Assembly (NCBI GenBank): GCA_030390025.1
Contig: CM059432.1
Coordinates: forward strand, 34,846,001-34,910,000
Direction of reading: 5' to 3'
Source: Squalus acanthias
Lineage: Eukaryota
DNA length: 64,000 nt
Shown: in pieces, positions 1 to 64,000 of the stretch
How the letters are laid out: every line of letters starts with the position of its first letter
How positions within the stretch are numbered: position 1 is the stretch's first letter
Position numbers and translations under genes: made by a program
The notes under the pieces: generated by a model
Seen by the model: the letters and a program-made list of their open reading frames with translations, nothing else
Database searches by the model: none
What the model was told of the DNA's origin: nothing

Positions 1-154
1 AGGCTGACTAACACACTGCTTGAGGAAGGAGTCCTGTACACATTTTCGGAACTCCATTCCCTTTTCTCCATTTACTCCCTCACTGCCCCAATCGATAATT
101 AACATATCCCAGAACAATAATTCTGTTATTCCTATTCATCTCTCTAATCTCGTA

Positions 155-550
155 TCATAGAATCATAGTATGATGCAGCACAGGAGGAGGCCATTCGGCC
201 CATCGTGCCTGTGCCGGCTCTTTGTTAGAGCTATCCAATTAGTCCCACTCTCCTGCTCTTTCCCCATAGCCCCATAATGTCTTTCCCTTCAAATATTTAT
301 CCAATTCACTTTTGAATGTTACTATTGAATCTGCTTCCACCACCCTTTCAGGCACTGCATTCCAGATCACAACAACTTGCTGTGTAAAAATATTTCCTCA
401 TGTGGCCTCTGGTTCTTTTGCCAATCACCTTAAATCTGCGTCCTCTGGTTACCGACCCTTCTGCCACTGGAAACAATGTCTCCTTATTTACTCTATCAAA
501 ACCATTAATGATTTTGAACACCTTGATCAAATCTCCTCTTAACCTTCTCA
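155..550 (-). mobile_element. CR1 LINE 3' fragment
   Basis: CATAGAAT-type tail at 155-170. Encodes LRRLRGDLIKVFKIINGFDRV...TRGRRFKV. Confidence 0.85.
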
Positions 551-554
551 ACCT

Positions 555-929
555 AATCTGACTGCAGATTTCTTCTTCCTTTTCCTTCCCACAGTGTGGA
601 GGTCTGTAATACACCCCTACTAATGGAACAGGCCATTTTATATCTTTGAGATACAAACTCTCTCTGTAACCTTTTTTGTCTACATCAATCCTCTCTACAA
701 CATGGATTCCCTCTTTAACTGATATTGCCACTTTGTATCCTTTCTTATATTTTCTATCCCTTCTAAATATATTATCTCCCAATGTTCCATTCTTGTCCAG
801 TTGGCAGCCAGATTTCAGTTAATGCTATTTATAGTTTTTTCTGTAAAATAATTGCTTCCAGTTTATTTCCCACACTCTGCACATTGCAGTACATGCATCT
901 TAACCCTTTTTGTTTGCTTTTTTAAACAC
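555..929 (-). mobile_element. Old CR1 endonuclease fragment that continues at ~6511-6790 beyond the Harbinger
   Basis: FRRDR...VAISVKEGI...LVGVYYRPP APE motifs. Confidence 0.7.
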
Positions 930-1429
930 TACAGCTGTGAAATTGGAGCCTTTAGCATGGCTGCTGAGGCCGAATTTGAAGAAAAAATGGCGGCCGCCAC
1001 GCTTCCACCCGCTTCCAGCAGGTCCTGCGGCAGCCGCCATTTTGGGCAGGTCAGCAGCGCTGCCATTGCCTGCGTTCGCTCCAGATATTTAGATAACGCA
1101 GATCGTGATGTCAATGAGTGTGCAACGCTGATTTGACATACAATCTGCCATTTTCGACGTCGCCACTCCATTTAACGCCCTCTCCTAATCACGAACAGTT
1201 GACCATGCGTTCAGCAGCAGGAAGGAGCCCCAGGCTGTTTGAAGAGATCATCAACAACTTGCAGCTGACTTGCTTTTTCATTTCTACTGGCTGTGTAAGT
1301 TTGTGCAACTGTTTGGAGCTTTCCAGAGTTATTTAAAATTGCTGAGGTGACAGGGAGTGTTGTTGCAAGTGGAGAACGCCTTGCTTCTCATTTAAAGGGT
1401 TCTGCTCACACCACTTGCTCCCAGTCATT

Positions 1430-2456
1430 GGGGCTCTACTTGCAGTCCCCCTCGTGCTCGAGAATGACAGGGAGATGGAGCGGAGGCAGCGAAGAAGAGG
1501 ATGATGTGCTCACAGAGGGAGGAGGAGGAGGAGGGTTCTCAGCAGGAGGCCTTATGCACATAGGGTCTTCTGAGAGCACTTTACCTGAACTTAAGCAAGG
1601 AGCAGTGTATTCACAGAACACTGCCACCTCTTGCAAGCAGACCTGCAGCCTCAGAGCAGGGCGACCACAGCTCTCCCAGTGGCTCTCAATGTCACCGTGG
1701 CCCTCAATCTTTTCGCCACCGGATCCTTCCAGCCTGGAGCAGAAGACATAGCTAACATCTCCCAGTTCGCCGTCCATCGCTGCATCCGGGAGGTCACAGA
1801 GGCTCTCTACTCCAGGAGAAGAGACATCATTGTCTTCGTTCTGAACAGAGAGAAGCAGGAGGAGCGCATATGTGGCTTTGCCAGGATATCGGGCTTCCCC
1901 ATGGTGCAGGGCACCATCGACTGCACACACCTGGCTTTGCAGGCACCGCATATCAATCCTGAGATGTTCTGTAACTGCAAAGGCTACCACTCACTTAATG
2001 TGCAGCTGTTGTGCGACCACACCCAGCGCATCATGATGGTGAATGCCTGCTATCCTGGCAGCAGTCATGATGCGCCAGTCCTGTGTGCCAGCAATCTTCC
2101 AGCCACCACGTCAAACCCGCGGGCGGCTGCTCGGAGACAAGGGCTAACTGCTCTGCACCTGGCTGATGACTCCCCTCCGCAACCCCACTTATGGCCAGCA
2201 CTCATATAATGAGAACCATGCTGCCACGAGGAACGTCATCGAGCAGACCATCGGGGTGCTCAAGCAATGGTTCCGCAGCCTTGACCGCTCGGAAGGAGCC
2301 CTCCAGTACACGCCAGAGCGATTGTCCCATTTTGTGGTGGTCTGCTGCATGCTCCACATGAGGAGGAGGAGGAAGAGGAAGAGGAGGAAGCAGGCAGCAG
2401 ATCCCCGTTCCGGACGGGCTGTCCGTGAGCGCCTCATCAGACTCCTGTTCCAGTGA
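1430..2456 (+). pseudogene. Frameshifted Harbinger (HARBI1-like) DDE transposase
   Basis: Motifs VALNLFATGSFQ, GFPMVQGTIDCTH, KGYHSLNVQLLCD, YPGSSHDA, LLGDKG and RNVIEQTIGVLKQWFRSL are split over several reading frames. Confidence 0.9.
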
Positions 2457-2629
2457 ATGAAACCCCAGATCCCCATTGCTCAACACTTCCCTCTGTCATG
2501 GAACATCACAGCGTCCTCCTGGGCACAAAGGTGAAATGAGAGCCACCACAAAACACACATTCCAAACATAATTTATCAAATTCAAATCAAAAGAACAAAG
2601 TCAACTAATCACCCTTGTGCATTCCCTTA

Positions 2630-4093
2630 GGGCGAAATTTTTTGGGGGGTCAGCGGGCGCGATCGGTGATGGGTCGGGAGGGAAAATGTTTTTTTTTGAC
2701 AGCGGGTCAGGACCCCGTTGTCAACCCGCCACCACGCACCTTTACCAAATGTCGGGTCTGTCAACGCTGAGCAGATCCGACACGCAGCAGCGGGGGAGGC
2801 AATTCAGGTCATTATGACCTTGTTAACAAACCATTAAGAACTATTTTGAGCTCACCTTCCGAGTTTACCAGGTCGCCCACAGGGTCTACGCTGCTCGGGG
2901 ATCACGTCAGGTAAGCAGGTCAGGAGTTGTACGACCATGGAATCATCTCCTTACTTGACAGCTGCAAATGTGCTATAAAAGCTTCCATCTCACAGCTGTT
3001 CACTTTCTAAGCTCAGAAGCTGTTGCTTACTGCAGTTGGAAGACAGATTGAGCTTTATGCAGGTTGCAAGTGTTTGGAGTAAACTCTCTATCCAGTGTCA
3101 CCTCATTGGAACAACCTCTCTCACCACTGACAGATTGCTTCTGTCATCTCAAGTTCACCTGCCATCTATTCCATGAGCATCGGTGCCCTTGAAACTATCT
3201 CACTTTGGTCCTCAGAGTCCCACCACGATCAGCCCCAACACCAACAGCACCAGGCACACCAGCAGCACCAACAACAACACCAAACTTCTCCGCAATCAAC
3301 TGATGCTGCACAGGACAGAGGGCATCAGCACCCGACCACATTGCTGCCCGGGATGTCAGGGATGACCTCACCATGGCCAGATTTACTTCATTTGACGCTG
3401 TACACCCTGGCTGCCACATGGTGCGCCAGGTTAACACCACATCACACCAACACCATAAAGCATCCCTACAATGCCCAAGCCATTCCTTTCACACATCACC
3501 ATTGGGTAGGGTAGGGAAAGCAGAGTGATGGGGATGTGATGGGTGGCACAGCAGGATGAGGTTGAGTGTCGCTTTGCAGTAATGTTTCCTGATCTACTGA
3601 GATCATTGAAAGGTTTGCGCCACTGCAGCCTGGTCCTCCTGACGACATCCCTGCTTGTGTCCTCTTGTGCAATGTGCAACCAGGCTGCGTTGGCCTCCTG
3701 GGGAGGTCTTTTCCACCCATTAGAAGGGAAGAGAACCTCCCTGTGTGCTGTGACTCCCTCCATAAGCATATGGAGGGAGTCATGAGAGAGCCAGGGTGCA
3801 GCCGTGCACCTATGTGCAGTGCTTGTCAGTGTTTGCAGCACCTCAATGCTGTAGCACAAATGTCAAAGTAAATTTGCTCATGGTCCCTTTAAGGAAACCG
3901 GCTGATGAAGCATCATCAAATGACGTCATCAGACCTGCTTCCTTCAATTGGCTGGCAAATGTGCTGGGCGGGCTTAACAAGCCCAAATCAGAGGAAAATC
4001 ATTTTGGACAGCGGGCTGGAGCCAACAGTGAGGACGGGACCCACCACCGACATCACCCACCACGAACCCGCCGAGGTTGGGAAAATCGAGCCC
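2630..4093 (+). mobile_element. Non-autonomous Harbinger (internal-deletion derivative) nested in the 933-6507 element
   Basis: TIRs GGGCGAAATTTT / AAAATCGAGCCC, TTA TSD (2627-2629, 4094-4096). Retains the transposase 5' end (3173-3365, similar to 62493-62650) and a Myb exon on - (LMEGVTAHREVLFP...WLHIAQ...QWRKPFNDL). Confidence 0.85.
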
Positions 4094-4099
4094 TTAGTG

Positions 4100-6270
4100 T
4101 CTGTCTTTTGTGTGCCTTTTCCTACTCTAGTGCTCCTATGAAGTGCTCTCCCAATGGCTGCAGCATGGCTGGTGGAAGGCTGCTGACTTTCAGTAGGGGA
4201 GTCAACAGATGGACTTGCAGGATGACCTCGAGCAGCTCTGGGCCTAGAAGGCCCGGCTGTAGACTGCACCACCTCTGCACGGGGGCAGCAGTACGGGCTG
4301 GCTGGCAGACAGGCAGCAGCGAGGGCTCTGGAGAGTGGCAGTGGTGGGAGTATTGATGCTGTCATCCTGAGAGAGGACAGCAGGTTCTTGCTCCACAGAG
4401 CCAGTGCCACTCCCCTAGGGCGGCGCCCCAGCATTCCTAGCCATCTGTTGGACTGCTATGACACCCTGCAAGCCACTATCCACACTCGTAAACCCACCCA
4501 TGATGGCAGCAGTCTGAGCTTGCGTGTCAGCAAGCTGAGACTGCAGGAGAGCAGTCTGTGCTTCCACTGCAGCACTGAGATGTTGGGTCGCTTCTGCCTG
4601 TGCTACAATGAAAGCTGCGAGATCGCCCATCACACCCAGCATCATGGTTGGGTCCACAAGTTCTCTAATGGAGTTGCCCATCATTTCCATCCTAGAAATC
4701 ATGGGCTCCAAGTTCTGCGCAAAACCCCATGCAATGTTGGAGCTGGAGTCCTCCATGCTCCTTGACACTGACAAGAGGCTCTCTGGCAGGCTTGCCATTG
4801 CACCTAATATTTCTGTGTGCATGTTTATCACCCTTCTTCTGAAGGCTGCCCCATGTAGCTCATCAGCTGAGTCCTGTGCAGCAGAACCTATGCGCGAAAT
4901 CACTCTATGGGAAGCTGGCACCCGAGCTACCCCTTCCCCCTGGCCTGGCTGCAGCCCACTCGTGCCCGGTGACTCACCACATGGAGATTCCCCCTCTGTA
5001 CTACCCTCTAAAGTACGCGCAGTGCCATATTCTGAGCTGGTGTCTGCGAATGTCAGATGCAGTGCCGGTGTGACTTCTCCTCCAGAACTTCAGGGACAGG
5101 CGGGGCTGCTGGCAGTTCTTGGGTATCTGAAAGGAGAAAAGCACAAGGGTCGGGTTATGATGAGGGGAATGGGGGGAAAGCAAGATATCCATACATATAC
5201 ACCATCAGCAGCTTGTAAGTGAGAAGAGATTGTGGGATGAGGGGGAAGTGGGATGTGAGAAGAAGGATTAGTTATGAGCATACTGTCATCATCAGCATTG
5301 CTTTCCATTTCCCCGCCACGGACTCTATGACTGCCCCTACAATTATTTTGAGAACTTCAGGTCAGTGAGGTTCTCAATTCTGGCTTGCCCTCCACTGGTG
5401 TTACGCCGCCTTGGCCTGCAAGAGAAAGGGAAGTGTGTCAGTGAGCGTGGTGCAATGTGTTTGGGTGATGTGCCTGCCATGGTTGAATAGCTGGCAGTGT
5501 GTGAGGGTGAGGTGAAGCTATGATTGTGTGGTTTGAGTGATGATTTTTTAAAATTCATTCATTGGATGTTTGCATACTGCAAGGCCAGCATTTATTGCCT
5601 ATCCCGAATTGCCCTCAAGAAGGTGGTGGTGAGCCACCTTCTTGAATAAGTGACTTGCTAGGCAATTAAGAGTCAACCACATTTCTGTGGGTCTGGAGTC
5701 ACATATTGGCCAGTCCAGGGAAGGACATTAGTGAACCAGATGGGTTTTTACACCACTCCAGTGGTTTCATGGTCACCATTACTGATACCAGATTTATTTA
5801 ATTAATTGAGTATAAATTCCCCAGCTGCTGTGGTGGGATTTGAACTCCTATCTCCAGATTATAAGTCCAGGCCTCTGGATTACTAGTCCAGTAACGTAAC
5901 GTAACCGCTATGCTACCGTACCCCAAGTAGCTAGTAATTGTTGGTAGGTGAGTGATGGGGGTGTGGTGCATTGAGCAGTGTGTGAGGCTTGTGGTGCAGA
6001 TGGTGGGATATGGCATTTGATGATACATTCACTCACTTTGACCACTCGTGTGAGGTCATTAAACTTTTTGCGGCACTGGATCCAGGTCCTGGGGACAACA
6101 CTTGTCGCAGTGATGGCGTGAGCAATCTCCTCCCAGAGCTTCCTGGTCCTCAGCCTTGAAGGCCTCCTGCCCCCCTGTGGGTAGAGGACCTCATGGCATC
6201 TTTCAACCCCCAAGACTAAGGCCTCCAGTGCCACATCTGTTGGCCAATGGCTATGTTCAGACTGACAATG
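4100..6270 (-). pseudogene. Harbinger Myb/SANT-like DNA-binding accessory gene, about 3 exons, decayed
   Basis: Exon 1 (~6270-6037) encodes LEALVLGVERCHEVLYP...WEEIAHAI...RTWIQCRKKFNDL followed by GTGAGT. Acceptors (CTTGCAG, CTTTCAG) open exons at 5415 and 5126. The last exon encodes an Ala/Gln-rich helical segment. In-frame stops are present. Confidence 0.75.
5556..5925 (-). mobile_element. tRNA-derived SINE (family 2, CR1-type tail) in the Myb-gene intron; other copies at ~15640-15870, 41500-41790 and 54875-55032
   Basis: A-box-like GGTAGCATAGCGG and B-box-like GAGTTCAAATCC. The 3' tail closely matches the LINE ends at 22960-23045 and 48310-48400. Confidence 0.75.
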
Positions 6271-7294
6271 AGGTGCTTCTGCAACAAAGCAAACTTTATT
6301 GGCCCTTAGACTGCACCTAATATTAGCGCCCCTGTTGAGCACTAAGCCAATCAGCAGCGTGTTTAACGCTGAGATCAGCACTGCAGTCATGTAGATGAGC
6401 AGGCAGCAAGAATTTTGCGTGCTGCCTGCACCACTTAGAACGGGCGCAGGCAAATAGTGCTGCGTGATGCCCCCGCCTGTTTTCAGGCCTTATCCAATTT
6501 CTAGGCCTACAACTTTCCCCACAATTTTCTTGTCTAAGCTAGCCTCTGCCTTTACTTCAGTCTTATTCCCATTTATAACTGGTCCATTTGATTTCATTCA
6601 TCTACTCCAGATCCCTCTTGCTAATTTGTTTTCTGCATGAATATTATCCTCATCTATTTCTCCCTTCTCTATTCTGATCCTTGTTGGTTTAACTTTCCCA
6701 CCACCCCTACTTCTTAGTTTAAATACCTTGTCACTTCCCTATTTAACCGTTTTCCCAGTACATTAGCATCTTCCCTGTAGCACATCCCTGCAGAATAGCT
6801 CCCATTTGTCTCAGAACAATTGCCAATGCCCAACAAAGTGGAATCCTCTTTCTGTAGTGTTGACTGGTGTTGAGCAGAACAGCTCCCCCAGCTCTTCTTC
6901 AAATAGTGCCTTGCGATCTTTTATACCTACCAAAATAGGCAGTGAGGGTCTTGGTTTATTGGTGTATGGTAAGGACAGCACCTCTGACAGTCCCTCACCA
7001 CTGTACTGAAGTCTCAGCCTAAGTGAGGTGTCTTAAGTTCTGGAGTGGGACTATGAACTTATGACCTTCTGACTCACAGGCTACAGAGCTACCACTGAGC
7101 CAGCCTGGCACTCAGGCCAATCAGTAGGCTGTTGGACTAATTGAAGCTGGAGATGAAAAAAGACACGAATCAGATTCTCACTCTGAAGTATAAATACAGC
7201 CTGATTGACATGGTAACAGGTTAAAACAAAATCAGCATCTGGAGCTTGAATTCAAGGATTAACCTCAGGCTCTGGGTCATTGATTAGTGGAATA

Positions 7295-7312
7295 CACTGC
7301 CCCCTAGTGAAT
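7295..7312 (-). promoter_or_regulatory. Candidate CTCF site
   Basis: Minus strand reads TCACTAGGGGGCAGTG, one mismatch from the CCACTAGGGGGCAG core, in non-repeat DNA. Confidence 0.35.
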
Positions 7313-7594
7313 CAAATATTCACTCTGTGGCATCATCCAGAACAGAACTATATCTAGCCCCTTATTAAAGTTTGAGCTAAAGTACATGGGTTTGGGCTTT
7401 GGAAAGGTGGCGGGTGGGGCTGGGGGTTGCAGAATTTAGCTAGGGTTAAATTAAGATTTGCAACAGAGCATTACAGATGGAAAAAATGCAACGTAGTGTA
7501 GTATTCAGGTGAAGCAGGAAATTGCTGGAAATGCAGAGCAGGTCGCACAGCATTTGAAAAAAGAAAAGGCAAGTTAATGTATCAGAACATTAAT

Positions 7595-8630
7595 ATAACC
7601 CTAACATTAACCATAACCTAACCCAAGCCCTAACTAAGATGCTAACCAAAACGCTAGCCTTAATCCTAATCCAAATCTGAACCATAATCCCAACACTAAC
7701 ACTAACCCCCAAAATCTAACATTAACCATAAAGACTAACCCTAACTAAATCAACTCTAAATCCTAACCTAACCCTAACCCTCTGAAGCCTAATCCCAGTG
7801 TGGCCAACACTGACTCCACATGGAATCACTGACCGCAGTGTTGGCCTGGTTTAACTAACTCTAACATGGACAGCCTTTACCTTCTACAGACTAACACCAG
7901 CCCTACAGACCATGGGTAGACTTTCAACCTGCTGCCTGGGCATAAAACTGGCGTCACAGATTGGCTGCCAGTTATAGAAACCGCCCGATTTTCATTTCCA
8001 CTGATTTCAATTGGCGTCTGATCTGGATGGTCACTTTTACACCTGGGCAGCGAGTTGAAAATCTGTCCACAAACTGCCAACATGACAGATGGGATTTATT
8101 AACCAAAACTTGGCCAAAGAAAAAAGCACTGGTGACAAAGATCCTGAGCCTGGAACAATGGAATTGAAAGGTCCAAACACAACAGAAACCCCAGTCATAG
8201 GAGAGAACTTTCAGACAAGAAGAGGCAACTGTCCTCCTGCTCAAATTCCCTACCTAAATATTAACATGACGCGGACATGAAGCCTAATCTCAACCCTAAT
8301 CCTTCTGCTCAAACGTCCCTCTCTAAATATTCCTAACCCAAACCCTACCCTGACCCTAACCTAAACCAAAACCCTAACTCTAATAATAAAACTTTAGTCC
8401 TAACACTAAACCTAAAATTATGGCGAGAAAGCAGGAATGGGGTACTGAGGTAGCATGTTCAGCCATGAACGCATTGAATGGCGGTGCAGGCTCGAAGGAC
8501 CGAATGGTCTACTCCTGCACCTATTTTCTATGTTTCTATGTTTCTATAACCCTAACCTAAATACTACTATTAGCCCACACTATAACTGTAATACTAACAC
8601 TACATCCAACTCAAACCCAAACACAAACAG
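7595..8630. repeat. Degenerate (TAACCC)n-like tracts (7595-7795, 8280-8417, 8545-8630), split by a MITE and a CR1 tail
   Basis: Recurrent TAACCC/TAACCT/TAATCC/TAACAC hexamers. Confidence 0.65.
7914..8069. mobile_element. Short hairpin-like MITE
   Basis: Ends GGGTAGACTTTCAACCTGCTGCCTGGGCATAAAA and TTTTACACCTGGGCAGCGAGTTGAAAATCTGTCC are imperfect reverse complements. Confidence 0.55.
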
Positions 8631-9853
8631 CTTTGGGGACTTCTAAAGTCACAACACCATGACTGACAGAGTGACACATTTACATAGTAAGTTTCCATTG
8701 AAAAATGGATGCAGGAATTTAGAATAGAAATATATAAAAATAAGGACAGAATCCATGAACGCCTGGGCCCAATTCTCCTCCGCCCTCTTACCCTGCTTCA
8801 CCTGAAGACTACACTAGGGTTTGACTCCTCATGTGCAATGCCAAGGGAAATTGGCTAGTATTAATGAAAGAAATGACACATATTTACAGCTTTCACAGAC
8901 TAATAAGCAGAGTTGTGGGATTCAATCTTCAAAGTACTGGTAAACATCACAGAACGTCATTTAATAAAATGGAATTTTCCTCTTCCCGCACCCTCTTCCT
9001 TTACTCCCCTCCCCCCAAAGTCTGAGCACCAGTCAGGTGGCGAGCATCCGAACTGCAATCTGCCTCACGTGACCTGAACCCGGTTGAGGCCATTACCAAA
9101 GCCCGTTCCTCAGTAGGGTGGGTCTTGCCGCAGACCCGAAAGGTCCGCAGTGTCACAAATGTTCTCCAGCTTCTGTCCAACTGTCTGGTGTCCACAAACA
9201 GCAGCTAAACCCCCTCTCACTCCTTAGTCTATGGCGTTGGCCCTGTGGAAGGAAAGTTTGTACCTGGGTCCTGCAAAGATCCCATGGCACTATTGGAAGC
9301 CGTGCAGAGGGTTCTCCCAGTGTCCTGGGACAACATTCCTCCCTCAACCAACACCACCAAAAACAGATTGACGGTCATTTATCTAATTTGTTGTTTGTGG
9401 GAGCCTTGCTGTGTGCAATCTGGCTGCCACAATTCCCTACATAACAGTAATGACCACACTCCAAAATTAATTCATTGGTGTTGGAATACCCCACGGGTGA
9501 GAAAGATGCTGCATGAACTGAGGTTCTTTCTTTCTTACTATCGACAGCGATGATTTCTCAGCTGTGGCTCAGTGGTAGTGGTTGTGGCTTCAAGCCCCAC
9601 TTCAGAGAGTTGATCACATAATCTAGGGCGACACTCCAGTGCAGTATTGAGGGAGCGCTGCACTGTCGGAGGTGTCGTCTTTCGGATGATACGTTAAACC
9701 GAGGACCCTTCTGCTTGTTTGCTTTCTTTCTATCTGTCTTTCTATCTATGTTGAACCCGTCTTTTTGCATAAAACGATTTAAAATATTTAACTGAAGTCC
9801 CCTCAGAGCACAGCCTCACTTCGTACTGCGGAGAGATACCTGAAATCGAAAGG

Positions 9854-12800
9854 ACTGCCCTCTGGGGTAGAGAATTCCAAAGATTCACCACCCTCTGAGT
9901 GAAGAAATTTCTCCTCATCTCAGTCCTAAATGGCTGACCCTTTATTCTGAGATTGTGACCCCTGGTTCTAGACTCCCCAGCCAAGGGAAACATCCTCCCT
10001 GCATCTACCCTGTAAGAATTTTGTATGTTTCAATTAGATCACCTCTCATTCTTCTAAACTCTAGAGAATATAGGCCTAGTCTACTCAATCTGTCCTCATA
10101 GGGCAATTCCCCCATCCCAGGAACCAGTCTGGTGAACCTTCGTTGCACTTCCTCTGTGGCAAGTATATCCTTCCTTCGGTAAGGAGACCAAAACTGTACA
10201 CAATACTCCAGGTGTAGTCTCACCAGGGCCCTATATAATTGCAGTAAGACGTCTTTACTCTTATACTCAAATCCTCTTGTAATAAAGGCCAACATACCAT
10301 TTGCTTTCCTAATTGCTTGCTGTACCTGCATATTAAATTTCAGCAATTCGTGTCCCTCTGAACACCAACATTTTCCAATCTCTCACCATTTAAAAAAATA
10401 CCCTGATTTTCTATTTTTCCTACCAAAGTGGATAACTTCACATTTCTCCACATTATATTCCATTTGCCATGTTCTTGCCCACTCGCTTATCCCCTTGAAG
10501 TCTCTTTGCATCCTCCTCACAATTTATATTCCCACATAGCTTTGTATCATCAGCAAACTTGGATATATTAGATTTGGTCCCCTCATCTAAATCATTGATA
10601 TAGATTGTAAATAGCTGAGGCCCAAGCACTGATCCTTGTGGTACCCCACTAGTTACAGCCTGCCAACCCAAAAATGACCCATTTATTCCTACTCTCTGTT
10701 TTCTGTCTGTTAACCAATCCTCAATCCATGCTAGTATATTACCCCCAATCCCATGAGCCCTAATTTTGTTTAATAAGCTTTTGTGTGGCACCTTATCTAG
10801 AGGCAGCCTTCTGAAAATCCAAATAAACTACATCCACTGGTTCCCCCTTATCTATCCTGCTAGTTACAATCTCAAAAAAACTCTAACAGATTTGTCAAAC
10901 ATGATTTCCCTTTCATAAATCTGTGTTGACTCTGCCAAATCCTATTATTATTTTCTAAGTGCCCTGTTACCACGTCCTTAATAATAGATTCTAGCTATCC
11001 CCTATAACTGATGTCAGGCTAACTGGTCTGTAGATCCTCGTTTTCTCTCTCCCTCCTTTCTTAAATAGTTTGCTACCTTCCAATCTGTGGGAACTGTTCC
11101 AGAATCTATGGAATTTTGGAAGATGACAATCAATGCATCCACTATCTCTATAGCTACCTCTTTGAAAACCCAAGTATGTACGCCATCAGGTCCAGGGAAT
11201 TTATTGGCTTTCAGTCCCATTAATTTCTCCAGTACTATTATCTTACTAATACTAATTTCTTTCAGTTCCTCATTCTCACTAGACCCTTGGTTCTCCATTA
11301 TTTCTGAAATGTTTTTTGAGTCTTCTTCCGTGAAGACAGACACAGAAGTATTTGTTTAATTTCTATGCCATTTCCTTATTCCCCATTACAATTTCTCCTG
11401 TCTCAGCCTGTAAGGGACCCAAGTTTACTTTTGCTAATCTTTTCCTTTTTACATACCTATAGAAGCTTTTACAGTCTGTTTTTATGTCTCTCGTTGGTTT
11501 ACTCTCATATTCTATTTTCCTTTTCTTTATCAATTTCTTGGTCCTCCTTTGCTGAATTCTAAAATCTTCCCAATGCTCAGGCTCACTGCTCTTTTTGGCA
11601 ACATTATAGGCCTCTTCCTTTAATCTAATACTATCTTTAATTTCTCTTGTTAGCCACGGGTGGACCATTTTTCCCGTGGTGTTTTTATTCCTTAAGGGAA
11701 TGTTTGCCATTGCTTTTCTACTGTCCTATCTTTTAATCTAGTTTTTCAACCTACCTTAGCCAACTCGCCTCTCATACCTACGTAGTTTGCTTTGTTCAGA
11801 TTTAGGACCTTAGTTTTGGACTTAACAAAATCACTCTCAAACTCAACATAAAATTCTATCACATTATGATCACTGCTCCCCAGAGGCTCCTTTACTACAA
11901 GGTTATTAATTAATCCTGTCTCATTGCACAATACTAGATCTAAAATAGTCAATTCCCTAGTAGGTTCCTCGACATACTGATCTAGAAAACTATCTTGAAT
12001 GCATTCCATGAACTCTTCCTCATGCACTCTTACTGCAAATTTGGTTTGCCCAGTCTATATGAAAGTTAAAGTCCCCCATGATTACTGTATTATCCCTGTT
12101 ACATGCATCTCGAATTTCCTGATTTATACTCTGCCCGACACTACAACTACTGTTAGGGGTCCTATAAGCTACTCCCACTAGTGTTTTCTGCCCCTTGTTT
12201 CTTAGCTGCACCCAAACTGAATCAACGTTTTGTTTTTCCGAGCCAAGATCCTTTCTCTCTACTGTCTTTATCCCTTCCTTTATTATCAGCGCTACCACCC
12301 CCCCTCCCCCCCCCGCCCCACCGCGTGGAACACGTCGCAACGGAACAGCTCCCTCATTCCCCCATACTGATGCCAGTGTCCCATGAAACGAAACCCCTGC
12401 CTCCCACACACTCTTTGAGACACACATTTAACTCTCTGATCTGTCTGTCCCTAAGCCAATTTGCACGTGGCTCAGGTAACAATCTAGAGATTATTACCTT
12501 TGAGGTTCTGCATTTTAATTTGGACCATAGCTGCTCAAACTCCCTCAGCAGAACCTCATTCCTAGTTCTACCTATGTCGTTGGTTCCTACATGGACCACG
12601 ACTACAGGATCCTCCCCCTCCCACTCCAAGTTCTTCTCCAGCAGGCAACACAACCTTCGGAACTCCCGGCCGTGGCTGCAGAGAACTGTATCGATTCCCC
12701 TGACTATACTGTCCCCGACCACAACTACATTCCTTTTCACTCCCCCCACTTGAATGGCCTCCTGCACCCATGGTGCCATGGTCAGTTTACTCATCCACCC

Positions 12801-13345
12801 TGCAGTCCTTGTTCTCATCCAGACAGGTAGCAAGTACCTCATTCCTCCATCACTACATCCTGGGCCCCCATACCTTCCTGACTCGCAGTCACACCCTCCT
12901 GTCCCTGGCCATTGACGAACTCTAAAGTACTACTTAACCTAAGGGGTGTGACTGCCTCCTGGAACAAGTGTCCAGGTAACTCTCCCCCTTCCTGATGCCC
13001 CGCAATGTCTGTACCTCGTACTCCGGCTCAACAACTGAGTCGAAGTTCCTGGAGCTGCAGACACTTAACACAGATGTGGTTGCTCGGGATCTCGCTGGTC
13101 TCCACAACCTCCCACATGCTGCAGTTACAGCACACCACCTGCACTGCCATGTCTATCTAACCTTCTTTATTTATTTGATTAGTTAATTAATTTTTTTAAT
13201 CAATTATTTTAGTTTATTACTTAATTGGTTTATCTAGTTTTAGTTACTAATTTAATAATGTTATAGCAATTTACAGTTTCTTAGCTAGCTTAGAGACTAA
13301 AAAAAAGCTGTAATACTCGCCAACTAATCACCTACCTGCTGCCAG
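9854..13345 (-). mobile_element. CR1 LINE, near full length with internal deletions: ORF1 (Cys-rich N-terminus plus SGNH esterase) and ORF2 (APE + RT)
   Basis: ORF1 starts at 13150 (MAVQVVCCNCSMWE) and contains VVVVGDSIVRG and VVVHVGTNDIG. ORF2 contains VIMGDFN, GVPQGSVLGP, KFADDTK and YCVQFWSP. Many frameshifts. Confidence 0.93.
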
Positions 13346-14237
13346 GACACCAAGAGCTTAACACTGCTTAACTAGTGCAATAGGATCTGTTAGCAAGACA
13401 GGCCCTCAGCCAAAGGATGGCACCTCTGACAATGCAGCACTCTCCTAGTGCTGCACCAGAGTGTCAACTTAGGCTATGTGTTTAAATCCTAGGGTAGAGC
13501 TTGAATCATAACCTTCTGACTCGGAGGCTAGAGTGCTACCAACTGAGCCACTGCTGACACATCCATGAGCTGCCAATATAATTTGGTGTTGAGCCCCATT
13601 TCCTTTGACAAACAGCCAGGGAGTGTTTTACACAGGGTGGCATACAGCAGCAAGCACTGCTCAGGCACTGTAGTCTTTACTTACTGTCTTTCAGTTCACA
13701 ACTCCCTTGCCTCTGTACCAGACAGTTGTGGTTTCAAGATCCTCTCCACGGGCTGAGCACATGGTCTAGGCCGACACCCCAGATTGCTTTTCCATAAGTG
13801 GCTATTGAAGCAGAGACTATAACAATATTTAAAAGGGGGTTGGAAAAGGAAGAATCTAAAAAGATATAGGGACAGAGGATTTGAGGACACTGCTCCAGTT
13901 GAACAGCGAGCATTAGCATAATGGGCCACGTGGACTCCTGCTGCTCCTGGTCCACAGGAAACATTTAACGATTAAAATTTTCTGCCCTATTCTGGGCCTC
14001 TTGCTCTTTTGCGCCCGGTGCTCCTGGTGATGAAGAAAGGGGATGCGAAAGAATTGGCCAAGAAAATTGATGAGAAAACAAATTGGTGAGTAAAACAATG
14101 GTCTTCAGAATGAGGAGGGATTTGAAAACAAGGATGGAAATTTTGAAATCGAGGCGCTGCTTAACCGGGAGGCCAATGTCCAGGGGTAATGGGCGAACGG
14201 GACTTGGTGCGAGTTAGGACACGGACAGCATAACAAA

Positions 14238-14900
14238 GACCACCTATTTCCACCTCCGTAACATCGCCCATCTCCGCCCTTGCCTCAGCTCATCTGCTGC
14301 TGAAACCCTCATCCATGCCTTTGTTACCTCTAGACTTGACTATTCCAACGCACTCCTGGCAGGCCTCCCACATTCTACCCTACGTAAACTTGAGGTCATC
14401 CAAAACTTGGCTACCTATGTCCTAACTCGCACCAAGTCCCGTTCGTCCATCACCCCTGTGCTCGCTGACCTACATTGGCTCCCGGTTAAGCAACACCTCG
14501 ATTTCAAAATTCTCATCCTTGTTTTCAAATCCCTCCATGGCCTTGCCCCTCCCTATCTCTGTAATCTCCTTCAGCCCCACAACCTCTCAAGATATCTGCG
14601 CTCCACTAATTCTGCCCTCTTGAGCATCCCTGATTATAGTCGCTCAACCATTGGTGGCCGTGCCTTCTGTTGCCTAGGCCCTAAGCTCTGGAACTCCCTG
14701 CCTAAACCTCTCCGCCTCGCTACCTCTCTTTCCTCTTTAAGACGCTCCTTAAAACCTACCTCTTTGACCAAGCTTTTGGTCACCTGCCCTAATTTCTCCT
14801 TATGTGGCTCGGTGTCAAATTTTTTGTCTTATAATACTCTGTGCAGCGCCTTGGGATGTTTTACTACATTAAAGGCGCTATATAAATACAAGTTGTTGTT
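14238..14900 (+). mobile_element. L2 LINE 3' fragment, preceded by a short inverted L2 piece at 14116-14230
   Basis: ITPVLADLHWLPVKQHLDFKILILVFKSLHGLAPPYL; ends AAAGGCGCTATATAAATACAAGTTGTTGTTG. Confidence 0.88.
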
Positions 14901-15869
14901 GAGGCTTTCTGGCACACTCCCACCTTAAGTTGGACTCAAACTTTATCATTCCCATGAGGGAGGACATGGCTTGGTGGAGGGGACTTCCAGTCCGGGAGGA
15001 GCCTTGGCCCTGGCCCCAGCCCCGGCCTGGGATCCGCTGGGGGACAGGAGGCCTACCGTCCAGTGAAAATATGGCTCATGTGGGCATCTTGAGCTGGAAT
15101 ACCCCCCAACCAACTTCACCAGCTATCCGTCCTGATCAGATCTCTTCATAAGTAGCAGTAGACTTGTTGAAAGTGAATGACCTCCGCTGCTTCTCCCACC
15201 TCTGCATTTCTGGCAGGTACTCGAGATGACCCCACAGTAATATGCTAATATGCTAATTAGGGAACCTCCCCCCTAGGTTCGGGGCTCCTTGGACGACAGA
15301 TGCCAGCACTTCCTTTGGGAGTCAAAGGCCCTTCGATGTTCGAGTGCTGTCTCTGTAAAATGTCAAGTGAACTCCTCCTTCAGTACAGGTCCTACTGGCT
15401 GCACCTTATCTACATTACAACCTCTCCGCCTCGCTACCTCTCTTTCCTCCCTCATTTCAAAAGTACTTCATTGGCTGTAAATCACTTTGGGACGTCCTGA
15501 AGTCGTGAAAGGCGAAAAATATCAGCTGATCCCAAGTCTTTCTTTCTTTATTTAAAAAGAGCCGTGGAAAGCGGATTTCCATCTGGAGTATGAACCTTCT
15601 AAAAAGACAGCTGAAAACATATACTGGGTATATCACTGGATGAGTAATCCAGAGGACTGGATTAATAATCCCAGCATGGCAGTTTGGAAATGAAAATTTG
15701 GTATGAGTAAAAGTGACCATGAAGCTGTTGGATTTTCATAAAAGCCCAACAGGTTCACTAATCTCCCTTCAGGGAAGGAAGCCTGAGGTCCTTATCCGTT
15801 CTGGCCTACATGTGACTCCAGTCCCACACCAATGTGGTTGACTATTAACTGTCCTCTGAAATGACCTAG

Positions 15870-16478
15870 CAACAACAACAACATGCATTTATATAGCACC
15901 TTTAGCATAGTAAAATGTCCCAAGGCACTTCACAGGAGCATTATCAAACAAAATTGGACACCCAGCCACATAAGGAGATATTAGGCAGGTGACCAAAAGC
16001 TTGGCCAAAGAGGTAGGTTTTAAGGAGCGTCTTAAAAGAGGAAAGAGAGGTAGAGAGGCGGAGAGGTTTTGGGAGGGAATTCCACAGTTTAGGGCCGTGG
16101 CAGCTGAAGGCACGGCCACCAATGGTGCAGCGATTAATATCGGAGATGCTCAAGAGGCCAGAGTTGGAGGAGTGCAGATATCACGGAGGGTTGGAGGGCT
16201 GGAGGAGATTGCAGAGATAGGGAGAGGCGAGGCGAGGCCATAAAGGGATTTGAAAACAAGAATAAGAATTTTGAAATCGCGGCGTTGCTTAACCGGGAGC
16301 CAATTTAGGTCAGGATGTCGGACAAGCAGTTTGACAATTTACAGACAGTGGGAGGGGTCGAGAGAGGTAGTGGTGAGGCAGAGCTGGGTGTCGTCAGCGT
16401 ACATGTGGAACCTGATGCTGTGTTTTCGGATGATGTCGCCAAGGGGCAGCATGTAGATAAGAAATAGGAGGGGGCCAA
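15870..16478 (-). mobile_element. L2 LINE 3' fragment
   Basis: Same family as 14238-14900: GGRAFSCHGPKLWNSLP, (CAA)n tail. Confidence 0.85.
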
Positions 16479-18709
16479 CCCTCCCAGTTGTGTTAATTAA
16501 TATAAATTATTAGCTACTTACCATAGCCGCTGCTGCTTTGTAGGGAGAGACAGCAATTTGAACAAGACAAAGGACATCACTATCATTTTTATTAGAATTC
16601 AAGTCAACAGAGATTGCAGAGTAGAAGCTTTTGCCCTTTAATCTCATCTAATTCTCTTTGCCTCCAGATTTGCTTCATTAAAAGCTGTAAATCCTTTACT
16701 CCTCTACTACACAGCCAGTATTGACAAAAGTGCCGGACAGATGACCAACACCTGACATTAGCAGAGCCTGGCAGTGAGTCTAATGTGTAGCAATCGGAGA
16801 AAGAGAGTGATGAAGCCGAGTGACCTTGTTGGGACCCAGCTGCTTAGCAAGGTCTTAATCAGCAGCCAATCTATTTTTGTTATTGTGAAGGGCCAAAGTT
16901 CATAGTTCAAGACACCACCAAGGTCACAAAAAGTATTAGTGATAAAACAGGATGTATTGGTTAGACGAAGACAAGTCCTGGTGTTTAAAAGGAATTCAAC
17001 AGGAAGGAAAGATCACGAGAGGTAAGGTCTTCGTTGGGCTTGGGGTCCTGGGGAAGAATGAGTTAGAGTTGGCGAGGCAACGATGAATCTTTATTTCAAC
17101 ACAATGAGGATGCAGTGCGGAGGAAGAGTGTGTACAATGACATATTTAGAGTTAAGAGAAACAAGACAGAAGAGTTTAGAGGATAACATAGAGAAAGGTA
17201 AGTTTATTTTTAGCCCCGTAAAAAACTTTAATTATTTTTTTCAAAAAATTAATTTTTTGTTTAAAATATTTAATTTAATGTAATTTTAATTCATTTTAAA
17301 AAACGATGGTTTTTTAAAAATGTATTCAATGTTTTAGTGTCTTTTTGGGGTGATCTCCATTCATATATTTGTCAGGTCTATCTGTCAAAAGTATGAAGGG
17401 AGATTCCCTTCTCCTATTGGCTGGCCTGGCCCACGTGATCCCAGGGTCGCTTGTGAACTGCATGTGCCCCTGGGATACGTGGGCCCTGCGCATTTCGACT
17501 GTGGAGAGGCCCAGGAGCGGAAGTGTCCAGACCTTGGGAGCCTTCAGGTAAGTTCGTAGATTTTTTTCTGATAGGAGGCATCCGCACGCAGGAAGCCTCC
17601 TATCAGAAATTATGGGCCATTGGTTGAGAGAATCCTTGTGATGTGTGTGATCCTCAGGTTTATCAAGAAAAAAGAAAGACTTGCATTTATATAGCGCCTT
17701 TCACGACCACCAGATGTCCCAAAGCACTTTACAACCAATGAAATACTTTTTGAAGTGTAGTCACTGTTGTAATGTAGGAAACGTGGCAGCCAATTTGCAC
17801 ACAGCAAACTTCCACAAACAGCAATGTAATAATGACCAGATAATCTGCTTTTAGTGATGTTGATTAAGGGATAAATATTGGCCAGGATACTGGAGATAAC
17901 TCCCCTGCACTTCTTCAAAGTAGTGTTGCACTAAGTGTTGGAAGGTTGAGTCTCTGGAGCACAGGATCTCAAGAAACAATTGCCCACACTCGGCAACATT
18001 GCAGAGGATGAGGGGTTTCTGGATTGTACTCTACAGAATGTGGTCACCCACAGTGTTAGACAGTTCAGGACACAGGAATTATGTAGAAAGAGAGAAGTGG
18101 TGGCCATCCAAGGAGGCAAAAGATGGAGCCAGGACTCGCTAGGATAGGAGACCCCTGAGTTTCTGGAACTATCCAATAGATACTTAAGCCCCGATTTTAA
18201 CTCGGGCAAGTGGAAAAACGCCTTGATCTCGACAGTGTGAAGCTCGGGCGAGTTTAACTCCTGGGCTTCACCTGCATGCCGCTGGTCAGATACCTGCCTG
18301 AAACCAGCAAGAAGGAGTGCAATGTCAGGTGGCAGGAATCCGCCAGGGCAGGGGAACCAAACAAACGGCCCCACCGTTCAGGTAAGTTGCTGGAAGAGGA
18401 TTTCGGGAGGACCTCGCGATCAAGGCAGGGGAGACCTAAACTTTTCTTGTGGGGCCGGGGGAAGCACTCCTGCCCTTCCTGGCACCCACATTGAAAGTTA
18501 AAAAAAAGTTTTTAAAAAATGACCTATTTGGGCCTCTTCTGGCCCCGATTCTTCTTTCCACTATCTTCACCTGGTGGGGAAGCCACAATGGCTCCCCCAC
18601 TCAGGCCACCAGTTAAAACAGAAGTTGGGGACCGATGATGTCATATTTAAAGGACCCGCCAATTTCCAACACGTGTCCTTCACGTCTGCTCAGAAGACCA
18701 TGTTAAAAG

Positions 18710-19120
18710 AAGAAAGAAAGAAAGAACTTGCGTTTATATTGCACCTTTCACCTCAGGACATCCACAAGCGCGTTACATCTAATGAAGTACTTTTGAAGTG
18801 TAGTCACTGTTGTAATGTAGGAAACGCGGCAGCTAATTTGCACACAGCAAGCTCCCACAAACAACAATGAAATAAATGACCAAATCATCTGTTTAATGAT
18901 GTTGGTTGAGGGATGAATGTTAGCCAGGACACCGGGGATAACTCCCCTGCTCATCTTCGAAATAGTGCCATGGGATTTTTTACTTCCAGCTGAGAGCAGA
19001 CGGGGCCTCGGTTTAACGTCTCATCTGAAAGACGGCACCTCCGACAGCGCACCGCTCCCTCAGCACTGAGCTGGTGTCAGCCTAGACTTTGTGTTCAAGG
19101 GATTTTGAACTCATGACCTC
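18710..19120 (-). mobile_element. Deu-domain SINE
   Basis: Reverse complement of the family at 25773-26240. Confidence 0.8.
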
Positions 19121-20516
19121 CTGCTTTACCTGTATCCTTTCATATCATTTCTCTGCACATGAATTGAGGCACTGGTTAAATGAATATATCTAACTTTATG
19201 ATAACGTTGCAGCTGCAAGATTAATGTTGTGATAAACAATACAATTCCCGACAAGCTTAAATCTTGTTATTCCAAGTGGAACATGTCCTATCTGAAAGCT
19301 TTAATGAGACTTCAGTTCTGATCCACCTTATCAGTTTAATTTGAATCTGTGTGTCGATAAGCGAAGGAGATGTAAAAAATCTTATCTTGAGCACCGAACC
19401 AAAGCACAATTACCCACGCCAGCTGTTGTCCACTATTAAACATTTATCTCTCCTTATTCTGGCTAAAAAGAAAAATAAATGCTGTAGCCTAGAAATTTAT
19501 TGATGCCATGACTGTTTTATAGATGTTAAATGGGCGCCTAAATGTCCAAGATGGTGGGAGGACACACATTCTGTGTCGGAATTTTGCCGCCAGCCATATT
19601 GACAAGAGCTGAAGTACAGGCGTCCAGGACCCGCGTCTGAAACAGGCATTAGGCCCTTTGCATATGCTAATAAGGGGGCCTAAAGCCTGTTTCAGGACCC
19701 ATTTCCAAAATTGGGCTTCCCTGAACGCAGCCGGCACGGGGTTGGCTGCGATTAGGATAACCAGGTCTAAATGCGGCCTAACTTTAAAAAAAACGCTGGA
19801 GACTGTCACCAAAATGTTTGTTTTTAAAATGCTTACCTGAATTTGAAGCAGTAGGGCCAAAGTCCATTGTCGGCCCATCCTGGCCCGCCAAGTCCTTCCT
19901 GAGGGCCACTGGCGGCGGTGCAGCAGTACCAAATTTAAATCCGCTTCGCTGGAGAGCTGCCTGGGGACTCATAATAAGTGTCCGCAGCTCGCCAGTCTAT
20001 ATTAAATATCGGGTGCACCTTGGCCTATCCGTTCCGGCACAGAGATCATTCGCTGCACTCAGTTCACGCTGGCAGGCTGGTACTATCCGATTTCAGAGTA
20101 CCCTGGAACAATAGCTGGCCGACACTCACACATGTAGAGGGACTGGGTGGCTGAGGTACGGGATGGTGACTGGACTCCGTGGGACCGCACTCCAGCCAGC
20201 AAGAGTCAGCGCCTTCAGAAGAGATGGGGTGAAAACTGAAAGGAGTGAAAGCCCATTGGGCTGGGGTGAAGACCAGCCTGCAGTACTGCCCAGAGTCAAT
20301 GGGTGGCAGGAACGGAGCATTTTATAAAACTCGCTGGATATTTTCAAACAGGTTCTTCCCCAAGGTGATTGAATCATGTCTTTCTTCCACTTTGAAGCTT
20401 TGCTGCTTTTGCTCCCAGTTATTTTTTTTACTTCTTTTGGTGATTCACATATGACTTATTACAACTTATTACCAGCCTCCCCCTCGCCATGACTGTGAAC
20501 AAGAAAATTGGTTATC

Positions 20517-22696
20517 TCCTTTTATCCTCCCCTCACTCTCCCCCTTTTACCCTCCCTCACTCTCCCCCTTTTACCCTCTCCTCACTCTCTCCCCTTTTAT
20601 CCTCCCCTCACTCTCTCCCCTTTTATCCTCTCCTCACTCTCTCCCCTTTTATCCTCCCCTCACTCTCCCCCTTTTATCCTCTCCTCACTCTCCCCCTTTT
20701 ACCCTCCCCTCACTCTCTCCCCCTTTTATCCTCCCCTCACTCTCTCCCCCTTTTACTCTCCCCTCACTCTCCCCCTTTTACCCTCCCCTCACTCTCTCCC
20801 CCTTTTACTCTCCCCTCACTCTCCCCCTTTTATCCTCTCCTCACTCTCTCCCCCTTTTACTCTCCCCTCACTCTCCCCCTTTTACCCTCCCCTCACTCTC
20901 TCCCCCTTTTATCCTCCCCTCACTCTCTCCCCCTTTTATCCTCCCCTCACTCTCCCCCTTTTATCCTCCCCTCACTCTCTCCCCCTTTTATCCTCCCCTC
21001 ACTCTCCCCCTTTTATCCTCCCCTCACTCTCCCCCCTTTTATCCTCCCCTCACTCTCCCCCTTTTATCCTCCCCTCACTCTCCCCCTTTTACCCTCCCCT
21101 CACTCTCTCCCCCTTTTATCCTCCCCTCACTCTCCCCCTTTTATCCTCCCCTCACTCTCTCCCCCTTTTACCCTCCCCTCACTCTCTCCCCCTTTTACCC
21201 TCTTCTCACTCTCTCCCCCTTTTATCCTCCCCTCACTCTCCCCCTTTTATCCTCCCCTCACTCTCCCCCTTTTACCCTCCCATCACTCTCTCCCCCTTTT
21301 ATCCTCCCCTCACTCTCCCCCTTTTATCCTCCCCTCACTCTCCCCCTTTTACCCTCCCCTCACTCTCTCCCCCTTTTATCCTCCCCTCACTCTCCCCCTT
21401 TTACCCTCCCCTCACTCTCCCCCTTTTATCCTCCCCTCACTCTCTCCCTTTTACCCTCCCCTCACTCTCTCCCTTTTATCCTCCCCTCACTCTCCCCCTT
21501 TTACCCTCCCCTCACTCTCTCCCTTTTACACTCCCCTCACTCTCTCCCTTTTACCCTCCCCTCACTCTCTCCCTTTTACCCTCCCCTCACTCTCTCCCTT
21601 TTACACTCCCCTCACTCTCTCCCTTTTACCCTCCCCTCACTCTCTCCCTTTTACCCTCCCCTCACTCTCTCCCTTTTACCCTCCCCTCACTCTCTCCCCC
21701 TTTTACCCTCTTCTCACTCTCTCCCCCTTTTATCCTCCCCTCACTCTCCCCCTTTTATCCTCCCCTCACTCTTCCCCTTTTACCCTCCCCTCACTCTCTC
21801 CCCCTTTTATCCTCCCCTCACTCTCTCCCCCTTTTATCCTCCCCTCACTCTCCCCCTTTTACCCTCCCCTCACTCTCCCCCTTTTATCCTCCCCTCACTC
21901 TCCCCCTTTTATCCTCCCCTCACTCTCCCCCTTTTATCCTCCCCTCACTCTCCCCCTTTTACCCTCCCCTCACTCTCCCCCTTTTATCCTCCCCTCACTC
22001 TCTCCCCCTTTTTTCCTCCCCTCACTCTCCCCCTTTTACCCTCCCCTCACTCTCTCCCCCTTTTACCCTCCCCTCACTCTCCCCCTTTTATCCTCCCCTC
22101 ACTCTCTCCCTTTTACCCTCCCCTCACTCTCCCCCTTTTACCCTCCCCTCACTCTCTCCCTTTTACACTCCCCTCACTCTCTCCCTTTTACCCTCCCCTC
22201 ACTCTCTCCCTTTTACCCTCCCCTCACTCTCTCCCTTTTACCCTCCCCTCACTCTCTCCCTTTTACACTCCCCTCACTCTCTCCCTTTTATCCTCCCCTC
22301 ACTCTCTCCCTTTTACCCTCCCCTCACTCTCTCCCTTTTACCCTCCCCTCACTCTCCCCCTTTTACCCTCCCCTCACTCTCCCCCTTTTACCCTCCCCTC
22401 ACTCTCTCCCTTTTACCCTCCCCTCACTCTCTCCCTTTTACCTCCCCTCACTCTCTCCCTTTTATCCTCCCCTCAGTCTCTCCCTTTTACCCTCCCCTCA
22501 CTCTCCCCCTTTTACCCTCCCCTCACTCTCCCCTTTTATCCTCCTCTCACTCTCTCCCTTTTACCCTCCCCTCACTCTCCCCCTTTTACCCTCCCCTCAC
22601 TCTCCCCCTTTTATCCTCCCCTCAGTCTCTCCCTTTTACCCTCCCCTCACTCTCTCCCTTTTACACTCCCCTCACTCTCCTCCTTTTACTCTCCCT
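20517..22696. repeat. Polypyrimidine/polypurine minisatellite, 25-27-bp unit TTTTA(C/T)CCTCCCCTCACTCT(CT)CCCCC, roughly 80-85 copies
   Basis: Directly visible; the top strand has almost no G. Confidence 0.97.
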
Positions 22697-24479
22697 GCAG
22701 TGTCCCCTTGAGAACATATTCCAGGCTGACACTCCATTGCACGAGGATATGGTGCACTGTTGGAGGTGGCATCTTCAGCTTAAACTGAGGTAGTGTCTAC
22801 TTGTTTGGGGCGGGGGAGGGGTCTTGAAGAAGATTAGGGAGCTCTTCTAGTGCCCTGGCCAACATTCCTCCCTCAACCAACACCACCAAAACCAAATCCT
22901 GGCACTCCCTACCTAACAGCATTGTGGGTGTACCTTCACCACTTGGACTGCAGCGGTTCAAGAAGACTGCCCATCACCACCTTCTCAAGGGCAACTAAGG
23001 ATGGCCAATAAATGCCAGCCTTGCTAGTGAGGCCCACAATCCGAAGAATGATAAATAAACAAAGATAAAATCTCAATAAATTGAAAATTTAATAGTGCGA
23101 TAAATAGAGCAGGAAGGATCTGAACCCAAATAGAAATGAATTGTTCCACCTGGCTGAAATCACCATAACGATCACATGCTCATTTCTTAAGTGCTCAGGT
23201 TCAGATTGTCATCCAGCAGGGACCAGCTAAAAGCATCTTTTAATATTATTCCGTGTTGTCTGACTGGCAGTTCTAGCACAACTTCTTTTATTCAGGTTTA
23301 TGCTTTATAAATTCAAACATTTAATATCTATGATTCAGTTTTTCAAGTTTTTTATTATGTATCTTACTGCATCCAATCTTTGAAGAACTGCCAAAATATT
23401 TAACTCCTTGGGTCATTATCCACAACTGTTCCTTGTATTTTTCAAGAAAGACAGAGCTGCATACTGATAGCAGAGGAACCGAGAGGAAAGAAAGACAAAC
23501 AGAAAGCGAGTAAACGGAAACAAAGACAAGAGAAAACATAAATAGAGAGCGCGGTAAAGGGAGGGAGACAGAAAAGAGAGGGAATAAAGAACAGAGAGAA
23601 AGAGCAAGTGAGAAAGACAGGCAAAAAGGGAGAAAAACAGAGAAAGAAAGAGAGGGAGAGACAAAAAAAGCAAGTGTGTGCCAGATTTCCTATTTGTGTT
23701 CCCAGTAGCGTAGATTCATACATATTGTTCCAAGGCAGTGGCTTGTGGGTGGAAGACCCTTCAGCGACACTAGAAACACGTATCAAGAATTGTGGTACAG
23801 AGGTCACGATAGAAAGGTCTGTATGTTATGCCTGAATAAACACTGAAGTTGGTGTGGTACTGTAATGGCTGCTTTTATTTCAAACTCTCTGGAACATTCC
23901 CTTTATATATAACAAACATTAGTGTAACACAAGTGATAGAGAATCGGCTGTCCGTTTTACATCTCTCCCAATTTTTACTTGCATTGACTTTCCGATTTAC
24001 TATCACCTGTTTAATACTATTGCACAAAGTCAAGATCTACCCCAATATAAGAGGAGACCAGAGCATGGAATACCTACAGTATGCTTGCTCCCATTAGGGA
24101 GCCCTCTAGTGTTCTATTAGCATTATGCAAGTACAATGCATACCTCTGACCTCCCAGCCAGAATATGTGCTACCACTGAGTGAATCTCCATTCTGGGAGC
24201 TCAAGTGCGTAAAACCTATGCAAAAGCTACACTAACCCTCCTAGCGCAGTTTGTATTATCGGAGGTGAAGGCCAAAAGTGTGTGAGCAAGGTAAGTGTTT
24301 ACATAATTTCAAGCCCCAAGTGAGACTTTGCAAGGCCCACAGTGTGTGCTTTCCACCCGCCCCCGCTCCCCCAGCCCTACCAGACTCTGTTACAAAATGC
24401 AGCACCAGTTCGATCGCTGTGCATAGGCCTGTAGGCCCAATTTTTTGCTCTCAAATCTCAGCGAGGCTCCACTCCCACA

Positions 24480-25155
24480 CAGTAAGTTGTGTAGATGGGG
24501 ACAGGAAGTTACAAAGGGGCATATATCTTTTTTGTTATATATTAATGACCTGGACTTGGGTATACAGGGCATAATTTCAAAATCTGCAGATGAAACGGAA
24601 CTCGGAAATGTAGTAAACAATGAGGAGGATAGTAACAGACTTCAAGAGAAAATAGACAGACTGGTGAAATGGACAGACACATGGCAGATGAAATTTAATG
24701 CAGAGAAGTGTGAAGTGATACATTTTGGTAGGAAGAATGAGGAGAGGCAATAGAAACTAAATGATACAATTTTAAAGGGGGTGTAGAAACAGAGAGAACT
24801 GGGGGTGTATGTACACAAATCTTTGAAGGTGGCGGGACAAGTTGCAAAGGCTGTTAAAAAAGCACATCGGATCCTTGGCTTTATTAATAGAGGAATAGAG
24901 TACAAAAGCAAGGAAGTTATGCTAAACCTTTATAAAACACTGGTTAGGCCTCAGCTAAAGTGTGTTCAATTCTGGGCACCACACTTTAGGAAGGATGTTA
25001 AGGCCTTAGAGAGGGTGCAGAAGAGATTTACTGGAATGGTTCCTGGGATGAGTGACTTCAGTTATGTTTAGAGACTGGAGAAGCTGGGGTTGTTCTCCTT
25101 AGAGCAGAGAAGGTTAAGAGGAGATTTAATAGAGGTGTTCAAAATCATGAACGGT
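24480..25155 (+). mobile_element. CR1 RT 3' fragment
   Basis: YINDLDLG...KSADETEL...WQMKFNAEKCEVIHFG...CVQFWAP. Confidence 0.88.
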
Positions 25156-25159
25156 TAAG

Positions 25160-26835
25160 AACATTAGAATTAGGAGCAGGAGTAGGCCATATTGCCCCTC
25201 GCGCCTGCTCTGCCATTCAATAAGATTATGGCTTATCTTCCACCTCAACACCACTTTCCCGCCCGATCTCCATATCGCTTGATTCCCCTAGAGTCCAAAA
25301 ATCTATCTATCTCAGCCTTGAATATACTCAACGACTGAGCGTCCACAACCCTTTGGTATAGAGAATTCCAAAGATTCACAAGCCTATGAGTGAGGAAATT
25401 CCTCCTTATCTCAGTCTTAAATGGCCGACCCCTTATCCTGAGACGATGCCCCCTAGTTCTAGACTCTCCAGTCAGGGGAAACAACCTCTCAGCATCTACC
25501 CTGTCAATCCCCCTCAGAATTTTGTATGTTTCAATGAGATCACCTCTCATTCTTCTAAACTCCAGAGAGTATAGGCCCAATCTACTCAATCTCTCCTCAC
25601 AGGACAACCCTCTCATCCTAGGACTCAATCTAGTGATGCTTCGATGCACCGCCTCTGAGGCAAGTATATCCTTCCTCAGATAAGGAGACCAAACCTGTGC
25701 ACAGTACTCCAGGTGTGGTCTCACCAAAGCCCTGTACAATTGTAGCAAGACTTCCCTGCTCTTGTACGCAGTTGTGTCAGCTGTGGCTCAGTTGGTAGCA
25801 CACTCGCCTCTGAGTCAGAAGGTTGTGGGTTCAAGTCTCACTCCAGGGACTTGAGCACATAAAGCTAGGCTGACACTGCAGTGCAGTGCCGAAGGAGTGC
25901 TGCACTGTCGAAGGTGACGTCTTTCGGATGAGATGTTAAACCGAGGCCCTGTCTACTTTCTCAAGTGGACGTAAAAGATCCCATGGCACTATTTCGAAGA
26001 AGAGCAGGGGAGTTATCCCTGGTGTCCTGGCCAATATTTATCCCTCAACCAACATAACAAAAACAGATTATCTGGTCATTATCACATTGTTGTTTGTGGG
26101 AGCTTGCTGTGTGCAAATTGGTTGCCGCGTTTCCCACATTGCAACAGTGACTCCACTTCAAAAGTACTTCATTGGCTGTAAAGTGCTTTGAGATGTCTGG
26201 TGGTCGTGAAAGGCGCTATATAAATGCAAGTCTTTCTTTCACTAAACCAAGTCTTTCTTTACTTTACTCCAACCCCCTTGCAATAAAGGCCAACATGCCA
26301 CTTGCTTTCCTAATTGCTTGCTGTACCTGCATGCAAACTCTCTGTGTGTCCTGTTCGAGGACACCTAAATTTCTCTGAAACCCAACATTTAATAGTTTCT
26401 CACCATTTAAAAAATATTCTGTTTTCCTATTCTTCCTACCAAAGTGAATAACCTCACATTTCCCCACATTATATTCCATCTGCCACCTTATTGCCCACTC
26501 ACTTAACCTGTCTATATCCCTTTGCAGGCTCTTTGTGTCCTCCTCACAGCTTACTTCCCCACCTAGCTTTGTATTGTCAGCAAACTTGGATACATTGCAC
26601 TCGGTCCCTTCATCTAAGTCATTAATATAAATTGTAAATACCAGAGGCCCAAACACTGATCCTTGACACACCCCACTAGTTACAACCTGCGAACCTGAAA
26701 ATGACCTGTTTATCCCTAATCTCTGTTTTCTGTCCGTTAACCAATCCTCTATCCATGCTAATATATTACCCCCAACCCCATGAGCCCTTATCTTGCGTAA
26801 CAACCTTTTATGCGGCACTTTATCGAATGCCTTTG
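25160..26835 (-). mobile_element. CR1 RT 3' fragment interrupted by a Deu-SINE
   Basis: GVCQGSVFGP, KFADNTK, YCAQVWSP, RRMRGDLIE. Confidence 0.9.
25773..26240 (+). mobile_element. Full-length tRNA-derived Deu-domain SINE (SacSINE1/AmnSINE-like). More than 15 further copies or fragments, e.g. 6870-7110, 9270-9720, 13400-13560, 17670-17925, 36125-36697, 37563-37835, 46830-47210, 49945-50510, 52770-53020, 53130-54462, 55040-55205, 59185-59610
   Basis: A box TGGCTCAGTTGG and B box GGTTCAAGTC. Deu core TAAACCGAGG...AAAGATCCCATGGCACT...GGTGTCCTGGCCAA. L2-like tail AAAGGCGCTATATAAATGCAAG(TCTT)n. Confidence 0.88.
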
Positions 26836-27230
26836 GTTAAATTGTGAGGACAGGTTGCATAAACTTGGCTTGTATTCACGAGGTTAGATGGTTGAGAGAT
26901 GATCTAATCGAGGTGTTTAAATTGATAAAGGGATTAATAGTGCAGATACAGAAAAACTATTTCCTTTGGTGGGGGAATCCAGAACAAGTGGCATAAACTT
27001 AAAATTAGAACTAAGCCATTCGGGAGTGGAATCAGGAAGCACTTTTCACACAAAGGGTAGTAGAAATCTGGAACTCGCTCCCAAGAGGCTGTGGATGCTG
27101 AGGTAAGGGCATCAAGGGATATGGAACAAAGGTAAGTAAATGGAGGTGCGGTACAGATCAGCCATCATCTAATAGTATTGCAGAATAGGCTCAAAGGGTT
27201 GAATAGTCTACTCCTGTTCCTATGTTCCCA
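26836..27230 (+). mobile_element. CR1 3' end, about 110 bp upstream of the TMIE exon
   Basis: Typical CR1 3' region ending CTACTCCTGTTCCTATGTTCC. Confidence 0.8.
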
Positions 27231-27342
27231 GAAAATTTGCACTATATAATATTAAGTGAATGCAGTTGCAGAAGTTCTACATAATATACTGTAAAATATT
27301 TTAAAACCTGCAAAAGTGTCAGTGACATTCTTTTCTTCCCAG

Positions 27343-27457
27343 TCCACTACAATTCCTCCAAAAAAACCGGACCCTGTGACATCGGAAACTGTGGTTTTCT
27401 GGGGACTGCGACTATGGCAGGTGATCGGGGTCTTCTCCATATTCATCTTGTCCGTGA
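27343..27457 (+). CDS. TMIE: TMIE (transmembrane inner ear expressed protein) internal coding exon, equivalent to human exon 2
   Basis: Translates STTIPPKKPDPVTSETVVFWGLRLWQVIGVFSIFILSV+1 nt, matching recalled vertebrate TMIE (human ...[26 protein letters not shown]). Polypyrimidine tract and AG at 27329-27342 (phase 0); GTAAGT donor at 27458 (phase 1), the same phases I recall for human exon 2. Confidence 0.93.
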
Positions 27458-28989
27458 GTAAGTCATTGCAACCAATTAGTACTTGTTCTTATGGGTACTT
27501 CCAAATATGGCTCAGGCGCTAGTTGTGGCCTGCCTTTCTTTTAGCTACGGGACTTAGTAAATTTCCTGCCTATTATGCCTCCAGGCCTGTTGGGATATTA
27601 ACTGAGGTGGGAGTCAGTGCTGTTACCTCTGCATTTCTTGCTCTCCATAAAAGAAAGTGAGGGACTGCTTTTGGAAGGCAGTTTTTGTAGCGAGTGAAAA
27701 GGTCTATTAAAATCGTGACTATTGAATAAGTCTATTGCCCCTATAGATTTTCCCTCTTCATGTGGGGAAGTGTTGACTTCTATGTGACAACTGCTCCATA
27801 GATTCATGATGTATGATTGAGCTCACTGAGGGGGTAATCACAGCCCTGGACTTGTGTCTCATCATTGGACAGTGTGCTGTGTTGACCATACTTGAAGTTA
27901 GTTGTTGAGTAAGACATTGATTCGGATTCTGGCTCTCAAATAACACTCTTCTAGAGATTGTGTTCCTGTTCCTGAACCTTCCAGTACTTTGATAGTTAAT
28001 TGCTTTAATGTTCCACTTGTCATCTTCAAAATTCAATGCATAGAAGATATACCTGGACTGGTACAGGTATAGCACTCCATCTTTGAAATGATAGCTAAAT
28101 TGGTGGTTTCTTATGTGATGCTTTGAAGAAGGTAAAGGATCAATGGAATTTATAATGCACTGATTAATTTGGTTGGAAACATGCTTGGCAATAGAAAATA
28201 GAAGATGGTAAATTTTTTAAATACTTATCTACGATGCAGCAATGAGTGACATTCAACAAGAATCTGTTACTGATCGCTGTGCAAACACTATTCATAGAAT
28301 TCTCATTTTTATATAGCAATTTATCACATCTCTCAGAAACATCTTGAAGAACTTCATGTACAAAGAATAACCTTAAAGTGCAGTGATTGGTCTTATATGG
28401 GGATTAGCTGATGAATTTTAAATGTGGATTAATGAATGATACTGCATTTTGAGAGCACAAAACTTGTACACAAAATAAGGATGCCATCAAAAAACGTTGT
28501 GATCACTGACCATTAAAATGACCAATGCGATAACTGAAAGTTAATATGAAGTGCTGTCAATATGCCGAATGAAATATGAGAATGCATCCCCAAGGCTTTG
28601 GGTTAAAAGGAAAAAAGAACATGCATTGATTTAGCATGTTAGACCGAGACCCTGTCTGCCCTTTCAGCTAGACATAAAAGAGCCCATGGTACTATTTTTG
28701 AAGAAAAGCAGGGGGACTTCTTCTGGTATCCTGGCTAACATCACTAAGAACATAAGAATTAGGAGCAGGTGTAGGCCATACGGTCTCTCAAGCCTGCTCT
28801 GCTGTTCAATAAGATCTTGGTTGATCTTAGACCTCAACTCCACTTTCCTGCCCAATCCCCATATCCCTTGATTCCCCTAGAGTCTAAAAATCTATTGAAT
28901 ATATTCAACTATTCAGCATCCACAGCCTTTTTGTGTAGAGAATTCCAACAATTCACAAACCTCTGAGTGAAGACATTCATAGAGTCATA

Positions 28990-29888
28990 GGGGGAAAAAT
29001 TCAGTTGGTTGTGCCTCCCGTTAGCACCTTAAGAGGGCGCTAATGGGGCGCAAAGCAACTAGCGCCTGGGCGCGGCGATGTTTGCGCCGCTCGCGTAATT
29101 AACTAGACATTTTGCGGTGGCACTAAACACTACCGCCACGATCTCCTGCGCCGACAGATCGTGACGTCAGTCGAGTGCGCAATGCCCCGGTAGCGCCCCG
29201 GAGCGGATATTGAGTGGCGCCCCCTGCCTTACCGCCTGCCGCTGGCAACGACAGGTTGAGGGGAGCGTTTTGCAGTCAGGAAGGGACTGAGGGAGCGCTA
29301 TTTAAAGGCGACCGCTACCTGCCTTTTTTTGTTGGTGACATTTTTGAACCACGCATTCTGAGAGAGAGAGAGAGAGAGAGAGACTTCTGGAGAGATTCAA
29401 TGCTGTGTGAAGGAGTTTTGGGTACTGAGCAGCACTTTGCAGGTTCATTTTGATTTGCCATTCCTTGTATCGATTTAGAAGAGACTGTGGGGGCTGCACT
29501 CTGAGCTCTTTCCCTGGTTCTCTCCATTGTTCTTTCCAGCAGATTTGATGTGCAGGTCTCTCCAGGCCGAGATTCAAGGTTGCAATGAGCAGGATGTGGA
29601 TGGAAAGCAAGATCAACCCTCCCCTTTAAGAACTGGCCCGCGCCATTGTGTCTGTGTTCCATTGCTGACTGACATCACATGAGCTTCGCCAGCGCTCTGA
29701 GGTAGCGCCTCGCTCCTTGGCCTTTGCGCCTTAAGACAGATGTGTAGCGCCTGATTTAGCGCTCCAATCACCTCCAGGGGCGATAAAAGTCAAGTTTGCA
29801 GTCGGAGGCGATAATTAGCGCCAGGCACTAATCTTTGCGCCCGGCCGATAATTGCGCCCCAAATGGGGCGATACTGAATTTCTCCCCC
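28990..29888 (-). mobile_element. ~900-bp Harbinger-type MITE, family A, copy 1
   Basis: TIRs GGGGGAAAAATTCAGT / ACTGAATTTCTCCCCC; ATA TSD; dense subterminal TAGCGCC motifs. Confidence 0.9.
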
Positions 29889-29899
29889 ATAGAGTCATC

Positions 29900-30491
29900 G
29901 GGGGAAAAATTGAGCCACGTCCCCTTTGGGGCGCTAACTTCGCCGGGGCGCTACATTTAACGCCCCGGCGGCCGAAATTCACCGGTAGCGCCCCAAGTGG
30001 GAAGCGGGATGCTACTGGAAGCGCCCCACCTCCCTCTTGGGATGCTGCAAGTGAATATCGCAGCGAGACGTACCGCAGTGCCACGGTACTGCAGGCCTTC
30101 CTCCCCTTCTTAAAGGGGAGGGGCCTAGCACAGCACGACCCGGGGCCCAGCTGGGCCACCAGGGATCGGAGTGCCGGAAAAAGAGCCCGGCACTCAAGAG
30201 AAGTGCCGGGCTCACGGAGCACAGCCGGCACTCTGCGGGGGGGCTGCAGAGGAGGCCGGGGACGGCAGAGGGAGCAGGTGCTGGCAGGCGGCCAGCAACA
30301 AAAATGACCGCCCGGCACCTCCCCTTTAATTTGTGCCGCCCCGGCCACAGGTAGGCCCCCCTCATCACGTCGGTAAGTCAGGGGGCGCTATCGAAGATTG
30401 TGGCCGGGGCGCGAGCGGGGCGCTGCGCATGGCGATGACGTCATCTCTTAGGGCACTAACGGAAGGCGCAAAGCAACCGAATTTTTAGGCC
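29900..30491 (+). mobile_element. ~590-bp GC-rich Harbinger-type MITE, family B
   Basis: Ends GGGGGAAAAATTG / CGAATTTTTAGGCC, flanked by ATC/ATA. A second copy lies at 59659-60238. Confidence 0.8.
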
Positions 30492-33086
30492 ATAGAGTCA
30501 TAACGGCACAGAAGGAGGCCATTCAGCCCATCGAGTCCGTGCCGGCTCTCTGTAGAGCGATCCAGTCAGTCCCATTCCCCCGCTCTATCCCCGTAGCCCT
30601 GCAAGTTTATTTCTCTCAGGTGCCTATCCAGTCTCCCCTTGAAAACATTGAATGTCTCCATTTTCACCACTTCCGCCGGCAGCGAGTTCCAGGTCCTCAC
30701 CACTCGCTATGTAAAAAAGGTTTTCCTCACGTCACCCCTGTATCTCTTGCCCAAAACCTTAAATCTGTGTCCCCTAGTCCTTGTACCATCAACTAGTGGG
30801 AACAGCCTTTCCCCGTCTAGCCTATCCAAACCGGTCATAATCTTGTACACCTATCAAATCATCCCGCAACCGCCTTTGCGCCAATGAAAACAAATCCAGC
30901 TTCTCCAACCTGTCCTTGTAGCTAAGATCCCCCATCCCCGGAACCATTCTGGTAAATCTCCTCTGCACCCTCTCAAGGGCCTTCACATCCTTTCTAAAGT
31001 GTGGTGACCAGAACTGGATGCAATACTCCAGTTGTGGCCTAACCAGCGCTTTATAAAGGTTCAGCATAACTTCTCTACTTTTGTACTCAATATCTCTATT
31101 TCTGAAGCCCAAGATCCCATATGCTTTGCTAACCACTCTCTCAATATGTCCTGCCACCTTCAGGGACCTATGCACATTAACTCCCAGGTCCCTCTGTCCC
31201 TGCACACTCTTTAAAACTGTGCCATTAAGTGTGTATTGCCTCTCCCTGTTCCTTCTGCCAAAATACATCACCTCACACTTCTCTGTATTAAATTCCATCT
31301 GCCACTTGTCTGCCCATTCTGCTAGCCTTTCTATGTCCTGTTGCAGTCGATTGGTATCATCCTCACTGTTTGGAACACCCCCAAGTTTGGTGTCATCGGC
31401 AAATTTAGAAATTCTACTCTGTATTCCAATATCCAGGTCATTTATATACATCAAAAAAAGCAGTGGCCCCAGCACTGACCCTTGGGGAACACCACTGTCT
31501 ACCATCCTCCAGTCTGAAAAACAGCCATTTACCACAACTCACTGTTTTCTATCCTTAAGCCAATTCCTTATCCAAGCTGCCACTGACCCACCTATTCCAT
31601 GAGCCTCAATTTTGTTAACCAGCCTTCTATGTGGTACTTTGTGAAACGCCTTCCTAAAATCCATGTAGACAACATCCATTGCATTCCCTTCATCAATCCT
31701 CCCTGTTACTTTGTCAAAAAATTCAATTAGATTAGTCAAACACAATCTGCCTTTTACAAATCTGTGTTGGCTCTCCTTAATTAACTTAAACCTCTCCAAA
31801 TGCCCCTTTAATTTTTTCCTTGATTATTGTTTCTAAAACTTTACCCACCACTGATGTTAAACTGACCGGCCTGTAGTTACTAGGATTGTTCTTACACCCT
31901 TTCTTGAACAATGGTGTCACATTTGCCACTTTCCAATCCTCAGGCACTTCCCCCTCATCTAGGGAAGATTGGAAAATTATGGCAAGCCCTTCTGCTATCT
32001 CCTCCCCCAATTCCCTTAGCAACCTGGGATGCAAGCCATCTGGACCAGGCGACTTATCCACTCGAAGCATACCCAGCCTTTCTAGTACATCCTGTCTATC
32101 AATTTTCACCCCTTCCATTGCTTCTACCTTTTCCACTTCTACCGATATTTTGTCAGCATCCACCTCCTTAGTAAACACCGATACAAAGTATTCATTGAGT
32201 ATTCTGGCCTTACCCTGCGCCTCTAAGCATATATCACCTTCTTTGTCCCGAATAGGCCCCACCCCGCCTCTTACTTTTTTGGGTTCCCTTTTGAGTTAAC
32301 CGCCATTCTACTCTCATATTCTCTCTTTGCCAATCTTATTTTCATCTTCACTTCCCCTCTCAATATTGTATTTGGTCTGGTTCTCCCTTGAAGAATTCAC
32401 CTGACATGCATCATACACCCTCTTTTTTTGTTTTTCCTGTCAGTCTTTGCTTCTATTTTACCCTGGCTAGATCCTTTCACATCCCATTGAAGTTAGCCCT
32501 ATTCCAGTTTAGAAGTTCCACTCTAGATTGTTCCTTGCTCCTCTCCATTGCTAATCTAAATCTTACGATACGATGATCACTCATACCCAAGTGTTCTCCC
32601 ACAAACACTTGGTCGACCTGGCCCTCCTCATTCCCCAGCACCAGATCCAGCAATGCCTCCTTCCTAGTTGGGCCAAGAACATACTGGTCAAGGAAATTCT
32701 CCTGAACACATTTCAGAAATTCCTCCCCCTCCTTTCCCTTTAACCTAGCATTATCCCAATCAATATTTGGGTAATTAAAGTCCCCCAATATCACCACTCT
32801 ATAGTTCTTGCATATCTCTGTGATTTCCCTGCAGATTTGCTCCTCTACCTCCGTCTCATTATTTGGAGGACTATAGAATACCCCCAATAGCGTGATCATA
32901 CCCTTTTTGCTCCTCAACTCTAACCAAATGGATTCTGTCCTTGTCCCCTCAAGAACATCCTCCCTTTCCAACACTACAATGTGTTCCTTAATCAGCACTG
33001 CCACCCCACCTCCCTTTTTCCCTTCCCTATCTTTTCTGTGAGAAGTCGCACAACACCAGGTTATAGTCCAACAGTTTTATTTGAAA

Positions 33087-33123
33087 TCACAAGCTTTCGG
33101 AGCGCTGCTCCTTCATCAGGTGA
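33087..33123 (-). ncRNA. Minimal type I hammerhead ribozyme motif (mirror copy)
   Basis: Minus strand reads TCAC-CTGATGA-A-GGAGC-AGC-GCTCC-GAAA-GC-TT-GTGA. Confidence 0.75.
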
Positions 33124-33427
33124 AGTGAAGAGATGTATATAGGCACAGCATATATAGTTAGAGAACACTGCCAGATGATTACAGTTAATCTTTCTAACTG
33201 CCCTTTATCACACCTCGGCAGAGAGATAATCACGGCAATCAAAGGTGTGGATGGTGTCCAAACAGGTCAGTCAGGACTGACTGACCTGTTTGGACACCAT
33301 CCACACCTTTGATTGCCGTGATTATCTCTCTGCCGAGGTGTGATAAAGGGCAGTTAGAAAGATTAACTGTAATCATCTGGCAGTGTTCTCTAAATTTATA
33401 TGCTGTGCCTATATACATCTCTTCATT

Positions 33428-33464
33428 TCACCTGACGAAGGAGCAGCGCTCCGAAAGCTTGTGA
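33428..33464 (+). ncRNA. Minimal type I hammerhead ribozyme motif
   Basis: TCAC-CTGACGA-A-GGAGC-AGC-GCTCC-GAAA-GC-T-T-GTGA: stem I TCAC/GTGA, intact core, stem II, palindromic AGCT helix III. Confidence 0.75.
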
Positions 33465-33482
33465 TTTCAAATAAAACTGTTG

Positions 33483-34380
33483 GGGGGAGAAATTCAGTAT
33501 CGCCCCATTTGGGGCGCAATTATCGGCCGGGCGCAAAGATTAGCGCCTGGCGCTAATTATCGCCATCGACTGCAAACTTGACTTTTATCGCCCCTGGAAG
33601 TGATTGGAGCGCTAAATCAGGCGCTTCACACCTGTCTTAAGGCGCAAAGGCCGAGGAGCGAGGCGCTACCTCAGAGCACTGGCGAAGCTCATGTAATGTC
33701 AGTCAGCAATGGAACACACACACAATGGCACGGGCCAGTTCTTAAAGGGGATGGTTAATCTTGCTTTCCATCCACATCCTGCTCATTGCAGCCGTGAATC
33801 TTGGCCTGGAGAGACCTGCACATCAAATCTGCTGGAAAGAACAATGGAGAGTACCAGGCAAAGAGCTCAGAGTGCAGCCCCCACAGTCTCTTCTAAATCG
33901 ATACAAGGAATGGCAAATCAAAATGAACCTGCAAAGTGCTGCTCAGTACCCAAAACTCCTTCACACAACGTTGAATCTCTCCAGAAGTCTCTCTCTCTCT
34001 CTCTCTCTCTCAGAATGCGTAGTTCAAAAATGGCACCAACAATAAAAGGCAGGAAGCGGTCACCTTTAAATAGCGCTCCCCCTTTCCCTTCATGACTGCA
34101 GAACGCTCCCCTCAACCTGTCGTTGCTAGCGTCAGGCGGTAAGGCAGGGGGCGCCACTCAATATCCACTCCGGGGCGATACCGGGGCGTTGCGCACTCGA
34201 CTGACGTCACGATCTGCCAGCGCAGGAGATCGTGGCGGTAGTGTTTAGTGCCGCCGCAAAATGTCTAGTTAATTTCGTGAGCGGCGCAAACTTCGCCGCG
34301 CCTGGCGCTAGATGCTTTGTGCCCCATTAGCGCCCTCTTAAGGTGCTAACGGGAGGCGCAACCAACTGAATTTTTCCCCC
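33483..34380 (+). mobile_element. MITE family A, copy 2, inserted in the right arm of the Penelope palindrome
   Basis: Same TIRs as copy 1; TTG TSD (33480-33482, 34381-34383). Confidence 0.92.
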
Positions 34381-35710
34381 TTGGACTATAACCTGGTGCT
34401 GTGCGACTTCTCACATTTGTCCACCCCAGTCCAACACCGGCATCTCCACATCATGGCTATCTTTTCTGAACACCTTGTACCCTTGAATATTAAGTGCCCA
34501 GTCCTCACCGCATTTAAGCCACGTTTCCGTTATTGCTACAACATCATATTTCCACACGACTAATTGTGCTTGTAGCTCACCAACCTTATTCACCACACTT
34601 TGTGCGTTTACGTACCTACATTCTAAACCCATTTTTGAATTTTTCGTAGTCTTTCTTAGTCTGCTCCTATCTAATATGATACTACTTCCGCCTCTAATAC
34701 TACTTTCTTCTCTAGTACTATCCAACACATTCACTCTTTTATGCACCTTATTCCTCTTTTCTACTCCTATATGCTGGTGCCCATCCCCCTGCCAAGCTAG
34801 TTTAAATCCTCCCCAACAGCACTAGCAAACCTCCCACGAGAATATTGGTCCCGGCTCTGTTGAGGTATAACCTGTCCGGCTTGTACAGGTCCCACCTTCC
34901 CCAGAAACGGTCCCAATGCCTCAGGAATCTAAAGCCCTCCCTCTGCACCATCTCTCCAGCCACGCATTCATCTGTTCTATCCTCCTATTCCTCTACTCAC
35001 TAGCACGTGGCACCGGGAGTAATCCGGCGATTACAACATTTGAGGTCTTGCTTTTTAATCTCTTTCCTAGCTCCCTATAGACTGCCTGCAGGACCTCATC
35101 CCTCTTTCTCCCCATATCGTTGGTACCAATATGGACAATGACCTCTGGCTGTTCACCCTCCGCCCTCAGCGTGTCCTGCAGCTGCTCAGTGACATCCTTG
35201 ACCCTAGCACCAGGGAGGCAACATACCATCCTGGAGTCACGTCTGGGTCCACAGAAAAGCCTATCTGTTCTCCTAACTAATGAATCCCCTATCACTATTG
35301 CTCTTCCACTCTTCTTCCTCCCGCGCCCCCCCCCCCCCCTCCCCCGCCCCGCTGTGCAGCTGAGCAACCCATGGTGCCATGGCCTTGGCTCTGGCTGCTC
35401 TCCTCTTCTCCGTCTTAAATGGCCAACCTTTTATCCTGAGACTATGCCCCCTAGTTCTAGACTCTCCAGCCAGGGGAAACAACCTCTCAGCATCTACGCT
35501 GCCAATCCCCCTCAGAATCTTGCGTGTTTCAATGAGATCACCTCTCATTCTTCTAAACTCCAGAGAGTATAGGCCCATTCTACACAATCTCTCATCATAG
35601 GACAACCCTCTCATTCCAGGAATCAATCTAGTGATGCTTTGTTACACCGCCTCCATGGCAAGTATATTCTTCCTCAGATAAGGAGACCAAAACTGTGCAC
35701 AGTACTCCAC

Positions 35711-35832
35711 GTCATCGACCTGAAATGTTAACTCTGTTTCTCTCTCCACAGATGCTACCTGACCAGCTGAGTATTTCCAGCATTTTCTGTTTTTATTTCA
35801 GATTTCTAGCATCTGCAGTATTTTGCTTTTGT
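35711..35832 (+). mobile_element. Penelope-like pLTR fragment (family 2) with a partial hammerhead
   Basis: GTCATCGACCTGAAATGTTAACT...ACAGATGCTACCTGACC...; near-identical to 50202-50324. Confidence 0.7.
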
Positions 35833-36700
35833 TAGGTGTTCTAGTCCATGAATGGTGTGCTGTGAGGCTATAGTAAGAACAAATAGAGTATTAGGATGTA
35901 TTGCTAGATCAAATACAAAACCAAAAGCACTATACTATCTTTGTATAAGAGCTTAGGCCTCATCTAGAATACTGTGTTCTGTTTTGGTCCCCTCACACGG
36001 TGGATGACATAGAGACACTGTAAAAGATCTAGAGAAGCGACATATATTGATACCTAGCCTAAAGGTCCTTAGTTCAGATGATAGGCTCAGAGACCTGGGT
36101 CTTTTTACTTTAGAAAAACGTAAAGAAAGAAAGAAAGACTTGCGTTTATATAGCGCCTTTCATGACCTCAGGACGTCCCAAAGCGCTTTACAGCCAATAA
36201 TGTACTTTTGAAGTGTAGTCACTGTTATAATGTAGGAAATTTCTTCACTCAGAGGGTGGTGAATCTTTGGAATTCTCTACTCCAGAGGGCTGTGGAGGCT
36301 CAGTCGTTGAGTATATTCAAGACAGGGATCGATAAATTTTTGGACTCTAGGGGAATCAAGGGATATGGGGATCGGGCAGGAAACTGGAGTTGAGGTCTAA
36401 GATCAGCCATGATCTCATTGAATGGCGGAGCAGGCTCGAGGGGCTGAAAGGCCTACTCCTGCTCCTATTTCTTATGTTCTTATGAAACGCAGCAGCCAAT
36501 TGCGCACAGCAAGCTCTCACAAACAGCAATGTGATAATGACCAGATAATCTGTGTTTGTTATGTTGATTAAGGAATAAATATTGGCCAGGACACCGGGGA
36601 TAACATCCCTGCTCTTCTTCGAAATAGTGCCATGGGATCTTTTACGTCCACCTGAGAGAACAAACTTGGCCTCGGTTTAACCTCTCATCCGAAAGACATA

Positions 36701-37009
36701 GGCCCTGAAATTCGCCTCTCCGGCTTGCCGCGGGGGTAAGGATCGCGCGCGCACTTACCTACCGCGCCTGCCGTTGTGTTTTGGGCCCACGGGAACTTCA
36801 GCTCCTGGGCCTGCTCCAAGTGCCGGCACGCAGTGCTTGCGTGTCCCAGGGGCGCAGTTAGTGCGGTGCATCCCCTGGGATCACGTGGGCCATGGAGAAG
36901 TTCCGGTTTCCCGCGCATGCGCAGTGCATGCAGGAAACCGGCACTTCGGGACGCCTTACGGGTGAGTACACACTGTGTACTCACCCGGGAAGGGCCGAAT
37001 TTTTGGCCC
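36701..37009. mobile_element. GC-rich Harbinger-type MITE with several internal palindromes
   Basis: Ends GGCCCTGAAATTCG / CGAATTTTTGGCCC; internal hairpin GGGTGAGTACACACTGTGTACTCACCC. Confidence 0.7.
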
Positions 37010-38284
37010 TAAGACTGTTTGAGATATTTAAGATATTGAAAGAACTAGACTCTGTCCATGTGGATGTACTATTTGAGTTAGATAGGATAGGTAGGATCAG
37101 GGGCCGTGCATACAAGTTATGTAAGCATAGAACTAGGTTAGATATCAGGAGGTTTTAATTTTCACAGAGGGTCATTGACCTCTGGAACAGGTTGCTGGCT
37201 TGTGCAATGAGTGCGGATTCACTGCAAACTTTCAAAAAGGAGCTGGTTGAGTTCCTTTCTGTGGCTAACATCACTGCATACAAAAGGTAAGTGAGATGTT
37301 GGGTATGTACCTCATGGTCACTGTGATCTCTTGGAACTTATTTTGAATACTTGAGGGTTGGAGAGGACTTTCCGAATATTTACCACCGTGCCCCCCCTGA
37401 TTTGGCCAAGGGTTTTCCCTCTGCTTCTGTGCCTCTCCCAGGAGATTACACGGTTGCTGGTGGGTTTAGGATTATGATGCTCAGTCGTAACGGAAAGATA
37501 CGTGACAGACTTGACACACCAGCTAGTCTTTTCCTGTCTGTGATTTTCCTATGTTCGAGTGTTTGAGGATGTAAAAGATCCCATGGCACTACTTTGTAGA
37601 AGGGCAGCGAAGTTCTTCCCGGTGTCCTGGACAATATTTATCCCTCATCCAACACATAAAACAGAATATCTGGTCAGTATCACGTTGTTATTTGTGGGAG
37701 CTTGCTGTGCGCAAATTGGCTGCCACATTTCCTGCATCACAACAGTGACTAACTTCAAAAGTACTTCATTGGCTGTAAAGTGCTTTGGGACATCCCGAGG
37801 TTGTGAAGGGCGCTAAATACAAATCCTTTCTTTCTTTGGCTACATTCCAATTATTTTTCCTGACAAGTTAAGATTCCACAGATGCAGATATTTTTTTCTC
37901 TGGCCCTTTTTCTGATGCGAAGAACTAATTCACGACGACATGACACCATCAGAGAGAAGGTCTGGGGTAGCTGATGGGTTGTTTTTTGGTGCACTATGGG
38001 CATTGCGCACGAATACACCACAGCTTTGAGTACAAGAGTGTCGGAGCAGCAGCATCCCAAGGAATTATCAAGGGAGCTTGTACACCCGCTGGCTAATTCC
38101 TAGTGAAGGCCATTTCCATTTTAACACCTGGGCTGCCAGGTTGATGTGCACAGTTGCATTCTACATAACTTCACATTGTGACACAAGCACAGTGGAGTCG
38201 GGTTATCGTGTGGCTCAGACAGGCTCATCAAATCCAAGGGCATCATGTGTTGTTCGTTGGAAATGATTACTCCTCTATTTCCCC

Positions 38285-39934
38285 TATCTGGAGTGTTTGA
38301 TGGGATAATGTAGCGGGAGCTTTACTCTGTATCTAACTCATGCTGTACCTGACTTGGGAGTGTTTGATGGGCTAGTGTAGAAGGGTATTATTCTGTCTCG
38401 GTCCCGTGCTGTATTTGAACTGCGAATGAGTGGTTAATGGGAAGTGTAAACTCTGCATCAAGCCCATTCTTCACCTAATTTGGGGGAGTGAGGGGGAATT
38501 TTCCCAGCCTTGGGGAGGCAGGTATGGAGGCGGGACTGCTGGGAAAATGGCAGAAACTGGGAGCGGGTACCGACCCCGCTTCCAGCCCACCTCCGTGCCA
38601 TCTTTCCGGGAGGCGAGTCACGCAGGGACCCGTCTCCTCGAGGCAGGAAGGGGATTAGAGCCAATCAACTGTCTGTTAACAGATAGTTAACAGGCAGTTT
38701 TGAGGCTTTTCCCCATTTTACGCCTGCAAGTGCGGGCTTCCCGACGGCTGCGAACCTCGCCAGGGTCAGCGAAGCGAGCAGTGGGTCTGCGGGGGTGAAA
38801 GGGGTCGAAATGTCAGCTGTAGAGGTGAGTGATGGGTGCAAGTTTGGACAGGTAAGTATGAGAGGTGAGTGTAAAGTGTTGGAAAAAGTTTCCTTACCTT
38901 TGCTTCTTTCTGCAGGCTTCAACCTTTGGGGATCCGGAGGTGCCTCATCTCAACGGCAGAGATGACAGAATGGCTGCTGCATTCTCAGATGCAGCAGCCA
39001 TCTGCTTTCTGCTGAGGAGAGAGGTCTTGGTGAGCCTATGTGCAAGGGCTCACCTTAGAACAGAGATTGTCAGTGTTTGACAGCTTCTCAAAGCTGTCAA
39101 ACGCTGACAATTCATCTGTCAAAAAATTTGACAGATGAAGCGTCATACGCTGATGTCATCTGTCACCAGCTTTCCCTTAATTGGCCGGTAAGCCCGCAGG
39201 GCGGGCTTAACAAGGCCAATCAAGGGAAAATAGCGTGGGTTGGTCAGACGTCGCTGGGGACGGGACTGAAACCCGGAAACCAGAAGTCCCGCCTCCAGCA
39301 CGTCTCCATTGAGAAAATCCAGCCCCGAGTGTTTGATGAGGCAGCACATCTCTCACTTGAATTAATGGGAGGCCCCTCCTCCTCCCATTCCCATTAATTG
39401 GAACTTGGCAAGAGTAGAATTTTTTTGTTTCTGTTAAACTGAAGCTTTGAAGAATGTTAGCACAGCTTGATAGATTGTCATTCTGCCTCACTGATCAGCC
39501 CTGGAGCCGGTTGGACCCATCAGAGCCATAATTGCTGCAGAAAAAAATCACAGTTGGAGTCTCCTTGCTCTCACAGAGATTGGGTGAGTGGAAGCAGGCA
39601 GTGCCCAGGGTCCTCATCACATACGTCTGCCTTTGAATCAGACTAGACCTTGTCCAGGTGGCACGACATCTGGGCCAAGCAAGAACACTCAATGACAGAA
39701 CTTTGAGTCCTCGTCCCCTGGCACAGCAACAAGACTGATCGCAGCAGAGGAACAAGAGTGTGCTAATTACTGCCTCCCCACCTGTGGCTAGTCTGGGAGT
39801 CGGTGACTAGCACAGGGAGGTTTTTAGCATTTTCTGGTGGGGAGTTCCCCAGATAACCACTTCTCAGTATTTCCCATAATAGAAAAATCATTAACCTGCT
39901 AAAAAAAAAACATGTTTTCCTTTCTCTGATGTGA
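38285..39934 (-). repeat. Unclassified element: ~600-bp body plus 67-bp tandem array (copy 1, interrupted by a MITE)
   Basis: 39330-39934 is the reverse complement of 57282-57800/58620-58710; 38285-38488 is the 67-bp array. Confidence 0.75.
38489..39326 (+). mobile_element. Non-autonomous Harbinger related to 2630-4093
   Basis: Ends GGGGGAATTTTCC / GAAAATCCAGCCCC. The right subterminal block (TGATGTCATC...GGGCGGGCTTAACAAG) is shared with 3905-3990. Confidence 0.7.
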
Positions 39935-40426
39935 CAACAGGGACTTGTGTCCTGCAGTGAAGTTGGGGCATGTGACCGGTCATGCATCACTCACAGCTCA
40001 CTGCCAGTAGTGTGATCGAATTTGAACATAGGAACAGGAGTTGACCATTCAGTCCCCCGAGCCTGTTCCACCATTCAATTAGATCATGGCTGATCTGTAC
40101 CTGAACCCCAATTACCCGCCTTTGTTCATATGCCTTGATACCCTTACCTAATAAAAATCTGTCAATCTCAGTCTTGAAAGCTTCAATTGACCCAGCATCC
40201 ACCTTCTTTTGAGGCAGAAAGTTCCAGATTTCTACTACCATTTGTGTGAAAAACGCTTCCTGATTTTACTCCTGAATGGCCTAACTCTTATTTTAAGATT
40301 GTGTCTTCTTGTTCTGGATTCCCCCACCAGAGGAAATAGTTTCTTTGTATATAATCTTTCAAGTTTGTTTGTCAATTTAAAAATTTTGATCAGATCATCC
40401 CTCAACCTTCTATACTCAAGGGAATA

Positions 40427-40976
40427 CAGGAAACTTTTGTTTATCCGGCACCCAAATATCCGGAATTCTCGCTTAACCGGCAAAAATCAGGAGTAGGTTC
40501 AGGTAAGTTTTACTATACAGACAAGACCCCGATTCTGACCGTTCGCCCCCACGAAAGGGGGGTCAACGTTCTTCCGACTCGGACCTGTCGCCGCCACGGA
40601 GGAAGAAGCCGGAGTCTCGTGATTCGGAACACAGGCCCGGCTCGGGGAGCTCAGACCCATCGCCCCCTCGGTAGAGGCTGCCCTCCCGTAAGCCGGCTCC
40701 CTCAGGATATAAAGGGTGCGATGATGGTTGCGCTTGCCCCAAGCACTCTCTGCTCGGTTTCCACAAACTCTAAAAAATTGTTAAAACAATTGGAATACTG
40801 TAAAGGTTTCCTCCCATCGTGTTAGTTTACTTTCCCTCTCCGGGTCCCAATTTTTAAGCCTGTGGCCGTGTACGGGGCTCTCGTACCTTGGTAAGTATAC
40901 CTCTCTGTAATCCGGAACTTTCGATCAACCGGCACCACGCCGGTCCCGTCGGTGCCGGATAATAAAGAGTTTCCTG
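40427..40976. mobile_element. Tc1/mariner-superfamily (Tigger/pogo-like) MITE inserted in a CR1 3' fragment (40025-41030)
   Basis: TA TSD; 26-bp TIRs CAGGAAACTTTTGTTTATCCGGCACC, matching at 23/26. Confidence 0.88.
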
Positions 40977-42536
40977 TACAAGCCAAGTTTATGCAACCTG
41001 TCCTCATAATTTATCCCTTTAAGCCCTGTTTTCCAATTGCTGTCAGTTGCCAAAAACAAACAGGTTATAATAAGTCTCCAAAATACTCAGTCCAACATTT
41101 TAATTGTTCATCTCCTTCAAAAGAAATGGTTTTACACAAAGGAAGTATTATGGAATAAACATATCGATGTGAAAACCTACTGTTTTAATATGTGGTAGCT
41201 CTAATTTTAAGATTTTGCCCTGGATGGGGGTGAGAAACCTTGAATGAGATAGTTTCCTCTCTTCCAGAGAGTGACTGTACTAGGAAATTCTAACATGGCC
41301 CATCAGTCTCTTTCAGTTTTGTTTTGGCCAGAACCACACTGGTTCAGTGATTACATGGTTCAGTCTTTCCCTCTCTCTAGTCTCTCAGGCTTTACAGTTT
41401 TCATTAGCCTTTGAAATGCGTGAACTCCAGGGTGTAAAATAGTGAAGAACGAGGCCAAAGATCCACAGCCCTTTCAGCATACAACTATGGGGCTTGCTCG
41501 GCCACTTCAAATGACAGTTAAGAGTCAACCACACTGGTGTGGGACTGCATTCACATATAGGCCTGATCGGGTAAGGACGGCAGGTCTCCTTCCCTAAAGG
41601 ACATGAGTGAACCAGTTGGGTTTTAACAATAATTAAACAGCTTCATGATCACTTTTACTGATACCAGCTTTGAATTTCCAGATTTTTAAAAAACTGAATT
41701 CAAATTCTCAAACTGCCATGGTGGGAGTTGAACTCACATTCTCTGGATCACTAGTCCAGTAATATAACCGCTACACTACATTACCATGCTTCCCTGATTG
41801 TCCTGGCATCTCTGCTGCTGAAACCCTTAACTAAGTCTTCATTACCTCGAGGACATGCAATGCTCTGCTCACTGACCTTCACCATACCTGTTGAACACTC
41901 TCCAAACCCCAGCCCTTCCTCTCCACTATGCTGCCTCTGGTTTGGTTTGCACTCCCTACATTTCACCATCAGAGGCTGCTCTTCAGTCACCATCACCCGC
42001 CTCTCTGGAATTCTCTGCTGGAGTCACTTTGCCTCACCACCTCTATCTCCCTTCCGAAGCTTCCTGAAGATGTAGCTCTCTTTCTCAGATGCCTCCTCTC
42101 CAACCTCTCTCCCTGTTGGAGCTGGGTGACGTCCTCTTTACCTGTAAACAGGACATGAGGACCAGGTTGCTGTTGTGAGATACACAAAGCAGCACTGCTG
42201 CTGCTGCCTCCAGGTGCATCTAGGGGACAGCAGCACCCCAGCGACCACATCAACACTGCCGCCGGAGGCAGAGTCACCATCTTAACTGGGCTAATCGGCT
42301 CGGAAAGGTCAAGGATGCCGGGGCCGATATTAACCCAGCCCATGCAAATCCCAACCACTTCCGATATTAACCTGCAGGATTTTGCAGGCGGATGAGGCGG
42401 CAGGTGTGGGGGGAGCCTCAGAACTTTATCCTAGTACGTCAGTCAGACTCCGATGCATGCTTTAACTGAGGGGTGAGCGGTGAAGCAGGTCTGCAGCTGG
42501 TCTGAAGATAGAAGAGGTCCTTCTGATGAGTCTTAT

Positions 42537-43381
42537 GGGCTGGATTTTGAATGACCCATGGAGTCGGGTTTGGAGGCGTGTGGAGGGTTAAATTTGCGGG
42601 GTCGGGGTTTCCGACCCCATCCCGACTCCATCCCGCCTCCACGCAATTTTGACATAATCAGTCGCGGTGTTCCCGACTCCGTCCCGCCTTCAAGAGGCGG
42701 GAGAGGCCATTAAAGCCCTTAACAAGCTCTAAATTGGCTCTGTAATGCCATTTTGAAACGCTGTAGCTAGTTTAACCCTCTTCTGACGTGAAGCACGCCT
42801 GGTGTGAAACACTCCAGTGAAAGCTGGCGGGAGCACAAGTGGATAGCGGACTATCTGCTGCAGGTCCACTATTACAACGGAGATGTGTGATGAAGGTTGT
42901 AGTAGTATTAGGTCTGAACGTCGCCTCTGATGCTGCTGCATTGAATGTCTTCAGATACTGCCTGGGAGGACTTGCTTGGCAAAAAAATTCTCTCTCTCTC
43001 TCTCTCTCTCTCCCTCTCCCTCTCCCTCTCCCTCTCCCTCTCCCTCTCCCTCTCCCTCTCCCTCTCCCTCTCCCTTTCCCTCTCCCTCTCCACCACCCCC
43101 CCCGCCACCCCCACCCCCATTCCAGGTCCACTCACATCAAAAGCCAGGCAAGTCCTCTCTCACCAACAGTCTCTGAGACTAGGCAGTCAGCAATGATGAC
43201 ATCATCAGAGGCGCCTTTCAGACTGAAACCACTAATTAGTTCATGGGTTCCCACATGCTCCAACTCAATTGCCCAATTAAGTGAAAATTGCATCAGGCAT
43301 CCACATTAATCTGGAGTCGGGGGGGAAACACGAAATGCGGATTACACGACCCCAACCCGACCCCAAGACAAAATCCTGCCC
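42537..43381. mobile_element. Harbinger-type MITE with an internal (CT)n/(CTCTCC)n tract, apparently nested in an older MITE (~42285-43725)
   Basis: TIRs GGGCTGGATTTTG / CAAAATCCTGCCC (12/13); TAT TSD. Confidence 0.85.
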
Positions 43382-43885
43382 TATATCTTTCCCTTGTTGG
43401 GCCAGGAGGATTTCTCCTACGGGCCTCACAAGAAAGTTATGGCCTCCCCTGCCCCGGAATCGCCCCAAACCTCTGTAAGACTTTCCCCAACCCCCTCCCT
43501 GCCTACCTAGAAGTGAGCAGGTGGCCAAGGGCCTCCTGATCCTCACCTGCTAGCAGCCACCCTGGCCCCTCTATACACCAGTTTAAGGGAGGAAGTGGAC
43601 TGGCGGTATTTAAATGGATCCTGGCAGTTAAATTAACCATGGCCTCCTGCTCCCTCTGCCGAGTGGGAAACTAACTCACCGGAGCAGTTTCCCACCGGAA
43701 ACCCACTCCAAATTAAATCCACCCCACATTCTCTCACTGGCCCGTATGAATTTTCCCCAGTCAGAAACAAACTCATGGGTAGTCAGTTTAAGACACCGTC
43801 CATGCGCAGTCCTTTTCCCAGTGCTCTGATGTAATCAAACCTGCCGCACGATATAAATGGGATGGTTTCCATGGCGCTAGGACTC

Positions 43886-46352
43886 CATCAACGTAGCCCC
43901 AAAACAACGGCGGCAACTGAAGCAATGCCGCAGGAAAATCAACGCTGGAGCTCTCAAAGACCCTGCTAAGAAAGCCCTGTTCAGCCTGCGCCTCACAACC
44001 AACCTAACGACTCCCAGTGATGCAGAGACACAGAGTGTCCACAGCGCCTGGTCTGCACTCAAGGCCTCCATAATCAGCACCTGTGAAGAGACACTCGGTC
44101 ACTCGACCACGAAACACCAAGACTGGTTCGACGAGAACGACCAGGAGATCCAGGAGCTAATAAGTCGCAAGCGCAAGGCATTCCTGATCTGGAAACAGCA
44201 ACAGAACTCGAGAGCAAGAAAGCAGCTCTACAGACGCCTGAAGGCCGAGGTCCAACAAAAAACTCGTGACCTAAAGAACAGATGGTGGGTGGAGAAAGCG
44301 TAGGAGATCCAGCAGCTAGCCGACAACCACAACATGCATGGATTCTTTAGCGCAGTCAAGATCACCTACAGCCCAAGCACCCAAGGTCCAACCCCACTGC
44401 GGGCCAAGAACGGAGAGATACTCATCAAGGACAGAGAGGCAGTCAGTGCCCGCTGGAAGGAGCACTTCGAAGATCTCCTTAACGGAGACTCATTCTTCGA
44501 CGCGAGTGTCCTCAACTCCATCCCGCAGCATGCTACTCGCCACCACCTCGCATAACCCCAGCCCGGCATAAGGTTGAAAAGGCCATCCGACAACTGAAGA
44601 ACAACAAGGCCTCAGGAGCAGATGGAATCCCCGCCGAGGCACTTAAACATGGCGGAGAAGCACTATTGGCGCGAATACATGAACTAATTTCTCTTATTTG
44701 GAAGGAGGAGAGCATGACAGGGGATCTCAGAGACGCCATAATCATGACCATCTTCAAAAAAGGTGACAAGTCCGATTGCGGTAATTACAGAGGAGTCTCC
44801 CTGATGTCTGCCACAGGGAAAGTCATCGCAAGAATCCTCCTCAATCGCTTTCTCCCAGTGGCTGAAGAGCTCCTCCCAGAGTCGCAATGCGGATTCCGCC
44901 CACTAAGGGGCACAATGGACATGATCGTCACCGCGCGTCAACTACAAGAGAAATGCAGGGAACAGCACCAACCATTGTACATGGCCTTCTTTGATCTCAC
45001 AAAGGCCTTCGACACTGTCAACCGTGAGGGATTATGGAGTGTCCTCCTCAAATTCAGCTGCCCTCAAAAGTTTGTCACCATCCTCCGCCTGCTTCACGAT
45101 GACATGCAAGCCGTGATCCTGACCAACGGATCCACCACAGACCCAATTCACGTATGGACCGGGGTCAAGCAAGGCTGTGTCATCGCACCAACGCTCTTCT
45201 CGATCTTCCTGGCTGCAATGCTCCATCTCACCCTCAGTAAGCTCCCCACTGGAGTGGAGCTAATTTACAGAACAAACGGGAAACTGTTCAACCTCCGTCG
45301 CCTCCAGTCCAGATCCAAGGTCGTCCCATCCTCTGTCATCGAATTACAGTACACAGACGACGCTTGCGTCTGCGCTCACTCGGAGGTCGAACTCCAAACC
45401 ATTGTCAACACCTGCACCGAAGCGTATGAGAGAATGTGCCTTACACTAAACATCCGTAAGACAAAGTCCTCTACCAACCTGCCCCCGCCACGCAGGACTG
45501 CTCCCCGATTATCAAAATCCATGACGAGGCCTTGGACAACGTGGACCACTTTCCATACCTCGGGAGCCTACTGTCAACAAGGGCAGACGTCGACGACGAA
45601 GTCCAACACCGCCTTCAGTGTGCCAGTGCAGCCTTCGGTCGCCTGAGGAAGAGAGTGTTTGAAGACCAGGACCTCAAACGCAGCACCAAGCTTATGGTCT
45701 ACAGAGCAGTAGTGATGCCCGCCCTCCTGTATGCTTCAGAGACATGGACCATGTACAGCAGGCACCTCAAAGCACTGGAGAGGTACCACCAACGCTGCCT
45801 CCGCAAGATCCTGCAAATCCATTGGCAGGATAGGCGCACCAATGTCAGTGTTCTCGCTCAGGCCAACATCCCCAGCATCGAAGCTTTGACCACGCTCGAT
45901 CAGCTCCGATGGACGGGCCACATCGTCTGCATGCCTGATACGAGACTCCCAAAACAAGCGCTCTACTCGGAGCACCGACACGGCAAGAGAGCCCCAGGTG
46001 GGCAGAGGAAACGCTTCAAGGACACCCTCAAAGCCTCCTTGAAAAAGTGTAACATCCCCACCGACACCTGGGAATCCCTGGCCCAAGACCGCACAAAGTG
46101 GAGGAGAAGCATCCGGGAAGGCGCCGAACACCTTGAGTCTCTTCGCCGGGAGCAAGCGGAAGCCAAGCACAAACAGTGGAAGGAGCGCACGTCAACCCAA
46201 GCACCCCACCCACCCGCCCCTTCAACCACCGTCTGCCCCACCTGTGACAGAGACTGTCGGTCCCGCATTGGACTCATCAGTCACCTGAGAACTCATTTTT
46301 AATGTGGAAGCAAGTCATCCTCGGTTCTGAGGGACTGCCTAAGAAGAAGAAG
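43886..46352 (+). mobile_element. 5'-truncated RTE-clade LINE (RT plus C-terminal C2H2-like motif), disrupted
   Basis: NYRGVSL, FFDLTKAFD, GVKQGCVIAPTLF, LQYTDD, CPTCDRDCRSRIGLISHLRTH; (GAA)n tail; 7-bp TSD AGGACTC (43879-43885, 46353-46359). Confidence 0.95.
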
Positions 46353-48407
46353 AGGACTCTCGCCAGTATTGGTGTGCAAATAGACCACCGGTGTAATTTG
46401 CTTGTAAACGCCTCTTCCTCAGGAATAGTCGGAGCCTTATCCCAAGTGGAGGAAGATTCAGGCAAGGATTGTAAAAGATTAACAAAAGTGCAACAAACTG
46501 GGTAAGGAACTTCCTTTATTTAGCGACTTTTTGCATCTCAAAACGCTTCACAGTTACTTTGCAGTGCACTGTCTGTTGTTATGCAGGCAGCCATTTTGCA
46601 CACAGCAATAACCCATGAACAACAAAGTGAAGTCCAGGTGAGGGACGCCATTCGTCCCATCTAGCTCGTTAGTACTGTCAAACCCAGCACTCCCACTGCA
46701 GTAATGGGGTACTCCACGACACAGTCTTAATGTTGCCAAAATCCAGGATCCCAACCTTCACGCTGAAGCTGGAAAATCTCAGGACCATTCCCCTTGTTCT
46801 TCCAGTGGTACAAAGACCAGGACAACTTTTACGTGTCAGCCATGACTCAGTGGTCGCACTCTCGCCTCTGATTCACAAGGTTGTGACTTCAAGCACTACT
46901 CCAGAGGCTTTAGTTAATAATCTAGACACTCCCAGTGCAGTACTGAGGGAGTGCTGCAATGTCGGAGGTGCCGTCATTCAGATGAGACATTAAACCGAGT
47001 TCCCATTTGCTCTCTCAGGTGGACGTAAATGATATCATGGCACTATATCGAAGAAGAAAAGGGGAGTTTTCCCTGGTGTCCTGGCCAATAATTATCCCTC
47101 AGCCAACATCAATAAAACAGATTATCTTATAATTTATCTCATTGACTGTAAAGTGCTTTGAGACATCCTGAAGTTGTGAAAGGAGCTATATAAATGGAAG
47201 TCCTTGTTTTCCTTAGTGCTGCTAAATCCCTGACCTAACGATGGAAGGATATTTTTCCTCTCCCAAAGGTACTGAGGCATACTCCGCCGCTCCCGATGCC
47301 TCTACTGGCTCTAACCCTGAAGATCAGTCCCCAGACATGAGCTCTCACGGCAAGTTAGTTTGGATAGTTAAAGGATTTCAGACGTGATTGGCGAAGAGAA
47401 AAATGGAAAAAGTCTGAATAAAAGCAAAGAGATTACAAAATGACACTGAGCCATTCTAGCTCTCAACCTCTTTATCTAAGCTATGATTATTTCCTTTTAG
47501 CACTGAAAATTGGTGCCCAGCATTATACTGAACATGTTTTAAAGAAAATAGCCCATCTCCCACAGTGCACAATTGGGTAATTATACTCATGCTGAAAGCA
47601 CACTGAGGTCTTAACATGATTGGAGTCGTGAATACTGGGAGGTTCACAATTAGCTTTAGTGCAGATAATTGACAGCCCAAGGCATAGTCTTGAGGTTTAA
47701 CAAGAGCTGCAATGCCTAGAATACAACATTTAAAAAAATGCTGGAGGTACGCAACAGGTTGACTGGTATCGGTAAAGAGAAAACACAGGTTACATGGTAA
47801 CAGTTTCAGACAGGAGAAAACCATTGGTCCATCTAGCACACCTATGCGCATTGTTCCCATGGTGCATTTCTGTTAACCCTGAATACCATTTGTTGACAAG
47901 AACCTAAAAACCTTCATAAAAAAAGTTGCTCCTGTGTTTCCTAATGTCCTTAATTTGTAAATGTGACCCTTTACGCTTAAATTCTGTACACTTCAGAAAA
48001 GATTAGCCAAACCATACACTCCCTCCACCACCGGCATACCGTGCCTGCAGTGTGTACCATCTACAAGATGCACTGCAGCAACTTGCCAAGGCTTCTTCGA
48101 CAGCACCTCCCAAACCTGTGACTTTCACCACCTAGAAGGACAAGGGCAGCAGGCGCATGGGAACATCGGCACCTCCACGTTCTCCTCCAATTCACACACC
48201 ATCCTGTTTAGAAATATACCACCGTTCCTTCATCGTCGCTGGGTCAAAATCATGGAATTCCCTACCTAACATCACTGTGGGAGTACCTTACCTATACGGA
48301 CTGCAGCAGTTCAAGAAGAAGGCCCTTCATCACTTTCTCAAGTGCACCTAGCGATGGACAATAAATGCCGTCTTGTCAGCGATGCCCACGTCGCAAGAAT
48401 GGATATT

Positions 48408-49043
48408 CATAGAATCATAGAAGATAGGAGTAGGAGTAGGCCATTCGGCCCCTCTAGCCTGCTCCGCCATTCAATGCGATCATGGCTGATCATCCAAATT
48501 CAGTACCCTGTCCCTGCTTTCTCCCCATATCCCTTGATCCCTTTAGCCTTAAGAAATATATCCAACTCCTTCTTGAATCTATTTAATGAATTGGCCTCTA
48601 CTGCCTTCTGTGGCAGAGAATTCCACAGGTTCACCACTCTCTGGGTGAAGAAATTCCTCCTCATTTCTGTCCTAAATGGCTTACCCCTTATCCTTAGACT
48701 GTGACCCCTGGTTCTGGACTCCCCGACCATCGGGAACATCCTTCCTGCATCTAGTTTGTCCTGTCCTGTCCTGTCAGAATTTTATAAGTTTCAATGAGAT
48801 CCCCTCTCATTCTTCTAAACTCCAGCGAGTATAAGCCCAATCGTCCCAATCTCTCTTCATACGTCATTCCTGCCATCCCAGGTATCAGCCTTGTGAATCT
48901 TCGCTGAACTCCTTCCATGGCAAGAACATCCTTCCTCAGATAAGGCGACCAAAACTGCACACAGTACTCAAGGTGTGGTCTCACCAAGGCCCTGTACAAC
49001 TGCAGCAAGACATCCTTGTTCCTGTACTCAAACCCTCTCGCTA
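48408..49043 (-). mobile_element. CR1 3' fragment
   Basis: LYRALVRPHLEYCVQFWSP...RRMRGDLIE; tail at 48408. Confidence 0.9.
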
Positions 49044-50201
49044 TTTTGTCTAAGGGTTAGTTAAGGTTTGGGGTGCATTCCTGTCATCAGAACTGAAGAC
49101 TGAGAGAGATAAATGGACCTTTTAGACATGTTGGAAAAAAGAAGGGGGAGGAGTGGAGAGGAGAGGAGGGGTGAGTTCATGGGTGAAAGGACCTGAAAAC
49201 TGCTCAATAGAAATAATGAGGTGATAGGAACGATCTTTAATGAGATCCTGCAGACATAGACAGGTCAAAAGAATGTGTAAATACTGGGCTGAGGGGTGAA
49301 AAGAGTCGATGTACAAGAAAAGCATGGGAAATAAAGAAACAATAAAGAAGGAGGAAAAACATAAGCGAGGGATGTGCTCGTTCAATCCCAGTATTGCTCT
49401 TGCTAGTTCCATAGTTTTAATAGAGGATATCCCCAGATACATAGCTGCCCCCAGAAAAAGAGAATACTTGTAAATCCCCAGGCCAGGCGTGCTGGGAGTG
49501 GAGAAAAAGGCAAATACAAAAAATGGGAGAAAGAGAGAAAAAGAGAATGCCGGAGAACAAGAGGAAGGGAAAGAAGGGAAGAGAATGTATCACTGTCAGT
49601 GAGCATCCCCTGCCACCCAGGGGACAGACTTGTTACTTTAAGATATTTTCCTGTTTTGTTGTGGGTCACCGCCTCAGGTTATACAGCTCCCAGCGGAAAA
49701 TCTCTCAACTCAGATTTGTCCGATGTTGACAGCTGTGGCAGTAGATTAAGATAGAAGGTTTAGTTACAGTGTACAGAGGCAATGTACACTGTTAGCACAG
49801 GCCAGATGGGCTGGAATCAATGAGGCAATGAGTGTTTGTGGCAGATGTGTTGGCACCATAAAGAGCATGTGAATTGAACTAAGAATTGGAGAATACGATG
49901 GATGAAATGACAAAAAGCTGTGAGAGGGGTCAGAGATTCTGAAAGTGAGCACTCTTGCCTCTGAGTCAGTTGTGAGTTTAAGTCACACTCCAGAGACTTT
50001 AGCACAAAATTGAGGCTGCCACTCCAGTGCAGTATTGAAGTAACGCTGTTGGAGGTGCTGTCTTTCTGATGAGATGTTAAACTGAGGCTCATCTTGCCTC
50101 TAAGGTGGGAGTAAAAGTTCCCATGGCACTATTCGAAGAAGAGCAGGGAAGTTCTCCCAGTTTCCTGGCCAATATTTATCCCTCAACCAACATCACTAAA
50201 A

Positions 50202-50324
50202 TCTGACGAAGGGTCATCGACCTGAAACGTTATCTCTCCACAGATGCTGCCTGACCTGCTGAGTATTTCCAGCATTTTCTGTTTTTATTTCAGATTTCCT
50301 GCATCCGCAGTATTTTGCTTTTGT
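50202..50324 (+). mobile_element. 123-bp Penelope-like insertion (family 2) starting at a hammerhead core
   Basis: 10-bp TSD ATCACTAAAA (50192-50201, 50325-50334) inside a Deu-SINE; begins TCTGACGAAGGGTCATCGACCTGAAACGTT. Confidence 0.8.
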
Positions 50325-51056
50325 ATCACTAAAAAACAGATTATCTGGTCATTATCACATTGCTGTTTGTGGGTTATTGCTGTGCACAAATTAGCTGCTG
50401 CATTTCCTACATTATATCAGTGACTATATTTCAAAAGTACTTAATTGGCTGTAAACACTTTGGGACGTCCTGAGGTTGTGAAAGGTGCTATATAATTTCA
50501 TTCTTTCTTTCCATAGTTTCCCCAATCTAAGTTTATCTTCTAACTACACTTTTTGAGGAAAATGGTAGTAAGGGAAAGTGGGAGCTAGCGGGGGTCAAAA
50601 ACCGTAGTGAGACAGTGAGAGACTGCTTGGTAGGAAACAAATGGAGGAACAAGGAAGGAGAGAGACAGATTGAAAAAGAAAGGATGAGAGAAGGGTAGTG
50701 AGAAACATGGAGAGAAAGAAGGAAGGAGATAGAAAATAGAGGGCGAGAAACAAAGAGATGATGAGAAAGGTGAGAAACATTGAAGGAAAGGACAGAGGAA
50801 GGGAGATAGGGTGGCAGAGTACCTTAGCTCCACTGGTACAACTATCAGCTTTGAGGGTGAAAATGGGTGATAGTGAATCGGCAGCCTGTTTTACCAATGG
50901 CCAAGTTGAAACAGGGCACTATTTCAACTTGTCTTGAACAGTAGAACTAGAGGACATGGCCTGCGTTTGAAGGGGGGTAAATTCAAAACTAATCTGTGGA
51001 AATAATATTTCAGTCAGTGACTGGTCAATCTATGGAACAGGTTCCCTAGTGAGACA

Positions 51057-51592
51057 ACAACAAGAACTACGACAACAACTTGCATTTATATGGCGCCTTT
51101 AACATAGTAAAACATCCCAAGGCACTGCACAGGAGTATTATAAGACAAAAAATTTGACACTGAGCCACATAAGGATAATTAGGGCAGATGACCAAAAGCT
51201 TGGTCAAAGAGGTAGGTTTTAAGGAGCGTCTTAAAGGAGGAAAGAGAGGTAGCAAGGTGGACAGGTTTAGGGAAGGAATTCCAGAGCTTAGGGCCTAGGC
51301 AACAGAAGGCACGGCCACCAATGGTTGAGCAATTATAATCAGGGATGCTCAGGAGGGCCGAATTAGAGGAGCGCAGATATCTCGGGGGGATTGTGGGGCT
51401 GAAGGAGATTTCAGAGATAGGGAGGGGCAAGGCCATGGAGGGATTTGAAAACAAGGATGAGAATTTTGAAATCGAGGCGCTGCTTAACCGGGAGCCAATG
51501 TAAGTCAGTGAGCACAGGGGTGATGGGCGAATGGGACTTGGTGCGAGTTAGGACACGGGCAGCTGAGTTTTGGATGACCTCAAGTTTACGTA
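51057..51592 (-). mobile_element. L2 3' fragment inserted into an old CR1 (50920-51945)
   Basis: L2 ORF2 C-terminus; GAGACA duplicated at 51051-51056 and 51593-51598. Confidence 0.88.
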
Positions 51593-53215
51593 GAGACAGT
51601 GGAAGGAGATAGTATTGATTCATTCAAATGCAAATTAGATTGATTTCTCACAGAAAATAATATTTTGGGATACAGTATATGAGCAATTTGAGACATGACA
51701 TGTGGTGAGTGTAGCATGTGTGTGAGGAACAGGTGACTTTGAACCTATGGTTCCCAAAGCTTTCCACCACTGGGGGTTTTCCTCTCCTCGTGTCTGGGTC
51801 TGTTGTAGACTAATTGATAGAGATTGATTGCTACGATTAGTCAACAACTCCATTATCATTGTATCCTGCGACTACCAGGATGGTAGAAGGCGAACTAGAT
51901 GGACCTTGGCCTAATTGCATCTAACAATTCCTCTATTGCTATGTTAAACATACGGAAAGAAGATTAGAAAATAGGAATTGCTAGACGAAAAAAGAACAAG
52001 GTTCAACTAGTTCGCCTTCTACCATCCTGGTAATCACATGATACAATGAAAATGGAGTTGAGATTTCCTTTGTATCAGGTGCAATGGGCAGTCTGAATAA
52101 ATAAATGCAGCGATTTGACTTCGAGATCCTTGTCTCTATTTCCAAAACACCCCATGAGGTGTTGCCCTGCCCAATCTGAATGACGCACTGATTTAAGGTC
52201 CTGAAAGTTGGATCCGTTCCTCTGACACTGGATTACTGCTCATCCCCCACTCTCCCATCCAAAATCGGACGGCACTACCTTCCAGAATTTTCCTCCAAGT
52301 CATTTTGCCTCATTCTCTGTCTCCTTTCCCTTCCTAGAAACTGTTCTCTTTGACCTTGCCTCAGATCACAAAATGTCTTCCCCTACCCCGCTTCAAATCG
52401 AACTTTGCATCCTGCCCAGTGTCCATGTTAAGCACTCTGAGACATTTATTTCACCCAGGGAACACTGAGGTTGAATTCCTCTGGGGATTCTCCTGCATCT
52501 CCACCATAACTTTGATGGAAGAGCTGCAGACATCCCGAAAAACAACGGTTGGATGTGAGAACCCCCCGCAGAAAGTCAAGCCAGGATACATGACCAACGA
52601 GCAGGTTTTCAAGTGGAGGTTCCTGGCACCAAGTTGATCCATGTAGGGAGTCTGCTAAATTACTAAGTGTTATAACTTCTGGAATACTTGAAGAAATAAG
52701 AAAGTACTTGCATTCAAGACCATGCCATCAAATCATCCCATACTGAACAGTTTTTGCCAAATGTGATAGTCCTTCTGAGCCAGCAACATCCCACAATCAG
52801 TAATGAGATGATTAACCAGATAAGCTGGGTTTTTTTTGGGGGGAAAGGATGATGCCCAGGTCACCAGGAGAGCTCCATGCTCTACTTCAAATAGTGCCAC
52901 GGGATCTTTATCCTCCATCTGAACAGGAGACAGGCTCACAGCTTCACGTCTCATCCAACAGAGGTCATTTCTGACAGTGCAGCACCCCCTCAGTACTGCA
53001 CTGGAGTGTCGGTCGAGATTAGCCAGAAGGTGTGGAGTTCTAGCCCATAATATTCTTAATGAAGAAGCACGAGTGGGACCATAAAATGAAATAGTTAGAA
53101 GATAATCTTAGATTGGAAAAACTAGGGAAAGAAAGATCTTGCACGAATAGTGCCTTTCAACACAACTGGATATCCCAAAGTGCTTCACAACCAATGAAGT
53201 ATTTTTGAAGTCATA

Positions 53216-54082
53216 GGGGGAGAAATTCGGTATCGCCCCATTTGGGGCGCAATTATCGGCCGGGCGCAAAGTTTAGCGCCTGGTGCTAATTATCGCCTCC
53301 GACTGCAAACTTGGCTTCTATCACCCCTGGAGGTGATTGGAGCGCTAAATCAGGCGCTACACACCTCTCTTAAGGCGCTAACGCCGAGGAGCGAGGCGCT
53401 ACCTCAGAGCGCTGGTGAAACTCATGTGATGTCAGTTAGCAATGGAACAGACACACTGGCGCGGGCCAGTTCTTAAAGGGGAGGGTCGATCTTGCTCTCC
53501 ATCCACATCCTGCTCATTGCAGCCTTGAATCTCGGCCTGGAGAGACCTGTACATCAATTCTGCTGGAATGAACAATGGAGAGGCCCAGGGAAAGAGCTCA
53601 GAGTGCAGCCCCAAAGTCTCTTCTAAATCGATGCAAGAAAGGTCAAATCAAAATGAACCTGCAAAGTGTTGCTCAGTACCCAAAACTCCTTCACACAGCA
53701 TTGAATCTCCCCAGAAGTCTCTCTCTCTCACTCAGAATGCGTGGTGCAAAAATGTCGCCGACAAAAAAAGGCAGGAAGCGGTCGCCTTTAAATAGCGCTC
53801 CCCCAGTCCCTTCCCAACTGCAAAACGTTCCCCTCAACCTGTCGTTGCTAGCGGCAGGCGGAAAGGCAGGGGGCGCCACTCAATATCTGGTCCGGTGCGC
53901 TACCGGGGCGTTGCACGCTCGACTGATGTCACGATCTGCGGGCGCAGGAGATCGTGACGGTAGTGTTTAGCGCCGCTGCAAAATGTCTGGTCAATTTCAC
54001 GAGCGGCACAAACATCGCCGCGCCCCATTAGCGCCCTCTTAGGGCGCTACCGGGAGGCGCAAAGCAACTGAATTTTTCCCCC
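53216..54082 (+). mobile_element. MITE family A, copy 3
   Basis: TIRs GGGGGAGAAATTC / GAATTTTTCCCCC; ATA TSD. Confidence 0.92.
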
Positions 54083-56220
54083 ATAGAGTCATAGTAGTCA
54101 CTGTTGTAATGTAGGGAAATGTGGCATCCAATTTGTGCACAGCAAGGAACCACAAACAGTAATGAGAAAATGACAGTAATCTGTTTTAGTGATGTTGGTT
54201 GAGGGATAAATATTGGCCAGGACACTGGGGAGAGCTTGTCTTCGAATAGTACCATGGGATTTTTTACATCCACCTGAGAGGGCAGACAGGACCTCGGTTT
54301 TTAACGTCTAGCTGAAAGACGACACCTCTGACAGTGCAGTGTTCCATCTGTACCGCACTGGAGTGTCAGCCTCGATTATATGATGAAGTCTCTGGAGTGG
54401 GACTTGAACCCACAACCTACTGACTGAGAGGCGAGAGCGCTACCACTGAGCAACGGCTAACACCTGCCATGGCTCAGGAGCAGCTTTATGGTGCTCTTTG
54501 GGTGAATGGGAAAACAGACAGAGACCCATTGGGGGGAGGGGAAATTTTCAACATCCGCCCAAAATTGAGCATCAAGTCGGCGAAGCAGCCGCACCGACCG
54601 CCGGAGGCCGACACTGGGAAACCCGAACCATTTTCGGGTTCATGCCTCATTCGAATGCAGCCGGCGAGCTGTGGGCGTTAAACGGGAGGGGTAAGTTGGT
54701 TGGTTCCTATGCTGAGCCGGCCAATGGATCAGGCCTGGTGGCCGGCAGCTAATCCCTGGAGTAGGGTCGCAGTGTTTTGGTGGAGCTAGGGGGCGCTCTC
54801 CTGCTCCTTTTAGTCCCCACAAGAATAAAAGAAAAATAGTTTGGGGTCCTTTAGTGGAATGGCCACCAGTAGTCTCTTCAATCCAACAGCTTCATGGTCA
54901 CTTTTACCGATGCCAGCTTTTTGATTCCATTTTTTTTTTTACTGAATTTAAATGCACCAACTGCCATAGTGGGATTTGAACTCACATTCCCTGAATTATT
55001 AGTCCTGGTCTCTGGATTACTAGTCCAGTAACACAGGGAGATGGAGCCTCAATTTAACATCTCACCCAAGAGACAGCACTTCTGACAGTGCAGCACTCCC
55101 TCAGTAGAGTGTCAGCCTGGATTATATGCTCAGGGCTCTGGAGGGGGATTTGATCCCACAACCTTCTGACTCAGAGGCAAGAGTGCTATCACTGAGCCAA
55201 GGCTGAGCCAGCGAGGAGGGGGCAGGTGACTGAAGAACACTCTCTGATGGTAATCCACAGGGAGTGCGGACCAAGCAGGAAACCAGTCAGAAGAGCGCAG
55301 GTCGCACTCTGAGACATCCAGAGGCCTCGAGATTGGAAAAGTGAGACCACTAAGAGATATGAAGGTGAGGATGAGGTCATTGATCTCAATCTCCAAAGGG
55401 ACACAAAGCCAGTGAAGCTTGGTTAGGATGGGAGTGATGCAAGTGTGGGAATTTGTGTGGGTAAGGATATAGCAAAAGAGTTGTGGATAAGTTTGATGTT
55501 TGTGAAGAGTAGAGCTGGGAGTCAGGACGCTCAGTCGGACTAGGAAAACAGGAAGGGGTATGGAGCTAGGTGTCAGGAATGACAGTGGAGCTGGGAAACC
55601 AGGAGGAGAGTGTGACTGGGGAGACTATGAGGAGGGTGGGGATATGGAGATTGGGATATGTTTGAATCTCCCCAATCAGATTTCCGCCCCACCACAGCAC
55701 TGAAACAGTACTAAGCAAAGCGACAAAGGGCATCCTCTGTGACTGCGGTGCACTATTCCTCTTTGTTCTTTTCAATATTTGACACAGTCGACCGGGCCGT
55801 CCTCCTCCAATGCCTCTCCTCCATTGTGGGACTGCCTCGCGTGGTTCCACTCTTACCTATCCAGATGTGGCCATAGAATCTCCTGCAATTGCTTCTCTTC
55901 CCACTCGTGCACCGTTACCTCTGGAGTCTCCCCCAGGATCTATCGTTGACGTCTCTTATTCCTCATCTACATGCTGCCCCTCGGCAACTTCATCCGAAGA
56001 CATGAGGAAAAAAGGGATTTAGGTGTCCATGTACACAAACCACTAAAAGGTAGTGCAAATGTACAAAAAGGAATCAAAAAGGCGAACGGAATGCTGGCCT
56101 TTATCTCAAGGGGATTGGAATTCAAAAGCAATGAAATGATGTTCTAGTTGTACAGTGCCTTTTCAGGACCATCTGGAGTACTGCATTCAGTTCTGGGCAC
56201 CAAACCTCAGGAAAGATATA

Positions 56221-56592
56221 ACAACAGAAAACGCTGGAAATACTCAGCAGGCCAGGCAACATCCATGGAGAGAGAAACAGAGCGAACGTTTCAGGTCGAA
56301 GACCCTTCGTCAGAACTGAGAAAAAAGCAGGAAATGAAACAGATAAAAAAGCAAGTGGGAGGCTGGGGGAAGGAATAAAAGAACAAAAGGGGAGGTCTGT
56401 GATAAGTAGAGACATTAAGAGATGATCAAGGCGAGATGAGATGGTAATATGACAGGTTAAGAAACAAAAGATGGCTCAGAAGTGTGAAGTGTGAAATGCT
56501 GGCAGAATGAAAGACAGCTGCCGTGGGGGAGAGAGAGAAAAAAAAGGGGAAAAGGCACAAACCAAAAGTGTGGATAAAATATATAAAATATA
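56221..56592 (-). mobile_element. Penelope-like pLTR insertion (family 2) within a CR1 (56005-56940), with a hammerhead motif at 56281-56317
   Basis: 14-bp TSD TCAGGAAAGATATA (56207-56220, 56593-56606). Minus strand reads AGTT-CTGACGA-A-GGGTC-TTC-GACCT-GAAA-CG-TT. Confidence 0.8.
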
Positions 56593-57281
56593 TCAGGAAA
56601 GATATATTGACCTTGGAAGGGGTACAGCGCAGATTCACCAGAATTACACCAGGGATTAAAGGGTTAAATTAAGGGGCGCGGTTGCATAAACTTGGCTTGT
56701 ATTCCCTTGAATCTAGAAGGATGATCTACTCAATGTACTTAAAATGATTAAAGGAATCGATGGGATAGATACGGAGAAACTATTTCCTCTGGTGGAGGAA
56801 TGCAGAACAAGAGGGCATAATCTTAAAATTAGAGCTAGGCCATTCAGGAGTGAAATGAGGAAGCACTTTTTTCACAAAAAGGCTTGTGGAAATTGGGAAC
56901 TCTCTCCCCCAAAAGGCTGTGGGTGCTGGGTCAATTGAAATGATCAGGCCTGAGGTCAAGCCTGCTTCAAGTTGGCCTCAGCATTAGTCCAAAAAACTAG
57001 AAACTCAGGTGCTGGAAGCAATTCGTGGCTCATCTCCCTAATTTACACAATAGAGCTACAAAAGCAAAAACCTGATGAAAACTAGTATTCAGAGGAAGCT
57101 GGGGCCTTCAAAGGCTGAATTATGTAGAAAAGTCACTGCCCACACAAAGATAAGGCCCACCCCAATGGCATTGTTAACATTGGATGCAATCCAATTCCAT
57201 CCTTCCTTGACGTATATTCTTGATTTATTTGTTTTCATTCAGTTCTTTGCTTATACCCAGGGGTATGGTGCCAACATGAAT

Positions 57282-59095
57282 TCACATCAGAGGAGGGGAA
57301 AAAAGTTTTTTTTTGGCAACTTAATGACTTTTCAATCATGGGAATTGCTGAGAAGTGGTCCCCACCTGAAAATGCTAAAAACCTCCCTGTGCTAGTCACC
57401 GACTCCCAGACTAGCCACAGGTGGAGAGGCAGTAATTAGCACGCTCTTGTTCCCCTGCTGCGATCAGTCTTGTTGCTGTGCCAGGGGACGAGGACTCAAA
57501 GTTCTGTCATTGAGTGTTCTTGCTTGACCCAAATGTCGTGCCACCTGGACAAGGTCTGGTCTGATTCAAAGGCAGACGTATGTGATGAGGACCCTGGGCA
57601 CTGTCCGCTTCCACTCACCCAATCTCTGTGAGAGCAAGGAGACTCCAACTGTGATTTTTTTCTGCAACAATTATGTCTCTGATGGGGCCAACCGGCTCCA
57701 GGGCTGATCAGTGAGGCAGAATGACAATCTATCAAGCTGTGCTGACATTCTTCAAAGCTTTAGTTTTTACAGAAAACAAAAAAAATCTACTCCTGCAAAG
57801 ATCCTGAGCAAAGAGAAATGGCAGCGGATATTGGAGCGTCCGAGTGTCCCACCATGGAGAGGCAGGACGCTCATTAACATATTTAAATCGGGTTCCTACA
57901 GTGCAATTGGGAGCTCAATTTGAAGTTAACTGGCGCTATAAAGGTTTCCCAGGAGTCAGGAAACTCGGCAATGAATCGGAGGCGGAAGTTGCCAGCTCCC
58001 CAAGTTAAGTGGTTGTTTCAGCATTCCTTGTGGGCCAGGAGGGGCAGAAAGGCTCTCCCCAGGCCTCTCAAGGAAGCTTTCGGCCTCTCCCAGCCTTTCC
58101 AATAGCCGATCGTCCCGCCCGAACCCGATCGCCAGTGTAATATATGTGGGCAGAACAAATGAAGGACAGACAGGATGATTTGCTCGTTCATGTGCTTGCT
58201 TTACTAGGCCAGAGCGAACTGAGCATGCTCATACTAAACCATGTGACAAACCATGCGATAATACATTACAGCCAGCCTTCCCCCCATTCCGATTGTCGAC
58301 CTCATCCCCCTCCCGATTGCCAGGGATCGTCCCCAAGGATCCCTCCCACCTGCCGGCCAGGCTGTCCACTTGGCTGGCTGCCGGGCGCGAGGCGGAGTTA
58401 AAAGATGTTAATAAGGCCACTGCATCCCCAACTTTGCCAGGTTCTTCAGCCGTTTTCGGCCTCACCCACACCCTCACCGCCTCCCCATAAATATCGGGAC
58501 CAATGTCTCTGATGGGACCAACCGACTCCAAGGCTGATTGGTAAGGAAAAATTACAATCTAGCAAGCTGTGCTGAAACTCTTCAAAGCTTGAGTTTTAAC
58601 AGAAAAAAATAAATTCTACTGCTGCAAAGATCCAATAAATGGGAATGGGTTGAGGGGTAGAGGGGGAGGGTGGAAGAGCTTTCCATTAATTCAAGTGAGA
58701 AATGTGCTGCCCCACTCCAGCTCAGGTAAAGAATAGGTTTGATGCAGAGTAACTCTCTCCATACACTTCCCATTAGCCACCTAGGACAAGTACAGCAGGG
58801 GCCAGGGACAAAATAATACCCTTCTATGCTATCCCATCAAACACTCCAAAGTCAAATACAGCATGGTTTAAATACAAAGCAGTGCTCCCTCTACATGTTC
58901 CATCAAACACTCTCAGGTCAGGCACACCGTGGGATAGATACAGAGTACAATTTTCTCTACACTGTCCCATCAAACACTCCCAGGTCAGGTATAGCATGAG
59001 TTAGGTACAGAGTAAAGCTCCATCTATACTCTCCCATCAAACACTCCCAGGGCAGGTACAGCACAGGTTAGATACACAGTAAAGCTCCCTCTATA
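57282..59095 (+). repeat. Unclassified element, copy 2: ~600-bp body, MITE-like insert 57820-58501, partial body duplication, then about 5-6 units of a 67-bp array (58710-59095)
   Basis: Unit approximately CTACACTGTCCCATCAAACACTCCCAGGTCAGGTATAGCATGAGTTAGGTACAGAGTAAAGCTCCAT; unit starts at 58824, 58891, 58957, 59024 and 59091. Confidence 0.78.
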
Positions 59096-59658
59096 GTGGA
59101 GGGAGTATTCCTAACCTCCAAAGAGCCACCTCTGCTGAATCAATGTGACATTTCCTTCTTTCACATCAGCAATCTTTGGGCAGCCTTTTATTTATCATTT
59201 ATATCGCACATTCCAGTCTCAAGATATCCCAAAGTGCTTCACTGCCAATGAATTAACTCTTTTTGAAAGCGTAGTCACTGATGTTATATTGGCTAAATTG
59301 GCAGCTAATTTGAGGTCCTGCAAACATTAAATGAGATGAATTACCACTTAATCTGTTTTTAGTGGTGTTGGTTGAGGGGTGAACATTGACCTGGATACCT
59401 GGAGAATTCTCTGCTCCTCGTCAAATAGTGCCATAGGATCTTTTGCGTTCACCTGAACAGGCAGATAAGGCTTTGATTTTATGTCTCTTCAAAGGCACAC
59501 CTCTGATATCAAATAATTCCCTCACTACTGCACTGTGTGCTCAAACTTCAGAGCGGATCTGAGCCCACAACTTTGTAACACAGTTGGGACAGTGTAGCCA
59601 CCGAACCAAGAGATGCTTTAGTGTCAATTGTCTGATCATGGAAATTTTAAGCATCATG

Positions 59659-60238
59659 GGGGGAAAATTGAGTCGCACCTCATTTGGGGCGCTAACTTCG
59701 CTGGGGCGCTAAAAGTAGCCCGAAAAAATTAACGCCCCCACGGATGATTTTCCCAGGTAGCGCCCTGAGAGGGAGGAGGGGCGCTACTGGAAGCGCCCCG
59801 CATCCCTCTTGGGGCGCTGCGAGGCAATATCGCGGCACTACGTGGCGCTGCGGCACGTCACGCCGCGGTACTGCAGGCCTTCCTCCCCTTCTTAAAGGGG
59901 AGGGGCCTGGCGCAGTGCATCCCGGCGCCCAACTGGGCCACCAGGGATCGAGAGTGCCGGCAAACGAGTCCAGCACTCAAGAGGAGTGCCAGGCTCACGG
60001 AAAGCAGCTGGCACCCCGCGGGGGGGGCTTCACGGGGGCTGGGGACAGCAACGGGGCAGGTGCTGGCAGGCAGCCAGCAACAAAAATGGCCGCCCGCCAC
60101 CTCCCCTTTAACTAGCGCCGCCCCGGCCGCAGGTAGGCCCCCCTGACCCCGTTGGACATAGCGTTCGGCGGTAAGTCAGGGGGCGCTACCAAAGATCGCG
60201 GCCGGGGCGCGAGCGGGGCGCTGCGCACGGCGATGATG
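59659..60238 (+). mobile_element. MITE family B, copy 2 (right end missing)
   Basis: Collinear with 29900-30440. Confidence 0.8.
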
Positions 60239-60489
60239 GCAGCAAAGTATTAGTCTGGATTGGATTCAAACCCAGGCCTCAGAGGTGAAAGGTGGAGCCT
60301 GGACAAGGTGAGAGAGAGATTAGAGTCAAGATAAGAGGATACAGTGGAACAGCAGCAAGCTGAAACAATGAGTGTGGATGGACAGTATACAAATCTTGGG
60401 AAGGACATAGAAAGAAATAGCATGAGCTCCTGGATCAGTGATAATGGAGTTGGTGGGGAGAAGATCTCCTACAAATCTACTATGATTGC

Positions 60490-60772
60490 GGGGGAGAGCA
60501 CTTCTGGTACTTTACCGTGCTACTTCTACCCATTCACAAATCATGTGAAACTTTTATCTATTCACAAGGCAGGTGCACCGTCTGTCCTTTTACCTCTTCC
60601 CACACTATCTTTTAAAATCCCAACCACTCTTTCTTCCATGAGAGACATTTACATGTACTTCTTCCAACCAAAAGTACTGTCAATGGGTGTAAACATCTAG
60701 CCCCATATTCTCTGCCAGTGTGCTCTACGGTTCAAACACAGATTGCGTGACCATTTTGTTGAACACCTGCAG
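60490..60772 (+). mobile_element. Highly decayed Penelope GIY-YIG endonuclease remnant
   Basis: Fragments read as GTLPC, FTCTSSN..YC and KHRLRDHFVEHL, resembling the PLE motif FTCTSSNLVYCI...KRRLGDRFAEHL. Confidence 0.45.
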
Positions 60773-61084
60773 TAAGCAGTGACATATGAATTTACAAAAC
60801 ACTGCAAAAATTTGCCAGTAATATAATTGTCACAGTTTACACCAGCCCAGAAACAGCTGATTGAAGTTATTTATTTATCATGGGACAGCGGTTAACATAT
60901 TGTCCTTTTACATCTATGATTTCAGCGTAGCCTAGACAGACCAAGAGTTGTATGTTGTAACTGAAACCAGTCAGCATGACCTCAATTTATTTTTTTCCCA
61001 ATGAACATTTCACCATGTCTGGAGCTTGCTCACTGAGAATATACTGCTTAATATTGCATTGATACCCATTTTGTTTTCTACATA

Positions 61085-61433
61085 TCGACAAGGTAGATGC
61101 AGAGAGGATGTTTCCCCTCGTGGGGAAATCTAGAACTCGGGGGCATAATTTCAGAATAAAGTTTCGCCCTTTTAGAACTGAGATGAGGAGGAATTTCTTC
61201 TCTGAGGGTCGTAAATCTGTGGAATTCTCTGCCCCAGAGAGCCGTGGAGGCTGGGTCATTAAATACATTTAAGGTGGAGATAGACAGATTTTTGTAAGAT
61301 AAGGGAGTGAAGGGTTATGGGGAGCGGGCTGGGAAGTGGCTTTGAGCCCAAGATCAGCCATGATCTTATTGAATGGCGGAGCAGGCTCGAGGGGCCAAGT
61401 GGCCTATTCCTGCTCCTATTTCTTATGTTCTTA
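61085..61433 (+). mobile_element. CR1 3' end
   Basis: DKVDAERMFPLVGKSRTRGHNFRIK; tail TTCTTATGTTCTTAT. Confidence 0.85.
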
Positions 61434-61952
61434 TTTTGCCCTCAAGCATGACTTTTAGCTGCTGTGCATCACCATTTTAACTCCACCCCCCCATATTCCT
61501 AATCTGATCTTTCCAGCTTTAACCTCTTACAATGTTACAACTGGCACCAAAGCAAACTGTAGGAACAATGACTCATCCTTTTCCTTGGCACTCTGAAGGC
61601 CTCTGGTCTAAACATTGACTTCAACTACTTCAGACCTTGAGAAAAAACTTTCATTGATATAGCAACTTTCATGTCCCCAGGATGTCCCAAGGTGCTTCAG
61701 AGCTAATGAATTACTTTTTGAAGTGTAGTCACGGTTGTATTGTAGGCAAAAGTGGCAGCCAATTGGCACAGAGCAAGATCCCACAAAATGCAATGACATC
61801 TGTTTTACACAGAATTACATAGAATGTACAGCACAGAAACAGGCTATTCAGCCCAAAAGGTCCATGCCTGTGTTTATGCTCCACATGAGCCTCCCTTCCA
61901 CCCCTCTTCATCTAACCCTAGCAACATAACCTTCTATTCCTTTCTCCCTCAT

Positions 61953-63143
61953 GGCCGTGATTTTGCCGGCGCTCAGAGAGCGGGTTCGGAGGCGGGTCTG
62001 TTGTCAAAATTGCAATGATTGATGGCGGGTTGGGAACCCGCTGCGAACCCGCCTCCATGTAAGTATCCAAAGCGTCAGGCCTGCGATTTCAGAACAGACC
62101 CGACACCAAGCGGCGGGGGAGGCATTTAGGATACTTAACTGCTTATTAACTGCTTGTTAAATACTATTTTGCCAGCATTTTCCTATTTTCCCACATTTTC
62201 AACGGCATTCACGTCGTTCAGAGATCACATCAGGTAAGTATGTCGGGTGTTCAATCGAGCTGAATAGTTCCCAGCTGCAACTGCAGTATAAAATCTAACC
62301 TTTCACATCTGTTCAGTTTGCAATGTCAGAAGTTGCTGATTTCAGGATTGGGAAGACACATTTGATCTGTATCGAGGCTGTAAGTGTGTGTTGTAAACTC
62401 TATATGCACTGACACCTCCTTGGAATAACTTCTCTCCCCATTGACTGATTGCTTCTACCATCTCATCCTCAACTGCCATATATAACAGCAGAATGGCAAC
62501 AATTTATACTCTCTCATCCTGGTCCTCAGAATCAGAAGATGATCACCGCAGCAGAACCAGGCACAGCAGCAGCACCAACAACAAGAGCGCCGACTTTCTC
62601 CTCAGCCACCTGATGCTGCACAGGGCAGAGGCTGTCAGTGCAGGGCTGCACCGCGCCGCAGGAGATACCCCCAACACAGGGTTTACAGGCCGAGGATGAG
62701 CTTCCTCAACATGAGTGAGCAGCAGTGCCAAAGGAGGCTGAGACTTTCGCGAGAGGTAGTCGCTGACATTTGCACAATGCTGCAACAACACCTGCAGCCC
62801 AGAGAAGCGGGTGGACACTCCTTACCAGTGGCTGTCAAAGTCACCACCGCACTCAACTTCTTTGCGTCCGGCTCGTTCCAGGGATCAGCAACAGACATAA
62901 GTGGTATCTCCCAGTCGGCCGCCCACAGATGCATCACGCAGGTCACCGATGACCTCTTTGATACGCCCACCAATTACATCCACTTTTCCACTGATGAAGC
63001 CAGTGTTACCAAGCGGGCGCTTGGCTTTGTCAATCTGGCTGGCTTCCCACAGGTGTAGGATGTCATCGACTGCACCCATGTGGCCATCAGGGCACCCCAC
63101 CAGGACCCAGCAGCATTTGTAAACCGCAAGGTCTTCCACTCCC
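61953..63143 (+). mobile_element. Left part of a Harbinger transposon with a decayed transposase (62493-63143), interrupted by an RTE
   Basis: TIR-like GGCCGTGATTTT. Promoter region is collinear with 2630-3365. Encodes [21 protein letters not shown]...[17 protein letters not shown]...[15 protein letters not shown]...[10 protein letters not shown]. Confidence 0.88.
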
Positions 63144-64000
63144 TTCTTTCTCTTTCTTAGGCAGTCCCTCGGAACCGAGGATGACTTGCTTCCACATTAA
63201 AAATGAGTTTGCAGGTGACTGATGAGTCCAATGCGGGACCTACAGTCTCTGTCACAGGTGGGACAGACAGTGGTTGAAGGGGCGGGTGGGTGGGGTGCTT
63301 GGGTTTACGTGCGCTCCTTGCGCTGCCTGCGCTTGGCTTCCGCTTGCTCCCGGCGAAGAGACTCAAGGTGTTCGGCGCCTTCCCAGATGCTTCTCCTCCA
63401 CTATGTGCGGTCTTGGGCCAGGGATTCCCAGGTGTCGGTGGGGATGTTACACTTTTTCAAGGAGGCTTTGAGGGTGTCCTTGAAGCATTTCCTCTGCCCA
63501 CCTGGGGCTCTCTTGTCGTGCCGGAGCTCCGAGTAGAGCGCTTGTTTTGGGAGTCTCGTATCAGGCATGCGGACAATGTGACCCGTCCATCGGAGCTAAT
63601 CGAGCGTGGTCAAAGCTTCAATGCTGGGGATGTTGGCCTGAGCGAGAACACTGACGTTGGTGCACCTATCCTGCCAATGGATTTGCAGGATCTTGTGGAG
63701 GCAGCGTTGGTGGTACCTCTCCAGTGCTTTGAGGTGCCTGCTGTACATGGTCCATGTCTCTGAGGCATGCAGCAGGGCAGGTATCACTGTTGCTCTGTAG
63801 ACCATGAGCTTAGTGCCGGGTTTGAGGTCCTGGTCTTCAAACACTCTCTTCCTCAGGTGACCGATGGCTGCACTGGCACACTGAAGGCGGTGTTGGACTT
63901 CGTCATCGACGTCTGCCCTTGTTGACAGTAGGCTCCCGAAGTACGGAAAGTGGTCCACGTTGTACAAGGCCTTGTCATGGACTTTGATAATCGGGGGGCA
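63144..64000 (-). mobile_element. RTE LINE 3' part, same family as 43886-46352, running off the window
   Basis: Reverse complement is collinear with 45500-46350; NVDHFPYFGSLLS...SETWTMYSRH. Confidence 0.95.

Follow-up and report, generated by a model that had tools for sequence, protein, structure and literature searches.

What placed a nearly perfect palindrome with a hammerhead ribozyme in each arm inside a LINE, and does this insert serve its host? The locus was analyzed within a window of 64,000 nt from Squalus acanthias (GCA_030390025.1, CM059432.1, positions 34,846,001-34,910,000 of the forward strand). We find that it is very probably a one-off, 5′-truncated and 5′-inverted insertion of a high-copy EN+ Penelope-like element (PLE), dead on arrival and made in trans. 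The insert retains solely the last part of the PLE 3′ UTR/pLTR and spans 517 bp without a TIR element that entered it later. Its architecture, a mirror copy plus a tail, has already been published (Arkhipova 2013; Cervera 2014, Fig. S4A; Craig 2021). The insertion and its immediate surroundings are composed of the following features, in window coordinates:

32480-33038, minus strand: host LINE ORF2 endonuclease on the 3′ side of the insertion (Pfam Exo_endo_phos_2, E 1e-13)
33027-33038, no strand: left 12-bp TSD, 12/12 identical to 34457-34468
33039-33276, minus strand: left arm, an inverted, tail-less, 5′-truncated copy of the PLE end; its last two positions, 33275-33276, are the templated 2-nt "spacer"
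33277-33482, plus strand: right arm, part 1, a direct 5′-truncated copy of the PLE end, from the arm comparison
33483-34380, no strand: secondary non-autonomous TIR element of 898 bp, with 16-bp TIRs and the TSD TTG at 33480-33482 and 34381-34383
34384-34415, plus strand: right arm, part 2, whose final 2 nt also match the end of the left TSD
34416-34456, plus strand: single-copy 3′ tail, 41 nt (43 nt counted from 34414)
34457-34468, no strand: right 12-bp TSD, identical to the left TSD and supported by the empty-site joint
34457-34821, minus strand: host LINE ORF2 on the 5′ side of the insertion, an open frame into the TSD that alone has no Pfam hit

The arms are arranged head to head, with (i) 207 nt of inverted sequence at 33068-33274 and 33277-33483, 98% complementary across a 2-nt gap; and (ii) a further 35 nt of inverted match at 97% between 33037-33071 and 34381-34415. 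When compared base by base with the TIR element removed, the arms differed at 5 of 238 positions; two of these positions fall within the left TSD, giving arms of 236 bp without the TSD and a range of 236-238 bp. The PLE origin, the inverted pLTR with a tail and the minimal hammerheads proposed in the original prediction were borne out by the arms, tail, TSD and descriptor hits. Its anatomy of two arms, a 2-nt gap and a 12-bp TSD likewise stood, with the correction that the tail, which is on one side only, is 41 or 43 nt long and not 42. This is slightly above the 30-40 bp published for the one-sided tail that accompanies an inverted 5′-truncated copy in PLE insertions (PMC8557442). The near-perfect palindrome of about 475 bp that it described corresponds to the state before the TIR insertion; the 898-bp element, which it omitted, splits the right arm and leaves a present-day uninterrupted stem of about 207 bp. 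Folding of 33027-33500 gave a z-score of -46, with a predicted stem of about 205 bp at -399 kcal/mol. An ATG in good context at the tail end may be the start of the parent ORF, and the loose ends behind 34455 were heterogeneous in 15 contigs of run X15.

The LINE, which we take to be of the CR1 type, reads as a continuous frame across one copy of the TSD. The 898-bp element within the right arm recurs twice elsewhere in the window, at 95% and 87% identity and with ATA duplicated in both cases, and short TIRs with a 3-bp TSD were found in all three copies, like those of PIF/Harbinger. A 3-bp TSD is the rule for elements of this type. DDE_Tnp_4 and Myb/SANT proteins are both present in the window as a separate observation.

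The family to which the insert belongs was examined by aligning contigs from four public runs to a 2.3-kb stretch that includes the locus; runs X19-X23, with small or no shares, were unused. One of the four, run X15, is RNA-like by guess only, and its contigs show neither expression, ends nor editing. Matching contigs numbered 45,227, 63,769, 4,599 and 8,277 per run, and because they cover all 30 bins in such numbers, the three nested elements were all considered repeats. An empty target, seen as a joint from 33026 to 34457 with 12 shared letters, was detected in all four runs (4, 8, 1 and 3 contigs), though such joints may come from paralogous LINE copies and are uninformative on insertion polymorphism. 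A chance TSD was rejected. The parent element continues past the center of the palindrome, as contigs match through 33276 and then run into more parent sequence (24 in run X1 and 2 in X7); the 2-nt "spacer" thus looks templated. The inverted arrangement was also seen in other copies of the family. Among the best 15 of 295 joints by support, all 12 arm-to-arm joints differed in their center and none had the present one, an unchanged center giving no joint in this type of alignment. Because the 12 listed junctions differ in center, the palindrome looks like a by-product of insertion, and the distinct non-coding PLE derivative that had been postulated is not upheld.

The same data bear on whether the palindrome belongs to a dedicated non-autonomous family, in which a unit of arm, arm and tail is copied with a fixed center. 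The near-equal length of the arms (2-nt offset), the rare letters that they have in common, the depth of some junction contigs (200-980), which implies that some centers recur, and the existence of non-autonomous PLE derivatives (bioRxiv 10.64898/2026.07.22.740005) would all fit such a family. However, the differing centers, the passage of the parent beyond the present center, the finding of no second copy of the palindrome in the 64-kb window, and the likelihood that in a 200-bp duplex RNA the protein-binding sequence would be inaccessible make it highly improbable. The rare letters are (i) at 33159/33392, where the other letter makes up >99.9% of depth in each of the four runs; and (ii) at 33136/33415, where the other letter accounts for 83-99% of depth. 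Their presence in both arms points to a single template, with arm-to-arm conversion after insertion as the alternative. A scan for an autonomous parent in viral, metagenome and GTDB collections found no RT/GIY-YIG ORF ending in the present pLTR; the hammerhead pattern had no match in viral or metagenome contigs, and the arm-end pattern was matched at 3 metagenome, 2 GTDB and 0 viral loci, all five being chance matches of 19-23 nt.

We give very little credence to an origin of the palindrome from two separate events, a later rearrangement or an assembly fold-back. PLEs do tend to insert in or beside earlier copies (PMC6765202), and the locus is not spanned in full by any listed contig, yet both arms sit within a single TSD, which restores the LINE frame, and the family has many inverted junctions. 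A fold-back of the read was rejected because the arms show 5 differences and only one of them contains the TIR element and its TSD.

For a single PLE insertion, a two-sided priming route is, by a small measure, the probable one. The RT-GIY-YIG protein would make staggered cuts in the two target strands, 12 nt apart, and the two target 3′ ends would prime reverse transcription on one template, with a start at the inner initiation site yielding the tail-less arm and a start at the outer site yielding the tailed arm. The two cDNAs would end no more than 2 nt apart and be joined head to head, and fill-in would then create the TSD. In the anole, a PLE protein cleaves the two target strands and extends each of them, with two RT starts that delimit the tail (PMC11167929). 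Alternatively, one cDNA may have folded back, which we regard as somewhat unlikely within the reading as a PLE insertion; self-priming was the interpretation given by Arkhipova 2013 to such junction palindromes (PMC3846280). The tail-less arm is longer by 2 templated nucleotides, which a single fold-back with priming at the tail end would not produce. The central 2 nt could match by chance in 1 of 16 cases. How PLEs form the inverted pLTR and tail is still an open question (PMC8557442, PMC11167929).

A motif scan of the arms, with a background of 5 such TATA/initiator pairs per 128 kb, predicted two pLTR core promoters:

33122-33156, minus strand: predicted pLTR core promoter, intact and directed outward, with a TATA-like box at 33150-33156, an initiator at 33122-33128 and A+1 at 33126
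33395-33429, plus strand: predicted pLTR core promoter of the right arm, with the TATA-like box altered at 33394 and 33396 and A+1 at 33425

One arm starts at 33425-33432 in 11 of the 12 listed family junctions, a cluster that coincides with the TATA(-30)/initiator site just before the ribozyme, and for one listed junction the start is 33461, immediately past the predicted cut. Contig depth also drops steeply upstream of the hammerhead in the four runs, where depth is no copy number and indicates consistency only. The clustering suggests that most family copies derive from the 5′ leader of pLTR transcripts. We tentatively propose, at less than even confidence, that the promoter starts RNA at 33425 and that the palindromes are leader copies made by abortive two-sided priming. 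RNA synthesis would begin from the TATA(-30)/initiator 3 nt ahead of the hammerhead, and RT would initiate at tail sites inside the 5′ leader of about 130 nt, from both nicks, and run to the RNA 5′ end, so that the abundant palindromes of about 200 bp would be complete leader copies. The present copy extends 150 nt further up and would be a less frequent outcome, made from the 3′ pLTR of a longer RNA. If this is true, the PLE transcription start is marked by the short inverted copies of the family, and junction statistics in one genome could (i) separate dual priming from fold-back; and (ii) show whether hammerhead-cut RNA ever serves as template.

The ribozymes themselves were located by descriptor search, which returned only two hits in the 64-kb window and none in 200 block-shuffled windows:

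33087-33123, minus strand: minimal type I hammerhead of the left arm (descriptor hit and fold; predicted cut after U at 33091)
33428-33464, plus strand: minimal type I hammerhead of the right arm (descriptor hit and fold)

These hits agree with the claim of a complete hammerhead core in each arm, one per strand, with helix I starting at 33428 on the plus strand and 33123 on the minus strand. The plus-strand motif comprises helix I (33428-33431/33461-33464), the core (33432-33438), an extra A at 33439, helix II (33440-33444/33448-33452), GAAA, and a palindromic AGCU at 33456-33459; its descriptor alignment places H17 at U33460, as earlier stated, the cut itself being predicted. At gathering score, Rfam identified no hammerhead over the window, its sole match being tRNA-like (41713-41785). 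The isolated motif folded no better than shuffles (z -1.8 to +0.6), as expected of a minimal motif that has no stable helix III: only the 4-nt palindrome is available, with at most one helix III pair in the folds. On this basis a domesticated intronic hammerhead was rejected. Amniote HH9/HH10 are of that type. When two isolated copies were cofolded, the helix III dimer was not the minimum-energy form, a kind of dimer that 2D folding shows poorly. Among public contigs the PLE family hammerhead varies at N7 and by loop II insertions.

Whether these hammerheads could act within a host transcript depends on the gene context, for which one feature was identified:

27343-27453, plus strand: TMIE-like exon (Pfam PF16038, E 5e-4, 20.2 bits, under the 27-bit cut-off)

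This exon is preceded by AG and followed by GT donors. A PDB sequence search with it retrieved photosystem PsbL only (E 0.36-0.57) and was uninformative. No next TMIE exon was found downstream (27460-64000), with no TMIE motif among 375 stop-free plus-strand stretches of at least 30 aa and no TMIE hit among the 41 scanned of 45 cysteine-filtered stretches. The PLE insert is probably in the TMIE intron that follows the exon. The proposed placement of the plus-strand hammerhead in TMIE pre-mRNA is consistent in orientation with the sub-cut-off exon hit, with no next exon found among the stretches scanned in the window.

In such a pre-mRNA the plus-strand hammerhead is predicted to pair with its mirror arm (mean pairing probability 0.97), with a duplex of -72 kcal/mol compared with -10 kcal/mol for the hammerhead fold; the modeling therefore agrees with the masking by a hairpin that had been anticipated. 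The masking arm is transcribed 305 nt earlier, and 151 bp could zip before the ribozyme emerges. Because this arm is always transcribed first, no switch-like window arises in the pre-mRNA. Whichever strand is read through, the hammerhead belongs to the arm synthesized second and is predicted to be masked, such that cleavage should not occur in host pre-mRNA or in antisense read-through. Minimal hammerheads were described as inactive as monomers and weak as dimers in a published survey (PMC4209133), and dimer cleavage by Lünse et al. is related in a review (PMC6765202). The PAc hammerhead motif of the anole requires the element protein, with no RNA-seq reads ending at the cut site (PMC11167929), and 8 of 9 Xenopus hammerhead dimers failed to cleave (bioRxiv 10.64898/2026.07.22.740005). 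The conditionally self-cleaving intronic RNA of the original prediction finds no support in this order of synthesis or in the inactive, weak or protein-dependent behavior of the published motifs. The hammerheads are passengers of the pLTR; their probable role in the parent is to assist in processing element RNA, acting as dimers or aided by protein.

A co-opted intronic regulator, whether a source of dsRNA, editing or small RNAs or a self-cleaving TMIE switch, is accordingly hard to credit at all. It would draw on the sense orientation of the plus-strand hammerhead to the TMIE-like exon, the two intact cores and the predicted stem. Against it, beyond masking and the published inactivity, the insertion is young (5/238 differences), lies inside a LINE, was itself hit by the TIR element and bears no sign of selection, and the descriptor search found no same-strand partner hammerhead in 64 kb. 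A>G/T>C counts were alike in the DNA runs (29/36, 28/35 and 30/34) and the RNA-like run (29/38), where contigs at 85% are blind to editing at the locus. The locus represents one of many copies of an abundant repeat, its arrangement is already published, and there is no hint of a host function. Should the intron be transcribed, the insert is physically likely to be an incidental source of dsRNA; such insertions scatter perfect intronic hairpins, which may feed editing or small-RNA pathways. Its value is as a specimen, with a clean TSD, arms from one template and a 2-nt offset favoring the tail-less arm; with the family junctions clustered at the predicted start site, a genome-wide count could test two-sided priming.

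Similar to EN+ PLEs (Arkhipova et al. 2013; Craig et al. 2021), the insert has a head-to-head inverted 5′-truncated copy, a one-sided tail, a TSD, a pLTR bearing a TATA-like box and a TCACT initiator, and a retroelement as target. It differs from them in having no ORF, arms that end no more than 2 nt apart and a TIR element splitting one arm. Rotifer PLEs form inverted pLTRs with a tail and TSDs of 8-10 bp (PMC3846280), compared with a 12-bp TSD and a 41-43-nt tail here. The hammerheads resemble those in the minimal-hammerhead survey (Cervera 2014, Fig. S4A; PMC4209133) in their 4-bp helix I, the additional nucleotide that separates core position 9 from helix II, G10.1-C11.1, the palindromic 15.2-16.2 and the opposite-strand pair 100-700 bp apart, and the survey also describes a 5′-truncated PLE whose second hammerhead occupies the opposite strand. 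No shark example was found in the searched parts and supplements of that survey. Helix II is 5 bp, in contrast to the 7-8 bp reported in these sources for Schistosoma hammerhead families. PAc (Poseidon, Anolis carolinensis; Frangieh et al. 2024, PMC11167929) was the source for the mechanism, in its two-strand cut and extension, two RT starts and protein-assisted hammerhead; its ORF starts at helix II, whereas the sole candidate ATG here is at the tail end. Finally, the insert is like the non-LTR retrozymes (Li, Clavereau, Pollet 2026, bioRxiv 10.64898/2026.07.22.740005) in being non-coding, derived from a pLTR, equipped with a type I hammerhead and found in a chondrichthyan. Assignment as a retrozyme was rejected, as those units are head to tail with same-strand hammerheads, whereas the present arms are head to head with one hammerhead on each strand.

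The insert at 33027-34468, whose arms very probably derive from the terminal repeat unit (pLTR) of a Penelope-like element (PLE), was examined by repeat search and by base-by-base comparison of the arms. The left arm (33039-33276, minus strand) is tail-less, while the right arm (from 33277, plus strand) carries a tail at 34416-34456 and is interrupted by a TIR element, an 898-bp non-autonomous PIF/Harbinger-like insertion (33483-34380) whose TIRs span 16 bp and which is flanked by duplicated TTG.

Features of the insert, the TIR-element copies, the Harbinger-like pieces and the host locus
33068-33274 / 33277-33483: inverted arms, 207 nt, 98% identical (repeat search)
33037-33071 / 34381-34415: second inverted pair, 35 nt, 97% identical (repeat search)
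33027-33038 / 34457-34468: direct repeat, the target-site duplication (TSD), 12 bp (repeat search)
33483-34380, 28990-29888, 53216-54082: TIR-element copies, TSDs TTG, ATA and ATA
1595-2206 (+), 5911-6489 (-), 62543-63055 (+): Harbinger-like pieces, Pfam DDE_Tnp_4 E 6.5e-11, Myb/SANT E 7.9e-8
27343-27453 (+): TMIE-like exon, Pfam E 5e-4, below the Pfam cut-off, splice signals present

Among 238 positions compared, 5 are mismatched between the arms (right-arm 33394, 33396, 33426, 33436, and 34399). The single-copy tail has a length of 41 nt, which becomes 43 nt once the 2 nt common to the left TSD are counted as target sequence. Without the TIR element the insert measures 517 bp. The original prediction of a ~475-bp palindrome was right as to the inverted arms; its text lacks the TIR element, so that length describes an earlier state, and the present continuous stem is ~207 bp (predicted fold -399 kcal/mol, z -46). 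An ATG closes the tail at 34450-34456, its -3 base being A and its +4 base G; it is possibly the start of the parent ORF, because other PLEs are reported to include the first ORF codons in the pLTR plus tail (PMC3846280). The insert breaks the endonuclease ORF (minus strand; Pfam E 1e-13) of a LINE that we take to be CR1-type, and the endonuclease frame continues into and out of the TSD. When contigs from 4 of 23 listed public sequencing runs were aligned to the locus at 85% likeness, an empty-site joint (a contig jumping from 33026 to 34457) with 12 shared letters was present in all four, possibly from paralogous LINE copies; thus the predicted TSD is a true target duplication.

A hammerhead in each arm, as predicted, was recovered by two descriptor matches in the window versus none in 200 block-shuffled windows. 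Both comprise a 4-bp helix I, CUGANGA, a single additional A, a helix II of 5 bp, GAAA, the palindrome AGCU, and U at H17 (U33460 on the plus strand). Neither scored in Rfam at gathering level, and the isolated hammerhead stretches folded no better than shuffles in four of four cases (z -1.8 to +0.6). In the public contigs, free position N7 carried another letter in 53-92% of depth, and both ribozyme indels among the 40 variant places listed of 253 fell in loop II. In a plus transcript the hammerhead emerges 305 nt after its mirror, and a 151-bp stem can zip first. The anticipated masking by the hairpin was borne out by folding prediction, computed for the plus strand only: the hammerhead pairs with its mirror arm at a mean probability of 0.97, and the probability of helix II is essentially zero. 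By symmetry, the minus-strand hammerhead likewise lies in the second-made arm. An exposed hammerhead would be expected only in RNA begun at the pLTR initiator, with a same-strand partner still absent from the window. The contig data gave no excess of editing, being material unable to reveal one. As for a hammerhead in the TMIE pre-mRNA, a TMIE-like exon does lie upstream with splice signals; no next TMIE exon was found downstream within the window, so an intronic location is likely, yet one that we infer. The exon is followed by two candidate GT donors (27445-27470) that overlap at a spacing of 4 nt.

The joints were ranked by support, and the best 15 of 295 comprised two empty-site joints, one within the TIR element, and 12 from arm to arm. 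All 12 of the latter differ in centre, which argues that other family copies are likewise inverted, with their own junctions. In 11 of these 12, one arm starts at 33425-33432; the intervening letters, where listed, carry several starts to 33425 or 33426, and breakpoints are displaced to 33427 by the letter that the right arm itself has at 33426. In the left arm a TATA-like box (33395 equivalent) and a full initiator match (A+1 at the 33425 equivalent) lie exactly 30 nt apart, a pairing found at such spacing 5 times per 128 kb across the window. For rotifer pLTRs a TATA box paired with TCACT has been reported (PMC3846280), and in Drosophila transcription is reported to begin within the upstream pLTR, at a promoter lacking TATA (PMC2377424). 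Three of the five arm differences (33394, 33396, and 33426 versus 33157, 33155, and 33125) fall at the TATA box or initiator of the promoter predicted here, whose intact version is directed outward, antisense to TMIE. Tentatively, and with rather less than even confidence, the family's inverted copies may be read as copies of the 5′ leader of pLTR transcripts from this predicted promoter. The opposite arm's start is scattered over 33426-33477 in the 12 joints; in joint 33090->33427 (depth 938 in run X1, the deepest among the arm joints listed, and 594 in X2, mid-rank) it is the 33461 equivalent, the first base past the predicted hammerhead cut. This single joint of 12 hints that hammerhead-cleaved RNA could serve as template.

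Contigs matching through 33276 then run into unrelated letters (24 in X1 and 2 in run X7), which indicates a longer parent and assigns the 2-nt spacer to the tail-less arm; pattern scans of viral, metagenome, and GTDB collections found no such parent, so the link to an RT/GIY-YIG element is a putative one. At 33159/33392 and 33136/33415 the two arms agree with each other in a letter rare in the family (another letter in >99.9% and in 83-99%, respectively), indicating either a single template or later conversion. Fold-back priming, preferred by Arkhipova 2013 (PMC3846280), is a possible origin of the palindrome. Two-sided priming on one template, at both target strands, is the likelier route and would account for the one-sided tail, for a TSD that encloses the two arms, for the rare letters they share, and for the 2 nt by which the tail-less arm is longer; its enzyme and order of events we infer. 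The anole PLE protein is reported (i) to cut and extend both target strands, and (ii) to start reverse transcription internally, at two sites between which the tail lies (PMC11167929).

Identity of the two further TIR-element copies is 95% and 87%, and a 3-bp duplication accompanies each; of the three copies, two are embedded in a short repeat of the CATAGAGT type. At 29895-30438 and 59654-60236 lies a related family, and the Harbinger-like pieces are possible partners of the TIR element. Elsewhere were noted (i) a tRNA-like Rfam match (41713-41785, minus strand; 31.9 bits, barely over the gathering score), which probably heads a tRNA-derived SINE; (ii) a ~2.3 kb pyrimidine-rich low-complexity tandem repeat (20444-22790) with strong skew and all three plus frames open; and (iii) a long, presumably RTE-like LINE (43881-46351, plus strand) with an RT ORF, few breaks, and a 94% identical second copy at 63148-64000 (minus strand).

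The palindrome is thus real, and the arrangement of the insert is already published: Craig 2021 (PMC8557442) and Arkhipova 2013 (PMC3846280) describe the same one. Neither PLE palindromes in sharks nor a start-site peak turned up in the literature searched, which took in few subscription papers and neither Repbase nor Dfam. The arm hammerheads match the pLTR-borne minimal motif of PLEs (Cervera and De la Pena 2014, PMC4209133), whose monomers were reported inactive and dimers weak in vitro. Dimer cleavage by minimal hammerheads is summarised in a review (PMC6765202), eight of nine Xenopus dimers failed to cleave (bioRxiv 10.64898/2026.07.22.740005), and the anole PLE hammerhead cleaved only with protein and was dispensable for insertion (PMC11167929). 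Hammerhead pairs on opposite strands, 100-700 bp apart, are mentioned in Cervera 2014 (PMC4209133), together with a truncated PLE bearing a second hammerhead on the opposite strand.
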